Shown here one piece after another: positions 1 through 64,000 of a stretch of DNA of 64,000 nt. The stretch spans positions 576,001 through 640,000 of the forward strand of contig CBDDPY010000002.1 of assembly GCA_965232515.1 (NCBI GenBank), written 5' to 3'. A model generated the notes under the pieces. That model did not search any database, was not told where the DNA came from, and saw nothing but the letters and a program-made list of their open reading frames with translations. Position numbers and translations under genes: made by a program. The stretch is from Alphaproteobacteria bacterium. Its GTDB lineage: Bacteria; Pseudomonadota; Alphaproteobacteria; GCA-2731375. Within the stretch, counting starts at the first letter, position 1. Every line of letters begins with the position of its first letter.

Positions 1-1054
1 AGAACTCAACCAGCCGCCGAATGTCCTCGTCGGTCGGATCGTCAAGTTTCGGACGCGATTTACGGGTCAGGCGATACATCGACACGAACACGGCCCGGTC
101 GACGCCGATGGCACGGCAGGCCACGGCCAGGCCCTCGCCGCCCGGTTCGTAGATGATCCGCCGCGTCAGCCGGATCCGCAATCCGGTCAGCTTGGCGATC
201 GACAGCTCGAACAGGGTGATCTGACCCTGGCTGAGCGATTTGACAGCGAACCTGGGGCTCAGCTCGCCGGCGTCGTAAAGCTTGTCGATGAGCTTTTGGG
301 CAGCCGTATCGACAACGTCGTCGTCGGTCGATTGGTCGCCGTCGGACTTGGTGATTTCTCCCACGGTCTGGGCGATTTCGTCGTCCAGGTCATGCACGTC
401 GATATCGAAATTCTCGACGATGTGCATGCGTAGGGCCGCGGACACCCAGTTGCACATTTTCGCCGCCAGCCGGTTCGGCAGGTCCTGGCGCTTGACCAGT
501 GGGTTCTGATAGCGGTCGACCCGCCGCGATTCCTCGACCAAATGCTCCATGACCGTGGCGGAAATCTGCGCATCGGGGTTGTTCAGCAGCGTGACGATGA
601 CGTCTTCGCTGCCGTTGTCGACCAGGGCCCCGCTGACGTCCTCGCTGATATCCTTGCGCACGGCCACGGCGAGCTGGTGTTGTGAGGTGCGGTGACGAAT
701 GACCTCGATCAGCTCGGCGTCGCGGATGATCGGGCTTTCGACCAGGATGTCGTGGGCCACCTCGATCCGGTCGTTGGCCAGCATGACCATCAGGTCGTAA
801 GGCGCGTCCGTGCGCTTGGCGAGACGGGAGGCCAGCTTCTTACGCACCGACATTTCGACCTCGCGGCTCAGTTGCCGCAAGATCTCGAGCATCAATTCAC
901 GCTCGCGCTCGTCGAGCTCCTCACCCCGACGCTCGAACAAATCGCTTATGGCGTCGTAGAGCGACGCGCGGCCCGATTTGGTCTTTTCCCGCGCGAGCTC
1001 GAAAAGCCGGCGTGCTTCGTCGTCAACGGGCCTGAAAGACTGTTCTACATACAT
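1..1054 (-). CDS. DUF2336 domain protein (SpbR-like), 3' end runs off the window
   Basis: Not in the ORF track because it is truncated. Manual translation from ATG 1054: MYVEQSFRPVDDEARRLFELAR...VRKKLASRLAKRTDAPYDLMVMLANDRIEVAHDILVESPIIRDAELIEVI...HQLAVAVRKDISEDVSGALVDNGSEDVIVTLLNNPDAQIS, the typical DUF2336 pattern. Confidence 0.85.
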   Translation of the reverse strand, partial: MYVEQSFRPVDDEARRLFELAREKTKSGRASLYDAISDLFERRGEELDERERELMLEILRQLSREVEMSVRKKLASRLAKRTDAPYDLMVMLANDRIEVAHDILVESPIIRDAELIEVIRHRTSQHQLAVAVRKDISEDVSGALVDNGSEDVIVTLLNNPDAQISATVMEHLVEESRRVDRYQNPLVKRQDLPNRLAAKMCNWVSAALRMHIVENFDIDVHDLDDEIAQTVGEITKSDGDQSTDDDVVDTAAQKLIDKLYDAGELSPRFAVKSLSQGQITLFELSIAKLTGLRIRLTRRIIYEPGGEGLAVACRAIGVDRAVFVSMYRLTRKSRPKLDDPTDEDIRRLVEF

Positions 1055-1173
1055 CGGACGTCCAAGACGGCAGGCGGTGCGGCACGCGTCGCTTTCCGCC
1101 GTTTATTGCGGGCCCGGACGGTGGTTCGAGACCGGATCGGCGGTTGCGCAGATTGAGTTTCGTGGCCGAGTGC

Positions 1174-1214
1174 TTAAAGAACCGTGAAAATTGTTTGATT
1201 CGTTAACCAATCAA
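1174..1214. promoter_or_regulatory. Degenerate CtrA-like box plus 20-bp palindrome upstream of the DUF2336 gene
   Basis: TTAA-N7-TGAA at 1174-1188; TTGATTcGTTAACcAATCAA at 1195-1214 (one mismatched pair, contains GANTC). Confidence 0.4.
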
Positions 1215-1243
1215 CGTTCGCGTCATTCGCGGCCGCTTGCCGG

Positions 1244-2287
1244 TCAAACCGTGGCGATGGGATTGGCGGGCGAACCGACGGCCCCCGGAAGCCTCAGCGG
1301 CGGCGCCGTCAGCAGGAACCGGTTGCGGCCGTTGGCCCGCAGCCAGGCCGCGAATTCGCTCAAGTACCAGATCTCACCCAAGGGGATCCCCAGCTTGAAC
1401 AGGCAGTGCTCGTGCAGGGGCAGCATCGTATGGCAGTCGCCCTCGCCAGGGCTCGAGGGGTGCGCCTCGACCGCGTAATTGTCGGCGATCAGCGCAACAA
1501 CACCGCTGTCGGTGACCCACTGCAGCAGGTCAGGATCCCGTCCATCCAGCGCGGCGCAGGCATTGTGCAGGACATCGACATCCGGCTGGCCGTCCATTTC
1601 CAGGATCCGGTCGGCGAAACCGGTGTGGAAGCAGACCATGTCGCCCTGTTCCACGACGACGTTGTCGGCTTCCATGACGTCTTTGAGATCGGCATAGGTC
1701 ACGAGCTTGCGGTCATCACCGAAATGGGCGCGCAGATCGATCATCACGCCACGGCCCTGGATCGGCTTCGCCGCCATGTTCTCGATGCCGAGCGCCGAGA
1801 CGCCGGAATACTCCTGTCCTGTTGGCCGGTCGCCGTCGTGGAAATCGACCGGGCCGACCACGTGTTCGCCGCCGCGATAGCCGTTGTAGTAGACGACTTC
1901 CGGCTGGCCATCGCCGTCGGCGTCGAAGTATTGGCCGACATGGGCGAGCGAATCCCACTGACTTGAATACTGCGTCCACAGCAACACCGCATCGTCACTA
2001 ATGATATCGGGGTAGGCGGCATCTATCCGGGCGGCGGGGAAATTGATGAAGGGCGTGCCGTCGAGTTCGGTCGGACGCAACACCGGCGCGTAACGCCGTG
2101 GGTTTAAAAGGTTCTTGCCCGGCAGATTCAAGGGCAGGCTGAGGCAGAAGGACAGGCCGTCGCGCACCTCGGCGACACCCTGCTTGACTTTTTCCGGTGT
2201 CAGCAGGTTCAGACGGCCGAGCTGGTCGTCCGGACCGAAGTCGCCCCAGTTGGAACCTTCCGGCCGGTTTTTCCAACGTTCCGACAT
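1244..2287 (-). CDS. Cyclase family (kynurenine formamidase-like) metal-dependent hydrolase
   Basis: SNWGDFGPDDQLGRLNLL, QYSSQWDSLAH, LGEIWYL and APPLRLPGAVGSP motifs; ATG 2287 with AAGGAG RBS. Confidence 0.85.
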   Translation of the reverse strand: MSERWKNRPEGSNWGDFGPDDQLGRLNLLTPEKVKQGVAEVRDGLSFCLSLPLNLPGKNLLNPRRYAPVLRPTELDGTPFINFPAARIDAAYPDIISDDAVLLWTQYSSQWDSLAHVGQYFDADGDGQPEVVYYNGYRGGEHVVGPVDFHDGDRPTGQEYSGVSALGIENMAAKPIQGRGVMIDLRAHFGDDRKLVTYADLKDVMEADNVVVEQGDMVCFHTGFADRILEMDGQPDVDVLHNACAALDGRDPDLLQWVTDSGVVALIADNYAVEAHPSSPGEGDCHTMLPLHEHCLFKLGIPLGEIWYLSEFAAWLRANGRNRFLLTAPPLRLPGAVGSPANPIATV

Positions 2288-2388
2288 GCCCTTACTCCTT
2301 CTGCCGCAAAGCGTCACCACGGGGGGCGAATGGTAGACCGGGCGGCGCAGGGAGGACCAGGGGCGCGGCAGACGGAAAGTTGCGTTAA

Positions 2389-2430
2389 TTGATCAAAGTC
2401 AATGTTGCCCCTGTGCGGGGGACCTAGGCT
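2389..2430 (+). promoter_or_regulatory. FNR/FixK-type class II promoter
   Basis: TTGATCAAAGTCAA at 2389-2402 (consensus TTGAT-N4-ATCAA, one mismatch); TAGGCT -10 at 2425-2430 implies +1 near 2437, placing the box centre at -41.5. Confidence 0.7.
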
Positions 2431-2436
2431 GACGAT

Positions 2437-2628
2437 CCGGCCAGCATCGTTTCGGCAACTCGATCGCTGCTGACCGGGCCGATCGACAGGTGACCCCAAA
2501 CCCGTCGGTCGAGCGTCCCCTGGCGCTGCATCCCCCTGCTAGCGCCGAGGGCTGTGGTTCCCCATCCACAGCCCTCACACTATTCGGAAATCGGCCGCGA
2601 CGGTTCGCCGTCGCGGCCTTTCTGTTTT
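2437..2628 (+). ncRNA. Candidate small RNA with multiple C-rich loops
   Basis: Own promoter and terminator, no ATG-started ORF inside. Hairpins 2437-2477, 2480-2511 (loop UGACCCCAAA), 2522-2546 (loop UCCCCC), 2547-2576 (perfect 11-bp stem, loop UUCCCCAU), plus linker UCCCC at 2516-2520. Confidence 0.7.
2593..2628 (+). terminator. Intrinsic terminator
   Basis: GGCCGCGACGG-TTCG-CCGTCGCGGCC (perfect 11-bp stem, UUCG loop) followed by TTTCTGTTTT. Confidence 0.85.
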
Positions 2629-2691
2629 GGGCATGATGGGATTGGATGTGACGCCGTTGACAGCCAGGTGGCCGCGTCCTACCAGTGCGCA

Positions 2692-3798
2692 ATGCGCATC
2701 ACCGACATCACCATCAGTCAGCACCGACTGCCGCTCGATCCGGCTTTCAATGCGGCCTGGGACGGCCGGCCCCGCACGCAGTTCGACGCGACCATCGTTC
2801 GGGTCAGCTGCGATAACGGCATGGCGGGGATCGGCTCCGGCGACCTGATGGTCGGTTTCGCGGGCCATGAAGAGCTGTTCATCGGCCGCGATCCGCGCGA
2901 CCTCGAGCGCCATTGGCGCGTGCTGGACAATATTGCCTTTCACTATGGCCGCTGCTGGCCGCTCGACTGCGCGCTTTGGGATCTGGCCGCGAAGATCGAC
3001 GATCAGCCGCTTTATCGACGGCTGGGCGGCGCTGAAAATCGTGTCCGGGCCTACGCCTCCACCGGCACGCTGCGGTCGCCGGAAGAAACGGCCGATGTCG
3101 CCGAACGCCTGCTGGCCGACGGCTTTGGCGCCATGAAGATCCGGTTCCATCGACCGGACTGGCGCGACGATGTCAAGGCGATCGAGCGGGTGCGCGCGCA
3201 GGTGGGCGACCGGATCGAGATCATGGTCGACTGCAATCAGGGCTGGCGCATGCCATGGGACACCGATGATCCCTGGGATGTCGAGATGGCGCTGGAGGTC
3301 GGACGTGTTCTTCAGTCTTTGGGCGTCTATTGGATGGAGGAACCGCTGCATCGCGGCGACTATGTCGGCATGACGTGCCTGCGACAGGAATTGGAGATCC
3401 GGATCGGCGGCGCCGAGATGACGCGCGAGCTGCATGAGCTCGAGACATTGATCGAGCGGGAGTGTCTCGACGTCATGCAGGCGGACGCCGTGCTGACCGG
3501 CGGGATTGGCGGGCTCGCGCGTATCGCCCGGAAGGCCAATGAGGCCGGTATGATCTTCTCGCCGCATACCTGGACCAACGGCGTCGGCGTGCTGGCCAAC
3601 GCCCATCTGGCCGCCGCGTTCGGGCCGCCGCCCTGGCTCGAATTTCCTTTCGATCCGCCGGAGTGGACGCCGGCGCGTCGGGACTACATGCTTAGATCGC
3701 CGCTCGAGGCCGTTGACGGCTGGGTCGTCCTGCCGGACGCGCCCGGTCTCGGCGTCGATCTGGACGAGGAACGGCTGGCAGACACGCGTATCGGCTAG
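2692..3798 (+). CDS. Mandelate racemase/muconate lactonizing enzyme (enolase superfamily) protein
   Basis: LDCALWDLAAK, MKIR, MVDCNQG, WMEEPL and PDAPGLGVDLD motifs; ATG 2692. Confidence 0.9.
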   Translation: MRITDITISQHRLPLDPAFNAAWDGRPRTQFDATIVRVSCDNGMAGIGSGDLMVGFAGHEELFIGRDPRDLERHWRVLDNIAFHYGRCWPLDCALWDLAAKIDDQPLYRRLGGAENRVRAYASTGTLRSPEETADVAERLLADGFGAMKIRFHRPDWRDDVKAIERVRAQVGDRIEIMVDCNQGWRMPWDTDDPWDVEMALEVGRVLQSLGVYWMEEPLHRGDYVGMTCLRQELEIRIGGAEMTRELHELETLIERECLDVMQADAVLTGGIGGLARIARKANEAGMIFSPHTWTNGVGVLANAHLAAAFGPPPWLEFPFDPPEWTPARRDYMLRSPLEAVDGWVVLPDAPGLGVDLDEERLADTRIG

Positions 3799-3827
3799 CC
3801 ACCACAACACAACGGGAGGATGGAAAT

Positions 3828-4124
3828 ATGAGCAATGTCGCTTTGGTCGTCATTCTGGAGACCGTGCCGGAGAAACGGGCCGAGTTTCTCGAGCAACTTA
3901 AGGGCCACGCCCAGCGCAGCTTGGCCAACGAAGAAGGCTGTTTGCAGTTCGACCTGATGCTGCCGCAGGACGCGGACAACCAGGTGCGGATCTACGAGAA
4001 GTATGCCGACGCCGCGGCAGTCGAGGCGCACCGGAACTCGGATCACATGGCGATGTTCCAGGGCATCGCGAAGGACTATGTGACCAATCGGACAATCGTG
4101 ATCTGCGACGTGCAGGACGCCTGA
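3828..4124 (+). CDS. Antibiotic biosynthesis monooxygenase (ABM/LsrG-like) protein
   Basis: 98 aa; EEGCLQFD, IYEKYADAAAVEAHRNSDH; GGAGG RBS. Confidence 0.85.
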   Translation: MSNVALVVILETVPEKRAEFLEQLKGHAQRSLANEEGCLQFDLMLPQDADNQVRIYEKYADAAAVEAHRNSDHMAMFQGIAKDYVTNRTIVICDVQDA

Positions 4125-4133
4125 GGCGCCGGC

Positions 4134-5267
4134 ATGCCAACGATTACGTATCTCACGAAGATCCAATTCGATTTTGGCGCGATCGGTCTGATCTCAGAGG
4201 AGCTGGCGGCGCTCGGCGTGCGCCGGCCGCTGGTGGTGACCGACAAGGGCGTCGTGGCGGTCGGCCTGGCGGACCGTCTGGCCGAGCATCTGCCCGAGGG
4301 CGCCAACCTGCCGCGGTTCGACGAGACGCCGGAAAACCCGACCGAGGCGGCCATGGATAAAGCCTTGGCGCTCTATCGCGAGGCCGGCTGCGACGGCGTC
4401 ATTGGTCTGGGCGGCGGCTCGTCGATGGATCTGGCGAAGGCCGTGGCCCTGATGGCGACGCATCCCGGTAACGTCAAGGAGTACATGGCGATCGAAGGCG
4501 GGGTCGCGCGGATCACCGATGCGGTGGCCCCGGTGATCGCCGTGCCGACCACGGCCGGGACCGGCAGCGAGGTCGGCCGCGGTGGCGTGCTGATCCTGAA
4601 CGATGGCCGCAAGCTCGCCATGCTGAGCCCACATCTGCTGCCGAAGGTGGCGATCTGCGACCCGGAACTGACGCTCGGATTGCCGCCGCACCTGACGGCC
4701 GGTACCGGCATGGACGCCTTTGCGCATTGTGTGGAGACCTTCATCTCTCCGCTCGTCAATCCGCCGGCCGAAGGCATCGCCATCGAAGGTTTCCGGCGGG
4801 TCGTGCGTCACATCGAAACGGCGGTCGGCGACGGGCAGAACCGCGACGCGCGCTGGAACCTGATGATGGGCGCGATGATGGGGGCGATGGCCTTTCAGAA
4901 GGGGCTCGGCGCCGTGCACGGCATGTCGCATCCGCTGGGCGCGCTGCAGGACCTGCGGCTGCACCATGGCACGCTGAACGCGGTCTGCCTGCCGGCGGTG
5001 CTGCGCTTCAACGCGGATCACGTGGAAGACAAATATGACCGGCTCCGGCAGGCCTGGAACCTCGACGCCGGCGCCGACTTGCCGGCCGCGGTCGCGGACC
5101 TGAACCAGCGGCTCGGTCTGCCGGCGAACCTGCGGGCGATGGGCGTCAAGGACGAGATGATCCCGCCGTTGGTGCCGCAGGCCATGGCGGACCATACGAC
5201 GGCGACAAATCCACGGCCGCTGAGTGAGGCGGACTATGCGGGTTTGTTTGCGGAAGCGTTGGATTAG
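4134..5267 (+). CDS. Iron-containing alcohol dehydrogenase (4-hydroxybutyrate dehydrogenase-like)
   Basis: GGGSSMDLAK, PTTAGTGSE, DAFAHCVE, HGMSH and HHG motifs. Confidence 0.9.
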   Translation: MPTITYLTKIQFDFGAIGLISEELAALGVRRPLVVTDKGVVAVGLADRLAEHLPEGANLPRFDETPENPTEAAMDKALALYREAGCDGVIGLGGGSSMDLAKAVALMATHPGNVKEYMAIEGGVARITDAVAPVIAVPTTAGTGSEVGRGGVLILNDGRKLAMLSPHLLPKVAICDPELTLGLPPHLTAGTGMDAFAHCVETFISPLVNPPAEGIAIEGFRRVVRHIETAVGDGQNRDARWNLMMGAMMGAMAFQKGLGAVHGMSHPLGALQDLRLHHGTLNAVCLPAVLRFNADHVEDKYDRLRQAWNLDAGADLPAAVADLNQRLGLPANLRAMGVKDEMIPPLVPQAMADHTTATNPRPLSEADYAGLFAEALD

Positions 5268-5293
5268 CGTCAAATGAAGTCGCGCACGCGCCG

Positions 5294-6163
5294 CTAATCG
5301 GCCTCCGAGGCGGCGCGCGCCGACAGCGTGTCAAAGAACTCATTGAACTCGAGCACCTTGCCGCCCCGCATGCGAAAGACGTCGGCCTTCTCAGTGCGCG
5401 CGATCTTGCCAGTCTTGCGATGTCGGAAGGCGACATCGGCGTGCACCGCGACCAGATCATGCTGGGCGACCATCTCGAGCGTATCGTACGTCACGAGCGA
5501 ATAATCGACGGCGATACGGCCTAAGCTTTCGATGACCGCGGTCCGTCCCTGACTTGGACCGGCAAAGCGGAAGTCCTTGACCGACGCCACCGAGTTATAG
5601 CTGGCGTCGTCCGCGAACATGTTGAGGAGGGGGTTGACGTCGTGTTCTCTATAGGACGCGTAGGCGTCGGCAAGCATGCGCTTGTTCCGTTCCGCCTCGG
5701 CCGCGTCGTTGATAATGGCCTTGTTTGCCATGTTCATGAGCGCGCAGGCCGGCACGCCATGGCCAGCCTGCCAGTCGTGGGCGCCGGCGCTGTCGAAGAA
5801 CTGCACGTATTCGCGGATTTTTCCGTCATGAAAGCGCACGAAATCAGCGAGGTGTAGGACCGCCTCGTTGCCGCTGGCTCGGTGACGAATACGTCCGCCC
5901 GTTATCGAAAACACCGTGTCGCCCTCGGCAATTGTCTCCAGGTTGCGGAAGGTTAGCCATTCATAGTCCTCGACGATCAGCGCGATGACCGCGCGTGCGC
6001 CGTCGGGACCGCGATGCGGCTTGGCGAATGGATATGCTTCCTGCGGCACCACGTGACGGAGCTCGCCGTCTGGTGCGAACAATTCACAAAGAGGTTCGGC
6101 GTTTCCTTCGCCATAGGCCGAATAGACCGCAATCATCTTTTCGATATTGGTCTGCGTACTCAT
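5294..6163 (-). CDS. Tandem SnoaL/NTF2-like domain protein
   Basis: Two ~130-aa repeats ending DFVRFHDGKIREYVQFFDS and DVFRMRGGKVLEFNEFFDT; GGAG RBS. Confidence 0.8.
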   Translation of the reverse strand: MSTQTNIEKMIAVYSAYGEGNAEPLCELFAPDGELRHVVPQEAYPFAKPHRGPDGARAVIALIVEDYEWLTFRNLETIAEGDTVFSITGGRIRHRASGNEAVLHLADFVRFHDGKIREYVQFFDSAGAHDWQAGHGVPACALMNMANKAIINDAAEAERNKRMLADAYASYREHDVNPLLNMFADDASYNSVASVKDFRFAGPSQGRTAVIESLGRIAVDYSLVTYDTLEMVAQHDLVAVHADVAFRHRKTGKIARTEKADVFRMRGGKVLEFNEFFDTLSARAASEAD

Positions 6164-6367
6164 TCAGCGTCTCCTATTGCCTGGAGGCTTCCCCGAGAGA
6201 GTCTGCATTTATGGGAATCGATATTGCGATTCACTGCCCTCTTAGGCGCGAGCATTCCACAGGCATCGCGAGCCCGCACCCAATTTCTTGTGGCAAGCTA
6301 GCGAGACCATTGTCGTCGTCTTTGCCGACTTGCGCCGGCGGGACGGTATCAGAGCCTGGGCATGGCC

Positions 6368-7813
6368 TCAGAGCCGGCGGCCGGAGACCAGGTAAGGGAC
6401 GCCATCGACCGATGCCGTGTTGAGGATTTGGCTGTAGCCCTTGCCGGTATCGGCCTCGTGAACCTGCTCCAATGCGGCGATATCGCCCGTGCCGATAGCC
6501 TCGTGGAGCACACGCCCGTCCATCGGCGATGGCGGCGCGATATCCAGCAGATGCAGCAGGGTCGGCGCCACGTCGACGATACCGGCCGGCGTCGTGACCG
6601 TCACATCCGACGCAAAGGCGCTGCCCGAGAACACAAGCATATTGTTGGTCTCGAACGGCGTCAGCCCGCCGTGCAGGCTGCCGCCGTCGGGAATCTTCGG
6701 CAGGTCGTGCAGGCACCAGCCGGGCGGATGTCCCGGCACCGGATCGATACCGGATTGCGTAATGAAGACGATGTCGGCCGAGCGGTCATGATCGATTCCC
6801 GCGTGCGCCAGATCGAATGCGCCGCTGTGGGGACGCCGCGTGAACAATTGTCCACACCAGTCCTGATCTTGCAGCCAGGCGACAATTTCCGTCTCCCGTG
6901 TTCGGTCGTCGAGATAGATGCCGCCGCAGGATCCCCGCACGATCACCGCGGCGCCGTCGCCATTCGGACGGTCGGCGACGCTGAAGCCGGCCGCCGCGAG
7001 TTGCGCCGGCATGTCGAGCGGCGCGCCTCGAACCGTGACATGGCCGTGATCCGACAAGGCGACGATCTGCAGACTGTCGGCCTCCCCGGTCGCGTCGCGC
7101 CAGTCGAGGATGCGGCCGAATTCCGCATCGGCATGTCGGATCGCCGTCGTCGCGGCGTCCGAGCCGATGCCACGGAAATGGAAGGTGGTATCGGGATCAG
7201 AATACCACAGCAGGCAGACGTCCGGGTCGAGCCGCGGCACGATCCAGTTCATGTAGGCCTCGGTCAGCCAGGTGATTCGTCCCACGTTCGGCATTTCGTC
7301 GGCCGGGATCGGCCCCAGCGTCTCGATCATCTGAGCCAGGAGATCCGGCGTCGTCGAGGAAGCGGCGCCGTGCAGCGAGATGTTGAGATGGCCGAACTCG
7401 CCGGCCTTGCGATGCAATACGCAGTTGCCGCCGGCTGTGCCGCTGCCGGCGACTGCGAACGACCGTCCGGCGCCATGCAGGACCTCGCCGAGGGTCGGCA
7501 CCTCGATCAGGTTGCCTTTCAAGGCGGCGTCCGCCTTGGTCAGCGCCTGGTAGTCGCCACTGTCGATCACCGCGTCGGCCGCGGCGTTCAGGTCGACGAA
7601 GCGGTTGGCGACAATGCCGTGCCGGCGCGGCAAGCAACCTGTGATCAGGCTGGCCTGGTTCACCCGCGTCTCGGTCGGGAAGCAGGCGCGGCTGTTCGAG
7701 AAGCTGACGCCGGTCGCCATCATGCGGCCGAGATTGGGCGTGAGATCGGCCGACAGCATATCCGGCCGCAGGCCGTCGAAGGCAACGACGAGGATGCGGC
7801 AGTCCGCGGTCAT
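6368..7813 (-). CDS. Alkaline phosphatase superfamily (nucleotide pyrophosphatase/phosphodiesterase) protein
   Basis: FDGLRPD, FPTETRVN (Thr nucleophile), DPDTTFH, SDHGH, HGG and DVAPT motifs. Confidence 0.88.
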   Translation of the reverse strand: MTADCRILVVAFDGLRPDMLSADLTPNLGRMMATGVSFSNSRACFPTETRVNQASLITGCLPRRHGIVANRFVDLNAAADAVIDSGDYQALTKADAALKGNLIEVPTLGEVLHGAGRSFAVAGSGTAGGNCVLHRKAGEFGHLNISLHGAASSTTPDLLAQMIETLGPIPADEMPNVGRITWLTEAYMNWIVPRLDPDVCLLWYSDPDTTFHFRGIGSDAATTAIRHADAEFGRILDWRDATGEADSLQIVALSDHGHVTVRGAPLDMPAQLAAAGFSVADRPNGDGAAVIVRGSCGGIYLDDRTRETEIVAWLQDQDWCGQLFTRRPHSGAFDLAHAGIDHDRSADIVFITQSGIDPVPGHPPGWCLHDLPKIPDGGSLHGGLTPFETNNMLVFSGSAFASDVTVTTPAGIVDVAPTLLHLLDIAPPSPMDGRVLHEAIGTGDIAALEQVHEADTGKGYSQILNTASVDGVPYLVSGRRL

Positions 7814-8268
7814 GCCGCGTCCTCCGGTCGGCGGCGCAGCAATTGCACGGCCTTGAAGCTCGCCACGACCTCGTCGTTCTGGTTGACGATCTCATAGCTC
7901 AAGGTAACCAGACCGCGGTCCGGCTTGGATTTCGACACACGCGTCTCGGTGACGCGGACGACGGTGCTGATGGTATCGCCGGGCCGCACCGGCTGCCGCC
8001 AGCGCAGTTCGTCGAGGCCCGGCGAGCCCAGGCTGGCGTTGCCGAAGATGTTGGTATGCATCAGCATCCGGAAGGCCACGGCGGCTATCTGCCAGCCGCT
8101 GGCGATGATGCCGCCATAGATGGACTCTTCGGCGGCGGTCTTGTCGATGTGGAATGGCTGCGGGTCGTATTTGAAGGCCCAGTCGATGATCTCGGCCTCG
8201 CTCAGCGTCTTGCCAGGCGAGCGGACCGTGTCGCCGACCTTGAAACTCTCGTACCAAACGTCACTCAT
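7810..8268 (-). CDS. MaoC family dehydratase
   Basis: DPQPFHID, GIIASGW, LRWRQPVRPGD; ATG 8268 after GGAGG. Confidence 0.9.
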   Translation of the reverse strand: MSDVWYESFKVGDTVRSPGKTLSEAEIIDWAFKYDPQPFHIDKTAAEESIYGGIIASGWQIAAVAFRMLMHTNIFGNASLGSPGLDELRWRQPVRPGDTISTVVRVTETRVSKSKPDRGLVTLSYEIVNQNDEVVASFKAVQLLRRRPEDAA

Positions 8269-8383
8269 CCGTTGCCTCCCAACGCGACCTGCAGCCGCCT
8301 CTATAGCTAACCCAAGCCGTAAGACGGGGCTATCCGAAGATTGCGACATCTTGCTAGGGTTCGGCCGCAACAGGAGTTGGGCA

Positions 8384-9472
8384 ATGGATATCGCCGTCGT
8401 AGGTGGCGGTCACGGCTGCTACGCTGCGGCCGCGGATCTCGCCGAGCAAGGTCACACTATCAGGTTCTGGCGCCGCGACGCGGAAGCGTTCGCGCCGGTC
8501 CTGGAACGCCAGGCAATCACGCTGAAGGATTACCGCGGCGTGCGCGATGTCCCTCTGGGACTGGCAACGACGGATCTGGCCGCTGCGGTCGATGGCGCCG
8601 AGCTGGTGCTGTCCCCGCTGCCGGCGACGGCTCAGGCGGGGGTGGCCGGCGCCCTGGCGCCGCATTTGCGCGACGGTCAGGTGGTGTTCATTCCGCCGGG
8701 CACGTTCGGCAGCTATCTGATGACGCGGATCGTCCGAGACGCCGGCAACGGCGCCGATGTGGCGTTCGCAGAGGCCGGGACGCTGCCCTATCTCGCGCGC
8801 AAGCACGGCGCCGATGAGATCGCGATCACGACGCGGGCGACCCGGCTGCCGACGGGCGTTTTTCCGGCCTCGAACGCAGCCGATGCCTTCGCAATCCTGG
8901 AACAGGCATTTCCGGCGATCGAGCGGTTGGCGGACGGCCTGGACGGCGCCTTGATGAACGCGGGCCCGATTATCCATCCGCCCTTGATCGTGATGAATGC
9001 CGGACCGCTGCAGCACTTCGAGCATTGGGATATCCACAACGAGGGCACGCAGCCGGCCATCCGCGCCACCACTGACGCGCTCGATGCCGAACGCATCGCC
9101 GTGCGCGAGGCGCTGGGGTACGGCGCACCGCATTTTCCGCTCGCCGACCACTACGATCCGGAACGGCCGGAATGGATGTACGGCAATGCCGCGCACGAGC
9201 GACTGACCGACAGCGGCGATTGGCGCGAGCATATCGATCTGCAGGCGCACCGTTATATGCGCGAGGACGTCGCCTGCGGTCTCGCCTTTCTGGTCTCGGT
9301 GGCCGAGTGGGCCGGCGTGCCGTGCCCGGTGGCGCGGGGGCTGCTGGCCATCTGTTCGGCGATTGTCGGTGAAGACTTGCGCACGACGGGACGCACGCTG
9401 GAAAGCTTCGAACTAGCCGGCATGACGCAAGCCGAGATGCGTCGGCTGCTGACCAAGGGGCTTTCGGCATGA
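8384..9472 (+). CDS. NAD/NADP-dependent opine (octopine/nopaline) dehydrogenase family protein
   Basis: GGGHG Rossmann motif, NAGPIIHPPL, LDAERIAVREALG, HRYMREDV; AGGAG RBS. Confidence 0.88.
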   Translation: MDIAVVGGGHGCYAAAADLAEQGHTIRFWRRDAEAFAPVLERQAITLKDYRGVRDVPLGLATTDLAAAVDGAELVLSPLPATAQAGVAGALAPHLRDGQVVFIPPGTFGSYLMTRIVRDAGNGADVAFAEAGTLPYLARKHGADEIAITTRATRLPTGVFPASNAADAFAILEQAFPAIERLADGLDGALMNAGPIIHPPLIVMNAGPLQHFEHWDIHNEGTQPAIRATTDALDAERIAVREALGYGAPHFPLADHYDPERPEWMYGNAAHERLTDSGDWREHIDLQAHRYMREDVACGLAFLVSVAEWAGVPCPVARGLLAICSAIVGEDLRTTGRTLESFELAGMTQAEMRRLLTKGLSA

Positions 9473-10521
9473 CGCGGATCGCTGCCGTTGGTGCCGGCCG
9501 CATGGGGCGTGGCATCGCCCAGGTGTTCGCCTATGCCGGTTTCGATGTCGCGCTGATCGACGTGAAGCCGCGCGATGACGATGAAGCCGCGGCGAAGCTG
9601 GCGGAAGCCATCGATGAAATCGCCCGCAACCTGTCATTCCTCGAGTCGGCCGGCGTGCTGGCGCCCGAACAGTCAGCCGCCGTTTTGGCGCGGGTAACGA
9701 CTTATGACGCGAGTTCGGCCGGCACGGCCTTGGCCGATGCCGATGTTGTGTTCGAGGGTGTGCCGGAAGTGATGGCGGCGAAGCAGGCGGCTCTGCAACA
9801 AATCTCGGCCGCCGTCGGCCCGGAAACGATCATCGCCTCGACCACGTCGACCATGCAGGTCGATGAGCTGGCGGCGTTCGTCGCGCGGCCGGAGCGGTTT
9901 CTGAACGCCCATTGGCTCAACCCGGCCTATCTTATTCCGCTAGTTGAGGTCAGCGCGGGCGCGACGACGGCGGAGGCGACCGTCACGGCCATGACCGAAT
10001 TGCTGGAGCGGGCCGGCAAGGTGCCGGTGCGATGCGCCGCGCGGCCGGGCTTTATCGTGCCACGCATCCAGGCGCTGGCCATGAACGAGGCCGCGCGCAT
10101 GGTCGAGGAGGGCGTGGCCTCGCCGGAGGAGATCGACAAGGCGATCCGCGTTGGCTTCGGCGTGCGCTACGCGGTGATGGGCTTGATCGAGTTCATCGAT
10201 TGGGGCGGCGGCGACATCCTGTATTACGCCAGTCGTTATCTGAACGGCGCGCTGGGGTCGGAACGTTACGCCCCGCCCGAGGTCGTGGAGACGAATATGG
10301 CCGATGGCCGTATCGGCTTGCGGTCGGGTCAGGGCTTCTATGATTTCAGCGACATGGACATCAACGAATACCAGCGCGAGACCTTGCGCAAGTTCGTCGA
10401 TCTTCTGCGCCATCTCGACATGCTGCCGGCGCCGGGCGGCTCAAACACGGCCGAAGACGAGCGTCCTGGAGGCTGTGAAGTTGACGGCGAGGCCGGCGAG
10501 CGAGCCCGCGGCGACGCCTAG
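9469..10521 (+). CDS. 3-hydroxyacyl-CoA dehydrogenase
   Basis: GAGRMGRG, EGVPE, ASTTST, HWLNPAYLIPLVE, PGFIVPRIQ; ATGA overlap with the upstream gene. Confidence 0.9.
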   Translation: MTRIAAVGAGRMGRGIAQVFAYAGFDVALIDVKPRDDDEAAAKLAEAIDEIARNLSFLESAGVLAPEQSAAVLARVTTYDASSAGTALADADVVFEGVPEVMAAKQAALQQISAAVGPETIIASTTSTMQVDELAAFVARPERFLNAHWLNPAYLIPLVEVSAGATTAEATVTAMTELLERAGKVPVRCAARPGFIVPRIQALAMNEAARMVEEGVASPEEIDKAIRVGFGVRYAVMGLIEFIDWGGGDILYYASRYLNGALGSERYAPPEVVETNMADGRIGLRSGQGFYDFSDMDINEYQRETLRKFVDLLRHLDMLPAPGGSNTAEDERPGGCEVDGEAGERARGDA

Positions 10522-10827
10522 TATCGGCAGGGCGGCGACCGCCGGCTGCGTCGCCACGAGGACGGCATAGACCGCATAGTTGATGGCGCCGCCGACGGCA
10601 TTGACGGCGATGAAGCGCGCCCATTGCTGGCCGGTCCGATGATCGGTGGTTCCGAAGGTGAAGCGCCGGTTCATGGCCCAGGTGAAGCTGGCGGCCGCGA
10701 GGAACGAGAACAGGCGGCTGACATAAAGGCCCCCACCGGCGCCCGCGATCAGCAAATGCAGCACGCCCGCATCGACCAGGAAGCCGAGCGCGCCGACGAA
10801 CGAAAAGCGGACGAGCTGCTGGGGCAT
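10441..10827 (-). CDS. GtrA family membrane protein
   Basis: 128 aa, four hydrophobic segments; RFSFVGALGFLVD, NRRFTF, NFTASRTLVF. Confidence 0.85.
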   Translation of the reverse strand: MPQQLVRFSFVGALGFLVDAGVLHLLIAGAGGGLYVSRLFSFLAAASFTWAMNRRFTFGTTDHRTGQQWARFIAVNAVGGAINYAVYAVLVATQPAVAALPILGVAAGSLAGLAVNFTASRTLVFGRV

Positions 10828-10864
10828 GGTGCGCCGAGCTTTGCAGACTCGAGTTTACCGATTG

Positions 10865-11541
10865 TTAAGCGGCGCTCAGCTCATCCGCGGCAAGGACGGT
10901 TTGCAAGGCGTAGGTCGCGATCGCGCAGTCCGACTTGGCACCATGGCTGGTAAGATCGTCGGTCGAGATTGCCGGTCCGTTGTCGCCGATGTGCTCGATG
11001 ATCAGAATCCAATCGGCCGTCTCGTCGGGCTTGCCACGCACCTCTTTTTCCTGGGTCGGCACGGATGTCGTTTCTACATCGGCTTGCAGCAGATGCGCGC
11101 CGACGACGCCGTGTTGTTCGGTGAGCGCCGGCAGAGCCTCGGCCGAGAGCCAGGCCTGCAGCTCGCCAACCCGACCGTCGGCCGGCGACAGGCGATAGAC
11201 GGTGGCCATACCGCCGACACCGAGACCCCGGCTGACGGCGACCCGCGCGGCGGTGCGGATCGTTAGCGCGAAGCTCGCGGCGACCCGTCGCGTCCATGGG
11301 GTTGGATCGTTCAGCCGGTCGAGATAGGCCGGCGAACGGAGCACGCCGACATCCTCGGTTTCGTAGAGAACGAAGTATTGCGGCGCGCCCCGAACGGCGG
11401 CATAGCGACGGCCGCGCAGAAAGCCGGGCACGCCGACCCGCTCGGGGATGTGCTCGTGCGTGTGCAGGCGTTGAAATCGTCGTGGCCGTCCGCCGGCAGG
11501 TCGTGCCAGTTGGCGAGCGCGCCGTTGCCCAGCAGGGCCAT
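10865..11541 (-). pseudogene. Frameshifted DUF4286/EthD-like protein (1-bp deletion or sequencing error)
   Basis: Frame from ATG 11541 (MALLGNGALANWHDLPADGHDDFNA) joins frame HTHEHIPERVGVPGFLRGRRY...AYLDRLNDPTPWT if one G is restored at TG[G], near 11465. Confidence 0.75.
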
Positions 11542-12749
11542 CAGGCCGACCCGTCGACCTCGAGCACCACGGCCATGGCGCTGTCGCCAGCGGCGCAGCC
11601 CTGAAACAGCCCACGACCGCCGCCGCGGATCGCGAGCTCCTCGATCAACTCGACGATGCAGCGGGCGCCGGTCGGTCCTTGCGGATGGCCCCAGATCAAC
11701 GAGCAGCCGTAATTGTTCATGTCGTCAAGTGGGAAGCCGGTTTCGCGGCTGAAGACGATGTCGTTCACGGCGAACGGATTGTGTGACTTCACGGCGTCGA
11801 TGTCGTCGATCGTCAGGCCGGCATTGTCGAGCGCCCTACGTGCCGCCTCGACCGGGGCTTGCGGCATATAGCCCTTCTCGGTTCGGGACTGGCCAAAGCC
11901 TAGAAGCCGAATGCGGATGTCAGGATCCTGCGACAGTTCCGCCGCCCGGTCGGCCGATGTCACCACAATGCCGACAGCGCCGTCGGCGGGATGCGTCTGG
12001 CCGCCGAAGGTGATGGTCCCGTCGGGCTTGACCGGCTTCAGCCGGGCGAGGCCTTCGGCGTTGGTCTCGACCACGCCCTCGTCGCTGGTCATCGTCGCCT
12101 TGGTTTTGCGGAAGCGGGCGTCCGGCACCTCGAACGGCAGCGTCATGTAGCGCTTCTGAAAGGCGCTGTCGTCGGCAAGCGCGTCCTGGTACTGCGCGTA
12201 GCGCCGCAACACCACGTCATGCTGTTGCGCCGTGGTGATCTGGTATTTGGCGGCCACGTTCTCGGCCGTGTCGACCATCGCCAGCTCGGCATAGGGATCG
12301 TTCGAGAAGTTGTCGAGCACCCAGTTTTCCTGTGTCCCGGTGCCGCCGGGCGCGTCCGGCGCGGGATAATAGATGTGGGGGCCATTGGAGGTGCGGTCGG
12401 CCGTTACCACCAACGACGTCCCGGCCATGCCGGCGGCGATCTCCTGGGCGGCGGCCGAAAGCGTGCGGGCGCCGGTGGCGCAGGCCTGGTTGATCCAGGG
12501 ACCGCCGACGCCGTCCGCACCGATCATGCCGGTGAGCCACGGCAGGCCGTAGAAGGACTGGTGCTGTGGCACGGTCATGCCCAGCACGCCGTGGTCGAAC
12601 GTGTCGACCGGGATGTCGCGCCGGGCCAGCTCGGCGCGGCTAACATGGGCGGCGAACTTCATGGCATGCAGGTGGGAAAGACTGCCCTGCCAACGCGCGA
12701 ACGGCGTCGACCAATAGGCGCCATAAGGGATTTCGGCGGGTTTCGGCAC
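11541..12749 (-). CDS. Thiolase family protein (acetyl-CoA C-acyltransferase)
   Basis: NQACATG catalytic Cys, HPADGA, GHPQGPTGAR, GCAAGD. Confidence 0.9.
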   Translation of the reverse strand: MPKPAEIPYGAYWSTPFARWQGSLSHLHAMKFAAHVSRAELARRDIPVDTFDHGVLGMTVPQHQSFYGLPWLTGMIGADGVGGPWINQACATGARTLSAAAQEIAAGMAGTSLVVTADRTSNGPHIYYPAPDAPGGTGTQENWVLDNFSNDPYAELAMVDTAENVAAKYQITTAQQHDVVLRRYAQYQDALADDSAFQKRYMTLPFEVPDARFRKTKATMTSDEGVVETNAEGLARLKPVKPDGTITFGGQTHPADGAVGIVVTSADRAAELSQDPDIRIRLLGFGQSRTEKGYMPQAPVEAARRALDNAGLTIDDIDAVKSHNPFAVNDIVFSRETGFPLDDMNNYGCSLIWGHPQGPTGARCIVELIEELAIRGGGRGLFQGCAAGDSAMAVVLEVDGSA

Positions 12750-12873
12750 GGGCGTCTCTCACTTGATCCAGAGTGCTGACGGTAGCATCGGCCTCGTTTG
12801 ACTTGTAGACCGCAATAACCACAATAAGTCCGGACAAATTTTCGGGGAAGCCCGGAGGGGCAAGGGGCGGAGG

Positions 12874-15003
12874 ATGGAGCGCTCATTCAAGAAGGAAGTG
12901 CAGTCGCTGAAGCTCGGCGACGGCGAGACCTTTCATGGCGAGGGCATTCTTGCCGTGACCAAGGCGCTGCTGCAGTCGGGCGTCTCCTATGTCGGTGGCT
13001 ATCAGGGCGCGCCGATCAGCCACCTGATGGACGTGCTGGTCGATGCCGAGGACATCCTCGACGATCTCGGCGTGCATCTCGAGACCTGCACGTCGGAGGC
13101 CGCCGCCGCCGCCATGCTCGGTGCCTCCATCAACTATCCGCTCAGGGGGGCGGCGACCTGGAAGGCGACGGTCGGCACCAATGTCGCCTCGGACGCGCTC
13201 TCGAACCTGGCAAGCGCCGGCGTCAAGGGTGGCGCCATGATCGTGATCGGCGAGGACTACGGCGAGGGCGCCAGCATCATCCAGGAGCGCAGCCATGCCT
13301 TCGCCATGAAGTCGCAGATGTGGCTGCTGGATCCGCGACCGAACCTGCCGACGATCGTGCGCATGGTCGAGCAGGGCTTCGAGCTGTCGGAGCATTCGAA
13401 CACGCCGGTCATGCTGGAGCTTCGCATCCGCGCCTGCCATGTGCATGGCAGCTTTCCGACCCGCGACAATCGACAGCCGGAGTTTTCGCGCAATCAGGTC
13501 ATCGAGAACCCGGACTTCGACTTTTCGCGCATCTGCCTGCCGCCGTCGACCTATGCCCAGGAGAAGCAGAAGATCGAATTCCGGATGCCGGCGGCGATCA
13601 AGTTCATCGCCGAGAACAAACTGAACGAGGTCTTCGACGGCGACGTCGGCGAGATCGGCATCATCTGCCAGGGCGGGCTCTACAACTCGGTGATGCGGGG
13701 CCTCGATCAGCTCGGCCTGACGGATGCGGACGGCAACAGCCGGATTCCGATCCTGGCCCTGAATGTCACCTATCCGTTGGTGCCCGACGAGATCACCGGC
13801 TTCTGCGCCGGCAAGAAGGCGGTCCTGATGGTCGAGGAGGGGCAGCCCGATTTCCTTGAGCAGGCTGTCAACGTGGCACTGCGCAAGGCCGATTTGCAGA
13901 CCCGCGTGTTCGGCAAGGACGTGCTGCCGATGGCGGGCGAGTACACCTCCGAGGTGGTGTTGAACGGTCTTGGCGGTTTCATCGCCGGCACGACTCCCGA
14001 CGGAATGGACGCCGAGGCCGTCGCCAGCCGGCTTGCCGCGCTGATGGCCAACAAGACGCGCGCCGCCGAACTGCTGGGCGAGGCGATGCCGACGCGGCCG
14101 CCGTCTTTCTGTACCGGCTGTCCGGAGCGGCCGGTATTCAGTGCCATCAAGATCCTGGAGAAGGAGATCGGCCCAACGCATATGGCCGCCGACATTGGCT
14201 GCCATACCTTCTCGACGTTGCCGCCGTTCAATCTCGGCAATACCGTGCTGGGTTACGGCATGGGGCTCGCCAGCGCCGCCGGCGTCGCGCCCAACATGGG
14301 CAAGCGCGTGATCTCGATCATGGGCGACGGCGGCTTCTGGCATAACGGCCTGACCAACGGCGTCGGCAGCGCCATGTTCAACAAGGACGACGGCGTCCTG
14401 ATGATCATGAAGAACGGCTATACGTCGGCGACCGGCTGGCAGTTCCTGCCGTCCAGCACCCAGGACCGCACGGGCAAGGACCCCGGCATGTCGATCGAGT
14501 CCGCATTGAAAGGCTTGGGCGTCAAATGGCTGCGGACAGTGCGGACCTATAATGTCGCCAGCATGATCAAGGTCCTGCGCGAGGCCATGACGTCGGATGA
14601 CAAGGGCTTGAAGGTGATCATCGCCGACGGCGAATGCCAGCTTGCCCGGCAACGCCGCATCCGACCGAAGATCGCCGCCCAGCTGAAGCGTGGCGAACGT
14701 GTGGTGCGGACGCGCTTCGGCGTCGACGATGAGACCTGTACGGGCGATCACTCCTGCATCCGCCTGTCCGGCTGCCCGTCGCTGACCATCAAGCCGAACC
14801 CCGATCCGCTGCGCGCTGATCCCGTCGCGCATGTCGACAATTCCTGCGTCGGCTGCGGACTTTGCGGCGAAGTCAGCCATGCCGCCATTCTTTGCCCGTC
14901 GTTCTACAGGGCTGAGATCGTGCAGAACCCGCGCTGGTTCGACCGCGTGCTGGACCGCGTCCGTCGCGCGGTCATCGGCCGGCTGGCGGGCGCCACGGCA
15001 TGA
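12874..15003 (+). CDS. iorA: Indolepyruvate:ferredoxin oxidoreductase alpha subunit
   Basis: GYQGAP, PSFCTGCPER, DIGCH, GDGGFWHNG TPP motif and C-terminal ferredoxin CVGCGLC. Confidence 0.92.
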   Translation: MERSFKKEVQSLKLGDGETFHGEGILAVTKALLQSGVSYVGGYQGAPISHLMDVLVDAEDILDDLGVHLETCTSEAAAAAMLGASINYPLRGAATWKATVGTNVASDALSNLASAGVKGGAMIVIGEDYGEGASIIQERSHAFAMKSQMWLLDPRPNLPTIVRMVEQGFELSEHSNTPVMLELRIRACHVHGSFPTRDNRQPEFSRNQVIENPDFDFSRICLPPSTYAQEKQKIEFRMPAAIKFIAENKLNEVFDGDVGEIGIICQGGLYNSVMRGLDQLGLTDADGNSRIPILALNVTYPLVPDEITGFCAGKKAVLMVEEGQPDFLEQAVNVALRKADLQTRVFGKDVLPMAGEYTSEVVLNGLGGFIAGTTPDGMDAEAVASRLAALMANKTRAAELLGEAMPTRPPSFCTGCPERPVFSAIKILEKEIGPTHMAADIGCHTFSTLPPFNLGNTVLGYGMGLASAAGVAPNMGKRVISIMGDGGFWHNGLTNGVGSAMFNKDDGVLMIMKNGYTSATGWQFLPSSTQDRTGKDPGMSIESALKGLGVKWLRTVRTYNVASMIKVLREAMTSDDKGLKVIIADGECQLARQRRIRPKIAAQLKRGERVVRTRFGVDDETCTGDHSCIRLSGCPSLTIKPNPDPLRADPVAHVDNSCVGCGLCGEVSHAAILCPSFYRAEIVQNPRWFDRVLDRVRRAVIGRLAGATA

Positions 15004-16508
15004 CCGCGACGGATCGGCCGACCAAGCTGCTGCTGGCCGCCATGGGCGGCGAGGGCGGCGGCGTTCTGACGAGCTGGATCGTCGCCGCCGCCGAGGCCGA
15101 AGGGGTGATCGTGCAGAGCACCTCGATCCCCGGCGTCGCCCAGCGCACCGGCGCCACCACCTACTACATCGAGCTAATGCCGCAAGGCGGAGCCGCGCCG
15201 GTCATGGCGCTCTACCCGGGCGTCGGCGATGTGGACGTGATGGTCGCGAGCGAGCTGGTCGAGGCCGGCCGGGCCATGCAGAACGGCTTCGTGACGCCGG
15301 ACCGGACGACGCTGATCGCCTCCACCCACCGGTCATATTCCATGATCGAGCGGACGGCGATGGGCGACGGTCGCGTGGACGCCAGCCGCGTCGAGCGCGC
15401 CGCCCAGGAGATGGCGAAGCAGGCCGTCCTGTTCGACATGGCTGCGGCGGCACGGGAAGCCGGCACGGTGATCAACGCGGTGATGTTGGGCGCGATTGCC
15501 GGCAGCGGCGCTTTGCCGTTGTCGACAGCCGCTATCGAGGCCGCGATCTCCGGTTCGGGCAAGTCCGTCGACAGCAACTTGGCGGGCTTCCGCCTCGGGT
15601 ATGCGCAGGCGAAGGGCGAGCGCGCCGCCGACGTCCCCGCCGACGAAAAGCGTGCGTTCCTTTCCGATCGGCCGACGGCCGAAAGCCTGCTCGAGCGCGT
15701 GACGCAGACATTTCCGGCGGCGTCGCAGGCGAACCTGCGCGAGGGTGTCAACAGGCTGATCGATTTTCAGGATCCGGCCTATGCCAAGCTTTACCTCGAC
15801 CGTCTCGATCCCGTGCGCGACGCCGCCGAAGACGACGACATCCTGATCGAGGCCGGACGTTTCCTGGCGCTGCGGATGAGCTACGAGGACGTTATCCGCG
15901 TGGCGCAGGCAAAGACCCGGCCCGAGCGAATGGCCAAGGTGCGTCAGGAAGTGCGCGCGAAGACGGGCGAGCCGGTCGTCGTGACGGAGTTTCTGAAGCC
16001 GGGCATCGACGAGTTCGCGTCCGTGCTGCCGCCGGCGTTGGCGCGGCGGCTGATCGCCTGGGCCGATCGCCGCGGGATCAAGGCGAAGCTGCATGTGGGC
16101 CTGCACATCAAGTCGTCGACGATCAGCGGCTACCTGCTGATGCGGACGCTTGCCGGACTACGGCTGTTCCGCCGGCGCGGCTATCGCTATGCCGAGGAGC
16201 AGACGGCGATCGATGCCTGGCTCGATCGGGTCGTCCGCGCCGTGCGTATTGACGCGGATCTCGCCCGCGAGGTGATTGCCTGCGCGAACCTGATCAAAGG
16301 CTATAGCGATACGCACCGCCGCGGGACCGAGAATTTCGACGGCATCATGGCCACGCTGGTCGATCCGACATTGGCCGGCGAGATGGATCCGGCATCGGCG
16401 ACGGCGGCCATTCGCGGGGCGCGGGAGGCGGCGTTGGCGGACCCCGAGGGCGGTGCGCTTCGCGATGCCCTCAATGCCCCACCGGTTGCCAAGCTGGCGG
16501 CCGAGTAG
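15000..16508 (+). CDS. iorB: Indolepyruvate oxidoreductase beta subunit family protein with long C-terminal extension
   Basis: GGEGGGVL, PGVAQRTGAT, MSYEDVIRVA, LIKGYSDT; ATGA overlap with iorA. Confidence 0.88.
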   Translation: MTATDRPTKLLLAAMGGEGGGVLTSWIVAAAEAEGVIVQSTSIPGVAQRTGATTYYIELMPQGGAAPVMALYPGVGDVDVMVASELVEAGRAMQNGFVTPDRTTLIASTHRSYSMIERTAMGDGRVDASRVERAAQEMAKQAVLFDMAAAAREAGTVINAVMLGAIAGSGALPLSTAAIEAAISGSGKSVDSNLAGFRLGYAQAKGERAADVPADEKRAFLSDRPTAESLLERVTQTFPAASQANLREGVNRLIDFQDPAYAKLYLDRLDPVRDAAEDDDILIEAGRFLALRMSYEDVIRVAQAKTRPERMAKVRQEVRAKTGEPVVVTEFLKPGIDEFASVLPPALARRLIAWADRRGIKAKLHVGLHIKSSTISGYLLMRTLAGLRLFRRRGYRYAEEQTAIDAWLDRVVRAVRIDADLAREVIACANLIKGYSDTHRRGTENFDGIMATLVDPTLAGEMDPASATAAIRGAREAALADPEGGALRDALNAPPVAKLAAE

Positions 16509-16512
16509 GCGC

Positions 16513-16542
16513 AAAAAAATGCGCCCCCGAAAGGGGGCGCAT
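16513..16542 (-). terminator. Intrinsic terminator between convergent iorB and fasciclin genes
   Basis: ATGCGCCCCC-GAAA-GGGGGCGCAT stem preceded by an A7 run (U-tract on the minus strand). Confidence 0.85.
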
Positions 16543-16567
16543 AAATGACGACATCAGAACCGAACGA

Positions 16568-17065
16568 TCAGTTCGGGATCAGCACCTTGTCGATCACGTG
16601 GATCACGCCGTTCGACGCTTCAACGTCGACCGCCACGACCTGGGCGTCGTTGATCATCACGGCCTTCATGGCATCGACTTTCAAGGACTGACCCTGGACC
16701 GTTTCGGCCGACAGGCTCTTGCCGGCGATATCGGTCGACATCACCTTCCCCGGCACCACGTGGTAAGTCAGGATTGCGACGAGCTTGTCCTTGTTCTCGG
16801 GCTTCAGCAGGTCCTCGACGGTACCCGCCGGGAGCGCCGCGAAGGCTTCGTCTGTGGGCGCGAAGACCGTGAACGGACCATCGCCCTTCAAGGTCTCGAC
16901 CAGGCCGGCCGACTTCACGGCGGCGACCAGCGTTTCGAACTGACCGGCCGAGACGGCGGTGTCGACGATATCCTTGGAATGGCCGCCGGCGTGGGCTGCC
17001 GCGCCGGTGAAAACGAGCGGCAGCGCAATCAGCGCGGCCTTGACGATACCAAACATTTGACGCAT
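16568..17065 (-). CDS. Secreted fasciclin (FAS1) domain protein
   Basis: Signal peptide; [33 protein letters not shown]; GGGAG RBS. Confidence 0.93.
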
Positions 17066-17196
17066 TAGATTCTCCCGTTGAGTGCTATCCACTTGACGAC
17101 AAGGCCCTGAGTTCGGTCGACGCCAATCAGTCGGACTCAGGGCCAAGTTTTTTCATCTCGTCGCTGCATTGAACGCCAATGCAGGATCGACCTTTA

Positions 17197-17222
17197 TACG
17201 CAGCACGTCGCAGACAGGATCA
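17197..17222 (-). promoter_or_regulatory. RpoE (ChrR-controlled, ECF11)-type promoter for the fasciclin gene
   Basis: Minus strand TGATCC-N16-CGTA (TGATCCtgtctgcgacgtgctgCGTA). Confidence 0.65.
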
Positions 17223-17291
17223 TTCGGACCTCGCCGCCGCGTGTGGCAAAGTTTGGACAGAGCCGCGTGTGATCGAAGCAAGGGCAGCAAA

Positions 17292-18197
17292 ATGACCGAT
17301 GACGGCATCGTCGATCCGCATCAGCACTTCTGGGATCTCGGGCAGAACTATTATCCCTGGCTGAAAGACCGTGCGGTCGCGGGCTTTCGCTACGGCGACT
17401 ACAGCGCCATCAAGCGCGACTATCTGCCGGATGATTTTCGCCGCGATGCCGCCACCCAGCACGTGGTTAAGACGGTGCATGTCGAAGCCGAGTGGGACCC
17501 GCGCGATCCGGTCGGCGAGACGCGCTGGCTGCAGAAATTAGCAAACACGCATGGACTGCCGACGGCGGCCGTCGGCCAGGCCTGGTTCGGCCGGGATGAC
17601 ATTGCCGACGTTCTTGCAGGTCATGCGGAATACCCGATCATCCGCAGCATTCGTCAGAAACCAGCCGCCGCGCCGTCAGCCGACAAGGTCGAGAAGGGTG
17701 CGCCGGGTTCCATGGGCGATCCAAGATGGCGCGAGGGCTACGCGCTGTTGGCCGACTTCGGGTTGTCCTACGACCTGCAGACCCCGTGGTGGCATTTGTA
17801 CGAGGCCGCTGACCTCGCCACGGCCTATCCGGACACCAGGATCATTCTGAACCATACCGGCCTGCCGGCCGACCGTAGCGCCGAGGGATTGGCCGGTTGG
17901 CATGCGGCGATGGCGGCGCTGGCGAAAGCATCCAACGTGGTGGTGAAGATTTCGGGCCTCGGTCAGCCCGGCCAACCCTGGACGGCCGACGGCAACCGCC
18001 GGGTCGTACGTGAGACGATTGAGCTGTTCGGCACTGATCGCTGCATGTTCGCCAGCAACTATCCGGTCGACAGTCTGGTCGCCGGCTACGACACGATCTT
18101 CGACGGCTTCAAGGCCATTGTCGCCGACCTGCCGGCGGCGGATCGGCGCAAGCTGTTTCACGACAATGCGGTCCGCTACTACCGGCTCGATGCCTAA
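17292..18197 (+). CDS. Amidohydrolase_2 family protein (sugar lactonase-like)
   Basis: DPHQHFWD, TVHVEA, LNHTGLP, VKISG, MFASNYPVD. Confidence 0.88.
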   Translation: MTDDGIVDPHQHFWDLGQNYYPWLKDRAVAGFRYGDYSAIKRDYLPDDFRRDAATQHVVKTVHVEAEWDPRDPVGETRWLQKLANTHGLPTAAVGQAWFGRDDIADVLAGHAEYPIIRSIRQKPAAAPSADKVEKGAPGSMGDPRWREGYALLADFGLSYDLQTPWWHLYEAADLATAYPDTRIILNHTGLPADRSAEGLAGWHAAMAALAKASNVVVKISGLGQPGQPWTADGNRRVVRETIELFGTDRCMFASNYPVDSLVAGYDTIFDGFKAIVADLPAADRRKLFHDNAVRYYRLDA

Positions 18198-19078
18198 ACG
18201 GGCTCGCTGTCGTAAAGTTTAAGCACGGCGATTCCGTCGAGTTCGCCATAGCCGCGGGCGATCAGCAGCCGGAAGAGCATGGCCGCCTGGCTGGACATCG
18301 GTGTCGGTGACTTCGTCTTGCCGGCCAGATCCTGGACCATCTCCAGATCTTTCAGCACCTGGCGGGCGTAGCCTGCCGGCGCATAGTCCCTGGCGACCAT
18401 GCGCGGCCAGATGGCTTTCAGCATGTTGCTGTCAGCGTGGCCACCGGCAAGACAGTCCGGCACCTTGGCCGTATCGATGCCCGCATTCTCGGCCAACCGC
18501 ACCGCCTCGGCCAGGACGGCATAGTTGTTCAGCACCAGCACCTGATTGATCATCTTGGTGACCTGGCCGGCGCCGACCGGTCCCATATGCGTTGGCCGCC
18601 CGAGTTGCCGCAGCACCGGTTCGACGGCCGCTACCGCCGCCTCATCGCCGCCGACCATGATCGCCAGCGTGCCGGCGGCAGAGGCCGGCGGACCGCCGGA
18701 TACCGGCGCGTCGACCCAGGCCATGCCGTTGGCGGCGGCCAGGCGTTCCGCCATCTCCCGCGTCGCCTCGGTGACCGTGGTCGAGTGATCGACCAGCACC
18801 TTGCCCGCCGCGGGCGTCGTCGCGATGCCGTCGTCGCCGAACACGACCTGCTCGACGGCCGCCGTGCTGGTGACGCAGACCAGGACGATATCGGCGGCCT
18901 CGACAAGCACCGCCGGTGATGCCGCCAATCGGACACCGGCTTTTTCGGCGGCGGCGAGCTTCTCCGGGACGATGTCATAACCGATGACATCATGGCCGCA
19001 TTCCATGAGCCGGCCGGTCATCGCCGCGCCCATCAGTCCCAGTCCGACAAAGCCGATTGTTTGCTGTTCCGTGGTCAT
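18194..19078 (-). CDS. 3-hydroxyisobutyrate dehydrogenase family NAD(P)-dependent oxidoreductase
   Basis: IGFVGLGLMG, DAPVSGG, GTLAIMVGG, KMINQ. Confidence 0.9.
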   Translation of the reverse strand: MTTEQQTIGFVGLGLMGAAMTGRLMECGHDVIGYDIVPEKLAAAEKAGVRLAASPAVLVEAADIVLVCVTSTAAVEQVVFGDDGIATTPAAGKVLVDHSTTVTEATREMAERLAAANGMAWVDAPVSGGPPASAAGTLAIMVGGDEAAVAAVEPVLRQLGRPTHMGPVGAGQVTKMINQVLVLNNYAVLAEAVRLAENAGIDTAKVPDCLAGGHADSNMLKAIWPRMVARDYAPAGYARQVLKDLEMVQDLAGKTKSPTPMSSQAAMLFRLLIARGYGELDGIAVLKLYDSEPV

Positions 19079-19166
19079 GCCCGCCTCTCGGTTGATTGCG
19101 CGGTGCAGCATGCGCCGCCGGCTGTGATACGGTCAATTCAGCTTTACTTATCGGCGGAGTTTCCAG

Positions 19167-20000
19167 GTGACGGACAACAAGGATCTCGCAAGCGGGGTGC
19201 ATACGGACTTCGAAACATCCATGAGCTATGGCGATTACCTGCGGCTGCCGGACCTATTGGCCTGCCAGTCGCCGCTGTCGGACAAGCACGACGAGATGCT
19301 GTTCATCATCATCCACCAGTCGACCGAGCTGTGGATGAAGCTGGCGATTCACGAGCTGCGCGCGGCCGTCGAGAACATCCGCGCCGATCAGCTGGGGCCC
19401 GCCTTCAAGATGCTGGCGCGCGTGTCCCGGGTGCAGGCGCAACTGATCCAGTCCTGGGATGCGCTTTCGACCCTGACGCCCGCCGACTATCTGGCGTTTC
19501 GCGATCTGCTGGGCCATTCGTCGGGCTTCCAGTCGCACCAGTACAGGACGATCGAGTTCCTGCTGGGCAACAAGAACCCGGGCATGCTGGCGCCGCATCG
19601 GCACACGCCGGATGTCCATCAGGCCCTGGAGGACACGCTGAAGGCGCCCAGCGTCTATGACGAGGCCATCATGCTGCTGGCGCGGCGGGGCTTTGTGATC
19701 GACCCCTCGCAGACGGCGCGCGACTGGTCGAAGACCCGCACATCGGAAGCCTCGGTCGCCGCGGCCTGGACGGCGGTTTATCGGGATACCGAACGATACT
19801 GGGATCTTTATGAACTGGCGGAAGAACTGGTCGATCTGGAGGATTCGTTCCAGCAGTGGCGCTTCCGGCATATGACGACCGTCGAGCGGATCATCGGACA
19901 CCGTCAGGGCACCGGCGGCACGGCCGGGGTATCCTATCTGCGCCGGGCTCTGGAGATTCGTTTCTTCCCGGAGCTGTGGGACATCAGGACGTCGCTCTAA
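19167..20000 (+). CDS. kynA: Tryptophan 2,3-dioxygenase
   Basis: [54 protein letters not shown]. Confidence 0.96.
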
Positions 20001-20122
20001 ACAGGCAATTTGCCGAAAACTGTGTTAGTTTCCCCGCCAACAACGCCGGGAAAACCCGGCGAGACAGCAGCAGCGCGACCAGAATGGTTAAGACGCTGAG
20101 CAGGGACAGGCATTTGTAACCG

Positions 20123-20389
20123 ATGTTGTTCTTTACCTTCTGGATCGTGGCGTTCGCCGCGTTTCTTTCCGTCGATGTGCTTCTTCGTCGTGATGACAGG
20201 ACGAACGAAGTAATTTCAATGGCTTGTGCTGCGATCTTTGCATTGATTGTGACGTTTTGCCTGTTCCTGGTATCGACGGTCATCCCAGTCTTCATGCCGG
20301 TGACGAAGTTCTATCTGATCGCCTTCGTCGCCGCCGTCTCGGCGCGGCCTCTGGGCGTGATCCTGACGCGCGCCCGTCACGCAAGATAA
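20123..20389 (+). CDS. Small hypothetical membrane protein (about 3 TM)
   Basis: 88 aa with three hydrophobic segments filling an otherwise empty gap; no clear RBS. Confidence 0.45.
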   Translation: MLFFTFWIVAFAAFLSVDVLLRRDDRTNEVISMACAAIFALIVTFCLFLVSTVIPVFMPVTKFYLIAFVAAVSARPLGVILTRARHAR

Positions 20390-20561
20390 ACGGCGACCGC
20401 ATGGCGGCCGCCGTCGATCCTTTCTTCCGATTAGGCCGTGGACTCATAATCTCGTAGCCAGAGCCGGATCGCAGCAGGCTTGACGAATGCAAGAATGTTG
20501 GCAGCGTGTCTCCCGTATCGCGTTGCGATGCGCCGACAGTGCCGAGAGAGGAGACTGGCAT

Positions 20562-20957
20562 ATGCTGGAAGGAACGTGCCACTGCGGTGAAGTTGGCTGG
20601 ACACTCGAAGCATTGCCAAAGTCGGCCACGGCCTGCAATTGCACAATTTGCCGGCGCTACGGCGCCCTGTGGGCCTACGGGTACATTGGCTATGACATCC
20701 AAACGACCGGGCAAACAAGTGCATATGTGCGTCGCGATAGCGGGGATATCTATTTCCACTTCTGCGCAATTTGCGGGTGTGTGACGCACTACGTTGCAAG
20801 TACCGAGGATGAAAACGGGCGCAATCGGGCTGCCGTAAATGTACGGATGTCTGACCTTTCACCGATCAGCGAGCTTCCAATCCGTCACTTTGACGGACAC
20901 GATAGCTTTAAAGAACTTCCGCGTGACGGCCGGACGGTAAAGGACATGTGGTTTTGA
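20562..20957 (+). CDS. GFA (CENP-V) family zinc-binding protein
   Basis: GTCHCG, CNCTICRR, FCAICG; GAGGAG RBS. Confidence 0.9.
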   Translation: MLEGTCHCGEVGWTLEALPKSATACNCTICRRYGALWAYGYIGYDIQTTGQTSAYVRRDSGDIYFHFCAICGCVTHYVASTEDENGRNRAAVNVRMSDLSPISELPIRHFDGHDSFKELPRDGRTVKDMWF

Positions 20958-21123
20958 AGCGTTTCCAGAAAGCCGACTTTAACGTGTCGTAGATCAACGG
21001 CAGCGCCGTCCCGCATAGCCGACCTGCGCGGCCGATGGATCGGTTTCTGAGGTTCTACCGAAATCGGTCATCGGCACTTCACTGTTTATGAGCACACGCC
21101 CTAGTACGGGCTGTCGCCGAGCT

Positions 21124-21513
21124 CTAGATCGCCATATACGTTACCGGTGGGGTTGGCGGCGACGTTGTCGTCCGGGCGCGCACCTTCGGCAGGGCGAACA
21201 TAAGATGGTCCAGCAGTGTATCCGTCGCGAGGCCGTCGATGGGCAGGCCGGCGTCCCGCTGATAGGTCTCGATGGCGCGCACGGTTCGTGGCCCGATCAT
21301 GCCATCGGCCGGTCCGACATCGTAGCCGCGATCGCCCAGTTCTTTCTGGATGGCCCGGGCATAGGCCTTTCCCATCTCCGGCGGCATGACCTGAACGCTG
21401 CTGCCCAGCGGCGGCAGGCTGTTGCCGCCGGCGAAGGCTATCTTGCTGGCAAAGACGCCCAGTAGAACGACCGCCACGATAGCCAGGATTTTCTGATCGA
21501 GCGTGGTTAACAT
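21124..21513 (-). CDS. Exported peptidoglycan-binding domain protein
   Basis: N-terminal hydrophobic segment; IQKELGDRGYDVGPADGMIGPRTVRAIETYQRDAGLPIDG. Confidence 0.85.
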   Translation of the reverse strand: MLTTLDQKILAIVAVVLLGVFASKIAFAGGNSLPPLGSSVQVMPPEMGKAYARAIQKELGDRGYDVGPADGMIGPRTVRAIETYQRDAGLPIDGLATDTLLDHLMFALPKVRARTTTSPPTPPVTYMAI

Positions 21514-21552
21514 GCCCGTGCCTCCCGATACGAAGCCAACACGTGTCTGGCG

Positions 21553-22029
21553 TCAGCCGGTGATCCGCCAGCTGCCGTCCGGCTGCCGGCAGGCTTCGCC
21601 GTAGCCCTCCTGGGCGCGGCCGCCGACGTAAATCGTGTGCTGGTATTCACGGCAGTACTCGCCGTGGTCGCTGCGGTAGGTGCGTAGCGGCGTCACCGTG
21701 CCGTAATTTTCGGTATCGGGATTGCGCCAGCTGGTCTGGCCGCCCGTCGGCGCGTGTTCCAATGCGTCTTGTTCGGCGCGGGTTGCATAGATCCGGTCGG
21801 CGCGGTCGAGGCTGCGGCCAACCGAGCTGCCGATCAGGGCGCCCAGCAGCGTGCCCGCCGCCGTGGCGGCTAGCTGGCCCCGGCCGCTGCCGAACTGGGC
21901 CCCGGCCACGGCGCCGCCAACGCCACCCAGCAGGGTCCCGATCGACTGCTTGGGGGCTGAATGATGGTATCCGCAGGCGCCAAGCGACAGCGCCAGCGTG
22001 AGCAAAATAGCGGCTCGAATGAAGGTCAT
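21553..22029 (-). CDS. 17-kDa surface antigen (RT0821/Lpp0805-like) lipoprotein with glycine zipper
   Basis: Lipobox LGAC, glycine zipper, WRNPD, YCREY, ACRQPDGSW. Confidence 0.9.
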   Translation of the reverse strand: MTFIRAAILLTLALSLGACGYHHSAPKQSIGTLLGGVGGAVAGAQFGSGRGQLAATAAGTLLGALIGSSVGRSLDRADRIYATRAEQDALEHAPTGGQTSWRNPDTENYGTVTPLRTYRSDHGEYCREYQHTIYVGGRAQEGYGEACRQPDGSWRITG

Positions 22030-22093
22030 AACAAATCCTCGCGTTCGCACGCGGCCCCTGGCCGCCCAATATCGAAAAGCTATCAGGATGGCG

Positions 22094-22132
22094 CTGAAAC
22101 CGACCTGAACGCGCCGTTCATCGAGCGTTCAG
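22094..22132. promoter_or_regulatory. Phased response-regulator binding array
   Basis: TGAA at 22095 and 22106, then inverted GTTCA at 22116 and 22127 (11-bp period). Confidence 0.65.
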
Positions 22133-22163
22133 GTTGAGGTGAGGAATTCCGGGCCTTCGAGGA

Positions 22164-23507
22164 TCAGCTTTCGACGGCGCGCGGCAGGCGAAGTACCGCC
22201 CGCAGACCGCCAATGTCGGAATCGGCAAGGGTCAGGCCGCCGCCATACATGCCGGCGACGTCCCGGACGATTGCGAGGCCGAATCCAGAGCCGGGCACGG
22301 TCTCGTCGAGCCGGGTGCCGCGCTCCAGGACGCGGCTGCGCTGCTCGGGCGGCAATCCCGGACCATCGTCGTCGATGGTGAAGGACAGGCTGTCGCCCTC
22401 CGGCACGGCGTTAATGACCACGCGCGACCTGGCCCATTTACAGGCGTTGTCGACGAGGTTGCCGATCATCTCCTCCAGATCCTGGTGCTCACCGCGGATG
22501 GCGAGGCCGTCCGCACACGTGACCGCGATGTCGATGCCACGGTCGGCGTGAATGCGGGACAGCGTGCGGGTGATGTCGGCGACGACAGGCGCCACCTCGG
22601 TACGCACGCCGAGCACGTTGCGCATGGCCGCCGCGCGGGCCCGGGTCAGATGATGGTCGATCTGCTGCCGCATGCCGACGGTCTGCCGGCGTACGACGTC
22701 GGCGAGCGCGCCGTCGCCGCGCGCCGCCTCGTTCGCCAATACGGTCAGCGGCGTCTTGAGCCCGTGCGCCAGATCGGCGACGTGTCCGCGGGCGCGCTCG
22801 ACCACTTCGGCATTGTGGGCCAGCAGCCCGTTCAGCTCGTTGGCGAGCGGCCGGATCTCCGCCGGGAAGCGACCCTCCAGGCGGCCGGCCCGCCCGGCAC
22901 GGATGTCCGACAGCGTGGCGCCGATCCGCCTGAGCGGCAGCAAGCCGTAACGGACTTGAATGATCATGGCGACGATGAGACCGAAGCCCAACAGGCCGAG
23001 CGAGAGCGCCAGCGTCTGATTGAAGGCCTGAATGTCGGCCGCGACCTCGCGGGCGTCGCCGGCGACCGCGAAGAGATAGCGCTGTTCGGCGCCGGGCAAT
23101 TCGATGTCGCGGGCGATCAGGCGCAACGGTTGGGCGTCGGGCCCCGTGGTATCGATCTTGCGGATACCGTCGGCATCGGGCTCCGCCGCGATCTCGAGTG
23201 TCTGATCCCAGAGCGAACGCGAACGCATCGCCGACTCGGGGCCGGCGTTGATCTGCCAATACCAGCCGGAATAGGGCTGGTCGAAGCGGGTCTCGCCGAG
23301 GCCGCGGCTGAATGTCAGGCTACCGCTGTCGTCGACCTCCGCGGCCGCGACCAGGCTTTCCAGCAGCACCAACAGGCGTTCGTCGAAGTTGCGCTCGACA
23401 TACTGGCGAAACAGCAGGGACAGAGTCAGGCCGCCAACGGCGAGCGCCACGACGCTCCAGACTGCAGCGCCGGCGACCAGCCGAAAGGCGAGGGAATCAT
23501 GCTTCAT
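22164..23507 (-). CDS. Membrane sensor histidine kinase (FeuQ/PhoQ-like)
   Basis: Two TM segments, SGWYWQI, DLAHGLKTPL H-box, NLVDNACKW, DDDGPG, GSGFGLAIV. Confidence 0.93.
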   Translation of the reverse strand: MKHDSLAFRLVAGAAVWSVVALAVGGLTLSLLFRQYVERNFDERLLVLLESLVAAAEVDDSGSLTFSRGLGETRFDQPYSGWYWQINAGPESAMRSRSLWDQTLEIAAEPDADGIRKIDTTGPDAQPLRLIARDIELPGAEQRYLFAVAGDAREVAADIQAFNQTLALSLGLLGFGLIVAMIIQVRYGLLPLRRIGATLSDIRAGRAGRLEGRFPAEIRPLANELNGLLAHNAEVVERARGHVADLAHGLKTPLTVLANEAARGDGALADVVRRQTVGMRQQIDHHLTRARAAAMRNVLGVRTEVAPVVADITRTLSRIHADRGIDIAVTCADGLAIRGEHQDLEEMIGNLVDNACKWARSRVVINAVPEGDSLSFTIDDDGPGLPPEQRSRVLERGTRLDETVPGSGFGLAIVRDVAGMYGGGLTLADSDIGGLRAVLRLPRAVES

Positions 23508-24168
23508 CGGCGCCGTCTGTCAGACGGTAGCCGAGGCCGCGCACGGTCTTGATGAGGTCCAATCCCAGCTTCTTGCGCAGCCGACCGACGAAGACTTCGA
23601 TGGTGTTGGAATCGCGGTCGAAGTTCTGGTCGTAGAGATGCTCGACGAGCTCCGTGCGCGAGACCACGCGGTCCTGGTGGTGCATCAGATAGGCGAGCAG
23701 TCTGTACTCGAGCGCCGTCAGCTTCACGGGGTTGCCGTCGACGGTGACGCGCGAAGCGCGGGTATCGACCCGCAGGTCGCCGCAGACCAGTTCGTTGGTG
23801 GCGTGGCCGGCGGCGCGTCGGACGAGGGCCCGCAGCCGCGCCAGCACTTCTTCGATATGGAACGGCTTGGTGACGTAGTCGTCGGCGCCGGCGTCGATGC
23901 CGGCGACCTTCTCGTTCCAGCGATCGCGGGCCGTGAGGATCAGCACCGGCATATCCCGGCCGGCCTGACGCCAGCGTTCGAGCACGGAGAGCCCATCCAT
24001 CTTCGGCAGGCCGAGATCGAGCACCACCGCATCGTAGGGCTCGGTGTCGCCAAGGAAGTGGCCTTCCTCGCCGTCGTTGGCGACATCGACCGCATAGCCG
24101 GCCTCGTCGAGCGCGGTCGATAATTGCCGGGCGAGATCGGGTTCGTCTTCGATCAACAGAACACGCAT
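23497..24168 (-). CDS. OmpR-family response regulator (FeuP/PhoP-like)
   Basis: LIEDE, LDLGLP, GADDYVTKPF, SNTIEVFVGRLRKKL, TVRGLGY. Confidence 0.95.
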   Translation of the reverse strand: MRVLLIEDEPDLARQLSTALDEAGYAVDVANDGEEGHFLGDTEPYDAVVLDLGLPKMDGLSVLERWRQAGRDMPVLILTARDRWNEKVAGIDAGADDYVTKPFHIEEVLARLRALVRRAAGHATNELVCGDLRVDTRASRVTVDGNPVKLTALEYRLLAYLMHHQDRVVSRTELVEHLYDQNFDRDSNTIEVFVGRLRKKLGLDLIKTVRGLGYRLTDGADEA

Positions 24169-24182
24169 GACGATCCCTCCTG

Positions 24183-24470
24183 TTAACGTGCCCGCAGGAT
24201 CCGGCCGCTGCGGGCATCGACGATCACGACCCGTACCTTGCCGCCGCGGTCGAGGATCTTGATGCGGTAGACCCAGTTGTTGCCCTGCCGGCTCAGCTGG
24301 GTGTCGAGGAGGCGGCCGGGATAGCGCGAGCGCACCGGTCCCAGAACCTCGCCCAAAGGCCGCACCTGGCCGGAGCGTACGGCGTCGCGGGCGCGGTCAT
24401 GATCCTGCGCGACCGCCGGCCCAGCCAGGGTCAAGAACAGGACACACAGAGCGGCGGCTAATCTCGACAT
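24183..24470 (-). CDS. Exported PepSY domain protein
   Basis: Signal peptide; DHDRARDAVRSGQVRPL, YRIKIL, VDARSGRIL. Confidence 0.85.
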   Translation of the reverse strand: MSRLAAALCVLFLTLAGPAVAQDHDRARDAVRSGQVRPLGEVLGPVRSRYPGRLLDTQLSRQGNNWVYRIKILDRGGKVRVVIVDARSGRILRAR

Positions 24471-24483
24471 CTGTGGCTTTTTA

Positions 24484-24533
24484 GTGAATTGAAGCTGAAT
24501 AGGGAATGAACGTCGCACTCAGCTTGGGTTCAA
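24484..24533. promoter_or_regulatory. Second phased response-regulator binding array in the divergent promoter
   Basis: TGAA at 24485, 24496 and 24507, then ACTCAG at 24517 and GTTCA at 24528; same geometry as 22094-22132. Confidence 0.6.
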
Positions 24534-24594
24534 GTGGGTAGCGGCAGGATGGGCGGCGACTCGACAAGACGTCGCGTTGCTAGGAGGAGATCCG

Positions 24595-25068
24595 ATGAAG
24601 AAGCTCATTCTGCTGGCCGTCACGGCGGTCTTCCTGTCGACGGCGGGTGCGGCCCTGGCGGACGGCCATCGGCACAAACATAAGCACGGCTATCACGATT
24701 CGCATCACGGCAAGTACGAGAAGCACCATCACAAGCGGTATGCGAAGCGCCACTGGAAGAAGCACTGGAAGAAGAAGCACTGGAAAAAGCATCGGCGGCA
24801 TCATCACCGGCCGCACTACACATTCCGCTTTCACTGGCCGCATTACGGATACGGCCATCGGAAATGGCGTCATCATCACGCCTACCGTCCGCTGCCGATC
24901 CCGCGCGTGCTGCACCATCTGCGCCGGCACCACTACTACGGCTTCGATCGCGTGCGGCTGCGCGACGGCCACTACAGGGTCCATGCCTATGACCGCCATC
25001 GCCGACCGGTACGGCTGATCGTCGATGCTTATACCGGCATCATCATCGCCCGGCATGGCCGCTATTAG
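24595..25068 (+). CDS. Exported His/Lys-rich protein with C-terminal PepSY-like domain
   Basis: AGGAGGAG RBS, signal peptide ending ALA, His-rich tract, YRVHAYD...LIVDAYTGIII. Confidence 0.8.
   Translation: MKKLILLAVTAVFLSTAGAALADGHRHKHKHGYHDSHHGKYEKHHHKRYAKRHWKKHWKKKHWKKHRRHHHRPHYTFRFHWPHYGYGHRKWRHHHAYRPLPIPRVLHHLRRHHYYGFDRVRLRDGHYRVHAYDRHRRPVRLIVDAYTGIIIARHGRY
24751..24789 (+). repeat. Coding tandem repeat, (HWKK) x3
   Basis: CACTGGAAGAAG CACTGGAAGAAGAAG CACTGGAAAAAG; the third copy extends slightly past the stated end. Confidence 0.75.
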
Positions 25069-25093
25069 GGCCGCAGACCTTGTTGCTGAGGAT

Positions 25094-25134
25094 GCGCCTG
25101 CCGACGGTCGCCATTCGCCACCGTCGGCAGGCGC
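25094..25134. terminator. Long hairpin between convergent genes
   Basis: Perfect 15-bp stem GCGCCTGCCGACGGT/ACCGTCGGCAGGCGC with 11-nt loop; no U-tract. Confidence 0.55.
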
Positions 25135-25140
25135 CGGCAG

Positions 25141-25809
25141 TCAGGAACTCGCGGATCGAAGCTGGGTCGTCTTTTCACGCAGCAGCGCGGTTAGAGCGGG
25201 CAGGCCCTGCCGGCTGATGACCGACGCGAATTCCGACCGCTTGGCGACCAGCAGACTGACCCCCTCGACCGTGACGTCGATGATCTTGAGATCGCCCCCG
25301 ACACTTCGGTGAACGATAAAGCCCAATTCGGTGGCCGCGCCCGTATCGCCGCGAAGCTGCGCGGACACCAGGCTGGTCTTTTCGGCGACCGGCTTTTCCG
25401 CGGTGACGACGAAATCTTGACCGGCATAGTCCGCGAACTTCGCGGCATACAGACTGACGACGTAGTCACTGAAGGCGGCCTCGTAGTCCTCGGCCTCGGA
25501 TCCGTTGAGCTTCCGAGCGTGCCGGCCGAGTGCGGCGCGGGCAATGAACGGTACGTCGAAGCTGTCGGCAAACAGCGTTTCGAACTGCGAAATGCTCGTT
25601 TCCCGTTTGCCGCCGGAGGTTTGCAGAACGGTGATAACCTGCTCTCCGAGCTTTTCGATAAACGATGATCCACCCTGCACGGCGCCCCAGGTTGGGTTGC
25701 CAGACGTCAGCCAGACCAGGAGTCCTGCAATCAGGATCGTCAGGGTAAACTGTTTGTTGCTATTGGCGTTTCCGACTGTTTGAGAGTTCAAGATGACCCC
25801 TTTCAACAC
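25141..25809 (-). CDS. mlaC: MlaC/Ttg2D family periplasmic lipid-binding protein (start uncertain)
   Basis: FDVPFIARAALGRH, KIIDVTVEGVSLLVAKRSEFAS. Confidence 0.85.
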   Translation of the reverse strand: MLKGVILNSQTVGNANSNKQFTLTILIAGLLVWLTSGNPTWGAVQGGSSFIEKLGEQVITVLQTSGGKRETSISQFETLFADSFDVPFIARAALGRHARKLNGSEAEDYEAAFSDYVVSLYAAKFADYAGQDFVVTAEKPVAEKTSLVSAQLRGDTGAATELGFIVHRSVGGDLKIIDVTVEGVSLLVAKRSEFASVISRQGLPALTALLREKTTQLRSASS

Positions 25810-25933
25810 GTCAACAATACGATCGGTGAAGGCGGTTCCGATGTAAGGATCGGCTGGCGATTTTCGTGTGTCGAAGACGTGTCGATTAGGTGGCCGACTG
25901 TCACAGGCGCGATGCGAATGCGGGAGGAAAGCA

Positions 25934-26824
25934 ATGCTGCCAAGCCATGGCCGCTATGAATATTCGGCGATCACCAACAGGCCGGACTATGAATGGCCGA
26001 ACGGCAAACGGCTGGCGGTCTATCTGGCGCTGAATGTCGAGCAGTTCGGGTTCGGCTATGGCAAGGGCGCGGCGATCGCGCCGCCCGACCAGGCGCAAAG
26101 CCACAGCGTCTATGCCTGGCGCGACTACGGCAACCGGGTCGGATTCTGGCGGCTGATGGAGTTGTTCGACGAACTCGACCTGCCGATCGAGGCTCAACTG
26201 AACGCCGAGATCTACACGCATTGTCCCGATATCGCCGAGGCGCTGCGTGCGCGGGGCGACGAGGTTGTCGGCCATGGCCTGACCAACTCGGAAGAACAGG
26301 GACAAATGCGCTCGGAGTTTGAGGCCGATGTCATCGCCCGGTCGACGGCAGAGATAGAGAAACATGAGGGCGCCAAGCCGGTGGGCTGGATGAGCCCATG
26401 GCTGTCGGAGAGTGACGTCACGCTCGACCTGCTGAAGGAGGCGGGCTATCGCTATGTCATGGACTGGGCCTGCGACGATCAGCCGATCTGGCTGTCGACG
26501 CGGGCGGGGCCGATCCTGGCGATGCCCTATCCGGTCGAGATCAACGACAACCGCGCCATCGTCTGGATGCGCCGCACGCCGGCCGAGTTCGCCGACATGA
26601 TCACCGACAACTTCGATGAGATGCTGGCGCAGTCGGCGCGTCAGCCGTTGGTCTATGGCATTTCATTGCACACATTCGTCGTCGGCCAACCATTTCGCCT
26701 GAAGCATCTGCGCCGCGCTCTGCAATACATCGCCGACCGTCGCGATCAGATCTGGCTGACCCGACCGCGCGATATCTGCGCCCATATCGAGTCGTTGCCG
26801 GCCGGCACCGTGCCTGGCGGTTGA
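25934..26824 (+). CDS. Polysaccharide deacetylase family (PuuE-like) protein
   Basis: WPNGKRLAV, DYGNRVGFWR, GHG, GWMSPW, DDQP, ISLH. Confidence 0.88.
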   Translation: MLPSHGRYEYSAITNRPDYEWPNGKRLAVYLALNVEQFGFGYGKGAAIAPPDQAQSHSVYAWRDYGNRVGFWRLMELFDELDLPIEAQLNAEIYTHCPDIAEALRARGDEVVGHGLTNSEEQGQMRSEFEADVIARSTAEIEKHEGAKPVGWMSPWLSESDVTLDLLKEAGYRYVMDWACDDQPIWLSTRAGPILAMPYPVEINDNRAIVWMRRTPAEFADMITDNFDEMLAQSARQPLVYGISLHTFVVGQPFRLKHLRRALQYIADRRDQIWLTRPRDICAHIESLPAGTVPGG

Positions 26825-26889
26825 CGGCCCGAGCTTGTGCCCCGCGTGGCGTGACCCCAAAATAGGCGGGCCATATAGGGGAGGCGTCT

Positions 26890-27993
26890 ATGCCGAAGCG
26901 GCCGATCTCGGCGGACTCGCACATTACCGAGCCGCCGAACTGCTATAGCGACAACATCGATCCGAAGTACCGCGACACCGCGCCGAAAATGGTGCGCGAC
27001 GAAAAGCGCGGCGACACCTTCTATATCGACGGCATCGACACGCCCGTTCCCATGGGGCTGGTGGCGGCGGCCGGCAAGCGGCCGGAAGACATCCGCATTG
27101 GCGGCGCCATCTTCGACGACCTGCATCGGGGCGGCTGGGATCCGTCCTGCCGGATCGCCGATCAGGAGCGCGACGGAATTGCCGCAGAGCTGATCTATCC
27201 AACTGTCGGTATGCTGATCTGCAACCATCCCGACTTTGACTACAAGAAAGCCTGCATGGACGCCTATAACCGCTGGCTGCAGGGCTATTGCGAGGCGGCG
27301 CCGGAACGGTTGTTCGGCCTCGGCCAGGCGGCGATCCGCTCGCCCGAGGAAGGCATCGAGGAATTCCGGCAGATCAAGGAAATGGGTTTCAAGGGCGTGA
27401 TGATGCCCGGGAACCCGCAGCAGGAAGACTATGACAGCGCGATCTACGACCCGCTCTGGGAGGCCGCGGTCGACCTCGACCTGCCGCTGTCGTTTCATAT
27501 CCTGACATCGAACCAGGACAGCCTGACTAAGCAGCGCGGCGACAAGATCAACGGCTTCGTCTCGATCATCCGCGGCTGCCAGGACATCATGGGCATGTTC
27601 GTGTTCGGCGGCGTGTTCGAGCGCCATCCGGATTTAAAAGTCGTCTGCGTCGAGGCCGACGCCGGCTGGGTGCCGCACTACCTCTACCGCATGGACCACG
27701 CCTATAAGCGGCACCGGTTCTGGATGAAGGGCCGCGAGTTGAAGAAGCTGCCGAGCGAGTATTTCAAGGAAAACATCTATCTGACCTTCCAGGACGACTG
27801 GGTCGCGTTCCAGATGAAGGACATGTGCAACGTGCGTCGGCTGATGTGGGCGAACGATTTCCCGCACAGCGATTCCACCTGGCCGCACAGCCAGGAACTG
27901 CTGGCCGAGCACACATCAGGGCTGAGCGAGCAGGAACGCGACTGGATCTGTCACGACAACGTGGCCGAGCTGTACCGGCTTAACGTCGCCTGA
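26890..27993 (+). CDS. Amidohydrolase_2 family protein
   Basis: SADSHITEP, YDPLWEA, FH, GVFERHPDLK, EADAGW, WANDFPHSD. Confidence 0.9.
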   Translation: MPKRPISADSHITEPPNCYSDNIDPKYRDTAPKMVRDEKRGDTFYIDGIDTPVPMGLVAAAGKRPEDIRIGGAIFDDLHRGGWDPSCRIADQERDGIAAELIYPTVGMLICNHPDFDYKKACMDAYNRWLQGYCEAAPERLFGLGQAAIRSPEEGIEEFRQIKEMGFKGVMMPGNPQQEDYDSAIYDPLWEAAVDLDLPLSFHILTSNQDSLTKQRGDKINGFVSIIRGCQDIMGMFVFGGVFERHPDLKVVCVEADAGWVPHYLYRMDHAYKRHRFWMKGRELKKLPSEYFKENIYLTFQDDWVAFQMKDMCNVRRLMWANDFPHSDSTWPHSQELLAEHTSGLSEQERDWICHDNVAELYRLNVA

Positions 27994-28010
27994 GTAAGTG
28001 GAGTAGCGGC

Positions 28011-29705
28011 ATGCATTACGACCTGAAGATCGCCGGCGGCACCATTGTCGACGGCACGGGCAAGCCCGGCTATGTCGGTGACATCGGCATTCATGACGGC
28101 AAGATCGTCGCTGTCGGCGCGGCGCCGATCGACGCCGAACAGACCATCGACGCCACCGGTCTGGTGGTGGCGCCCGGCTTCGTCGACATCCACACCCATT
28201 ACGACGCCCAGATCCTCTGGGACCGCATGCTGACGATTTCGCCATGGCACGGTGTCACCACCGTCGTGATGGGCAACTGCGGCTTCGGCGTCGCGCCGAC
28301 GCGGGCCGACCACCGCAACATGATCCTGCGCACGCTGGAAAAGGTCGAGGGCATGAGCCTGTCGGCGCTGGAGGCAGGCCTCGGCAACGACTGGCCGTTC
28401 GAGACCTTTCCCGAATACATGGACGCGCTCGAGCACCGGGGTATGGCGGTCAACGTCGGCGTGCTTGCCGGGCATACGCCGATCCGTACTTACGTGATGG
28501 GCGAGGACGCGGTCACCCGTTCGGAGGCCAACGCCGAGGAGATCGGCGCCATGCAGGCGATCGTCGCCGAGGCCATGGAGGCCGGCGCGCTCGGCTTCGC
28601 CACCTCGCACGCGGCGACGCATCACGGCTATGACGGCAATCCCGTGCCGAGCCGCCTCGCGCCGTTCGAGGAAATCGATGCCCTGGTCGGCGCCATGGCC
28701 GAGAGCGGGCGGGGCATCATGCAGGCCACGATCGGCCGCAGCCTGCTGCATGACGAGTTCATCGCGTTGGCGAAGACGCATGGCGTACCGATTACCTGGA
28801 CGGCGCTGCTGTCCGGCCTGTCCGGGCCCGGCTCGCACCGCAAGCACCTCGACCGCACGCAGGCCTGCGTCGACCAGGGCCTGCGCATCGTGCCGCAGGT
28901 CGCCTGCCGGCCGATCATGTTCGACTTCGATTTCGACGAGCCGTTCCCCTTCGAGATGCGGCCGCTGTTTGCGCCGACCATGAAGACGGACCGGGACGGA
29001 CGTCGGACGATCTATGCAGATGCCGATTTCCGCCGCGCTTTCCGCGAGGACGTGGCTGTCGGCGCCAAGACGCCGCTCGCCGGCTGGGCCGAGCGCGCGG
29101 TGATCTCACTATCGCCGTCCGACCGGACGCTGGAGGAACGGCCGCTGACGCAAGTCGCCGCCGAGCGCGGCGTGAACGCTTCCGATCTGGCGCTCGACCT
29201 CAGCCTGGAGACCGACTTCGAGGCGCGCTTCCGCTTCGCGATCCTGAACAATGACGAAGCCGAGGTGGAAGAACTGCTGCTGGACGACAACACGGTGGTG
29301 GCGCTGTCGGATGCCGGCGCGCATGCCAGCCAGCTCTGCGATGCCTGCTACTCGACTTATCTGCTGGGGCATTGGGTGCGCGAAAAGAAGGCCATGGGCG
29401 TGGAGCAGGCCGTCGCCAAGCTGACGTCAGAACCGGCCGATTTGTTCGGCATCAGTGACCGTGGGCGCCTGGCCGAAGGCCTCGCCGCCGACATTGTCGT
29501 GTTCGACCCCGAAACGGTCGGTGCCGGTGGTCTGCAACGCGTCCATGACTTTCCGGCGGGTGCCGATCGCTTGGTCTCGGAAGCCAGCGGCATCGCAGCC
29601 GTGGTCGTCAACGGCACGGTGATCCGGCAGGACGGCAACGACGCCGTGGATACAACCGGCGATTTGCCCGGCCGTCTGCTGCGCGGTGGACAGGCCGGCG
29701 CCTAG
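28011..29705 (+). CDS. N-acyl-D-amino-acid deacylase family amidohydrolase
   Basis: PGFVDIHTHYD, GVTTVVMGNCG, SDAGAH, DRGRLAEGLAADIVVFDP. Confidence 0.9.
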   Translation: MHYDLKIAGGTIVDGTGKPGYVGDIGIHDGKIVAVGAAPIDAEQTIDATGLVVAPGFVDIHTHYDAQILWDRMLTISPWHGVTTVVMGNCGFGVAPTRADHRNMILRTLEKVEGMSLSALEAGLGNDWPFETFPEYMDALEHRGMAVNVGVLAGHTPIRTYVMGEDAVTRSEANAEEIGAMQAIVAEAMEAGALGFATSHAATHHGYDGNPVPSRLAPFEEIDALVGAMAESGRGIMQATIGRSLLHDEFIALAKTHGVPITWTALLSGLSGPGSHRKHLDRTQACVDQGLRIVPQVACRPIMFDFDFDEPFPFEMRPLFAPTMKTDRDGRRTIYADADFRRAFREDVAVGAKTPLAGWAERAVISLSPSDRTLEERPLTQVAAERGVNASDLALDLSLETDFEARFRFAILNNDEAEVEELLLDDNTVVALSDAGAHASQLCDACYSTYLLGHWVREKKAMGVEQAVAKLTSEPADLFGISDRGRLAEGLAADIVVFDPETVGAGGLQRVHDFPAGADRLVSEASGIAAVVVNGTVIRQDGNDAVDTTGDLPGRLLRGGQAGA

Positions 29706-30742
29706 TCCGGCTCCAGCATCACCTTGATCTGGTCGCTCGGCCGCTTCAGGGCTTCGAAGGCGTCAGGGAAGGCGTCGAAGCCGACGCTGTCGGTGATCAT
29801 GCCCGACACGTCGATGCGCTCTCGGCCCAGCATCTCGATGACGATCTCGAAGTCGCGACGGCGGTAGATGAAAACAAAAGTGATATCGAGTTCCTTGGTG
29901 ATCGCTGTCGCCGGAAATATCTGATCGGCCAGCATGCAGAGGCCGACGACGACCACGCGTGCATCGGGCGGCGCATAGTCGATGGCAAGCTGCAGGCTGC
30001 CGGGCAAGCCGACGCAATCGAAGACGATTTGCGGCGGACCGACACATAGTTTCGCCGTGCGCGCCGCGACGTCCTCTCGGCCGGCATCGATCACTGCCGT
30101 CGCACCGAAATCGATGGCGCGTTCGGCCCGGGCCGAAATCAGATCGCTGACGACGATGTGGCGCGCGCCGAAAAACCGGCACCAGATGGCGACGGCAAGG
30201 CCGACGGGACCGGCGCCGATAATCAGCACGGCATCGCCGGCAGATAGGCGCGCTTTGTTGACGGCGTTCAGACCGACGGCCAATGGCTCCACCAGGGCGC
30301 CCTCATGGAAACTCACTGAGTCGGGCAGGGCCAGGGTCTCGCTGGCGCCGATGCGGGTGTATTCGGCATAAGCGCCCGTTACGTCCGACGTCGTCCGTGG
30401 CAGCACGTCGGGACAGCGATAAGAGCGGCCGGCGAGGCAGGCGGCGCAGCGGCCGCAGCCGATGAACGGTTGCGCGCAGACCCGCGTACCTGTCTTCCAT
30501 TGCCCGGCGAGATCCCGGCCCACCGCAACGACTTCGCCGGCGAATTCGTGCCCCATGACGTTGCCGGGCTTCAGCTTGCGCCAGCCGACGTTCGTATCCG
30601 GACTTTCCGACCAGTGCAGGTCCGTGCCGCAAATACCGCAGCTCTTGACCTGAAGAACCAGTTCCTCCGGCCCCGGTTCCGGGTCGGGCACATTCTCGAT
30701 GACGAGCGGCTGTCCCGCCGCCTTGAACACCGCTGCCTTCAT
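29702..30742 (-). CDS. Zinc-dependent alcohol dehydrogenase (MDR family)
   Basis: CGICGTDLH, GHEFAG, CGRCAAC...C, GAGPVG. Confidence 0.92.
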   Translation of the reverse strand: MKAAVFKAAGQPLVIENVPDPEPGPEELVLQVKSCGICGTDLHWSESPDTNVGWRKLKPGNVMGHEFAGEVVAVGRDLAGQWKTGTRVCAQPFIGCGRCAACLAGRSYRCPDVLPRTTSDVTGAYAEYTRIGASETLALPDSVSFHEGALVEPLAVGLNAVNKARLSAGDAVLIIGAGPVGLAVAIWCRFFGARHIVVSDLISARAERAIDFGATAVIDAGREDVAARTAKLCVGPPQIVFDCVGLPGSLQLAIDYAPPDARVVVVGLCMLADQIFPATAITKELDITFVFIYRRRDFEIVIEMLGRERIDVSGMITDSVGFDAFPDAFEALKRPSDQIKVMLEPD

Positions 30743-30911
30743 CTTGATCGTCTCGTGCTGCTTCGGTGGTTCATCGTGCAGAAACGACCGATCTCTCGCA
30801 ACGGTCCGGCGTTGGTCGTTGGGGACGCCGGCGTGATTTGTTTCGTTTCCGACCCACCCCTATAGTCATGAGGCAGACCATTCGTGCCAATCCAAGCATG
30901 GGGAGGTCCAC

Positions 30912-31127
30912 ATGTCGGAGAGCGTCTACAAGGTCGTTGAATTGGTGGGTACGAGTGCCGAGTCCTGGGAGAAGGCGGCTGCCGCGGCGGTCAATCGGGC
31001 GAGCGAGAGTTTGCGGGATCTGCGCATCGCCGAGGTCGCCGAACTGGACATGCAGATCGAAGAAGGCCGCATCGTCGCCTACCGCGCGAAGGTCAAGGTC
31101 TCGTTCAAGTACGAAGGCGGCGGCTGA
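30912..31127 (+). CDS. Dodecin (flavin-binding)
   Basis: 71 aa; VYKVVELVGTSAESWEKA...YRAKVKVSFKY; GGGGAGG RBS. Confidence 0.93.
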   Translation: MSESVYKVVELVGTSAESWEKAAAAAVNRASESLRDLRIAEVAELDMQIEEGRIVAYRAKVKVSFKYEGGG

Positions 31128-31534
31128 GCCGCCGTTCGTCGCCGCCGACTTGATTTTCGGATCCAGCGCGGCGGCACCGAACCAAAGTATGAACACTTAA
31201 ACGGCCGTTGTCGCCGCAGATCGAGTGGCGCTGGTCGGCCCAGCCGTAGCTGTGCTCGCACGGGGCGCACGACCTGCGTCGCCGCCGATTACATCAACAT
31301 TTACGAACACCCCCTATTCGCAATCGTTCGTTGTGCCGTCCTTGGCGTCTGAATAATCCCAGGCGCGTATTTGTCGTGGCCGTCCGGGGGGCCAAACAGT
31401 GGGCCGCGAACGTCTCACCCGCATCTCCGGATTCCGGCAAAGCATTGTCGTACGCGTCGGGTCGGATCGTTCCAACTTGGTTCGACGGTGACGCCAGCGC
31501 GCACGAAAAAAAGAAGAAAAAGGAGAAATCAAGA

Positions 31535-32215
31535 ATGCATGTTTTCACGAAACACTGGCGGCGGCTGATGCCTTGGCTGTTTCTGCTGATTGGCATGACC
31601 AGCGTCGCAGTGGCAACGCCTGTCAAAGCGATTCCGCTGGCGCCCGGCGAAACGCTGCGTGTCCGTTTCGAGCAGCCATCGTCGCCGAACTTCCCCAATC
31701 CGGGCATTCCGCCCGACAACCCCTTCAACATCGCCAACATGCTGTTCGGCACGCTTGACGTGACGGCCGCCTTCGGTCCTGTTTCCGCGTTGTTCGAGCT
31801 GTTCGACGGCGCAGACTTTCTCGGCAGCTATACGCTGGATTTCGCCACGCCTTTCACGTCCTTCGCCTTCGTCGCCCCCGGCAATCCCTACACGTTCAGG
31901 GCCGGCGCCGTATCGGATCTGAGCACGCTCGAAGACGCCACGATCGACGGCCTGATCGAAATCACCAACACCAGCGCGATAACCTTCGATTTCAATGTCC
32001 GGAACCTGTCGGCCGGGCGCGGCCTGGGCAGCAATTCCATCTCTGAGTTTGCCCCATCGCCCGTCATCACCTTTCAAGGCAGGCTGGAAGACGATCCAAA
32101 CCCGATCGGCGAGACACCGACCGTTGTCGTGCCGGAACCCGAAACCCTGACCTTGTTTGCGGCCGGCCTGGCTGCCCTGTTCCTGATCCGTCGGTGCCGG
32201 CTCGTCTGGGCCTAG
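31535..32215 (+). CDS. PEP-CTERM sorting-signal surface protein
   Basis: Signal peptide; C-terminal VPEP, TM segment and basic tail (VPEPETLTLFAAGLAALFLIRRCR); AAGGAG RBS. Confidence 0.85.
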   Translation: MHVFTKHWRRLMPWLFLLIGMTSVAVATPVKAIPLAPGETLRVRFEQPSSPNFPNPGIPPDNPFNIANMLFGTLDVTAAFGPVSALFELFDGADFLGSYTLDFATPFTSFAFVAPGNPYTFRAGAVSDLSTLEDATIDGLIEITNTSAITFDFNVRNLSAGRGLGSNSISEFAPSPVITFQGRLEDDPNPIGETPTVVVPEPETLTLFAAGLAALFLIRRCRLVWA

Positions 32216-32290
32216 CTGAAGCGTCGGTCGGTTGCATTCGCCCGCTTCGATCTGCGAGGCTGATCTTGGCCAGCGCGGAAGGAGCGGGCG

Positions 32291-33097
32291 ATGCCGTCGA
32301 TCGAGCGTGCCGGGTGCAGCATTCACTATGACGATATCGGGGACGGGCCGGCGCTGGTGCTGGGGCACAGCTTTCTTTGCTCTGGTGAGATGTGGGCGCC
32401 GCAGGTCGCGGCTCTGTCGTCGCACTACCGGCTGATCAACGTCGACTGGCCCGGGCACGGCCGTTCCGAACCCGCGACCCAGCCGTTCAATCTCGAAGAC
32501 CTCGCAGGACACGTCATCGCGCTGCTCGATCATCTCGAGATCGAGCGCGCGGTCTGGGCCGGGCTGTCGATCGGCGGCATGGTGGCGCTGCGAGGGGCGC
32601 TGGCGCGGCCGGACCGGGTCGACGGTCTTGTGCTGCTGGACACCACGGCCGGCGACGAGGCGCTTGGGTCGAAAATGAAGTTCCGGATGATGGGCCTGAT
32701 GGCGAGATTGTTCGGCATCAGGCCGCTGATGCCGTCCATCCTGCCGCTGATGTTCGGCGAGACGTCCCGCAAGGAACGGACCGATCTGGTCGAGGCATGG
32801 CGATCGCGCATCGCGGCGACCGATGTTCCGTCGTTGCTGATGACGTTGGATGCCCTGATGGCGCGGGAGTCGCTGTTGCCGCGGCTGCCGGAGATCAACA
32901 TACCTGTCTTGGTAATGGTCGGCGCGGAAGATGCCGCCCTGCCGCCGGATCATTCACGGGCCTTAGTCGCCCATCTGCCGCAGGCAACGCTCGACATCAT
33001 TCCCGGTGCCGGCCACTTGACGACATTGGAGCAGCCCGATGTGGTGAACGACGCGATGTCGGCGTTTCTGAACCGGATCCATCCGACGTCCGGGTAG
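32291..33097 (+). CDS. Alpha/beta hydrolase (enol-lactonase-like)
   Basis: GHGRS, GLSIGG nucleophile elbow, GAED, AGH. Confidence 0.9.
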   Translation: MPSIERAGCSIHYDDIGDGPALVLGHSFLCSGEMWAPQVAALSSHYRLINVDWPGHGRSEPATQPFNLEDLAGHVIALLDHLEIERAVWAGLSIGGMVALRGALARPDRVDGLVLLDTTAGDEALGSKMKFRMMGLMARLFGIRPLMPSILPLMFGETSRKERTDLVEAWRSRIAATDVPSLLMTLDALMARESLLPRLPEINIPVLVMVGAEDAALPPDHSRALVAHLPQATLDIIPGAGHLTTLEQPDVVNDAMSAFLNRIHPTSG

Positions 33098-33172
33098 GTA
33101 ATCGGGCGCTTGCCGCGCCGCCGCAGTTGGGGTCTAGTTTCGATAACACCAGCTTGCATTAGGGGGCTAGCG

Positions 33173-34783
33173 ATGAGACGGCGACTGATTTGGGCGGCGG
33201 CTTTCGGTTTTATGCTGACGGCGACGGTGGCGCAAGCGGACTATACGCTGACCATCCTTCACATAAACGACATGCACAGCCGGCTGGAGCCGATTAACAA
33301 GTACGACTCCACTTGCAAACCCGAAGATGATGCGGCCGGCAAGTGCTTCGGCGGCATCGCCCGCGTTAAGACCAAGATCGATGAGCGGCGCGCGGCGATC
33401 GGCGCCGGGGGTGGGAACGTCCTGGCGCTCGACGCCGGCGATCAGTTCCAGGGCTCGTTGTTCTACACGACCTACAAGGGCGCGGCGGCGGCCGAATTCA
33501 TGAACCTGATCGGCTTCGACGCCATGGCCGTCGGCAACCATGAATTCGACGACGGACCGGAGGCGCTTGCGAGTTTTCTCGACAAGGCGGAGTTTCCGGT
33601 CCTGCTCGGCAATGTGGATGTCTCGAATTCCGACGTTCTGCGCGGCCGGCTTGCGGGCCACGTCGCGCTCGACGTCGGCGGCGAGAAAATCGGCATCATT
33701 GGCGTTTTAGCCGAGGATACGGGCGAGTTGTCGGCTTCCGGACCCGACGTCGTGTTCCAGCGCGCGGAAGACTACATCCGTGCCGCCGTCGCCGAGCTTG
33801 AGACCCGCGGCGTCAACAAGATCATCGCGCTGACGCACACCGGCCTGCCGCGGGATCGGGAAATCGCGGCGGCTGTTTCCGGTGTCGACCTGATCGTCGG
33901 CGGGCATTCGCATACGCTCTTGTCCAATACTGCGGACCGGGCCGCCGGCAGCTATCCGGTCTGGGTCAAGAACCCGGACGGCGTGAACGTACCGATTGTG
34001 CAGGCGGGCGCCTACTCGAAGTATCTCGGCGAGATCGAGATCAAATTTGACGATGCCGGTCGCGTCGTGTCCGCCAAAGGTGAACCGCACCTGCTGGATG
34101 GTTCCGTGACGCCGGACCCGACGGTCGCGGCGCGGCTGGCGGAACTGGCGGCGCCGATCGAGGAACTGAAAAGCCGGGTCGTGGCCGAGACCAGCGCACC
34201 GATCGACGGCGACCGCGGCAACTGCCGTGGCGGCGAGTGTGAGATGGGCAACCTGGTCGCCGAGGCCATGCTTGACCGGGTCAAGGATCAAGGCATCGGT
34301 ATTGCCATTCAGAACGGCGGCGGTTTGCGCGCGTCGATCGACGCCGGCCCGATCACCATGGGCGAAGTGCTGACGGTGTTGCCGTTCCAGAACACGGTGG
34401 CGACGTTCAAGCTGAAGGGCAGCGATATCGTCGCCGCGCTCGAGGGCGGCGTCAGTCAGGTCGAAGACGGCAAGGGCCGCTTTCCCCAGGTTGCCGGACT
34501 GAAGTTCACCTGGACCCGTGCGGTGGCGCCGAACGGTGGCCGGATCAAGTCGGTCGAGGTCATGGACGGCGGCGCCTGGACGCCGATCGATCCCGACAAG
34601 GTCTATGGCGTGGTGACCAACAACTTCATGCGCGGGGGCGGCGACGGCTACAAGGTCTTCGCGACCAACGCCATGGACGCCTATGACTACGGGCCGGGTC
34701 TCGAAACGGTGGTCGCCGAGTATCTTGCCGCGGCGGGCAGCTACAAGCCGTTCGTCGACGGCCGTATTCGCGAACTCCAGTAG
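33173..34783 (+). CDS. Periplasmic 5'-nucleotidase/UDP-sugar hydrolase (UshA-like)
   Basis: Signal peptide; HINDMHS, DAGD, GNHEFD, GGHSH, QNGGGLRA, GGDGY. Confidence 0.93.
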   Translation: MRRRLIWAAAFGFMLTATVAQADYTLTILHINDMHSRLEPINKYDSTCKPEDDAAGKCFGGIARVKTKIDERRAAIGAGGGNVLALDAGDQFQGSLFYTTYKGAAAAEFMNLIGFDAMAVGNHEFDDGPEALASFLDKAEFPVLLGNVDVSNSDVLRGRLAGHVALDVGGEKIGIIGVLAEDTGELSASGPDVVFQRAEDYIRAAVAELETRGVNKIIALTHTGLPRDREIAAAVSGVDLIVGGHSHTLLSNTADRAAGSYPVWVKNPDGVNVPIVQAGAYSKYLGEIEIKFDDAGRVVSAKGEPHLLDGSVTPDPTVAARLAELAAPIEELKSRVVAETSAPIDGDRGNCRGGECEMGNLVAEAMLDRVKDQGIGIAIQNGGGLRASIDAGPITMGEVLTVLPFQNTVATFKLKGSDIVAALEGGVSQVEDGKGRFPQVAGLKFTWTRAVAPNGGRIKSVEVMDGGAWTPIDPDKVYGVVTNNFMRGGGDGYKVFATNAMDAYDYGPGLETVVAEYLAAAGSYKPFVDGRIRELQ

Positions 34784-34787
34784 GCTC

Positions 34788-34826
34788 AAAAAGAAACGGC
34801 GGCGCCCTGGGGGAGGGGCGCCGCCG
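34788..34826 (-). terminator. Intrinsic terminator with C-rich loop
   Basis: Minus strand CGGCGGCGCCC-CTCCCCCA-GGGCGCCGCCG-TTTCTTTTT. Confidence 0.8.
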
Positions 34827-34915
34827 GTACGCGGCGGGGGGCGTCAGCGGCGGGGTCTGCTGCGCTGGGGGCGGGGAGCCCGTCTACAGCACGCGCGGCG
34901 ACGTCACCCGGCCTT
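34788..34915 (-). ncRNA. Candidate C-rich-loop small RNA (independent or mlaC 3'-UTR derived)
   Basis: Successive short hairpins with loops UCCCC, AGACCCC, CCCCCGCC and CUCCCCCA, ending in the terminator ~140 nt after the mlaC stop; 5' end uncertain. Confidence 0.45.
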
Positions 34916-34967
34916 ACAACTGATTATCTGGCAGTTTTCTGTTTCCGTTCCGGTCCGGCCGGGACTC

Positions 34968-35594
34968 TCAGGCGGCGGCCTTCTTCTTCAGCGCGGCGAT
35001 CAGGACATCGAGCTTGCCACCGTTGCTGCGGATCAGCGATGCGAACTCCGAACGCTGGGTCACCGCCATCGAGACGTTCTCCACCACGACGTCGATGATC
35101 TTGAAGCTGCCGTCGCGCTCGCGCACCCGCCAGTCGATCTTCAGCGACCGGCCGTCGGGTCCGGCGAACACCGTGGTAACCATGGTGTCTTTCTCGTCGA
35201 TGGCGCGGCTGCCCTTGATCTCGACGGCGAGTTCGTCGAGCTGTGACAGGCGGCGCACATACGTCTTCACGACATAGCGCTCGAACGCCTGCATGTAGGC
35301 GGCGCGCTGGGTATCGTCGGCCCGGCGCCAGTGGCGTCCCAACACGGTGCGGCTGAGCGTCTTGATATCGAAGCCGTCGACGAACAGCGTGTGCAGCTCG
35401 GCCGCCTTCTGGGTTTCGCTCAACTGGCCGTCGGCGAGCACCGTAATGGCGTTCTGGCTCAAATTGGCGATGTGGTCCGTCGCGGTGGTCGCATCGGCGA
35501 GCGCCGGGCGGGTAAGGCCGCTGACGGCGGTCAGAACCAGACCGGCGACCATGGTGGCTTTGAGGGTGGCTTTGAAGCTGCGACGGACGAACAT
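34968..35594 (-). CDS. mlaC: MlaC/Ttg2D family periplasmic lipid-binding protein (second paralogue)
   Basis: Signal peptide; FDIKTLSRTVLGRHWR, IDWRV, KIIDVVVENVSMAVTQRSEFAS. Confidence 0.9.
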   Translation of the reverse strand: MFVRRSFKATLKATMVAGLVLTAVSGLTRPALADATTATDHIANLSQNAITVLADGQLSETQKAAELHTLFVDGFDIKTLSRTVLGRHWRRADDTQRAAYMQAFERYVVKTYVRRLSQLDELAVEIKGSRAIDEKDTMVTTVFAGPDGRSLKIDWRVRERDGSFKIIDVVVENVSMAVTQRSEFASLIRSNGGKLDVLIAALKKKAAA

Positions 35595-36219
35595 CTCTCA
35601 AACTCCTCTCGATCTGAACCACATCGGACCTGTTGACGTGTTGGTCGAGGTCCCCCGAATTTGATCCGCGCTTTGGCTCGGTCAGCGACCCGTCGGCGCG
35701 ATCTGAAAGGGGTATTGCAGGCCCTGGGCCAATCGTCCCATTGCCTCGACAAATTTGGCCGGTTAACCACCTAAGTGATTTGAACTGAGGCAATAATTGG
35801 GATCATCGTGTCTGGTGTTTAATCCTAATATTGCTTAACCATGGGCAATAAGTGACCCATTTCGACACGCGCTGGCCCAATCCTGGTCGGGCCGGCTGGC
35901 GTATTGGCCGGATGTCGAAGCTGATGCCCTCTGCGGTTTCCCGGCAGCGCGATCTGGTCCCGAAATTGGACATGCCGAGACGCGACAATGGCGTTGTAAG
36001 ATTGAATTGGCGGCGGATTCGCTATTTTGACAATACGCAGAATCCCAGTTTCAAATAATGATGTTCTAATTTAGCCGAAATTGCCCGTATATTTGATTAT
36101 ATATTGAGAAAATTTACTTTGAATGGAATTATCACTGGTATCGAGGAAGAAGTTGTTATCCGGATATTTGATTCTGCGGTGGAAAATTGTAAATTGTACG
36201 CGCTTGAGGGCCAAGCCAA

Positions 36220-36798
36220 TTGCGGAAGTCGGAAATTCAGCTTCATGATCTGGTGATCGCCGAGCGTTTCGATGCGCTTAGCCAGTTCTACATGGAGCTG
36301 GGGATGCCGACGCCGCGCATTGTCTGGTCGCCGACGGTTGCGGAATTGGAGCAGGCACAGCTGCAATTTCTGCTGACCTATTGGCAGGGGCTGCGGGACG
36401 GTGCGGGCCGGGTGCCCGTTGGCAGCATCGATGCGCTCAATATGCGGCCGGCCCTGGGATACGTCATGTTGCTCGACGTGCTGGATGGCGGCGCCGACTT
36501 TCGTTATCGGCTTTACGGCAGCGTCATTGCGCAACATTCGAACTTTGACATGACTGGACGGCGCTTGTCGGAGTTGAAGCCCGAACAGGGGGTCGGCGCG
36601 TTCTTTCAGGTGGTCTACCGCGCAGTGCTGGCCCGGCCTGAGCCGATCTACACAGAGCACGCGCCGCCACCGACGATACGGGTCAAGCTTTGGTATCGGC
36701 TGATCCTGCCCTTGTTCGACGATAACGGCGTGGTGTGCCGGCTGCTGGTCGGCAACGTGCCCGGCGAGTGGCGAAATCCCGATCTACCGTTCGGTTGA
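36220..36798 (+). CDS. Stand-alone PAS domain protein (PAS_5-like)
   Basis: LLTYWQGLR, LGYVMLLDV, FRYRLYGS, DMTGRRL, RLILPL; TTG start. Confidence 0.8.
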   Translation: MRKSEIQLHDLVIAERFDALSQFYMELGMPTPRIVWSPTVAELEQAQLQFLLTYWQGLRDGAGRVPVGSIDALNMRPALGYVMLLDVLDGGADFRYRLYGSVIAQHSNFDMTGRRLSELKPEQGVGAFFQVVYRAVLARPEPIYTEHAPPPTIRVKLWYRLILPLFDDNGVVCRLLVGNVPGEWRNPDLPFG

Positions 36799-36901
36799 TC
36801 ACATGCGCGACGCGGCCTCGAAATCGTCGGATTGCAAGTTGCAATAGCTGGCGCCATTGCGCATCGTCGGCGGTCTGTTTCGACCATACGGGACCGCCAG
36901 C

Positions 36902-37543
36902 ATGCCGAACCGCATTGAAAGTGTCGCCGCGTTGACCGAGTTGGGGCGGGTACAGCTGTCGCCGCATTTTTTCATGCGCGAGATGCTTTACAGCGAGGTC
37001 GCGAACTTCCATGGCATGCCAAACATTCCCGACGACCCGGATCTGGCTATCGAGGTCGGGAAGAAGCTGGCCGAGCAGATCCTGGAACCGCTGCATGACG
37101 CATTCGGCGCCGTGACGATCCGCAGCGCTTATCGCTCGCCGTCCGTGAATGGATTCTGCAACGAGATGTTCGAGAAGGGCGAGCGGTCCTATTTCTGCAG
37201 TCCGAACGACTACAACCGCGCCCGACATATCTGGGACCAACGCGATGCGGAAGGCTTCCTCGGCGCCACGGTCAGCATTGTCATCCCCTGGTACCTACCG
37301 CGCTTCGCCGGGAGCCAGGACCCCCGGCCGCTCGCCTGGTGGATCCGCGACCATGTGCCGGCCTACGATTCCATGTCGTTCTATCCCTGGCTCTGCGCCT
37401 TCAACATCCGCTGGTACGAGGGCGACAGCGATCAGGAGATCCGCCTCAGCGACGGCGTCGACAGTGAGGTGCTGACGCGGCGCGACATGGCCAACTTCGA
37501 TGGCGACCACAGCGCCAGCTATCCCGGCTTCCCGGGCGCGTAG
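36902..37543 (+). CDS. Peptidase M15 family protein
   Basis: GRVQLSPHFFMREMLYSE, LEPL, IRSAYRSPSVN, HIWD. Confidence 0.8.
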   Translation: MPNRIESVAALTELGRVQLSPHFFMREMLYSEVANFHGMPNIPDDPDLAIEVGKKLAEQILEPLHDAFGAVTIRSAYRSPSVNGFCNEMFEKGERSYFCSPNDYNRARHIWDQRDAEGFLGATVSIVIPWYLPRFAGSQDPRPLAWWIRDHVPAYDSMSFYPWLCAFNIRWYEGDSDQEIRLSDGVDSEVLTRRDMANFDGDHSASYPGFPGA

Positions 37544-37552
37544 GCGGCCGGT

Positions 37553-38326
37553 CTAGAGGCGCATACGAAAGTCGTTCTGGCCCGACCGGTCGGCGCCGCG
37601 CATCAGGTAGAGGGTACGGTCCGCGTGCCCGACCTGCAGGGCCTTCTCGCGGGTCTGCCGTACGGCCAACTCGCGGTCGAAGATCGAGGTCGTCGGCATG
37701 AACCGCAGCGTCATGCCGCGCCGCGGCTTCGCCGACCGGTTCGCTTCGGAGCCGTGCACGAGCCGCACGTCATGCAGCGACATCTGGCCGGCCTGCAGCA
37801 CGAGATCGACGGCGTCATCCTCGTTGTATTCGCTGGGTAGCAGCTCCTGGTTCAGCGTCAGATCGGGACCGCGATTGGTGCGGTGCTCGAGAAGGCGTTC
37901 GGTCTTATGCGAGCCTGGCACGACCCGCAGGCAGCCGTTCTCGACCGTCGAGTCGTCGATGGCGATCCAGGCCGTGCAGGTGGCGACCGGTCGGATCGGC
38001 CAGTATTCCCCGTCCTGATGCCAAGGGGTCTTGCGGCCATTGAGCGCCGGTTTGGCGAAAAAGCTGGAGTTCCATAGCGCGAAGTCGGGGCCGATCAACT
38101 GTTCGACCATGTCCAGGATGTGCGGATCGCGGGCATAGTTCAGGAAGCTGAGGTCGTAGGCGAGCAGATTTGGGCAATAGTCGGCGAATTCCGGATGCCG
38201 GTCGATCAGTCGGTCGTGATCGGCGCGTATCCGATCGAGGGTCGTATCATCCAGCCGATAGTCGGGAACGATGTAGCCGTCGGCATGGTATTGGGCGACC
38301 TGCGCATCCGTCAGCATGTTCGGCAT
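37553..38326 (-). CDS. Phytanoyl-CoA dioxygenase family Fe(II)/2-oxoglutarate oxygenase
   Basis: PWHQDGEYW, WIAIDD, ENGCLRVVPGSH, HGSEAN, R motif. Confidence 0.9.
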   Translation of the reverse strand: MPNMLTDAQVAQYHADGYIVPDYRLDDTTLDRIRADHDRLIDRHPEFADYCPNLLAYDLSFLNYARDPHILDMVEQLIGPDFALWNSSFFAKPALNGRKTPWHQDGEYWPIRPVATCTAWIAIDDSTVENGCLRVVPGSHKTERLLEHRTNRGPDLTLNQELLPSEYNEDDAVDLVLQAGQMSLHDVRLVHGSEANRSAKPRRGMTLRFMPTTSIFDRELAVRQTREKALQVGHADRTLYLMRGADRSGQNDFRMRL

Positions 38327-38371
38327 CCTTTTTCTGGCGCCCGAACATCTGAGCATCGGTCGACCGGCAGG

Positions 38372-38821
38372 TCAATTTTCGGTCGGTGGCGGGTGGTCCC
38401 ACGGCGCCGCCGGCTCGCAGGCGAGCCGGCGGACGCCCCAGAGTCTTGCCTGCTCGTAGGCACGACGCACCAACAGCATGGCGACGGCGCCGTGAAGCGC
38501 CGGATCGCGAACCGCGAGCCAGTCCGTTCGCGCCGTGCCATTGTCGTCGATCAGCAGCGCAATGCAGCCAACCGGCTCGTGATCCTGGCGCGCGATCAGC
38601 AGACAGCCGGATCCCGGACCGCCGCCACCGTGCCGCAAGCGGCTAAGGGCTTCGCCGACGCCTGGTCGCTGTCGTCGGCCGACGTTGTCCGTGCTGCATT
38701 TTCGGATCAAGCGCATGGCGTGCCAGTAATCGTCCAGTCGTGTGGCAATCCGCACGTCGACGCCGGCGCTGGTTACGGGCGCATCTGCGCGTCGGCGGGG
38801 TTGCTTTCCGAGGATGTTCAT
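38372..38821 (-). CDS. Hypothetical protein, GNAT-like fold
   Basis: LLIARQDHEPVGCIAL...WLAVRDPALHGAVAMLLVRRAYEQARLWGVRRL resembles a GNAT core with a degenerate CoA motif. Confidence 0.45.
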   Translation of the reverse strand: MNILGKQPRRRADAPVTSAGVDVRIATRLDDYWHAMRLIRKCSTDNVGRRQRPGVGEALSRLRHGGGGPGSGCLLIARQDHEPVGCIALLIDDNGTARTDWLAVRDPALHGAVAMLLVRRAYEQARLWGVRRLACEPAAPWDHPPPTEN

Positions 38822-39082
38822 GGGTCCGACCCGTCGAATGTGGTGGCGGTTTGGACGGTCGTCGGTGTGACCGGCAAATCTGCACCGATTGTGCGCGCGC
38901 CGCGTTTCGTCGCAGTGTCCGCGATCGGCGATTTGGTTTCAGATGTTTCGGCCGTGATCGAGGCTGGCAGCCAAGCATTGGTCAAATCCTCGTCAGTCGA
39001 TATTCGCGGCGAGGACAGATTTGGCAAAATACCGTAACGTGGAGGCGGGGTTACCTAAGCAATTCACAAAAAGGGGAAGGTC

Positions 39083-39376
39083 ATGGCAACGACGGTAGTA
39101 CTGGAAGTGCGTGCGAAGGCCGGTACGGGGAGTGACGTCAATCGCGCCTTCAAGGAGATCCTGCCCGATACGCGGGCGTACGACGGCTGCCATGGGGTCG
39201 ACGTTTACCGCAATGACGACGATGCCGATGTCATCGTGGTGATCGAGCAATGGGAGTCTCGCGCGCACTACGAGAAATACCTTGCCTGGCGCATGGAGAC
39301 CGGCCTGCTGGCGCAACTTGCCGAGGCGCTCGACGGCGATCCCAGCATTCGTTACTTCAACAAGACGGACGCCTGA
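39083..39376 (+). CDS. ABM family (putative quinol monooxygenase) protein
   Basis: LPDTRAYDGC, IEQWESRAHYEKYLAWR; GGGGAAGG RBS. Confidence 0.88.
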   Translation: MATTVVLEVRAKAGTGSDVNRAFKEILPDTRAYDGCHGVDVYRNDDDADVIVVIEQWESRAHYEKYLAWRMETGLLAQLAEALDGDPSIRYFNKTDA

Positions 39377-39722
39377 CCGGACCATCGAGCTGCAACGACC
39401 GCGGTTGTCCGACGTGCAACGACAGATCCGGGTCCATTCGTAATTGCTAATCCTTGTGAAGCAATTCACAGGAAGGCGGACGACGGCCGCCTATGTCTTG
39501 AACGGTTTCGGGCACCGTATTCCTGACTGTCTGCAGCACCGCCAAATTGTTGCAGGCGTTGGCTTCCGAGGTGCGGTTTCCGCGTGACGTTGAGCGGGGC
39601 GCTTACAGCAAGACCTGATCGACGACGGCAAACTGCCGCCACGGCGCGGTCGGCCGGATGGGGCGTGGGCAAGATCCGTTGCCGCGTGGCGTCCGGTCGG
39701 TGAACGATGAGGTTAGGAAGTC

Positions 39723-40517
39723 ATGGCACGTCATATAGTCAAGCCAATGTGCGGGGTGTTGGCCGGCCTTTTGGGATTGCTTGCGTTGGCCGGCGGCAGC
39801 GCCAAGGCCGACGCGGACTGTCGTTTGCGGGTCGGGTGGGAGCCGTATGCGATTTATACCTATGCCGGCGCATCGGGTGAGGTTACCGGCGCCGATATCG
39901 ACCTGATGCGCGCGATCGGGCGCGATCTGGGCTGCGAGATCACATTCAAGCAAGCGCCCTGGACGCGCGTCCTGCTCGAAGTGGAGAACGGCACGATCGA
40001 TGTTTCGACCAGCACCAGCCGAACGCCCGAGCGGGAAAAATTCGCCTGGTTCTCGAACAGCTATCGAACCACTGAAATGGCGATCTATGTGCGCCGGGGC
40101 GAGGTCGGGATCTACCGACTGGACAATCTCGGCGCCGTGGCCAAGGTCGGCTTCAAGCTGGGCGTCATCGCCGGCTATCATTACGGGCCCGAGTTCGCCG
40201 CTCTGATGCGCGATCCGGTATTTTCCGGCTTTGTCGATGCCGCCATCGATTATCAGACCAACATAAAGAAGCTGATGCATGGACGGATCGATGGCTATCT
40301 GGTCGAGGATGTCGGGGTGATGTTGGCCGAGGCCAAAACGCTTGGTGTCCTGGATCAGATCGAGCGCTATCCGCTGGCGATTCCGGGCGAAAAGCTGCAT
40401 CTGATGTTCAGCCGCAAGACCGTCGACCCGGAGACGGTCAAGGCGGTGAACGCGAGCCTCGAGCGCATCATGGCCGACGGCCGGTTGTCGAAATTCGTCG
40501 ACCGGCATATGAAATAG
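39723..40517 (+). CDS. Family 3 periplasmic substrate-binding protein (no permease nearby)
   Basis: Signal peptide; GADIDL, PWTR, GTID, TPERE, GRIDGYL. Confidence 0.88.
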   Translation: MARHIVKPMCGVLAGLLGLLALAGGSAKADADCRLRVGWEPYAIYTYAGASGEVTGADIDLMRAIGRDLGCEITFKQAPWTRVLLEVENGTIDVSTSTSRTPEREKFAWFSNSYRTTEMAIYVRRGEVGIYRLDNLGAVAKVGFKLGVIAGYHYGPEFAALMRDPVFSGFVDAAIDYQTNIKKLMHGRIDGYLVEDVGVMLAEAKTLGVLDQIERYPLAIPGEKLHLMFSRKTVDPETVKAVNASLERIMADGRLSKFVDRHMK

Positions 40518-40595
40518 GTCGACGAAGCCGAAACAGAAGAAAAGGCGGGCGGCACGCGGGCTGACGCGGTCCGCACGCCGGAGGCGTGGCCAGCC

Positions 40596-43500
40596 ATGCG
40601 AAATCTGCAAACCGGTTTGATTCGACGGATCGGCGACATTCGGCTGCGGCCGGCGCTTGCCATTGGCCTGATTATCGGCCTGTCGCTGCCGATTGCCGTA
40701 TCCGTTTGGCGCGACGTCACGGAACGCCGCACGACCCACCTGGCGCACCTGGATCAGGATCATGAGCGTATCGTCCAGACGCTGGCGATCGGCATGCAGA
40801 CACCTATCTGGGACGTCCGTCCAGAGACTGGCAAGCCGCTGATCGACACACTGATGCTGGACGAACGGATTACCGGGATCACCGTCAGCGCGCCACTGTT
40901 GCCCGATTTCCTCGCAGCGAAGCAGGAAGTGGCCGCTGGCGGTGAGATCCTGACGCGGCGGGCGGAAGTCGTCCGCAACGGCGAGACCATTGGCAGGGTT
41001 GAGGTCGCCATGAGCACGGCCCAGCTGGAGGCCGAGGTCGGCCAGCAATGGCGTCAGGTCCTGGCAACCGGCTTCATGCAGCTGGCGCTGGGCCTGTTGA
41101 TCCTTCTGCCGCTTCTGCGGCTAAAGGTGCTGGAGCCGATCGACCGTCTGGTCGGCCAGTCGCGGGCGCTGGCCAGCGGCGTGCTTGACGAGCCGACGGC
41201 ATGGCGGCAGCGGGATGAGCTCGGCGCGCTGGGCCGCAGCTTCGAGGAGATGCGCGGCTCGCTGCGCCGGCTGTTCCAAAACCTCGAGAAACGCAATCTG
41301 GCCCTGCAGGAACGCGAAAACGAGCTCGAGCGCAACAGCAACATGTTGCGGGCGATCCTGGAGAACATGACGGACGGGATCACGCTCGTCGATTCCGAAC
41401 TGCGGGTGCTGGCGTGGAACGATCGTCTGGTCGATATCCTCGGCACGCCGCGGGAACTCATGCAGGAAGGCGTCAGCCTGGAGGAGGTCACGCGCCTCGA
41501 TTTGCTGGCGAATGGGGTTGCACCGGATGAGCTGCCGCAACGCTTGCAGAAGCTGCGCGACAGCTTCCGTCCGGGGATCGCCACGACCTACCGGGTCCGC
41601 ACGGCGAGTGGCCGCGATATCGACATTCGCCGCCGGCCGCTGGACGATGGCTGCTATGTCAGCACCTATACGGACGTGACCGACGAGGTGGCGGCGCAGC
41701 AGCAGGCCGAGGACACATTGTCGTTGCTGGAAACGGTAATGGACGCAGTGCCAGCCATGTTGCACGTGAAGGGTGCCGATCTGCGTTATGAGATGGCGAA
41801 CCGCCGTTACCTCGACTATTGCGGCCAAGATCAAGCCGATGTGATCGGGCGGGTCAACGCCGATATCTTCCCCGAAGGGGTGACCGCCAAAGCCGACCGG
41901 CTGGACCGTCTGGTGCGCGAAACGCGCCGCCAGTTGCCATTCTACGAAGCAACCTATGCCGGCATCGGCGGCGAGCCGTTGACCTTTTGGACGACCAAGC
42001 TGCCATTGTTGGGGGCGGACGGCGAGGTCTCGCACATCCTGACCGTCGAGATCGACATCAGTGAGCGCAAGCATGCCGAACAGGAGCGCCAACGCTGGCT
42101 GCAACTGTTCCAGGACGCCATTCAGAGCATGCCGAATGGATTTGCGGTCTACGATGCCGACGACCGGCTGGTGACCTGCAATTCGGCCTATGCCGATCTC
42201 TACGATACCGAGCCCATGCGTCTGGTGGGCGTCGATATCGATACGCTGATCGGCCGGGCCTCACCCGGCATCCGCAGCGTGAACGGTCGGGAAGTGACAT
42301 CGGACGACATGTCCTCCGTGCAGCGGGTCAAAAAGGCCTGGTTCGCGCAAAGCGAGCCATTGGAAGTCGAGATGCAGGACGGCCGCTGGCTGCTGATGAG
42401 CCGCCATGCCACGGCCGAGGGTGGGTTTGTCGCCATTCGAACCGACATCAGCGATCTGAAGCGCATGCAAGAAGCGCTGCGCGAAAGCGAGGCGTTGATC
42501 CGGCGTGTCCTGGAATCATCACCCGTCCCGGTTGGCATGACACGCGCGGCGGACGGCAAGATGATCTACGAGAGCCCGGCCTCGAAGCGGCTCCTCGGAC
42601 GTGACGCGCCGGGAGCGGAGAGCAGAAGCGCGATCGAGCACTTCGTCAACGATGCCGACCGGCGACAGGTCTTCAGCCTGCTACAGCGGACGCATGCGGT
42701 CGACGACTTCGAAATGAGATTGCGTAAGGTCGACGGCACGGAGTTCTGGGGTGCCGTCTCGGCGCGGCTGATCAGCTATCAGGACGACGAGGTCATCGTC
42801 TACAGCATCATCGATCTGACCGAACGGCGCGTGGTGGAGGCCGAGATCTCCCGGCAGCGGGAAGCGCTGCATCAGAGTGAGAAGCTCAATGCGCTCGGCG
42901 GCCTGCTGGCGGGCGTCGCGCACGAGTTGAACAATCCGTTGTCGGTCGTTGTCGGTCAGTCGCAGTTGCTGGAAGAGACGGTCGAAGATCCGTCGATCCG
43001 GCAACGTGCGGCCGTGATCGGCAAGTCGGCGAACCGTTGTTCGCGCATCATCAAGACCTTCCTGGCGATGGCGCGGCAGAGCGCGCCCGAACGCAAGGAC
43101 GTGGACATCAACGACGTCATCTGGTCGGCGCTCGACGTTATGGGCTACGCGCTGCGCAGCGCCGATGTGGAGCTGTCGTGTGAGCTGGCCGACGATCCGC
43201 CGCCGGTTTGGGGCGACGCCGACCAGCTGACGCAGGTGGCGATGAACCTGATCGTCAACGCGGAGCAGGCGATGGTCTCGCAAGCCGCGCCGCGGAAGCT
43301 GGCGCTGACGACGATGTACGATGCTGAGAGCGACGAGGTCTGCATCGCCGTTCAGGACAGCGGGCCGGGCATACCAAGCGAGTTGCGGAAACGCATCTTC
43401 GAGCCGTTCTTCACGACCAAGGATGTCGGAGCCGGCACCGGCATCGGCCTCGCCGTCAGTCGCGGCATCGTCGAGGCCCACAAGGGTGAGATCACGCTGG

Positions 43501-43991
43501 AAAGTGCGCCCGACCAGGGAGCCTGCTTCACCATTCGTCTGCCCAGCAGTCAGCGCGCGCGCCGGGATGCCGAAGCGCCGAAGCAGCCGGCGCCGGTGTC
43601 GGTGGCGGCCAGGGTCCTGATCGTCGACGACGAACCGGAAGTCGTGACGATGTTGTCGGACATCCTGGCGGTCGACGGCCACGACGTCGCCGTTGCCGCC
43701 TCCGGAAATGCGGCCCTGAAGCTGACCCGCGAATTCGAGTTCGATGCAATTCTGAGTGACATCCGGATGCCGGATCTGGACGGTCCCGGCTTCTACGAGG
43801 CGTTGCGCCAGGAGGCGCCGCAGACTGTGGGCCGGCTCGCATTCATTACCGGTGATGCTCTGGGACAGTCAGTGCAGCAATTCCTGTCCGAAACCGGCGC
43901 ACGCTGCCTGGAGAAGCCGTTCTCGCCGGACGAGATCCGCCAGCTCGTCGCCGATATCGTCGCCAAGACGTACGCCGGCGCGGCCGAATGA
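40596..43991 (+). CDS. Hybrid sensor histidine kinase (2TM-HAMP-multiple PAS-HisKA-HATPase-REC)
   Basis: DELGALGRSF HAMP, several PAS domains, AGVAHELNNPL, DSGPG, FFTTK, GTGIGL, LIVDDE, DIRMP, KPF. Confidence 0.93.
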   Translation: MRNLQTGLIRRIGDIRLRPALAIGLIIGLSLPIAVSVWRDVTERRTTHLAHLDQDHERIVQTLAIGMQTPIWDVRPETGKPLIDTLMLDERITGITVSAPLLPDFLAAKQEVAAGGEILTRRAEVVRNGETIGRVEVAMSTAQLEAEVGQQWRQVLATGFMQLALGLLILLPLLRLKVLEPIDRLVGQSRALASGVLDEPTAWRQRDELGALGRSFEEMRGSLRRLFQNLEKRNLALQERENELERNSNMLRAILENMTDGITLVDSELRVLAWNDRLVDILGTPRELMQEGVSLEEVTRLDLLANGVAPDELPQRLQKLRDSFRPGIATTYRVRTASGRDIDIRRRPLDDGCYVSTYTDVTDEVAAQQQAEDTLSLLETVMDAVPAMLHVKGADLRYEMANRRYLDYCGQDQADVIGRVNADIFPEGVTAKADRLDRLVRETRRQLPFYEATYAGIGGEPLTFWTTKLPLLGADGEVSHILTVEIDISERKHAEQERQRWLQLFQDAIQSMPNGFAVYDADDRLVTCNSAYADLYDTEPMRLVGVDIDTLIGRASPGIRSVNGREVTSDDMSSVQRVKKAWFAQSEPLEVEMQDGRWLLMSRHATAEGGFVAIRTDISDLKRMQEALRESEALIRRVLESSPVPVGMTRAADGKMIYESPASKRLLGRDAPGAESRSAIEHFVNDADRRQVFSLLQRTHAVDDFEMRLRKVDGTEFWGAVSARLISYQDDEVIVYSIIDLTERRVVEAEISRQREALHQSEKLNALGGLLAGVAHELNNPLSVVVGQSQLLEETVEDPSIRQRAAVIGKSANRCSRIIKTFLAMARQSAPERKDVDINDVIWSALDVMGYALRSADVELSCELADDPPPVWGDADQLTQVAMNLIVNAEQAMVSQAAPRKLALTTMYDAESDEVCIAVQDSGPGIPSELRKRIFEPFFTTKDVGAGTGIGLAVSRGIVEAHKGEITLESAPDQGACFTIRLPSSQRARRDAEAPKQPAPVSVAARVLIVDDEPEVVTMLSDILAVDGHDVAVAASGNAALKLTREFEFDAILSDIRMPDLDGPGFYEALRQEAPQTVGRLAFITGDALGQSVQQFLSETGARCLEKPFSPDEIRQLVADIVAKTYAGAAE

Positions 43992-44581
43992 GCTCGGACG
44001 GCGGTCCGGATCTGATCCTGACGCCGTTCTATTACCTGCGCCACGGCGAAACGGATTGGAACAGGGCGGGTCTGGCGCAGGGGAGGACGGATGTGCCGCT
44101 GAACGAGCGGGGGCTGGCGCAGGCCGAGGCCGCGCGACCGGCGTTGTCGACCTGCGAAATCGCAACGATCTGCTGCAGCCCGCTCGCCCGTGCCCGTCGT
44201 ACGGCCGAGATCGTCGGCCGCGATATTGCCGCGGAGATCTTTGTCATTGATGACCTGGCCGAATGCTGCTGGGGCGATGCCGAGGGGCAGCCGAAGGGCA
44301 AATGGTTCGCTGACTGGCTGGGCGGCGTCAATCAGCCGAACGCCGAATCCTATGCATCCTTCATGGCGCGGGCCCTGGCCGGATTGAACACGGCGCTACG
44401 CCACCCCGGCCCGGTCCTGATCGTCGGTCATGGCGGAGTCTATTGGGCGGTGCAGCAGCATGGTCGCCTCGACGCCGACGCCGATATCCCGAATTGCCTG
44501 CCTGTCCGCCACGATCCGCCGGTCGACGGATACCCCGGCTGGACCACGCATTTGGTCGGCCGGCGGAACGGTTCAGGCTAG
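43988..44581 (+). CDS. Histidine phosphatase family protein
   Basis: LRHGETDWN, SPLARA, VGHGG; ATGA overlap with the kinase gene. Confidence 0.9.
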   Translation: MSSDGGPDLILTPFYYLRHGETDWNRAGLAQGRTDVPLNERGLAQAEAARPALSTCEIATICCSPLARARRTAEIVGRDIAAEIFVIDDLAECCWGDAEGQPKGKWFADWLGGVNQPNAESYASFMARALAGLNTALRHPGPVLIVGHGGVYWAVQQHGRLDADADIPNCLPVRHDPPVDGYPGWTTHLVGRRNGSG

Positions 44582-45738
44582 CGAATGACGTGCGGCACGA
44601 ACCGCGACAGGTCACGGGTGACGACGCTCTTGTCCTCGCGGATGCCGATGCCGCAGGGCTGGTTGCCGATCATCCAGGAGCCGATCACCGTATAATCGTC
44701 GCCGAAACGGGGCACGGCATGAAAGGCTTGCACGATATGGCCTTCCTCTCCGTATTCGCCGTCCACGACGATGGTCTCGGCGCCGGCGCGATGCACCTCG
44801 ATGTTGGCGCCTTCGCGAGAGAACAACGGCTTGCGGACATAGTCGGCGCCGAGCTCACTCGCCCGCGCGTCGCCATCAAAAAACGCCGGCAGCAGGTTGG
44901 GATGGCCCGGAAACGCCGCCCATAGCAGCGGCAGCAACCCCTTGTTCGACAGCAGGGCCTTCCATGGCGGCTCGATCATGAAGGTCTTGGCCCGTGGAAG
45001 ATTGGGACCATAGGCCTCGCGGAACATCATTTCCCAGGGGTAGAGCTTGAACAAATAGTCGATGACGATGCTCTCGCTGTCGGCGAACCGGCCGTCGGCA
45101 TCGAGACCGATATCTTCGACATAGACGAAGCGGGGCAGGAGGCCGGCCTGCTTGGCGCAGTCTTCCAGATAACGCACCGTCTGCCGGTCTTCGTCGGTGT
45201 CCTTGCAGCTCGCGAAATGCACCGTCGCCCCGGCCTCGAATATCTCCGCAAGACGTTCGACAAGACGGTCCTGGATCGAGTTGAACTGGTCGCTGTCCGC
45301 AGGCAGGCGTCGGGCTTCGATGTTCTGCTCAAGCCATACCCACTGAAAGAATGCGCTTTCATACAGCGCCGTCGGCGTGTCGGCGTTGTACTCGAGCATC
45401 TTCGCGGGACCGATCCCGTCATAGAGCAGGTCGAACCGGCCATAGAGCGACGGGTCCCGATCGCGCCAGGATGTCGCGATCCAGTCCCAGTAGATTTCTG
45501 GAATCGCCAACCGGCGAAGGCGCGCCTCGTCGTTGACAACCTGCTCGACGACCGCCAGGCACATGGCGTGCAGCTCTTCGGTCGGATCTTCCAGATCCCG
45601 CTCGATTTCCTCGAGCGTGAACTGATAGAACCGCGTTTCGTCCCAGTACGGCTCGCCATACATGGTGTGGAAGATGAAGCCGAGTTTTTCGGCCTGTTGC
45701 TTCCAATCCGGCCGCTCGTCGCAGTCGACGCGGAGCAT
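44578..45738 (-). CDS. yjfC: Glutathionylspermidine synthase family ATP-grasp protein (YjfC/YgiC)
   Basis: YWDE, LYGRFD, EYNADTPT, DQFNS, FKLYPWE, EPPWK, KPLFSREGAN, GIRED. Confidence 0.93.
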   Translation of the reverse strand: MLRVDCDERPDWKQQAEKLGFIFHTMYGEPYWDETRFYQFTLEEIERDLEDPTEELHAMCLAVVEQVVNDEARLRRLAIPEIYWDWIATSWRDRDPSLYGRFDLLYDGIGPAKMLEYNADTPTALYESAFFQWVWLEQNIEARRLPADSDQFNSIQDRLVERLAEIFEAGATVHFASCKDTDEDRQTVRYLEDCAKQAGLLPRFVYVEDIGLDADGRFADSESIVIDYLFKLYPWEMMFREAYGPNLPRAKTFMIEPPWKALLSNKGLLPLLWAAFPGHPNLLPAFFDGDARASELGADYVRKPLFSREGANIEVHRAGAETIVVDGEYGEEGHIVQAFHAVPRFGDDYTVIGSWMIGNQPCGIGIREDKSVVTRDLSRFVPHVIR

Positions 45739-45749
45739 CGCCGGGACCG

Positions 45750-46427
45750 CTATTTCAGGCTTGCCAGGATATCATCGACGCTTTCGCTGTCCGTCCCGAT
45801 GCCAGCGGCCGCCAGCTTGTCATCCAGGTCCGAGCCCGTGCGGGCGGCCTCGATCTCGGCCGCGGCGTCCATCCGGGCGGCGCGGGCGGCTTGCTTTTCC
45901 TTGATGCGGGAGAGGGAATCGGCCGCGCTGCCCAGGCGGCTGTCGACACCGGCATGCTGCGATGCGACGGCGGACTGCGCTGCTTGCACGGCCTCCGTCG
46001 CCTTCACGGACTCGACCTCCCGTTTCAGGCCCTCGATCTTGGCTTCGGTCTGCTTGATGGCCGCGGCCATCGATTTTTCTGTGGCGCTGTACTCATTGAG
46101 CACGCTCTCAACGGCGGTGCGCTGTGTCTTCAGGGTCTTTACGCGTTCGGCCACCTCGCGTGCGAGAGCTTCGTCGCCCTTCCCGAGCGCTTCACGGGCA
46201 GCGCTCAGATACTTTTCGATATCGGCATCGAGCGTCGCGAGTTCGTCCTGCTTGAGCTTGCGCTTTCCGGCCATGTTCGAACGCTCGTCATAGGCGGTTT
46301 TCAAGGCTTGGTCGGCCTCGCGGATTTCCTGGTCGAGAATGCGCAATGCCTGACTATCGGCGATCTGCTCGGCGGTCTCGTTGACGCCACCTTTGACGGC
46401 GGACCAGAGCTTGTTCCAAACGGTCAT
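45750..46427 (-). CDS. yjfJ: PspA/IM30 family protein (YjfJ)
   Basis: Coiled coil; ALRILDQEIREA, LDDKLAAAGI, VDDILASLK; yjf gene context. Confidence 0.9.
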   Translation of the reverse strand: MTVWNKLWSAVKGGVNETAEQIADSQALRILDQEIREADQALKTAYDERSNMAGKRKLKQDELATLDADIEKYLSAAREALGKGDEALAREVAERVKTLKTQRTAVESVLNEYSATEKSMAAAIKQTEAKIEGLKREVESVKATEAVQAAQSAVASQHAGVDSRLGSAADSLSRIKEKQAARAARMDAAAEIEAARTGSDLDDKLAAAGIGTDSESVDDILASLK

Positions 46428-46439
46428 GTCATAGCCTCC

Positions 46440-47090
46440 TTAGGTGGCCGCCTTCGGGCCGATATCGCCGCTGAGGTCGACGGCGTTCTGTCCGATCGTC
46501 CGCAACTCGGTGACAATGCTGGCCAGCGTCGAGCGGGCGCTCATGGAGCCGAACAATTCGTACCATTCGCGGCCGTCGATCGCGGTGATGCCGAGCGCCG
46601 CCAGCGGCAGGTACCGCTTGTGGTTGCGCAGCATCATTGCCTCGAAGCCGTTGGGATCGTCCTGGTCGTCGCGCGGCCAAAGCAGGACCGAGGTCAGGAC
46701 CTGCTCGCCGGAGACCGAGACAAACAGCTGAAGATCGCCCAATTCCTGCATCCTGACGCGCAGGACAGGCTCGGCGCCGGGAATGATGTCCAACGCCATC
46801 TCGCCATCTTCGGTCAGGTCGCCGGACTCAAGGGCTTCCTTGAGGGTGTCGACCCTCCATGGCGTGTCGATTTGTTCCATGGACTCGCTCCAATGTTCTC
46901 GTGGTGGCGCAATCTGAATTGTCGACCCTTCGCGCAACGCCGCCGCCGCCCGGCGGATGACCGGCTGCAGGCCGGCCGGCACCCGCACCTCGCACCGCAC
47001 CAGTCCCTTGCCCTGCTGCCTTTGGAGCCAGCGTTGCTGCCGCGTGAGGTTCGGGCTCGATTTCATATCCAGCGGTTTGGTCACAGGCAT
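46440..47090 (-). CDS. yjfI: YjfI (DUF2170) family protein with basic N-terminal extension (alternative start 47066)
   Basis: GDLQLFVSVSGEQV, LPLAALGI, YELFGSMSARS, ELRTIGQNA. Confidence 0.85.
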   Translation of the reverse strand: MPVTKPLDMKSSPNLTRQQRWLQRQQGKGLVRCEVRVPAGLQPVIRRAAAALREGSTIQIAPPREHWSESMEQIDTPWRVDTLKEALESGDLTEDGEMALDIIPGAEPVLRVRMQELGDLQLFVSVSGEQVLTSVLLWPRDDQDDPNGFEAMMLRNHKRYLPLAALGITAIDGREWYELFGSMSARSTLASIVTELRTIGQNAVDLSGDIGPKAAT

Positions 47091-47097
47091 TGCGGTC

Positions 47098-47166
47098 GCG
47101 TCTCCGGGTACGCTCTATATAATGTAACCGGAGACGCTTGACAAGATTCGATCGACACGTCAACCT
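47098..47166. promoter_or_regulatory. Divergent promoter region with operator-like inverted repeat
   Basis: GCGTCTCCGG (47098-47107) / CCGGAGACGC (47128-47137), extendable inward, around an AT-rich core; TTGACA on + at 47138 overlaps TTGTCA-N17-TATATA on -. Confidence 0.6.
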
Positions 47167-47223
47167 GGGGTTTAGAGAAAAACCGTTAAGGTCCGGCAAC
47201 GCGGCGCGACGGCGAGGCGACTG

Positions 47224-48279
47224 ATGAACGGAAATCGGACATCAACCGTCCTTTGGCATGCCTATCTTTTTGTCGCCGAACTGCGATGGCAGGCCTTGGT
47301 GGCCGTCATTGGCGGACATGCACTGGTTGCATATGTGGGGCTTCGACTCGCAGGTGAGGGCGACCTGACCGGCTGGGTCGATTTCATTTACTTCTACACC
47401 ACGACCGCTTCAACGGTCGGCTATGGCGACCTTTCGCCGTCATCGCCGGCCGGCAGGCTATTCACCGCGATCTGGATTTTTCCAGGTGCGCTGATCATTT
47501 TCACCACGGTCCTGGCCAAGCTCACCACGACCTTCGCCAGCATCTGGAGACGCAGAATGGAAGGCTTCGGAGATTATAGCGGCTTGGACGGAGCCACGGT
47601 GATCGTCGGCCATCATCCCCAGCGAACGCGCCGGATGATCGACGAAATCATTGCCGGCGGCGGCGATTCGGCGCCGGTAATCCTGGTCTCACGCGAAAAG
47701 CCAAACTTTGACGACGAACGCGTTCGCTTCGTGCGTGGGGATACCCTGTCCAACAAACGCGATCTCTTGCGCGCCGGGATTGCGAGCGCCGCGAAGGTGA
47801 TCGTCTATGCCGATGACGACGAGAACACGCTTGCCGCAGCCATGGCGGTCGCGGCCATTAACGATTCAGCCCATCTTGTCGCCTACTTCGGCGACGAGCA
47901 GAAAGCAGAACTTCTGCAGGCCCATACGCGCGCCGTCTGCGTTGTTAGCCAGTCGGCCGAGCTGGTCGTGCGGGAGATGCAGGATCCGGGTGCGTCTCAG
48001 GTAATGACGGCGCTTTCGGCGGCCCGGACCAGCGATACGGTTTATTCGTTCGAAGTTCCGGATGGTTGCGCCGCCGATTACGGTACCCTGTTCGACGCGC
48101 TGCATCGCGAGTTCGGCGCCACGGTCATCGCGCGCGCGGCTGCGAATGGCGGTGAGCCCCAGTTCAACGCAGCGCGTGATGGCGCCTTGAGGAGTGGTGA
48201 TCAGGTTTTCTACATCAGGTCAACGCGCCTGAGCGATCGGGAGATCGGCGCGGCGCTGGCCACGGCACCACGGGGATAG
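47224..48279 (+). CDS. Two-TM potassium channel with RCK/TrkA-N domain
   Basis: TTTASTVGYGD selectivity filter; FVRGD, RAGIASA RCK motifs. Confidence 0.9.
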   Translation: MNGNRTSTVLWHAYLFVAELRWQALVAVIGGHALVAYVGLRLAGEGDLTGWVDFIYFYTTTASTVGYGDLSPSSPAGRLFTAIWIFPGALIIFTTVLAKLTTTFASIWRRRMEGFGDYSGLDGATVIVGHHPQRTRRMIDEIIAGGGDSAPVILVSREKPNFDDERVRFVRGDTLSNKRDLLRAGIASAAKVIVYADDDENTLAAAMAVAAINDSAHLVAYFGDEQKAELLQAHTRAVCVVSQSAELVVREMQDPGASQVMTALSAARTSDTVYSFEVPDGCAADYGTLFDALHREFGATVIARAAANGGEPQFNAARDGALRSGDQVFYIRSTRLSDREIGAALATAPRG

Positions 48280-48280
48280 G

Positions 48281-48919
48281 ATGTTCAAACTGTTCCGAGG
48301 CAAGGGCGATGGCGATAAACCGACGCTGCCGGAGATCCTCAAACTGACGATTGGCCGGACGGCGTTGATCGATGAGATCGCGCTGAAGCTGATCCCCGAC
48401 GACAGTCTGCTTGACGTGCCATCGGCGACGTTGCCGATCGTCGCGCAAGGCACCGCCGACATGGGCGAGGGGGTGACGCTGCATCGCTTCTACCCGGACG
48501 ACGATAGCGTGCTGCTGCAGGTCCTCGGCGGCGACGGTCGTGAAGACCAAACGGTTCAGGAGATAACACTGTTCTTCGTGTTGGATGCTTACTATCCCAG
48601 CGCGGACGCGGATTTCGAGGCTTGGCGGGAGCGCATTCGCCAGACCAGCTTCGATCTGAATGGCACGAATTTCCAACGGGCCTGGTTCGACAATTCGGAC
48701 AAGCCCGAGGATCCGGTCTCGTTCTGGGAAGACGTGTTCGATGACCGGTCGGCCGCCACATCGCGGCGGATCTACCAGACCTGCATGCTGTTTGTCAGGC
48801 GAATCGGTAGCTTCGACGAGTTTCTTTTGGTCAACATGGAAGAGCCAGAGGGGGCCGGCGACCGCTGCGTCAGCCTCATGGTGGGCGTGCCGCTTTCGCC
48901 GAACGCGATCGACGTATAA
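48281..48919 (+). CDS. yjfK: YjfK (DUF2491) family protein
   Basis: LHRFYPDDD, FQRAW, QTCMLFVR, EFLLVNMEE; yjf gene context. Confidence 0.85.
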   Translation: MFKLFRGKGDGDKPTLPEILKLTIGRTALIDEIALKLIPDDSLLDVPSATLPIVAQGTADMGEGVTLHRFYPDDDSVLLQVLGGDGREDQTVQEITLFFVLDAYYPSADADFEAWRERIRQTSFDLNGTNFQRAWFDNSDKPEDPVSFWEDVFDDRSAATSRRIYQTCMLFVRRIGSFDEFLLVNMEEPEGAGDRCVSLMVGVPLSPNAIDV

Positions 48920-48949
48920 GTTCGGTGCATAGCCTTTAGGGAAATAACG

Positions 48950-49360
48950 ATGGAAGAATTTCTCGCATCGGTATCGGGGGTCGTCCCGTTCCTGATCTAC
49001 TTCGTGTCCGCCATTGTCGTCGTGATGGTGTTCATGCGGATCTATACCGCGATCACGCCGCATGGCGAAGTCGAGTTGATCAAGCAGGACAATGCGGCCG
49101 CGGCGGTCGCCTACGTCGGCGCCATGTTCGGCTTCATGTTGCCAATAGCCTCGGCGATCGCCAATTCCGTCAGTTTGATCGATTTCGCGATCTGGGCCGT
49201 GATCGCCGGCGTCATTCAGCTAATTACATTTTTCATCTTTCGGCGGTTCTACCCCCGCATTTCGGAGCGGATCGAAGCCGGCGAAATGGGGGCCTCGATC
49301 CAGCTCGCAGGCGTGTCGGTCATGGTCGGCGTGCTGAACGCGGCATGCATCGTCTACTGA
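48950..49360 (+). CDS. yjfL: YjfL (DUF350) membrane protein
   Basis: YTAITPHGEVELIKQDNAAAA, GVLNAAC. Confidence 0.9.
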   Translation: MEEFLASVSGVVPFLIYFVSAIVVVMVFMRIYTAITPHGEVELIKQDNAAAAVAYVGAMFGFMLPIASAIANSVSLIDFAIWAVIAGVIQLITFFIFRRFYPRISERIEAGEMGASIQLAGVSVMVGVLNAACIVY

Positions 49361-49373
49361 TGCGGAGGCGGCG

Positions 49374-49928
49374 ATGAAACGATCAAAATCCGTTAAGTTG
49401 AGCTTGATGGCGACCGCCAGCGTGGCGTTGACGGCCTGCGGCGAGCCGGAGGTCGAGGGCAATATGTACCGGAGCGTCGCCGATTGTGTCTCGCAGGGCG
49501 CCCATAGCGAGCAGATCTGCAAACAATCATTCGACGAGGCTTGGAAGCTGCATCAGACCACGGCGCCACGCTACGCGTCGGAGCAGCTCTGCCAGGACGA
49601 GTTCGGTTTTCAGCAATGCCAGCGCACATCCGGCAACTATTGGAGCCCGTTCCTGACCGGCTTCTTTGTCTCGACCGCGTTGAGCAACGCCAGTAGCGGC
49701 AGCGGCGCCTATGTCGGCGGCAGCAGACCGATTTATCGATATCGTGATGGCCGGTTGCTCACATCATCTGGGGCTGAGATGCAAAGCGGCGGCAGATCGG
49801 TGGCTCTGCCGAAGTCTGCCGTGGAAGCGCGGCCGAAACCGGCCAAAGTGATGACCCGTACGGCCGTGATCAGTCGCGGCGGGTTCGGCGCGAGGTCGAG
49901 CAGCGGCGGATTCCGGTTCGGCGGCTGA
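49374..49928 (+). CDS. yjfM: DUF1190 (YjfM/YgiB) lipoprotein
   Basis: MKRS...LTAC lipobox, APRY...CQDEFG...C, ISRGGFG, Gly-rich tail. Confidence 0.88.
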   Translation: MKRSKSVKLSLMATASVALTACGEPEVEGNMYRSVADCVSQGAHSEQICKQSFDEAWKLHQTTAPRYASEQLCQDEFGFQQCQRTSGNYWSPFLTGFFVSTALSNASSGSGAYVGGSRPIYRYRDGRLLTSSGAEMQSGGRSVALPKSAVEARPKPAKVMTRTAVISRGGFGARSSSGGFRFGG

Positions 49929-49943
49929 GCCGCCATTCGTCAT

Positions 49944-50840
49944 TCAGTTCGCCAGCGCGCGGAACATTCCCGGCGTGAGGCCTGTCGCCTGCCGAAAGAC
50001 ACGGCTGAAGTGGGCTTGATTGGCAAATCCGCAGACCATGGCAATCTCGGCGAGACTGGCCTCGCGCGTTGACAGCATCGCCTTCGCGCGCTGCAGCCGT
50101 TGCTCGACGACGTAGCGGTGTGGGGTTTCGCCGACCGCGGCCTTGAAGGCGCGGGCGAAATGGTGGCGGCTCAGGCAAGCAATGCCTGCCATCTCCTGCA
50201 GACTCAGGGCGCCGTCGAGATTGGCGGCGATGTAGTCCTTCACCCGATTTAGCCGACGCAGATCAAGCGCACCTTCGGCTCGCGGCAACCGTGCGGCGCC
50301 GGGGCCGAGATTAGAGTGATGACGTAGCAGATAGGCGGCGAGCGTCGCGCTCAGTGTTTCGATCAGCAGGCCGCTTGCCGGCGCTGGGTCGGCGAGCTCG
50401 GTGCGGACGGCGCGGGCAATCTGTTCAATCAGCGGATCGTGGAAGCCGCCGTCATACTGAAGCTGAACGTTTGCCGGGTCGCGGTCAAACTCGGCCAACG
50501 ACGTCGTATCGAGCGGCGTATCCGGCAGGTAGAGATGGATGCTCTCGCTGATCTCGCCATTCAGGCGGATCATATCCTCGCGAATACCGGCCGGGCAGAG
50601 CCAGACCGTGCCCGGCACCGCCGCCGTTTGCTGCAGTCGACCGTCGCCGCGCCGGCGAACATTCAACCGGCCGTCAATCAGCACCACGACCTCTGTCTCG
50701 CGCGGCTCGATCTCCGCCAGATCGCCGGGCCGATGGCGCCATCGTTCAGCCAGCAACCCTTCCCAGGCGCGACCGTGGCTTGAAGCCAGGCAGACGCCTG
50801 TCGTGTATTTCTCGTCGCCGTGACCAACCAGCCCCGACAC
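49944..50840 (-). CDS. AraC family transcriptional regulator (alternative start 50927)
   Basis: LSRHHFARAFK, IAMVCGFANQAHFSRVFR, GLTPG. Confidence 0.92.
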   Translation of the reverse strand: MSGLVGHGDEKYTTGVCLASSHGRAWEGLLAERWRHRPGDLAEIEPRETEVVVLIDGRLNVRRRGDGRLQQTAAVPGTVWLCPAGIREDMIRLNGEISESIHLYLPDTPLDTTSLAEFDRDPANVQLQYDGGFHDPLIEQIARAVRTELADPAPASGLLIETLSATLAAYLLRHHSNLGPGAARLPRAEGALDLRRLNRVKDYIAANLDGALSLQEMAGIACLSRHHFARAFKAAVGETPHRYVVEQRLQRAKAMLSTREASLAEIAMVCGFANQAHFSRVFRQATGLTPGMFRALAN

Positions 50841-51109
50841 TGGCTTGTTCCGACCCTCGCCTGTTTCCCGGACACGCCGGGTTCGTTTTGCCGGCCGCCG
50901 ACAATCGGCGCCGGCCTCATTTGGCATTCAAGGCTAACGGAATATGCACGTAGCCGCCATGCCAAACGCTATCGCGGATTCGACGCTTCCGCACGTTCGA
51001 GCAAAACAAGCGCACGACCGGACAATTCTCACTCACCCGTCGAGAGCTATCCTGAGGTTCGCAAAGAACGTTCGCCTGAACGAACCGCACCTGAACAGGG
51101 GAGCAACCG

Positions 51110-53254
51110 ATGACAGAGACCACCGTGGTGGGCGCTTGCCCGCATGATTGTCCCGATACTTGCTCGATGCTGATCACGGTCAAGGACGGCCGCGCGACGG
51201 CGGTGCGCGGCAATCCCGATCATCCGTTTACGCGAGGCGGGCTCTGCGTCAAGGTCAACAACTATCAGGATCGGGCCTACAGCCCGGACCGCGTGCTGTA
51301 TCCGTTGCGGCGCAGCGGGCCCAAGGGCAGCGGCAAGTTCGAGCGCATAAGCTGGGACGACGCGCTGGCGGAGATCAAGCAGCGCTGGACAGCCATCATC
51401 GACGAACACGGTCCGACGGCGATCCTGCCGTACAGCTACCTCGGCACTGAAGGCATCTTGAACGGCCTGAACGTCGGCGATCCGTTCTTCAACAAGCTGG
51501 GCGCCACGATCAGCGAACGCACGTTCTGCGACTCCGGCTCCTGCACCGCCTACTTCATGACCATCGGTCCGACGCCGGGTGTCGATCCCGAGGCGTTCCG
51601 GTACTCGAAATACATCGTGCTCTGGGCCTGCAACACAATGAGCACCAACCTGCATCATTGGCCGTTCATCGCCGAAGCTCAGGCGCAGGGCGCCAAGGTG
51701 GTGGTGATCGATCCGGTCAAGACGCGGACGGCCAAGAAAGCCGACTGGCACATCCCGATCCGGCCCGGCACTGACGCGGCGCTGGCGCTCGGCATGATCA
51801 ACGTGATCATTGAAGAGGACCTGGTCGATCACGACTATGTGGCCAACTACACGCTGGGCTACGACGAACTGAAGCAGCGCGCGGCGGAGTATCCGGCCGA
51901 GAAGGTGTCGGAGATCACCGGCATTCCGGCCGACGATATCCGAACGCTGGCGCGCGAGTTCGCGACCAGCAACCCGGCCGTTGTCCGCATCGGCGTCGCC
52001 ATCGAACGGCACGCCGGTGGCGGCCAGACGGTGCGCGCGGTGGCCTGCCTGCCCGCCTTGACCGGCGCCTGGCGGCATGTCGGCGGCGGCATCCTGCAGC
52101 TGCCGATCTGGGCCTTTCCGATGGACTGGGGCAAGCTGCTGCGGCCCGATCTGCAGACGCCGGGGACCCGCGTGTTGAACCAGTGGCGGCTCGGTCCGGC
52201 GCTGGTCGGCGAGATGGACCTGGACCCACCGATCAAGTCGCTGTTCGTCTACAACTCGAATCCGGCCGTGGTTGCGCCCGAGCAAGGTAAGCTGCTGCGC
52301 GGTTTGGCTCGAGAAGACCTGTTCACGGTCGTCAGCGAGCACTTCATCACCGACACGGCCCAGTATGCCGACATCATCCTACCGGCAACGACGCAGTTGG
52401 AGCAGGAGGACATCATGTTCTCCTGGGGCCACCTCTACCTGTCCTTCAACAACCAGGCGATCGATCCGTTGGGCGAGGCGGTGCCGAACACCGAGTTGTT
52501 CCGCCGTCTGGCCGCGACCATGGGCTTCGACGACCCCTTCTTCCAGCGCAGCGATACCCAGATGATCGAGGAGTCGCTCGACTGGTCGGCGCCCGCGCTC
52601 GAAGGCATCAGTCTCGACGAGCTTCGCGAGACCGGTTACGCGCGGCTCAATGTCGGCACGCCGGAGACCTATGCGCCGCACAAGGAGGGCAACTTCCTGA
52701 CGCCGTCGGGCAAGTGCGAATTCAAGGCGTCCATGGCCGAGAACGGCAATTTCGTGCTGTCGCTGTTCCGTCAGGGCTCGGAGGAATTCCAGTCCGGCGA
52801 CCCGGTCGACCCGTTGCCGCACTACATCCCGCCGAACGAGTCGCCGATCACGAATCCGGCGTTGGCGAAGCGCTATCCGTTGAACCTGATGTCGCCGAAG
52901 AGCCACGCATTCATGAATTCGAGCTATGGCAACATGCCGCAGCAACTGCACCATGCCGGCGAGCAGGCGTTGATGTTGAGCCCGGTGGACGCGCGGGACC
53001 GAAACATCGGCGACGGCATGCCGGTTGTTGTCAGCAACGACCGGGGGTCGTTCCAGGCTGTCGCCAGGGTCGATGAGGACGTGATGCCGGGCGTGGTGGT
53101 GGCGCCGCTCGGTTATTGGCGTAAGTTGAGCCCCGGCGAAGCGACCGTGCAGGCCGTCAACTCCGGCGCCTATGCCGATCTGGGCAACGCGCCGACTTTT
53201 TCCGATAACCTTGTCGAGGTCGCGCCGGTAGCGGCCGCGCAAGCTGCGGAGTAG
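51110..53254 (+). CDS. Cytoplasmic molybdopterin oxidoreductase (DMSO reductase superfamily)
   Basis: CPHDCPDTC...LCVK Fe-S motif, ISWDDAL, PGTDAAL, TDTAQYADIILPA; no Tat signal. Confidence 0.92.
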   Translation: MTETTVVGACPHDCPDTCSMLITVKDGRATAVRGNPDHPFTRGGLCVKVNNYQDRAYSPDRVLYPLRRSGPKGSGKFERISWDDALAEIKQRWTAIIDEHGPTAILPYSYLGTEGILNGLNVGDPFFNKLGATISERTFCDSGSCTAYFMTIGPTPGVDPEAFRYSKYIVLWACNTMSTNLHHWPFIAEAQAQGAKVVVIDPVKTRTAKKADWHIPIRPGTDAALALGMINVIIEEDLVDHDYVANYTLGYDELKQRAAEYPAEKVSEITGIPADDIRTLAREFATSNPAVVRIGVAIERHAGGGQTVRAVACLPALTGAWRHVGGGILQLPIWAFPMDWGKLLRPDLQTPGTRVLNQWRLGPALVGEMDLDPPIKSLFVYNSNPAVVAPEQGKLLRGLAREDLFTVVSEHFITDTAQYADIILPATTQLEQEDIMFSWGHLYLSFNNQAIDPLGEAVPNTELFRRLAATMGFDDPFFQRSDTQMIEESLDWSAPALEGISLDELRETGYARLNVGTPETYAPHKEGNFLTPSGKCEFKASMAENGNFVLSLFRQGSEEFQSGDPVDPLPHYIPPNESPITNPALAKRYPLNLMSPKSHAFMNSSYGNMPQQLHHAGEQALMLSPVDARDRNIGDGMPVVVSNDRGSFQAVARVDEDVMPGVVVAPLGYWRKLSPGEATVQAVNSGAYADLGNAPTFSDNLVEVAPVAAAQAAE

Positions 53255-53331
53255 CCATCGCAAGACTGGACGCTAAGATAGGGCCCGCCAGACCCGGTAT
53301 CGTTTACGGGCAAGCCGATGGGAGGGGTTTG

Positions 53332-54972
53332 ATGGGCAGCGAAGACTCGGGCTTCGACTACGACGGCATGCGTGCGGCGTTCAAGCTGGACATGCCGCAG
53401 CACTACAACTTCGCGTTCGACGTGGTGGCGAAGCGCGGCCGCGAGGCTGACAAGGACGCGCTGATCGCGATCGACAAGACCGGCGAGCTGGTCGAACGGC
53501 TCAGCTATTCGGATCTGGATCGGATGTCGAACCGGTTCGCGAACGTGCTGCTTGAGCTCGGCGCCGCGAAGGGCGACTTCGCGCTTGTCGTGATCCCGCG
53601 AATACCGGCCTGGTACCATGTGCTGCTTGGCTGCATGAAGGCGGGCGTTGTGTCGATGCCCGGCACCAATTTGCTGACCGCCAAGGACTTCGAGTATCGG
53701 ATCAATCGCGCTGAGGCGAAGCTCGCGATCGTCACCAAGGAGCATGCGGCCAAGGTCGAGCAGATCCGGCACAACTGCCCCTCGCTCGAGAAGGTGATCG
53801 TGATCGGCGAAAGCCGTGATGGCTGGACCGACTTCGAGACGGCTTGCGCGGACGCCTCCGAAGACGCACCGGAGGTGCCCCCCACCGCCGCCGACGACCT
53901 GATGATGGTCTATTTCACTTCCGGCACCACCTCGATGCCGAAGATGGTGGGGCGGAACTACGGTTATGCATTGGCGCACACCATCACCGCCAATTACTGG
54001 ATGGGGCTCACGCCGGATGACGTGCACTGGACGCTGACAGACACCGGCTGGGCAAAGGCGGCCTGGGGACTGCTGTTTCCCCCGTTGCTGTCCGGCGCCA
54101 CGATCATGCTCTTCGACGGCGAGGGCTTCGACGCCGAGATGCATCTGAAGCTGATCGAGCGTTTCGGGGTAACGACGTTCTGCGCGCCACCGACGATCTA
54201 TCGGGTCTTCGCGCAGATGGACACGGGCCCATTCGACTTGAGCTCGCTGCGGCACTGCATGGGGGCGGGCGAACCGTTGAACCCGGAAGCCATGCGGGCC
54301 TGGAAGGCGGCGAGCGGCTGCGACGTCTATGACGGCTATGGCCAGACCGAGACGGTCAACATCGTCGCCAACTTCCCGGGCATGGAGATCCGGCCCGGCT
54401 CCATGGGCAAGCCGGTGCCGGGCCTCGACGTCGACGTCATCGACGACGACGGCAATATCGTCGGCGATGACGATGTCGGCCATATCGCAGTGCGGATCAC
54501 CGACCCCTATCCGCCGGGTCTGTTCGACGGCTATTTCCGGGATCCGGCGGCGACGGAGCAGTCCTTCCGCAACGATTGGTACTACACCGGCGACACCGCG
54601 ACCCGGGACAAGGACGGCTATCTCTGGTTCGTCGGCCGTTCCGACGACATCATCTCGTCCGCCGGCTATCGCATCAGCCCGTTCGAGGTCGAGAGCGCGC
54701 TGATCGAGCACAAGGCGGTTCTGGAATCGGCTGTCGTCGCCATGCCGGACAAGCTGCGCGGGGAGATCGTGATGGCCTATATCACGCTGGCACCCGGCTT
54801 CGAGGCCTCGGACATGCTGAAGGAAGACATCCAGTCCTTCGTCAAGGAGCTGACGGCGCCTTATAAATATCCCCGCGAGATCGAGTTTCGCGAGGCATTG
54901 CCGAAGACGATCTCTGGCAAGATCCGGCGTGTCGAGTTGCGTGAGGAGGCCCGGCAAAAGGCGCAGGCGTGA
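53332..54972 (+). CDS. Medium-chain acyl-CoA synthetase (ACSM-like)
   Basis: YFTSGTTSMPK, DTGWAK, GYGQTET, YTGD, GRSDD, PYKYPR, PKTISGK. Confidence 0.92.
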   Translation: MGSEDSGFDYDGMRAAFKLDMPQHYNFAFDVVAKRGREADKDALIAIDKTGELVERLSYSDLDRMSNRFANVLLELGAAKGDFALVVIPRIPAWYHVLLGCMKAGVVSMPGTNLLTAKDFEYRINRAEAKLAIVTKEHAAKVEQIRHNCPSLEKVIVIGESRDGWTDFETACADASEDAPEVPPTAADDLMMVYFTSGTTSMPKMVGRNYGYALAHTITANYWMGLTPDDVHWTLTDTGWAKAAWGLLFPPLLSGATIMLFDGEGFDAEMHLKLIERFGVTTFCAPPTIYRVFAQMDTGPFDLSSLRHCMGAGEPLNPEAMRAWKAASGCDVYDGYGQTETVNIVANFPGMEIRPGSMGKPVPGLDVDVIDDDGNIVGDDDVGHIAVRITDPYPPGLFDGYFRDPAATEQSFRNDWYYTGDTATRDKDGYLWFVGRSDDIISSAGYRISPFEVESALIEHKAVLESAVVAMPDKLRGEIVMAYITLAPGFEASDMLKEDIQSFVKELTAPYKYPREIEFREALPKTISGKIRRVELREEARQKAQA

Positions 54973-54985
54973 CGGCGAAGCGGCG

Positions 54986-56131
54986 TCAGGTCAGTGCTTT
55001 TTCGTAGACGCGATAGGTCTTGTAGTGGCGGCAGCCGGCGGATTCGACCAGTCGGCGCATGCCCATATTGTCTTCGAGGATCCAGCTGGCTTCGACCTGC
55101 TTGACGCCGTGCTTGATGCCGCTGGCGCGGATGCGGCTGATGATGGCGCAGGCGAGAGCGGCGCCGACCGGCGTGCGGTGATAGGCCCGGCGCACGCCCA
55201 TCAGCGGCACGCGCGCCGTCGCCACCGTGCCGAACTTGAGCCGCCATAGGAGCTTGGCCCAGCCAAACGGAAGCAGTTTTCCGTTCAAATCGCGGATGGC
55301 CTCGTTCAGGTTTGGCAGCCCCACCATCATCGCCGCCGGCGTTCCGTCGACGTCGGCAATGCAGACGAAGTCGTCGCGTAGCAGCGGCTTCAGCTCTTTC
55401 GCCACGTGCTGGATCTCGTCCTCGTCGAAGGGCACGAAGCCCCAGTTGTCGGACCAGGCGTCGTTGAAGATGTCCATGATGACCGAGATATCGCGGGCGT
55501 AGTTGGCGCCGGTCAGGCAGCGGACGACGATTTTGTGGCTGGCCTTGGCCTTCTCGGCCATGGTCTCAACGAAGGCCGGCAATGGTTTGGAAAAGTCGTA
55601 CAGATAAGCCAGCAGATCCTTGGCCTTGGCATAGCCCTGCCGTTCGATCCTGTCGCCATAATAGGTCGGCGCGTGCCCCATCATCATGAACGGCGCCGTG
55701 CCGAAGCCGTCCACGAGCAAGCCGGATTCGTCATTGATCGACAGCGAGAAGGGGCCGCGTACGCGCCGCATGCCGTGGGCCCGTAACCAGTCTTCGGCGG
55801 CGTTGAACAACGCGTTGAAAACGGCGGGGTCGTCCTCCGCCTCGAAAAAGCCGAAATGGCCCGTCGCGTCGTCGTGCTGCGCAAGAGACATCCGGTCGAT
55901 CTGCGCGCTGATGCGACCGACCGGCGCGCCGTAGCGCCGGGCAAGCCAGAACGCCGTCTCGGCATGGTTGAAGAAAGGGTTGGCCTTGCGGTTCAGATGG
56001 CCACGACGTTCGAATTCAAGTGGCGCGACCCAGTTTGGATCGGTCCTGTAAACGCGCCTGGGCATTGCAATGAAGCTATTCAGCGACGCGCTGTCGTCAA
56101 CCGGCTCGACCGTTAGACCGTCATCGCTCAC
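54986..56131 (-). CDS. GNAT-fold N-acyltransferase, bacterial ceramide synthase (bCerS/YghO)-like
   Basis: DPNWVAPL, NPFF, GRISAQID, GHFGFFE, GPFSLSINDESGLLVDGF, FNDAWSDNWGFVP, ARVPLMGV, SWILEDN; GTG 56131 overlaps the upstream TGA. Confidence 0.8.
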   Translation of the reverse strand: MSDDGLTVEPVDDSASLNSFIAMPRRVYRTDPNWVAPLEFERRGHLNRKANPFFNHAETAFWLARRYGAPVGRISAQIDRMSLAQHDDATGHFGFFEAEDDPAVFNALFNAAEDWLRAHGMRRVRGPFSLSINDESGLLVDGFGTAPFMMMGHAPTYYGDRIERQGYAKAKDLLAYLYDFSKPLPAFVETMAEKAKASHKIVVRCLTGANYARDISVIMDIFNDAWSDNWGFVPFDEDEIQHVAKELKPLLRDDFVCIADVDGTPAAMMVGLPNLNEAIRDLNGKLLPFGWAKLLWRLKFGTVATARVPLMGVRRAYHRTPVGAALACAIISRIRASGIKHGVKQVEASWILEDNMGMRRLVESAGCRHYKTYRVYEKALT

Positions 56132-57753
56132 AGCTCGCCGACCTCGAGCGATCGTGCGATGGCGCGTCGCCGCAGCTTGCCGCTGGACGTTTTCGGCAGG
56201 GTGTGCGGATCGACAAACCGGATCTGATCGACATCCATGCCGCGGTGTTTCAACGCGGACTGGATGCGCTCGGCCAACTCGGGCCGTCGGTCGGATTTCA
56301 GGCGGGTCTCGGCCACCAGAACGGCGTGTTCGGTGCTGCGCTGTTCGTTGCGGATGCCGACCGCCGCGACGCCACCAGGTCGGACGCCGTCGACATCGGC
56401 CGCGATCTGTTCGACCACGGACGGGACCAGGTTGCGCCCGGCGCGGATGATCAGTTCCTTCTGTCGCCCGGTCACGTAGAGATCGCCGTCGGCGACATAA
56501 CCGAGATCCCCGGTTCTCAGCCAATCCCCGTCGAAGGCCTCTTCCGTCGCCTCGGGATCGTCGTAATAGCCGGTCATGCCCGATGCCGTGCGCACCATGA
56601 TCGGGCCGACGATCCGCTCCTCGGCTTCGCCGCCAGCGCCGTCGTCGATCCGTAGTTCGACACCGGCGATCGGACGGCCGACGCTGGTGAACGCCAGCGC
56701 ATCTTCGGCATCGCTTGTTGCCGCTTGTCCCTGTCTTGCCAGGACGGCGGCCGATACCCGGTCGACCCTCGGCGGCTGCGCGGGCGCGGCGAACGTGGCG
56801 GCGACGGTGGCTTCCGCCAACCCATAGACGGGAAGAAAAGCCGATGCCCGAAAACCGCATTGTTCGAACCCGTTCGCGACGCGATGCAGAACGTTGGGCG
56901 CGATCGGCTCGGCGCCGACCATGGCGCAACGCAGGTCGCCGAAGTCGAGCTGGTCGGACGCGGCACGCCGCGCGAAGCGGTCAATCAACGCATAAGCCGA
57001 TGGCGGGCCGACCGTGTGGGTCGCCCGAAACGCGGAGACCGAACGCAGCCACAGGTACGGGTTCCGCCGGAAATCCAGCGGCGACATCAGATTCACGACG
57101 AAGTCGTTGTAGTACGGATAAAGCAGACCGCCGATCAGGCCCATGTCGTGATGCAGCGGCAGCCAGCTGACGCCGACCGCATCATCTCCTGGCGGCAGGG
57201 CCTGGCTGATGGCGGCGAGATGCGCGAGTAGCCGATCGTTCGGAATGACGACGCCGCGCGGTGTGGCCACGCTGCCGCTGGTCAGTTGAATCAGATCGGT
57301 TCGCGTTGTTGCGGGGTTTGTTGCCGCCGCTGCTTCCGACAGGTCTTCGGCGATCACGACCGGTGGCGTTGCGGTCATTTCGATGTGGGCCGCCACCTCG
57401 CGGCCGACGGCGGCCAGTTTCACGTCGAAACGATCGGCGACCTCCCGAAAATGGGCGTTCAAACCGGCAATATCATCGAGCCGAAACGGCCGCCCGATCT
57501 GGATCGGCACGCCGCCGGCCGTCCAGATTCCGAACAGGGTGGCGACGGCTGGCCGCGAATGCGGCACCATGGCCAGCACATTTTGTCCCGGGCGCAGACC
57601 GGCGTCCCGCAGCCCACCGGCAACCCGCCGCGCCGTCTGCCAGAACTCGGCCCATGTCCAGGACTGCCAACCATCCGCCGCGTAAAAGCGGATTGCCAGT
57701 CTGTCCGGATCCCGTTCGGCGCGCTGCCGCAGGAGATCGACCAGCGAGGTCAT
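56128..57753 (-). CDS. Fatty acyl-AMP ligase (FAAL) / acyl-ACP synthetase
   Basis: QLTSGS, VSWLPLHHDMGLIG, GAEPI, YGLAEAT, WLRTGDLG, GRQKELII, PKTSSGK; ATG 57753 in a TAATG overlap. Confidence 0.9.
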   Translation of the reverse strand: MTSLVDLLRQRAERDPDRLAIRFYAADGWQSWTWAEFWQTARRVAGGLRDAGLRPGQNVLAMVPHSRPAVATLFGIWTAGGVPIQIGRPFRLDDIAGLNAHFREVADRFDVKLAAVGREVAAHIEMTATPPVVIAEDLSEAAAATNPATTRTDLIQLTSGSVATPRGVVIPNDRLLAHLAAISQALPPGDDAVGVSWLPLHHDMGLIGGLLYPYYNDFVVNLMSPLDFRRNPYLWLRSVSAFRATHTVGPPSAYALIDRFARRAASDQLDFGDLRCAMVGAEPIAPNVLHRVANGFEQCGFRASAFLPVYGLAEATVAATFAAPAQPPRVDRVSAAVLARQGQAATSDAEDALAFTSVGRPIAGVELRIDDGAGGEAEERIVGPIMVRTASGMTGYYDDPEATEEAFDGDWLRTGDLGYVADGDLYVTGRQKELIIRAGRNLVPSVVEQIAADVDGVRPGGVAAVGIRNEQRSTEHAVLVAETRLKSDRRPELAERIQSALKHRGMDVDQIRFVDPHTLPKTSSGKLRRRAIARSLEVGEL

Positions 57754-58685
57754 TACCGGGCGTCGGGAACGGCCCAGTGTTGGGGATTGCTGCCGCTGTG
57801 TCCCTTGGCGGCGAGGATCATGTATTCGAGCGCCGTACGCCGGGCGAACGAGGTTCGGCCGACCGTCATGTAGCATTGCAGCAGGCGTGCAAAACCGGGC
57901 GCCAAGGCCTCGATCCGGGCCCGGTTGCGGCGGATGTTGTCGATCCAATCGGCGACCGTGCGCACGTAGGAGGCCGTCATGTCCTCGACCAGCCGGACGT
58001 CCAGGCCCGCCTGACCCATGAGCTCGAGTTCTTCCGGCAGCGACATCAGGCGGCAATAACCCATCGCCTTCGAGAGGATGTAGTCGGTCGCGTTGCTGTC
58101 GCGCGGGCCGCGGGTTTCGGTCGGAAAATAGCAGTCGGAGATCAACATCCGGCCGCCCGGACGAAGGATGTCGCCGACCCACCGATGGATGGTCTCGCGG
58201 TTATGCATATGGACGATGCTGCCACAGAAGATGACGGCGTCGACCGACTCCGGCGCGAGGTCGAGATCTTCGATGTGCTGCAGGTCGACCGTTATGCGGT
58301 CCGCGACGCCACGCGCCTCGGCGCGTTCCAGCAAAACCTCGCGCTGGCGCTCGCTCAAGGTGATGCCATGAAAGATGCCGTCGGTCTGGGCGGCCAGGTT
58401 CAACATCACGCTGCCCCAGCCGCAACCGACGTCGAGCACCTTTTCGCCCGGCTTGATCTGAAGCAGGTTCCGGAAGTGCTTGAACTTGCGGGTCTGCGCA
58501 GTTTCGAGATCGTCGTCGTCGTCGAGATAGATGCCGGTCGAGTAGGCGAGCTGACTGTCCAGGACGAGGGAGAAGATCTCCGGATCGTGTTCGTAGTGGG
58601 CCGCAACTTGTTCACGCTCGAAGCCGCGCTGCTCGTCCGGCGATCGCCGTAACGCGGCTTGCTCGATCGGTGTGCGCGCTTCCAT
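57753..58685 (-). CDS. CFA/CMAS family SAM-dependent lipid methyltransferase
   Basis: VAAHYE, LDSQLAYS, LETAQTRK, VLDVGCGWG, GITLSERQ, SYVRTVADW; TGATG overlap with the ACP gene. Confidence 0.85.
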   Translation of the reverse strand: MEARTPIEQAALRRSPDEQRGFEREQVAAHYEHDPEIFSLVLDSQLAYSTGIYLDDDDDLETAQTRKFKHFRNLLQIKPGEKVLDVGCGWGSVMLNLAAQTDGIFHGITLSERQREVLLERAEARGVADRITVDLQHIEDLDLAPESVDAVIFCGSIVHMHNRETIHRWVGDILRPGGRMLISDCYFPTETRGPRDSNATDYILSKAMGYCRLMSLPEELELMGQAGLDVRLVEDMTASYVRTVADWIDNIRRNRARIEALAPGFARLLQCYMTVGRTSFARRTALEYMILAAKGHSGSNPQHWAVPDAR

Positions 58686-58966
58686 CAGTGTTTCGCCGCC
58701 GCCATCTGTTCGAGCACCACGTCGACAAGATCGTCGACCACCTTGGGATCGCGCGCTTCCATTTCATCGACGTCCAGCATGGTGATGCCAAACCGTTCCT
58801 CGATCGCGACCTGCGTTTCGATGAGCGCCATCGAATCGATGCCGAGGTCGTTGTCCAAACCGGTCTTCGTCGTGACGGAGGTGCGTGGGATATTCAAAGT
58901 GGTGGCGATAATCTCGCACACCGCGGTGGCGACCGACTCCCTGTCGGCAATCGTATCGGTATTCAA
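58685..58966 (-). CDS. Acyl carrier protein
   Basis: Acidic 93 aa; DLGIDSM phosphopantetheine site, IEERFGI; TTG start after GAGGG. Confidence 0.88.
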   Translation of the reverse strand: MNTDTIADRESVATAVCEIIATTLNIPRTSVTTKTGLDNDLGIDSMALIETQVAIEERFGITMLDVDEMEARDPKVVDDLVDVVLEQMAAAKH

Positions 58967-59016
58967 GAGATGCCCTCTTCTCAGCCCGCCGTCGACGTGT
59001 AACGAACGGAGAGTGT

Positions 59017-59045
59017 CTTATCGCCGTTGGTCGGAAACCTGTCAA
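59017..59045 (-). promoter_or_regulatory. Putative sigma70 promoter of the ACP operon
   Basis: Minus strand TTGACA-N17-GATAAG, about 50 bp upstream of the ACP start. Confidence 0.45.
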
Positions 59046-59073
59046 CGACACCGGAGATGGGCGGCCGGGCGGC

Positions 59074-62000
59074 TCAGGTCAATTCGCCAAGCTGATTTCG
59101 TGCGTCGATGAGGTCGGGCGAAGACCGTCCTTCGGTGAGGTGGTCGTAGATTGGCCATAGCAGATCGTAGGCCTCGGCGCGCCGGTCCTGGCGCTGCAGA
59201 TGGCGGGCAAAACTGGTCGCGGTTCGCAGTTCCAGGGTCCTTGAATGCTGCCGTCCCGCGACGTCGAGGGCTTGTTTGAAGCAGGATTCGACGGCGCCGT
59301 TGCCGTTCGCCGGCGTCATGCTCAGCAGGTTGCCCTTGACCCGGTAAAGCTCGGCTTCGAACCAGCGTTCTCCGTTTTCGGCCGTCACCGTTTCGGCTTC
59401 GTCCAGAACGCTCAGGCCTTCCTCAACCCGATCGGCCTGACCCAGGGCCTCGGCCAGTCCGCTCAGGAAGATCGGCCGCCAGAGTCGGGCATAACCCGTC
59501 GAATCGAGCGCCGTTAGCCCGTGCTGCATCGCCTTGATGCCGTCAGGAAGATTGCCCTGCTGACAGATCGCCCAGCCCTGGCAGACGCCGGCGACTGCAG
59601 ACCAGTGCATCAAGTCCTGTTCAACCGCGAGCGAGATCAACGATTCGGCATGCGATTTCACCTGCTCCCAATCGCGACAGAACGCCTGCAGCATGATGCC
59701 CGCGTGCGATATGGCGATGCCGAGCGTATTCGCATGCGATAGCGCCTGGGCTTGGTCGATAGCCTGCTGGCCGTTTTCCTGCGCGCGATCGTAATGACCG
59801 AGATGCCAGAGCGTCCATGAGAGGTAGCAGAGCCCGGCGACGTAGCCGGATTGAAAGGTGATGGATCGCTGTTCGGCCGGCACGCGGTGTTCGGTCGCGC
59901 GTTTCAAATGGCTGTGCGCCAACTCGAGCTCACCGGCCATCAGCAGGGAGGTGCCCAGCATGCGGTTGCCGGCGAGCAGCGCGGCATCAGATTTCTGGTG
60001 CTCTGCCAGCCGAAGAAACTCTTCCGCCAGCGCGCGCGACTTCTCGGTTTCGCCGCGCCCATAGTGGAATACCCAGCGCCCGTTCAGAACGGGAAAGAAC
60101 TTCGCCGTGTCGCCGACCCGGCGACACAGCTCGAGCGCCCGCGTGAACGTCCGCTCCAGTTGCGGCGAGGTATAGCCGGCCGACGATACGATCGGCTCGG
60201 TTAGGGCGATCTGCAGATCGAGTTCCAGGGCGTCGCGCTCGCCGCTCTCCGGCAAGTCGTTCAACAGCTCCAGCGCCTTCGTCAGGTGCGCGACCGCCTC
60301 GGCATTGGCCGACCGTTTCGTTGCCCGCTTGCCGGCATGCTGCCAGTAGTGGATCGCACGGTCGGCCAGCCCGGCCTCCGTGAAATGATGCGCCAGGACT
60401 TCGGGTTCCTGTTTGACCTGCTCGGGGAACTGGTCCTCGAAGGTTCGTGCGATCGCCTGATGATAACGCTGCCGCGTGCTTTTCAGCAGTGACTCGTAGG
60501 CGGCATCACGCACAAGCGAGTGTTTGAACTCGAACCTCGCGTTTGCCGGCGGACCGCGCCGGTAGATCAACTCGGCGTCCACCAGCTGCGCCAGGGCGTC
60601 GTCAAGCTCGCGCTCGTCATAAGCCGAAACGGCGGCCAGGACTTCGCGCGTAAACGTCCGTCCGAGCGTTGCGGCGAGCTGGGCCAGCTGCTTGACCGGC
60701 GCCAGCCTGTCGAGCCGCGCCATCAGCGAATCCTGCAGTGTCGTCGGCACTTGCAGCTTCAGCAGCGGACGCGCCGAATCCCGGCTCCCGTCCGGACTTG
60801 GAACCCAGCCGGATTCGATCACCGTCTTCGTCAGCTCCTCGACGAACAGCGGCACGCCGTCCGTCTTGGCGATGATCTGATCGAGGACTTCCACCGGTAG
60901 TCGACGGTTGCGCGTCAGTCGTTCCACCATCTTCGCGCACTCGCCCCGCTCCAGTCGGCTGAGCGGCACGTAGGTGACATGGTCGAGGCCTTGCCAGTGT
61001 GGTTTGTATTCCGGGCGGAACGTGATCAGGACCAGCGCCCGCACGTGCCGCGCGCGATCGACGATCAGGTCCAGCAATTCCTGGGTCGTCGGGTCGATCC
61101 AGTGCGCATCCTCGAACACGATCAGCACGGGCTGCTGCACCGCCAGGGTCTTCAGCTGTTCAGCGATGACCGCGAAGGTCATCTCCTTCTGGCGTTTGGG
61201 ATCGAGCTTCAGCTCGGGGTAGCCATCGCCGGTCGGCACCGAAAGCAGCGACGCGATCAGCGGCAACACCTGATCGCGCGCGGCGCCGGCGTTCGACAGC
61301 AGCGTTTCGAGTTTTCTGAGCTTGCGTTCCGGCGGATCGTGCGCTTCGAACTGAGCCGCGTGGCTGAGCTGGTTGACCAGCGGGTAGAGCGCGCTGTTGA
61401 TGTGATGCGGCGAGCATTGATAGCGCAGCCTTTGTTGCGGCTGGTCGCCGATCTTCTCGCGCAGGGCCTGCGTAATGCGTGACTTGCCGATGCCGGCTTC
61501 GCCCGATAGCAGCACGACCTGTCCCTTGCCGTCTTTCGCCCGCTGCCAGCAGTCGTGCAGCAGATCGACTTCCTTTTGACGGGCGATAAACGGCGTCAGA
61601 CCGCGGGCGTGGCGCGCTTCGAAGCGGCTGGTCAGCCGATGCTCGCCCAAAACGTTCCAGGCCTGAACCGGCTCACTAAAACCTTTCAACACATGGTGGC
61701 CCAGATAGACGCTGTCGAAGGCTTCGCCGATCAACAGGCGGGTCCGCGGCGCGATCAGAACCTGTCCGGGCGCGGCCCTGGCCTGCAATCTGGCGGCGAG
61801 ATTGGGCGTTTGGCCGACAATGTCTTCGGACGGCGCGTCGCTGGTCCCGACGGTGTCGCCGACCACGACGACACCGCTGGCAATCCCGATCCGGGCGGCC
61901 AGTGGCGTGCCATCGGGATCGGCAAGCTCGGCGACCGCGGCCGCCATCGCCAGTCCCGCACGCACGGCGCGCTCGGCATCGTCCTCATGAGCCCGCGGCC

Positions 62001-62418
62001 AACCGAAATAGGCCTGCACGCCATCGCCGACGTATTTGGCGACGTGCCCGTCGAAACGCCGGACAATGGCGCCGCAGGCACTGAGGTACCGATTCATCAG
62101 TTTTGACAGGTCTTCCGGGTCGAGCTTGACCGAGAGCGCCGTCGACCCCACCAGGTCGCAGAACAGCACGGTCAGATGACGTCGCTCCGGCTCGATCCAG
62201 CCCGGCTCCGAGGCGGCCGGTTCGTCGGTCGACGCGGAAAGTTGGGCAGCTTCCGCAAGCAGTCGTTTTCGGTGGCCCAACGACGAAACGCCAATTTCCT
62301 TCAGGTCCGAGTCGGTCAGCGTTGGCAGCAGCGCCATATCGATATGGTTTGCCGCGAAGGCATCGGCGTAGTCGCCGAGACCCAGATACTCCAGCCAGGA
62401 CGTCACCTCGCCCGACAT
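59074..62418 (-). CDS. SAM - class III adenylate/guanylate cyclase - AAA/STAND ATPase - TPR protein
   Basis: SAM WLEYLGLGDY...LGHRKRLL; LFCDLVGST, KYVGDG, NLAARLQ; Walker A GEAGIGKS; FEDAHWID; helical C-terminus. Confidence 0.92.
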   Translation of the reverse strand: MSGEVTSWLEYLGLGDYADAFAANHIDMALLPTLTDSDLKEIGVSSLGHRKRLLAEAAQLSASTDEPAASEPGWIEPERRHLTVLFCDLVGSTALSVKLDPEDLSKLMNRYLSACGAIVRRFDGHVAKYVGDGVQAYFGWPRAHEDDAERAVRAGLAMAAAVAELADPDGTPLAARIGIASGVVVVGDTVGTSDAPSEDIVGQTPNLAARLQARAAPGQVLIAPRTRLLIGEAFDSVYLGHHVLKGFSEPVQAWNVLGEHRLTSRFEARHARGLTPFIARQKEVDLLHDCWQRAKDGKGQVVLLSGEAGIGKSRITQALREKIGDQPQQRLRYQCSPHHINSALYPLVNQLSHAAQFEAHDPPERKLRKLETLLSNAGAARDQVLPLIASLLSVPTGDGYPELKLDPKRQKEMTFAVIAEQLKTLAVQQPVLIVFEDAHWIDPTTQELLDLIVDRARHVRALVLITFRPEYKPHWQGLDHVTYVPLSRLERGECAKMVERLTRNRRLPVEVLDQIIAKTDGVPLFVEELTKTVIESGWVPSPDGSRDSARPLLKLQVPTTLQDSLMARLDRLAPVKQLAQLAATLGRTFTREVLAAVSAYDERELDDALAQLVDAELIYRRGPPANARFEFKHSLVRDAAYESLLKSTRQRYHQAIARTFEDQFPEQVKQEPEVLAHHFTEAGLADRAIHYWQHAGKRATKRSANAEAVAHLTKALELLNDLPESGERDALELDLQIALTEPIVSSAGYTSPQLERTFTRALELCRRVGDTAKFFPVLNGRWVFHYGRGETEKSRALAEEFLRLAEHQKSDAALLAGNRMLGTSLLMAGELELAHSHLKRATEHRVPAEQRSITFQSGYVAGLCYLSWTLWHLGHYDRAQENGQQAIDQAQALSHANTLGIAISHAGIMLQAFCRDWEQVKSHAESLISLAVEQDLMHWSAVAGVCQGWAICQQGNLPDGIKAMQHGLTALDSTGYARLWRPIFLSGLAEALGQADRVEEGLSVLDEAETVTAENGERWFEAELYRVKGNLLSMTPANGNGAVESCFKQALDVAGRQHSRTLELRTATSFARHLQRQDRRAEAYDLLWPIYDHLTEGRSSPDLIDARNQLGELT

Positions 62419-62535
62419 GCGTTCCCTCACGATGTGGCCGAATCGATGCTATCAAAAAGACCGCTGTCCGACCTTCGAAAACCTCGAATATCTTGCGTCG
62501 TTCATGAACGATCGAGTTGACTTGAATTGGTTGAT

Positions 62536-62611
62536 TGGTGCCGGCGGCAGGAGTCGAACCCGCGACCTACTGATTACAAATCAGTTGCTCTACCAGCTGA
62601 GCTACACCGGC
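62536..62611 (-). tRNA. tRNA-Thr (anticodon TGT), CCA encoded
   Basis: GCCGGTGTAGCTCAGCTGGTAGAGCAACTGATTTGTAATCAGTAGGTCGCGGGTTCGACTCCTGCCGCCGGCACCA, 76-nt cloverleaf. Confidence 0.97.
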
Positions 62612-62760
62612 AATATTGCGCGCTTACGCCTGTAAACCCGCTGCGGTGATATCCCAGATTGACCACCACCGCCAAGAGAGAAGTTGCGCCCGCGGCGTTA
62701 CCGAACGTCAATCTTGCCATGCGACAAAAGCCCGTCGGATAACGCCGAACGGGGGACGGG

Positions 62761-63072
62761 GTGAGGGAGTATCGGGGGCTTCGCCGCATCTGGGCGATCT
62801 TTAGCATCTGTTGGTGTGTCCTGGTGGTCACGGGCGCTTTGGGCATCCAGAGCCGCGACCGGACCGACCTGGCTGGTGTTCGCGCCGAGATGCCGCTGTC
62901 CGGGTCCTTGGCGCCGCAGCATGTCGAATACCGCGCGCCGTCAATCGTCGCGACGATGTTCATCGCGGTCGCGTTTCCGGCCGCGCTGTTTCTCTTCGGT
63001 ATTGGCTACATCCGCTATTGCCGGCCGCGATATGCGGCCATGCCGCGCCTGACCGTCGATCGGCAGCAATAG
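62761..63072 (+). CDS. Small hypothetical two-TM membrane protein
   Basis: GTG start after GGGGGA; two hydrophobic segments. Confidence 0.5.
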   Translation: MREYRGLRRIWAIFSICWCVLVVTGALGIQSRDRTDLAGVRAEMPLSGSLAPQHVEYRAPSIVATMFIAVAFPAALFLFGIGYIRYCRPRYAAMPRLTVDRQQ

Positions 63073-63105
63073 CGTTAGCGCGTGTTAACCAAACGTTTGC
63101 CGAGG

Positions 63106-63120
63106 TTAAGACTGCGTTAA
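63106..63120. promoter_or_regulatory. CtrA-type box
   Basis: TTAAGACTGCGTTAA, a perfect TTAA-N7-TTAA (TTAA-N7-TTAAC on the minus strand); extra GTTAAC at 63084-63089. Confidence 0.65.
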
Positions 63121-63180
63121 GAGCTCGCCGCTACAATCCGCCTCGATAACCAAGGTTTGAGAGCCTTTGGACAGGTGGGA

Positions 63181-64000
63181 ATGCGGCAAGCCAGCGCGAG
63201 ACTGGCACTGACCCTGGCCGCGACCGTCATCATCTCCACCGCCGCCATACGTCCGGCGGTGGCCGATCGTGACGGCTGTCTGGCCGACGAGGCACGCGAA
63301 CGAGGGGTCGCGCGTGTCACGGGCGACGTGCTGAATTTTACCGGTGACGAGGCGGATGGGCCGATCGACATCGCGTTCGGCGCCGTTCGCCTGTCGGATT
63401 CCGGTGGTTTGCTGCGCACCGGTGCATCGGGCTGCGGCATGGACATCGGTGTGCGGCTGGCGCGCAACCGGGTTCAGGTCGACATGGCCAGCGTTTTCAG
63501 CGGCGACAGCGTTCGAAGCGGAAATCTGACGCGCGCGACACATTGGCAGTATGGCAAGGCCGAGGTCGATGTGCTGCGGCGGAACGGCGTCAACTGGCGC
63601 GTCGGCGGCAGTTTGCTGCAGGTCACCTCGCCGGACGCCGAACAGGCGGACCGCGGCGTCAACGCCCAATCTGAATTGAGCTTCCTCGACGGCCGCGTGC
63701 AGGCGACGTCGAATCTGGCCTGGGCCGAGCACGGCGATGCCGCCGGCACCTGGGCCGGCGCCCAGCAGCACCGGATCAAGCTCAGGCTCTTCGAAGAAGG
63801 CGGCTTTGCGCTGACAGGCTTCGCCGGCTACGAGCGCGCGGAAGCCGGTTTCGCTGGCCGCGCCGTCAATATGGCCCAGGATCGTGAGCGGGAAACAATA
63901 GGCCTGGGGCTGCGCTGGCGGCGGTTCGGTTTGACGCTGGAGCGAAGCGACGAGCGCGACAATGTCGACGACGACGGCGGATCGGGCAATCGCTGGGACG
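63181..64000 (+). CDS. Exported protein, possible outer-membrane beta-barrel; runs off the window
   Basis: Not in the ORF track because it is truncated. Manual translation MRQASARLALTLAATVIISTAAIRPAVA-DRDG..., open to the window end, with alternating strands (FALTGFAGYE, IGLGLRWRRFGLTLE). Confidence 0.65.
   Translation, partial: MRQASARLALTLAATVIISTAAIRPAVADRDGCLADEARERGVARVTGDVLNFTGDEADGPIDIAFGAVRLSDSGGLLRTGASGCGMDIGVRLARNRVQVDMASVFSGDSVRSGNLTRATHWQYGKAEVDVLRRNGVNWRVGGSLLQVTSPDAEQADRGVNAQSELSFLDGRVQATSNLAWAEHGDAAGTWAGAQQHRIKLRLFEEGGFALTGFAGYERAEAGFAGRAVNMAQDRERETIGLGLRWRRFGLTLERSDERDNVDDDGGSGNRWD

Follow-up and report, generated by a model that had tools for sequence, protein, structure and literature searches.

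Between two divergent genes, a 'putative cyclase' gene (PF04199, positions 1244–2287, minus strand) and an enolase-superfamily gene (MR_MLE, 2692–3798, plus strand, with its ATG at 2692), lies a gap of 404 nt (2288–2691). The question raised by this locus is whether the gap holds a gene of its own and, if so, what such a gene would do. All positions are those of the window, i.e. the whole stretch of 64,000 nucleotides that was analysed, corresponding to G000:C2:576001-640000 in a host genome (G000) of 7.39 Mb and 65.5% G+C. Two other contigs of this assembly, C3 (5516 bp) and C4 (10862 bp), have a G+C content of 45.8% and 42.3%, respectively, against 65.5% for the main contig, and are probably foreign or contaminant assembly pieces. 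The original prediction had placed in the gap a small RNA with its own FNR/FixK-type promoter, repeated C-rich motifs and a terminator, and all the elements that it listed were found in place between 2389 and 2628. Judging from sequence comparisons, we identify this unit as a non-coding RNA gene, conserved and previously undescribed, in one order of mostly marine alphaproteobacteria.

The unit opens with an FNR/FixK/Dnr-type box, TTGATCAAAGTCAA (2389–2402, plus strand), which agrees with nine of the ten positions of TTGAT-N4-ATCAA, the FNR consensus as given in PMC3688515. A −10 hexamer, TAGGCT (2425–2430, plus strand), follows 22 nt past the box with no −35 hexamer, which is a class II geometry. 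In 22 of the 24 genomes found to carry the RNA (see below) the box departs from the consensus at one position at most; in G013 it has two mismatches and there is no clear terminator, and in G043 the RNA and a TATATT hexamer are kept and the box is absent. The distance from box to hexamer (TAnnnT) is fixed at 22 nt in the 21 distinct sequences that have the box, with the hexamer conserved at T1 (17 of 21), A2 (18 of 21) and T6 (20 of 21). The 22-nt spacer itself is unconserved except for a TG right after the box, and no −35 hexamer for the RNA is conserved among these 21 sequences. From the 22-nt spacing, transcription is predicted to start near 2437, which would place the box (centre 2395.5) at about −41.5; in E. 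coli the site of FNR-activated promoters lies mostly near −41.5, and that of fnrS at −42.5 (PMC3688515). Because the RNA lacks a conserved −35 hexamer, its promoter should need an activator. The conserved box and the fixed spacing to the −10 bear out, with exceptionally clean comparative support, the claim that the RNA has a class II promoter of its own. By its layout, and with a start position that is predicted, this promoter fits the FNR/FixK type, a class within which the box alone cannot distinguish FNR, FixK and Dnr-type regulators.

Downstream of the hexamer, RNAfold predicts a compact series of plus-strand elements. The 5′ end (about 2435–2438), placed near 2437 solely by the promoter geometry, would be followed at once by hairpin 1 (2437–2477), the sequence of which differs between genera, and by hairpin 2 (2478–2514), with a loop GACCCCAA that includes CCCC at 2494–2497 and is a genus-specific motif. 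Next come an unpaired linker, GUCCCCU (2515–2521, candidate seed 1), hairpin 3 with the loop UCCCCC (2522–2546, candidate seed 2) and hairpin 4 with the loop UUCCCCAU (2547–2576, candidate seed 3). An A/U-rich stretch (2577–2592) precedes the main terminator stem; its first part (2577–2584) is unpaired in the predicted fold and 2585–2590 pairs weakly with the U-tract, and the whole is a candidate Hfq site, where binding of Hfq is possible. The unit closes with an intrinsic terminator found by a terminator scan (2593–2628), in which a GC-rich stem of 11 bp (2593–2618) with a UUCG loop is followed by the tail UUUCUGUUUU.

Two promoter-like sequences lie outside the RNA, on its downstream side. 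In the window, TTGACA-N17-TACCAG (2657–2685, plus strand) was recognized by eye ahead of the enolase-family gene; it had been missed by our promoter scan because the scan rule needs a T at the last −10 position. It ends 6 nt short of the enolase-family ATG with no Shine-Dalgarno sequence between, possible explanations being a leaderless mRNA and a true start codon further downstream. Among the relatives, CTCTTGCCAG-N(about 18)-GCGATGAT(G) is found between the RNA terminator and an iron-type alcohol dehydrogenase (Fe-ADH) gene at L010, L014, L015, L016, L018, L020, L025 and L038. This motif of the largest genus looks like a −35/−10 pair, and had no Rfam match at E up to 1.

The fold was assessed by its stability and by covariation among homologues. 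The segment 2436–2628 folds at −107.6 kcal/mol (z = −9.3), and none of 200 shuffled sequences was as stable. A consensus fold of 16 full-length sequences contains 45 pairs, 15 of them with compensatory changes. Such changes are present in both 5′ hairpins, though their sequences diverge greatly: the inner helix of hairpin 1 covaries (CG:6/UA:6 and GC:7/AU:4 in the 16-sequence alignment), and so does the helix of hairpin 2. For the 3′ module, 19 sequences could be aligned, in which 98.2% of the cells are paired and 10 of the 33 pairs have changed on both sides; none of 500 shuffles matched any of these measures, and slid controls reached 38–50% paired. Hairpin 3 (nine pairs, 98.8% of cells paired) has one compensatory pair and eight pairs that never vary, and hairpin 4 (11 pairs, 99.0% paired) has two compensatory pairs (UA to CG) and eight that never vary. 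The terminator stem varies freely, with compensatory changes in seven of 13 pairs. Folding and homologue covariation had been proposed as a check on the prediction, and it came out in favour of the RNA, every helix having compensatory changes. An antiterminator was also looked for by eye, and no conserved alternative pairing with the 5′ arm of the terminator was found.

The number of C-runs is by itself unremarkable, since the four CCCC in 192 nt of C-rich sequence compare with about two expected by simple arithmetic. All four, however, are unpaired in the predicted fold, and some of them have been retained with little or no change. The C-run motifs of loops 3 and 4 are invariant in all 19 aligned homologues, including the CCCAUCC of the hairpin 4 loop. 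The linker CCCC is retained in 17 of the 19 aligned sequences and replaced by UCCC in two genomes that have a short form of the RNA; one further genome has CUCC. The CCCC in the loop of hairpin 2 is common only to the window and the other genome of the same genus (L009). The suggestion of four C-run seeds therefore stands for the window's genus; across the family it does not, as only the CCCC of the linker, loop 3 and loop 4 are kept there. In the short form, found in two genomes of one genus, the box stands 56–58 nt ahead of the core; the predicted RNA, some 115 nt long, would consist of the linker, hairpins 3 and 4 and the terminator.

Open reading frames of 48 aa (plus strand) and 97 aa (minus strand) overlap the unit and were considered as possible small proteins. 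They were ruled out by 1-nt indels that fall inside the near-invariant core, so that no reading frame is conserved. Covariation, these frame-breaking indels, a promoter of its own and a conserved intrinsic terminator all agree with the original description of a complete non-coding unit.

We then delimited the distribution of the RNA by sequence searches of increasing breadth. A blastn query with 2380–2640 matched 17 of 24 further genomes from the window's family and none of 16 from other families. When 185,579 species genomes were scanned for an exact pattern, 45 stretches came up, 20 of which had the full core and were labelled 'Alphaproteobacteria bacterium' or 'Rhodospirillaceae bacterium'; the remaining 25 were chance matches in unrelated taxa, including a terminator of Inquilinus. 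Removal of duplicates left 22 distinct sequences, window included. Of the 33 genomes in the window's order, which comprises this one family only, 25 were matched by a covariance model of the 3′ module (R1). The match in G005 was merely a terminator after a protein gene, so the real carriers number 24 of 33; they are spread over five of the eight genera, with one copy per genome. No credible R1 match was found in 150 genomes, one per family, from the rest of the class, and four weak matches outside the order (26–29 bits, E 0.004–0.01) proved to be terminators at the ends of protein genes, with no core. The window's own genome, too, has a single copy, and candidate paralogues there were only short terminator-like matches. 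Most carriers are known as metagenome-assembled genomes alone, and several homologue records have titles that point to samples from the marine water column. The gene found most consistently beside the RNA is a DUF2336 gene (2–1054 in the window, and in the loci of relatives), which is upstream and divergent in 17 of the 22 distinct loci, across genera; a functional link between the two is possible.

Public transcript data offered one suggestive observation. A metatranscriptome contig of 154 nt covers 2445–2583 only, with a single difference and a terminal adapter, and the flanks of the RNA are uncovered in the same run. This would fit an abundant, discrete RNA with a 5′ end near the predicted 2437, or could be library DNA. 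Two RNA-seq runs of a relative that is 95–99% identical covered flanks and RNA alike at low, flat depth and were uninformative, as was a poly(A) RNA-seq run with nothing at the locus.

Elsewhere in its genome, the host has this type of box at classical places. The motif TTGAY-N4-RTCAA occurs 41 times in 7.3 Mb, compared with a mean of 9.3 for the 59 other permutations of the half-sites; it ranks third of the 60, behind two that overlap the FNR consensus. Upstream of ccoN-ccoO we found TTGATCGAAATCAAtgttgc...CAGTCT, resembling the TTGATCAAAGTCAAtgttgc...TAGGCT of the RNA, and two boxes precede narK-narK-narG, beside a gene for a Dnr-like regulator. The genome has 12 Crp/Fnr-family genes, including two regulators with an N-terminal CX2CX7C and a central Cys, one that is FixK-like and one that is Dnr-like; these types were assigned from the CX2CX7C...C cysteine pattern, which we take to be that of FNR-type proteins. 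It also encodes Hfq (110.8 bits).

A few other boxes in this genome deserve mention in their own right. Eight of FNR type are found within 18 kb at G000:C2:7187715-7205436 (loci L071 and L072), a region with genes for an FNR-type regulator, a PEP synthase/PPDK-like protein, an AMP-binding enzyme, NfeD/Band 7 and a Dnr-like regulator, together with narK-narK-narG; this region is a low-oxygen island. At G000:C2:1950080 (plus strand), a box is followed after 22 nt by TAGGTT, and about 120 nt further on by a good ribosome-binding site and an ORF of 151 aa, making it a second host promoter with a TAGGnT −10 at class II distance. On the minus strand of the G000:C2:2621118 region (L112, about 2400–2514), a TTGAY-N4-RTCAA box is followed after 22 nt by CCAGTC, then by about 25 nt with CCUCCCU and a GC-rich hairpin with a T7 tail, some 330 nt before the next ORF on the same strand. 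To judge by its layout, this site may encode another RNA driven by an FNR box, very short and with an anti-Shine-Dalgarno-like motif.

The reading that we favour, and consider rather probable, is that of a stand-alone RNA of about 190 nt, made from a class II promoter of FNR/FixK/Dnr type, that blocks ribosome-binding sites with its C-runs, probably together with Hfq. An FNR/FixK/Dnr-type dimer bound at 2389–2402 would replace the −35 contact, so that the RNA would be made at low oxygen or in response to signals of NO or nitrate respiration; the boxes before ccoN-ccoO and narK-narG and the encoded FNR-type regulators lend such control indirect support. Transcription of 2437–2628 (plus strand) would stop at the UUCG-capped terminator. 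The active part would be the conserved 3′ module, i.e. the linker GUCCCCU, hairpins 3 and 4, the A/U-rich stretch and the terminator, with its unpaired C-runs pairing to the G-rich ribosome-binding sites of several mRNAs and so blocking their translation, probably with the involvement of Hfq. The 5′ hairpins are a lineage-specific extension, which one genus does without and in which the window's genus carries a fourth CCCC, on hairpin 2. Given the FNR/FixK-type promoter and the C-rich loops, the RNA is probably a low-oxygen regulator of translation. The comparisons establish the gene, its structure and conservation, and the conserved architecture of its promoter; from these we infer the 5′ end, the oxygen response, the dependence on Hfq, the anti-Shine-Dalgarno action and all targets.

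Divergent and downstream genes allow two other ways of reading the same elements. The box could control the protein gene that diverges from the RNA, which is the putative cyclase gene here and DUF2336 in some relatives, with the RNA transcribed independently of oxygen from its −10. Boxes for Fnr and Dnr do work both ways, as described for nirS/nosR2 of Dinoroseobacter (PMC5398030); the window box is 108 nt before the cyclase ATG, DUF2336 starts about 100–130 nt from the box position in six unique loci (L038, L064, L095, L091, L092 and L023), and G043, as noted above, has the RNA and its hexamer with no box. Against this, the cyclase side has GCGCCC at the expected −10 position, and the cyclase gene adjoins the RNA solely in the window's genus, so that the original prediction survives the case envisaged as fatal to it, in which the box would serve the divergent cyclase gene alone. 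In the largest genus the box comes directly after the end of a small same-strand gene, with the start of DUF2336 some 700 nt off; even so, both the box and the 22 nt that separate it from the −10 of the RNA are retained. As no divergent gene adjoins the box in that genus, we take the box to serve the RNA, which with no conserved −35 hexamer should in any case need an activator, and we regard exclusive control of the divergent gene as very unlikely; bidirectional use where a divergent gene is close is possible, but the RNA is the only constant partner. A cis-acting role is retained as a minor rival because, at about half of the loci, the next gene downstream of the RNA is on the same strand. 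The FNR-type promoter would then drive these downstream genes (Fe-ADH in most relatives; the enolase-family, ABM and alcohol dehydrogenase genes here), and the structured RNA with its terminator would be an attenuator or riboswitch gating read-through. A full-length Fe-ADH gene is found downstream on the same strand in 11 of the 22 unique loci, and in the window an alcohol dehydrogenase comes after the enolase-family gene and an ABM gene, both inserted; induction of alcohol dehydrogenase at low oxygen would make physiological sense. However, the strong terminator is conserved and covaries, core and ADH are separated by anything from 160 to 387 nt, and five complete loci have other downstream genes (e.g. 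SIR2-family) with an unchanged RNA core. Moreover, the largest genus has a separate conserved promoter-like motif between terminator and ADH, and in the window TTGACA-N17-TACCAG stands between the terminator and the next gene, before the ATG at 2692, which agrees with the earlier view that the RNA is separate from the gene downstream. Overall, we hold a leader function to be unlikely.

In a further alternative, this would be a real RNA under FNR-type control that binds a protein or sponges other RNAs through its C-rich loops instead of pairing with ribosome-binding sites. The loops and stems of hairpins 3 and 4 are indeed near-invariant (eight of nine and eight of 11 pairs fixed), beyond what the presentation of a seed needs, and start regions complementary to the C-runs are not enriched. 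The latter result comes from a search of the host's own genome only, with crude ORF-based gene calls (5693 ORFs and their start regions), in which GGGG occurs in 18% of start regions. Perfect complements of at least 9 nt were found in 25 start regions of this one genome, compared with 28.1 ± 9.1 for 200 seeds with shuffled flanks, 123 of which reached 25. Exact complements of 7–10 nt were likewise no commoner in this genome than for shuffled-flank seeds, and the duplex energies of four segments of the sRNA barely set start regions apart from intragenic controls. With no enrichment in the search, we name no targets. Against this alternative, the target search was a crude one of a single genome, no candidate partner is known for a protein-binding or sponging RNA, and known anti-Shine-Dalgarno sRNAs have the same arrangement of repeated unpaired C-runs beside an intrinsic terminator, as described in PMC4409812. 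We thus consider protein binding or sponging quite unlikely.

Returning to the reading of a low-oxygen sRNA that blocks ribosome-binding sites, a wider proposal can be made, one that we advance tentatively and put slightly short of an even call. In it, the RNA would be the founding member of an undescribed, modular sRNA family through which the FNR/FixK low-oxygen regulon acts post-transcriptionally in one order of mostly uncultured alphaproteobacteria. Jointly with this, and just as tentatively, the near-invariant 3′ unit with three C-run seeds would be the working part, with a 5′ extension gained by lineages and a fourth seed by this genus. What makes the RNA a clear candidate, on comparative grounds, for an sRNA behind a consensus FNR/FixK box is the conserved box, the fixed class II spacing, the covarying helices and the invariant C-run loops. 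If true, a post-transcriptional layer would be added to models of the switch to cbb3 oxidase and nitrate respiration, metatranscriptomes would gain a compact marker transcript for low-oxygen physiology, and the short and long forms would provide a natural series for studying seed evolution and the growth of multi-seed sRNAs.

How does the RNA compare with known families? When the window and the loci of relatives were scanned against Rfam 15 (FnrS, RsaE, ar14 and 4227 other families), none reached its gathering score, so that novelty with respect to Rfam, which a strong hit would have removed, is upheld. For the exact 206 nt, the best scores against the gathering scores were Pxr 26.1/80, ar7 23.2/60 and ar15 19.7/40; membership of ar7, Pxr, ar15, Mcr7 and others was rejected as sub-threshold in every case, with ar7 the nearest look-alike. 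The ar7 model (RF02342) scored 31.7 bits in L018, the only one of the 16 relatives' loci to give a match at E up to 1. Cuckoo/alpha-r14 (CcsR) and alpha-r15 (AbcR) are alphaproteobacterial sRNAs with unpaired C-rich anti-Shine-Dalgarno motifs. The cuckoo motif, which we take to be CCUCCUCCC, is absent here, where the motif is (U/A)CCCC, and the gene is single copy rather than part of a multi-copy family.

FnrS-type FNR-activated sRNAs that silence aerobic functions are well studied in enterobacteria, and RoxS/RsaE are their functional counterparts in Firmicutes. Like the RNA described here, FnrS is a stand-alone sRNA with a class II FNR site in its promoter (−42.5 in fnrS, PMC3688515). Cells produce it when oxygen is absent, and it represses many mRNAs that are then dispensable (PMC8139620). 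It belongs to a different phylogenetic class, and the present RNA is longer, has several repeated C-run seeds and had no Rfam match to FnrS at E up to 10. RoxS/RsaE of Bacillus and Staphylococcus share with our RNA several unpaired C-rich regions; in their case, these regions have three or four C and bind G-rich Shine-Dalgarno sequences by base-pairing, and the two sRNAs are induced via ResDE/SrrAB, which sense low O2 and NO (PMC4409812). Unlike it, they are from Firmicutes and have a two-component activator instead of an FNR box, and no Rfam match to them was found here. Alpha-r7/Smr7C (RF02342) of the Rhizobiales is similar in having two hairpins with C-rich loops and a terminator, and in being a single-copy intergenic gene (PMC3346310). 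It differs in that scores fall far under the threshold of 60 and alpha-r7 has been traced among Rhizobiales (PMC3346310); that paper cites a sigma-70 consensus for such promoters and mentions neither 'FNR' nor 'FixK'. PcrZ of Rhodobacter sphaeroides is also an alphaproteobacterial low-oxygen sRNA, which depends on PrrA and FnrL (PMC8139620). Control of PcrZ by FnrL may be indirect (PMC8139620), in contrast to the consensus box at a class II position found here; the Rfam scans gave no PcrZ match, and Rfam may hold no model for it. PcrZ is the only such sRNA listed for the Alphaproteobacteria in the same review. In literature searches on ar7, on sRNAs linked to FnrL or FixK, and on FnrS in Alphaproteobacteria, we found no description of this family, and no alphaproteobacterial sRNA behind a consensus FNR/FixK box. 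The sRNA family is new, its kind is known, and it brings no new principle. Its predicted layout, with repeated unpaired C-runs, an A/U-rich stretch, an intrinsic terminator and a host that encodes Hfq, matches that of known anti-Shine-Dalgarno sRNAs, and it would be a functional analogue of FnrS and RoxS/RsaE.

Follow-up and report, generated by a model that had tools for sequence, protein, structure and literature searches.

The bCerS pathway, in which ceramide synthase works with Spt and CerR, is itself known; in Caulobacter the published gene order runs from CC_1162 to CC_1152 with cerS as CC_1154 (CCNA_01212). In Alpha-, Beta- and Gammaproteobacteria a dedicated acyl-ACP synthetase and ACP, AasR and AcpR, feed Spt (PMC9386255, PMC11324152). 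Non-canonical, carrier-protein-based supply for sphingolipids is represented by the SgaAB clusters of Pseudomonas fluorescens MYb115, which combine a PKS with an alpha-oxoamine synthase (AOS) (PMC12134224). Another precedent is the fischerazole system of Fischerella, where the fatty acyl-AMP ligase (FAAL) FshA loads the free-standing ACP FshE; a cis-unsaturated acyl chain tethered to this ACP is then methylated by FshF, a relative of CFAS (PMC13548996).

The locus described here appears to be a variant found in one genus only, in which a bCerS paralogue has been fused to an ACP–methyltransferase (MT)–FAAL cassette. The host is a soil-type alphaproteobacterium, and the window, that is, the whole stretch of DNA analysed, spans 64 kb. 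The relevant features, all on the minus strand, are the following.

58966-58685, minus strand: ACP gene, an ORF of 93 aa with a TTG start
58685-57753, minus strand: CMAS/CFAS-like methyltransferase (MT) gene, an ORF of 310 aa
57753-56128, minus strand: FAAL gene, an ORF of 541 aa, its ATG within TAATG
56131-54986, minus strand: bCerS2 tandem-GNAT gene, an ORF of 381 aa, its GTG within GTGA
59017..59045, minus strand: putative promoter-like stretch, TTGACA (59045-59040), a 17-nt spacer and GATAAG (59022-59017)
59074..62430, minus strand: STAND-type signalling protein of 1118 aa with SAM-domain, adenylate/guanylate cyclase, AAA_16 and TPR regions

The four overlapping genes of the preliminary description are borne out by the ORFs and by direct reading of the junctions: ACP and MT meet in TGATG (58687-58683), MT and FAAL in TAATG (57755-57751), and the FAAL stop and bCerS2 start in GTGA (56131-56128), with overlaps of 1 or 4 nt at all three. 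Since all four genes are equal in length in a congeneric genome and have dN/dS values of 0.09-0.20 against it, they can be taken as real and under selection. Contigs 95-99% identical to the operon, from three RNA-seq libraries of one study, together cover it, and one of them crosses the FAAL/bCerS2 junction, which is not proof of transcription or of a single transcript.

The fourth gene encodes a protein of the bCerS/CerS (CC_1154) family, as a second, paralogous copy. Pfam alone gives little hint of this, the Acetyltransf_1 match being weak (0.0016) and no other family matching. The protein is 60% identical to the canonical bCerS of the same genome (C2:5897766-5898893), belongs to a family of at least 8000 homologues and retains 83 of the 84 family-conserved columns, defined as those at least 90% conserved among 84 canonical-type homologues. 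In the tree it nests among alphaproteobacterial canonical sequences in a clade whose stem (0.31) is of ordinary length, and its AF2 model (pLDDT 87.6) is a tandem-GNAT fold, closest to MshD, glucosamine N-acetyltransferase and histidine acyltransferase. The homologues themselves occupy the cerS position. Their neighbours at 80 genome loci include NTP_transf_3 (56), LptF/G-like genes (52 and 54), metallophosphoesterase (47), DAGK_cat (42), FA_hydroxylase (36), CerR-like epimerase (33), Spt-like aminotransferase (30), FAAL (28) and CDP-OH transferase (25). At one Phenylobacterium locus (L067) the order Spt/no-family gene/kinase/CDP-OH transferase/.../LptF/G twice/GNAT/NTP transferase equals the published one of Caulobacter. 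The GNAT thus falls inside the bCerS family by the genomic position of its homologues, by conserved columns and by tree, and it has the fold class of that family, to which Caulobacter bCerS belongs. Canonical bCerS reportedly uses acyl-CoA, a result attributed to a 2022 Nature Chemical Biology study. With a single differing column among the 84, bCerS2 carries no sequence sign of a switch to acyl-ACP.

Unlike its canonical counterpart, bCerS2 does not lie with spt, cerR or the genes for head groups and transport, and is translationally coupled instead to FAAL, ACP and MT genes that are absent from described sphingolipid loci. The operon had been presented as one without Spt. This holds locally, in that the 64-kb window contains no Spt or CerR homologue, but not genome-wide: the only strong matches of the genome lie at C2:5.89 Mb, in a complete canonical locus 5.25 Mb from the operon. 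That locus comprises aasR-cerR-acpR-spt, kinase, LptF/G-like, hydroxylase, bCerS and NTP transferase genes, follows the published gene order, and contains an Spt scoring 618.5 bits with NF047599 (cut-off 500), an AasR-like FAAL scoring 780.9 bits with NF006624 (cut-off 600), a CerR-like reductase and an AcpR-like ACP. One could still suppose that bCerS2 acylates an amino acid, lyso-lipid or polyamine independently of Spt, yielding an amide lipid that is not a sphingolipid; Spt and CerR do lie outside the operon, and tandem GNATs, including the nearest folds named above, acylate varied amines. We consider this very unlikely, because the retained columns and the nesting within canonical bCerS point to the same substrate class; moreover, sphingolipid genes were found in no other genus of its family, and the two bCerS copies occur together in each of the two genomes of this genus. 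The presence of a complete canonical locus with Spt makes a modified ceramide much likelier than an Spt-independent N-acyl lipid.

The first three genes have a separate history. Among 76 metagenome loci with an MT at least 50% identical, ACP-MT-FAAL recurs as a conserved cassette of soil bacteria: where the sequence reaches far enough, the gene immediately before MT encodes an ACP at 31 of 42 loci, and the one immediately after it a FAAL at 40 of 54. The cassette is widely conserved and horizontally spread; it was not found in 400 other Pseudomonadota sampled. No Spt, CerR or GNAT match occurs across the 76 loci, and none of the 15 cassettes with at least 900 bp past FAAL has a GNAT there, which indicates that the cassette has no need of bCerS. 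A desaturase follows in five of 15, as would fit an olefin substrate. The neighbours otherwise vary (PlsC-type acyltransferase, desaturase, thiolase with hydrolase and a second CMAS, NmrA). Set beside fischerazole as described, the cassette has the same set of parts, and the membrane desaturase that is its frequent fourth gene elsewhere corresponds to the desaturase FshD; the fischerazole acyl-ACP proceeds to PKS/NRPS modules to give a lipopeptide (PMC13548996), whereas the next enzyme of the operon is a ceramide synthase paralogue. The logic of ACP loading followed by methyl transfer, proposed at the outset, is therefore backed both by a conserved cassette and by a precedent.

Gene-order conservation is accordingly of two kinds. 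While the three-gene order is widely kept, the four-gene order occurs only in close relatives of the same genus (G001/L001, 86-92%; protein clusters P0001, P0002 and P0004, 83-89%), so that its conservation provides no independent evidence of a functional link. bCerS2 might then be a redundant or differently regulated copy lying behind an independently acquired cassette that serves other lipids, a reading in keeping with the confinement of the fusion to one genus, with cassettes that act among varied neighbours without a GNAT, and with the nearly unchanged conserved columns of bCerS2. Yet the GTGA overlap of FAAL and bCerS2, the tight packing of the four genes and purifying selection on every one of them make it quite unlikely. 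It also sits poorly with two other Alphaproteobacteria (G769 and G1054), in which a second bCerS-family gene overlaps a line of PKS-ACP and Spt-like synthase, an SgaAB-type PKS-AOS pair followed by the bCerS-family gene. This parallels the operon, although the operon has neither PKS nor oxoamine synthase and its supply line is FAAL-ACP-MT; recruitment of second bCerS copies to carrier-protein supply thus recurs.

The ACP (PP-binding match 1.6e-09) carries its phosphopantetheine serine in GIDSM, and D44 and S45 are invariant across 16 aligned cassette ACPs. The FAAL (AMP-binding match 1.2e-49) has its best NCBIfam matches among FAAL and long-chain ligase subfamilies, all under cut-off, and its closest solved structures are all FAALs (3pbk at 5.5e-67, 7r7e-g, 3kxw, FadD23/32/28). 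Neither is of the sphingolipid-dedicated type. They share with AasR/AcpR (PMC9386255, PMC11324152) the combination of a FAAL-type ligase with a dedicated ACP, but they are not orthologous to that pair: the ACP is 30% identical over 40 aa to the AcpR-like ACP of the genome and the FAAL 30% identical to its AasR-like FAAL, against 44-51% identity to the FAALs of the soil-bacterial cassette family. These values bear on a second route, in which cassette acyl-ACP would enter canonical Spt to give a methyl-modified long-chain base, with bCerS2 as the isozyme that N-acylates it. Such a route would agree with the preference of Rhodobacteria Spt for acyl-ACP from a dedicated ligase (PMC9386255, PMC11324152) and with the cyclopropane-bearing sphingoid bases of Sphingomonas (PMC2444003); a second synthase with the same conserved core would be as apt for a new amine substrate as for a new donor. 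Even so, we judge it unlikely: besides the distance of both proteins from AcpR and AasR, an aasR-acpR pair already adjoins spt in this genome, and the translational coupling of the FAAL is with bCerS2 and not with Spt.

The MT matches CMAS (PF02353, 3.9e-42) over model positions 6-266 of 273, well below every NCBIfam equivalog cut-off, and has orthologues of 61-71% identity in Sorangium, Nannocystis and Acidobacteria. With the CFAS and mycolic acid methyltransferases (6bqc, 5z9o, CmaA1, PcaA, MmaA1-4) it shares the full catalytic-domain match and with the CMAS family the SAM-binding GCGWG motif. It consists of the catalytic domain only; because matches to phospholipid CFA synthase models begin at about position 98-118, the N-terminal domain of those enzymes is missing, leaving about 300 aa, as in the mycolic acid enzymes. 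At the bicarbonate site it differs from the cyclopropane synthases of E. coli (6bqc) and L. acidophilus (5z9o): C139, E239 and H266 of E. coli CFAS correspond to T50, V158 and S183, which are invariant in 23 MT orthologues, whereas C, E and H are all present in two CFAS paralogues encoded elsewhere in this genome. With three site residues replaced, the cyclopropanation suggested earlier is doubtful and the reaction type uncertain. The fungal sphingolipid C9-methyltransferase belongs to the same superfamily, and assembled lipids are the substrate of phospholipid CFA synthases; by analogy, the MT might act on finished ceramide or sphingoid base, not on acyl-ACP. This seems highly improbable for an enzyme that lacks the N-terminal domain and whose orthologues have ACP and FAAL, with no sphingolipid genes, as constant partners at the 76 loci, all the more as FshF works on acyl-ACP (PMC13548996).

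Upstream, the TTGACA promoter of the preliminary description was its weakest item: the motif is present, but a sigma-70 consensus scan of 54700-59300 called no site (1.0 expected in shuffles). The co-directional 1118-aa STAND protein adjoins the operon here and also in L001. It matches Pfam SAM_1, Guanylate_cyc, AAA_16 and TPR_12 and scores 592.7 bits with TIGR03903 TOMM_kin_cyc, under the cut-off of 705.75. Of the 20 metagenome loci that extend 2.5 kb or more upstream of the cassette, 10 have a kinase- or cyclase-headed AAA_16-TPR protein there, and the STAND protein is probably a cassette-linked regulator or sensor.

The idea of a modified lipid thus gains from ACP loading, methyl transfer and bCerS family membership, having shed the absence of Spt and, probably, cyclopropanation. 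We give about even credence to an accessory line that would deliver a methyl-modified acyl-ACP to bCerS2 and use canonical Spt and CerR to make a modified ceramide, an arrangement read from gene content and homology. The FAAL would adenylate a free long-chain fatty acid, which is probably unsaturated, and load it onto the dedicated ACP, and the CFAS-like MT would move the SAM methyl carbon onto the tethered chain, giving a methyl-branched, methylene, vinyl or cyclopropyl product. bCerS2 would then N-acylate the sphingoid intermediate from canonical Spt with the modified acyl-ACP, or with the acyl group after hand-over, and canonical CerR and the head-group enzymes would complete the lipid, the operon possibly being switched on via the neighbouring cyclase-AAA-TPR protein. 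The outcome would be a further ceramide species, distinguished by methyl modification of its amide-linked chain. If this reading is true, the organism would possess a second, chemically modified ceramide alongside its canonical sphingolipids.

An ACP, a CMAS-type methyltransferase (MT), a FAAL and a tandem-GNAT protein, referred to here as bCerS2, are encoded by four tightly coupled genes, which lie downstream of a co-directional gene for a large multidomain protein and of a tRNA gene:

62536-62611, minus strand: tRNA-Thr (TGT), separated by about 105 bp from the downstream cyclase gene; its 3′ end points toward the cyclase-cassette-bCerS2 block
62430-59074, minus strand: SAM/cyclase/AAA_16/TPR protein, 1118 aa
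58966-58685, minus strand: ACP, 93 aa, TTG start
58685-57753, minus strand: MT, 310 aa
57753-56128, minus strand: FAAL, 541 aa
56131-54986, minus strand: GNAT protein (bCerS2), 381 aa, GTG start

The reverse-strand sequence bore out the stop/start overlaps of the preliminary description (TGATG at 58687-58683, TAATG at 57755-57751 and GTGA at 56131-56128). The TTGACA promoter proposed there stood only as a motif: it is present at 59045-59040, with GATAAG 17 nt further on, but a consensus scan of the operon region for sigma-70 promoters and terminators called no promoter. The sole terminator-like site of that scan falls inside the coding region of FAAL but on the other strand and was disregarded, and an Rfam search over 54000-63000 returned one tRNA and no riboswitch. 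RNA-seq contigs 95-99% identical to the stretch come from three libraries of one study and by themselves show neither transcription nor a single transcript; one of them, at 55723-56335, spans the FAAL/bCerS2 junction, the contigs carrying no strand or level information. One run covered 30/30 bins, compared with 15/30 for X2, 12/30 for X4 and 3/30 for X3, where uncovered bins carry no meaning. All four proteins have the same lengths as their counterparts in L001, the operon locus of the congeneric genome G001, and dN/dS relative to that locus is 0.20 for ACP, 0.09 for MT, 0.16 for FAAL and 0.14 for bCerS2. Given this last value and the equal length, the idea that the GNAT gene is a decaying copy was rejected.

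In Pfam and NCBIfam the fourth protein gave a sub-threshold match to Acetyltransf_1 and nothing else. It has at least 8000 homologs, named 'hypothetical', 'GNAT' or 'dATP pyrophosphohydrolase'. We fetched 80 genome loci of these homologs together with a family alignment and clustered the ORFs to count neighbors. Identity to bCerS2 was 47-60% in 79 of the 80, and most loci had canonical sphingolipid neighbors.

Recurrent neighbors of GNAT homologs (number of loci out of 80)
NTP_transf_3: 56
two LptF/G-like permeases: 52 and 54
metallophosphoesterase: 47
DAGK_cat kinase: 42
fatty acid hydroxylase: 36
NAD-dependent epimerase: 33
class I/II aminotransferase: 30
FAAL: 28
CDP-alcohol phosphatidyltransferase: 25
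small ACP-sized protein: 24

These neighbors correspond to the published Caulobacter sphingolipid gene set. According to the passages on this region in two papers (PMC11324152, PMC9393093), it comprises aasR (CC_1165), cerR (CC_1164), acpR (CC_1163) and spt (CC_1162), then kinase and CDP-alcohol enzymes (CC_1160/1159) and LptF2/G2 (CC_1156/1155), and at its end cerS (CC_1154, CCNA_01212) and nucleotidyltransferases (CC_1153/1152). The Phenylobacterium (Caulobacteraceae) locus L067 matches this order gene by gene, with the GNAT at the cerS position. On the basis of positional orthology in a Caulobacteraceae genome, the fourth gene is thus a member of the bCerS/CerS family. Its sequence has kept the family's features: of the 84 columns that show 90% or higher conservation across 84 canonical-type sequences, the five-member window clade retains 83, the sole change being P146 to A. 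A quick maximum-likelihood tree with 89 rows nests this clade (the window GNAT, L001, P0001, P0002 and P0004; SH-aLRT 100) among alphaproteobacterial canonical sequences on a stem of ordinary length; the same tree gave no supported sister relation of the clade to the canonical bCerS of the source genome. The AF2 model of bCerS2 (pLDDT 87.6, pTM 0.86) is a tandem GNAT, and its best PDB matches, 7q3a (4.7e-15), 2wpw and MshD 1ozp, are tandem GNATs too, so that the fold resembles MAB_4324, the clavulanate tandem GNAT and mycothiol synthase. A search for solved structures related to bCerS2 by sequence found none. As for the family at large, neither Pfam nor NCBIfam has a dedicated model for it, and its matches to PF00583 are weak; its public names ('dATP pyrophosphohydrolase', 'DNA-binding transcriptional regulator', 'hypothetical') are mislabels, and the Protein Atlas offers only automatic names for its homologs.

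The operon had been described as lacking Spt. This is correct for the window, where no homolog of Spt or CerR was found, but not for the genome (G000; 7.39 Mb, 4 contigs), which holds a complete canonical locus (L167, C2:5886900-5899700, that is, 5.887-5.900 Mb) 5.25 Mb from the window. Linkage of bCerS to spt/cerR is in any case not obligatory, as stated in part of PMC11334938. The locus follows the published Caulobacter order and contains:

aasR-like FAAL, passing NF006624 (780.9 bits, cut-off 600)
CerR-like epimerase and acpR-like ACP
Spt, passing equivalog NF047599 (618.5 bits, cut-off 500)
gene of no family (297 aa), DAGK_cat kinase and two LptF/G-like genes
fatty acid hydroxylase, first bCerS and NTP transferase

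Since this locus already holds a bCerS whose identity with the window protein is 60%, the window gene is a second, paralogous copy. Of the 60 relatives, the congeneric G001 alone carries genes of the bCerS family, and both copies are present there. The search took in 32 other genomes of the taxonomic family, and the 31 besides G001 yielded none. In a sample of 400 other Alphaproteobacteria the family occurs in 51, with two matches in 3 of those. A non-sphingolipid amide lipid, envisaged in the preliminary description as a new N-acyl lipid, might fit an operon viewed within the window; set beside the full pathway elsewhere in the genome, such a product seems to us very improbable.

The second bCerS is accompanied by its own putative acyl supply. 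The ACP (PP-binding, 1.6e-09 in Pfam) is encoded two genes upstream of a FAAL whose adenylate-forming domain matches AMP-binding PF00501 at 1.2e-49. Out of 19 PDB matches of this FAAL at E <= 1e-20, the 18 highest-ranking are FAALs or loading domains of the FAAL type, and in an overall alignment its residues 143-530 pair with 168-554 of 3pbk with no net length difference. FAAL-type subfamilies are its best NCBIfam hits, but the scores fall below the cut-offs (NF005850, 371.4 bits versus 572; NF006624, 330 bits versus 600). We considered whether the window pair might be duplicates of acpR and aasR and rejected this, because the FAAL shares only 30% identity with the AasR-like FAAL of the same genome (36% with a third FAAL) and the ACP only 30% with the AcpR-like ACP over 40 aa (E 1e-04). 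The window FAAL and ACP are therefore not orthologs of the AasR/AcpR supply pair, the ligase and ACP encoded beside spt.

The methyltransferase, METHYLTRANSFERASE, consists of the catalytic domain only: CMAS PF02353 is matched at 3.9e-42 over 6-266 of 273 model positions, the SAM-binding motif is kept, and matches to full-length CFA synthase models start at about position 98-118. Its best PDB matches are CFAS 5z9o (8.1e-25), 7qos and 6bqc, and it misses the curated equivalog cut-offs (best NF053839, 126.6 bits versus 600; mycolic_MTase, 81.8 versus 390). We compared its residues in alignments with the CFA synthases of E. coli, L. acidophilus and structure 7qos, and with paralogs from G000. According to PMC3132707, the bicarbonate in the active site of the E. 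coli enzyme is bound by C139, E239, H266 and Y317, residues that non-plant cyclopropane synthases conserve strictly. At the first three positions MT has T50, V158 and S183, while the tyrosine is kept as Y202, these residues being invariant in a 23-sequence orthologue alignment; two CFAS paralogs of G000 keep C, E and H. With the C, E and H of the bicarbonate site replaced, canonical cyclopropanation by MT appears doubtful, and the product could be other. A third full-length CFAS paralog, own_cfa3 (G000:C2:1057313-1058647), has S and Q at the C139 and H266 positions and keeps E239. The same two substitutions are carried by cotton enzymes, as reported in the part of PMC3132707 concerned, and the product of own_cfa3 may differ from a plain cyclopropane.

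The first three genes recur as a unit far from this genus. MT orthologs of 61-71% identity are found in Sorangium, Nannocystis, Nannocystaceae, Myxococcaceae, Acidobacteria and many soil metagenomes. We fetched 80 metagenome loci, 76 of which, with MT at least 50% identical, served as the cassette sample. Where the loci reach far enough, ACP lies directly upstream of MT in 31 of 42, and in 40 of 54 MT is immediately followed by a FAAL 44-51% identical to that of the window. Beyond this FAAL, no GNAT was seen in any of 15 metagenome loci; in five of the 15 (two being identical contigs) the next gene encodes a membrane fatty acid desaturase (PF00487; L104:6319-7233; L152:2125-3039; also L115, L119 and L121). 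No ortholog of this desaturase was found in G000 at E 1e-8. Other neighbors include a PlsC-type acyltransferase, a thiolase with a hydrolase and a second CMAS, and an NmrA-like protein. Judged by these neighborhoods, the cassette is a conserved unit separate from sphingolipid genes. Its presence in the genus is probably due to horizontal acquisition, since G001 is the only one of 60 relatives with an MT ortholog and none occurs in 400 other Pseudomonadota sampled. Nor was one found in five 'delta proteobacterium'/Desulfobulbaceae genomes with canonical loci or in 301 genomes of the phylum of genome G460. Composition gives no sign of acquisition, GC being flat at 0.61-0.66.

A STAND-type protein with a Ser/Thr kinase or adenylate cyclase head, AAA_16 and TPR (TIGR03903-like) adjoins the cassette in the window, in L001 and in metagenome loci (window 59074-62430; L098:3926-7666; L129:3873-7544; L103:357-3815; others). 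Its recurrence upstream of the cassette in 10 of the 20 metagenome loci with enough sequence, as well as in the window and L001, suggests a conserved regulatory or sensing link. Elsewhere in the genome, at G000:C2:5529547-5549244, a cyclase-AAA-TPR paralog (42%), a kinase-like match and the third FAAL (36% identical to that of the window) are no more than 20 kb apart and may represent another STAND-plus-FAAL pairing. The tRNA-Thr gene makes an island origin of the cyclase-cassette-bCerS2 block only a possibility: no integrase, att-like direct repeat or GC shift was found, and the ortholog of the acyl-CoA synthetase, located in three genomes from other genera of the same family, shares neither flanks nor tRNA. 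This MbcS-like synthetase is the convergent downstream neighbor of the operon; the remaining neighbors (molybdopterin oxidoreductase, AraC regulator, PspA cluster) are unrelated to lipids. The last of these, at 43988-48919 (histidine phosphatase, glutathionylspermidine synthase-like protein, PspA/IM30, DUF2170, a K+ channel with TrkA-N, DUF2491), with a large PAS-rich hybrid histidine kinase beside it at 40596-43991, resembles an envelope-stress module and seems to have no connection with the operon.

A precedent for the chemistry is provided by fischerazole, for which the pathway passages of PMC13548996 report that FshA, a FAAL, loads the free-standing ACP FshE, that FshF, a relative of CFAS, methylates the cis-unsaturated chain tethered to the ACP to give a vinyl branch and some cyclopropane, and that the desaturase FshD is encoded alongside. 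The window and metagenome cassettes share the FAAL, the free-standing ACP and the CFAS-related MT, a likeness in gene content, and a desaturase is also frequent beside the metagenome cassettes. To our knowledge, no other module of the ACP-MT-FAAL kind has been studied so far. By analogy, the window FAAL would load a fatty acid onto the ACP and MT would modify the tethered chain. bCerS2 would then transfer it to a sphingoid intermediate supplied by the canonical Spt, and CerR and the head-group enzymes would finish a ceramide with a methyl-modified amide-linked chain. Taken as a whole, we regard this route as evenly balanced between being right and wrong. A predicted ACP-bCerS2 complex scored 0.11 versus a mark of 0.32, a value that speaks neither for nor against the route. 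Alternatively, the modified acyl-ACP might feed Spt and alter the long-chain base; the spt gene lies in the distant canonical locus and bCerS2 overlaps the FAAL gene, and we consider this unlikely. Methylation might also act on the finished ceramide; the cassette encodes its own ACP, as in the fischerazole module, and to this reading we give the least credence.

Finally, the cassette and bCerS2 might be functionally unlinked, as the metagenome loci, where the cassette occurs with other neighbors, would allow. Against this stand second bCerS copies tied to PKS-ACP lines in two of the three other Alphaproteobacteria that have one. In L185 (G769:C14:266500-283500; 9-9069) and L186 (G1054:C6:3600-20800; 4-9171), a bCerS-family gene, its product 35-40% identical to the window protein, is joined by stop/start overlaps to an Spt-like oxoamine synthase and a type I PKS (AT-DH-MT-ER-KR-ACP; truncated where the locus ends), both upstream of it. 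The arrangement is like that of SgaAB with an added bCerS paralog; the SgaAB passages concerned mention no ceramide-synthase-like third gene (PMC12134224). Recruitment of bCerS paralogs to carrier-protein supply lines thus recurs, and these comparable second-copy arrangements favor a real coupling of cassette and bCerS2, which makes the absence of a functional link rather improbable.

A more far-reaching reading, which we consider less likely than not, is that bCerS2 could be an acyl-ACP-dependent ceramide synthase whose amide chain is remodeled on the ACP by a bicarbonate-independent, FshF-like CFAS relative into a methyl-branched, vinyl or cyclopropyl form. The product would be an undescribed bacterial ceramide class, and ACP-MT-FAAL a widespread, uncharacterized soil lipid-tailoring cassette, wired to STAND kinase/cyclase sensors and pluggable into different acyltransferases. 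In the literature searched, neither a bCerS gene joined to FAAL-ACP-methyltransferase nor a bCerS paralog is described, although such homologs may be listed in supplementary tables to the papers on bCerS and fischerazole; a search for a bCerS paralog returned only unrelated BceRS papers. The parts are of known kinds, and what is new is their combination, so far seen in one genus only.

Bacterial ceramide synthesis has been worked out recently, and the origin and diversity of the amide-linked chain have been little explored. The mislabeling of the bCerS family hides sphingolipid capacity in genome surveys, and the cassette, with its CFAS-like MT devoid of the bicarbonate site, is common in soil metagenomes and present in named myxobacterial genomes. 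The operon also bears on whether bCerS enzymes accept acyl-ACP donors. A second ceramide synthase tied to an acyl-loading and methyl-tailoring line offers a testable case of bacterial sphingolipid diversification.
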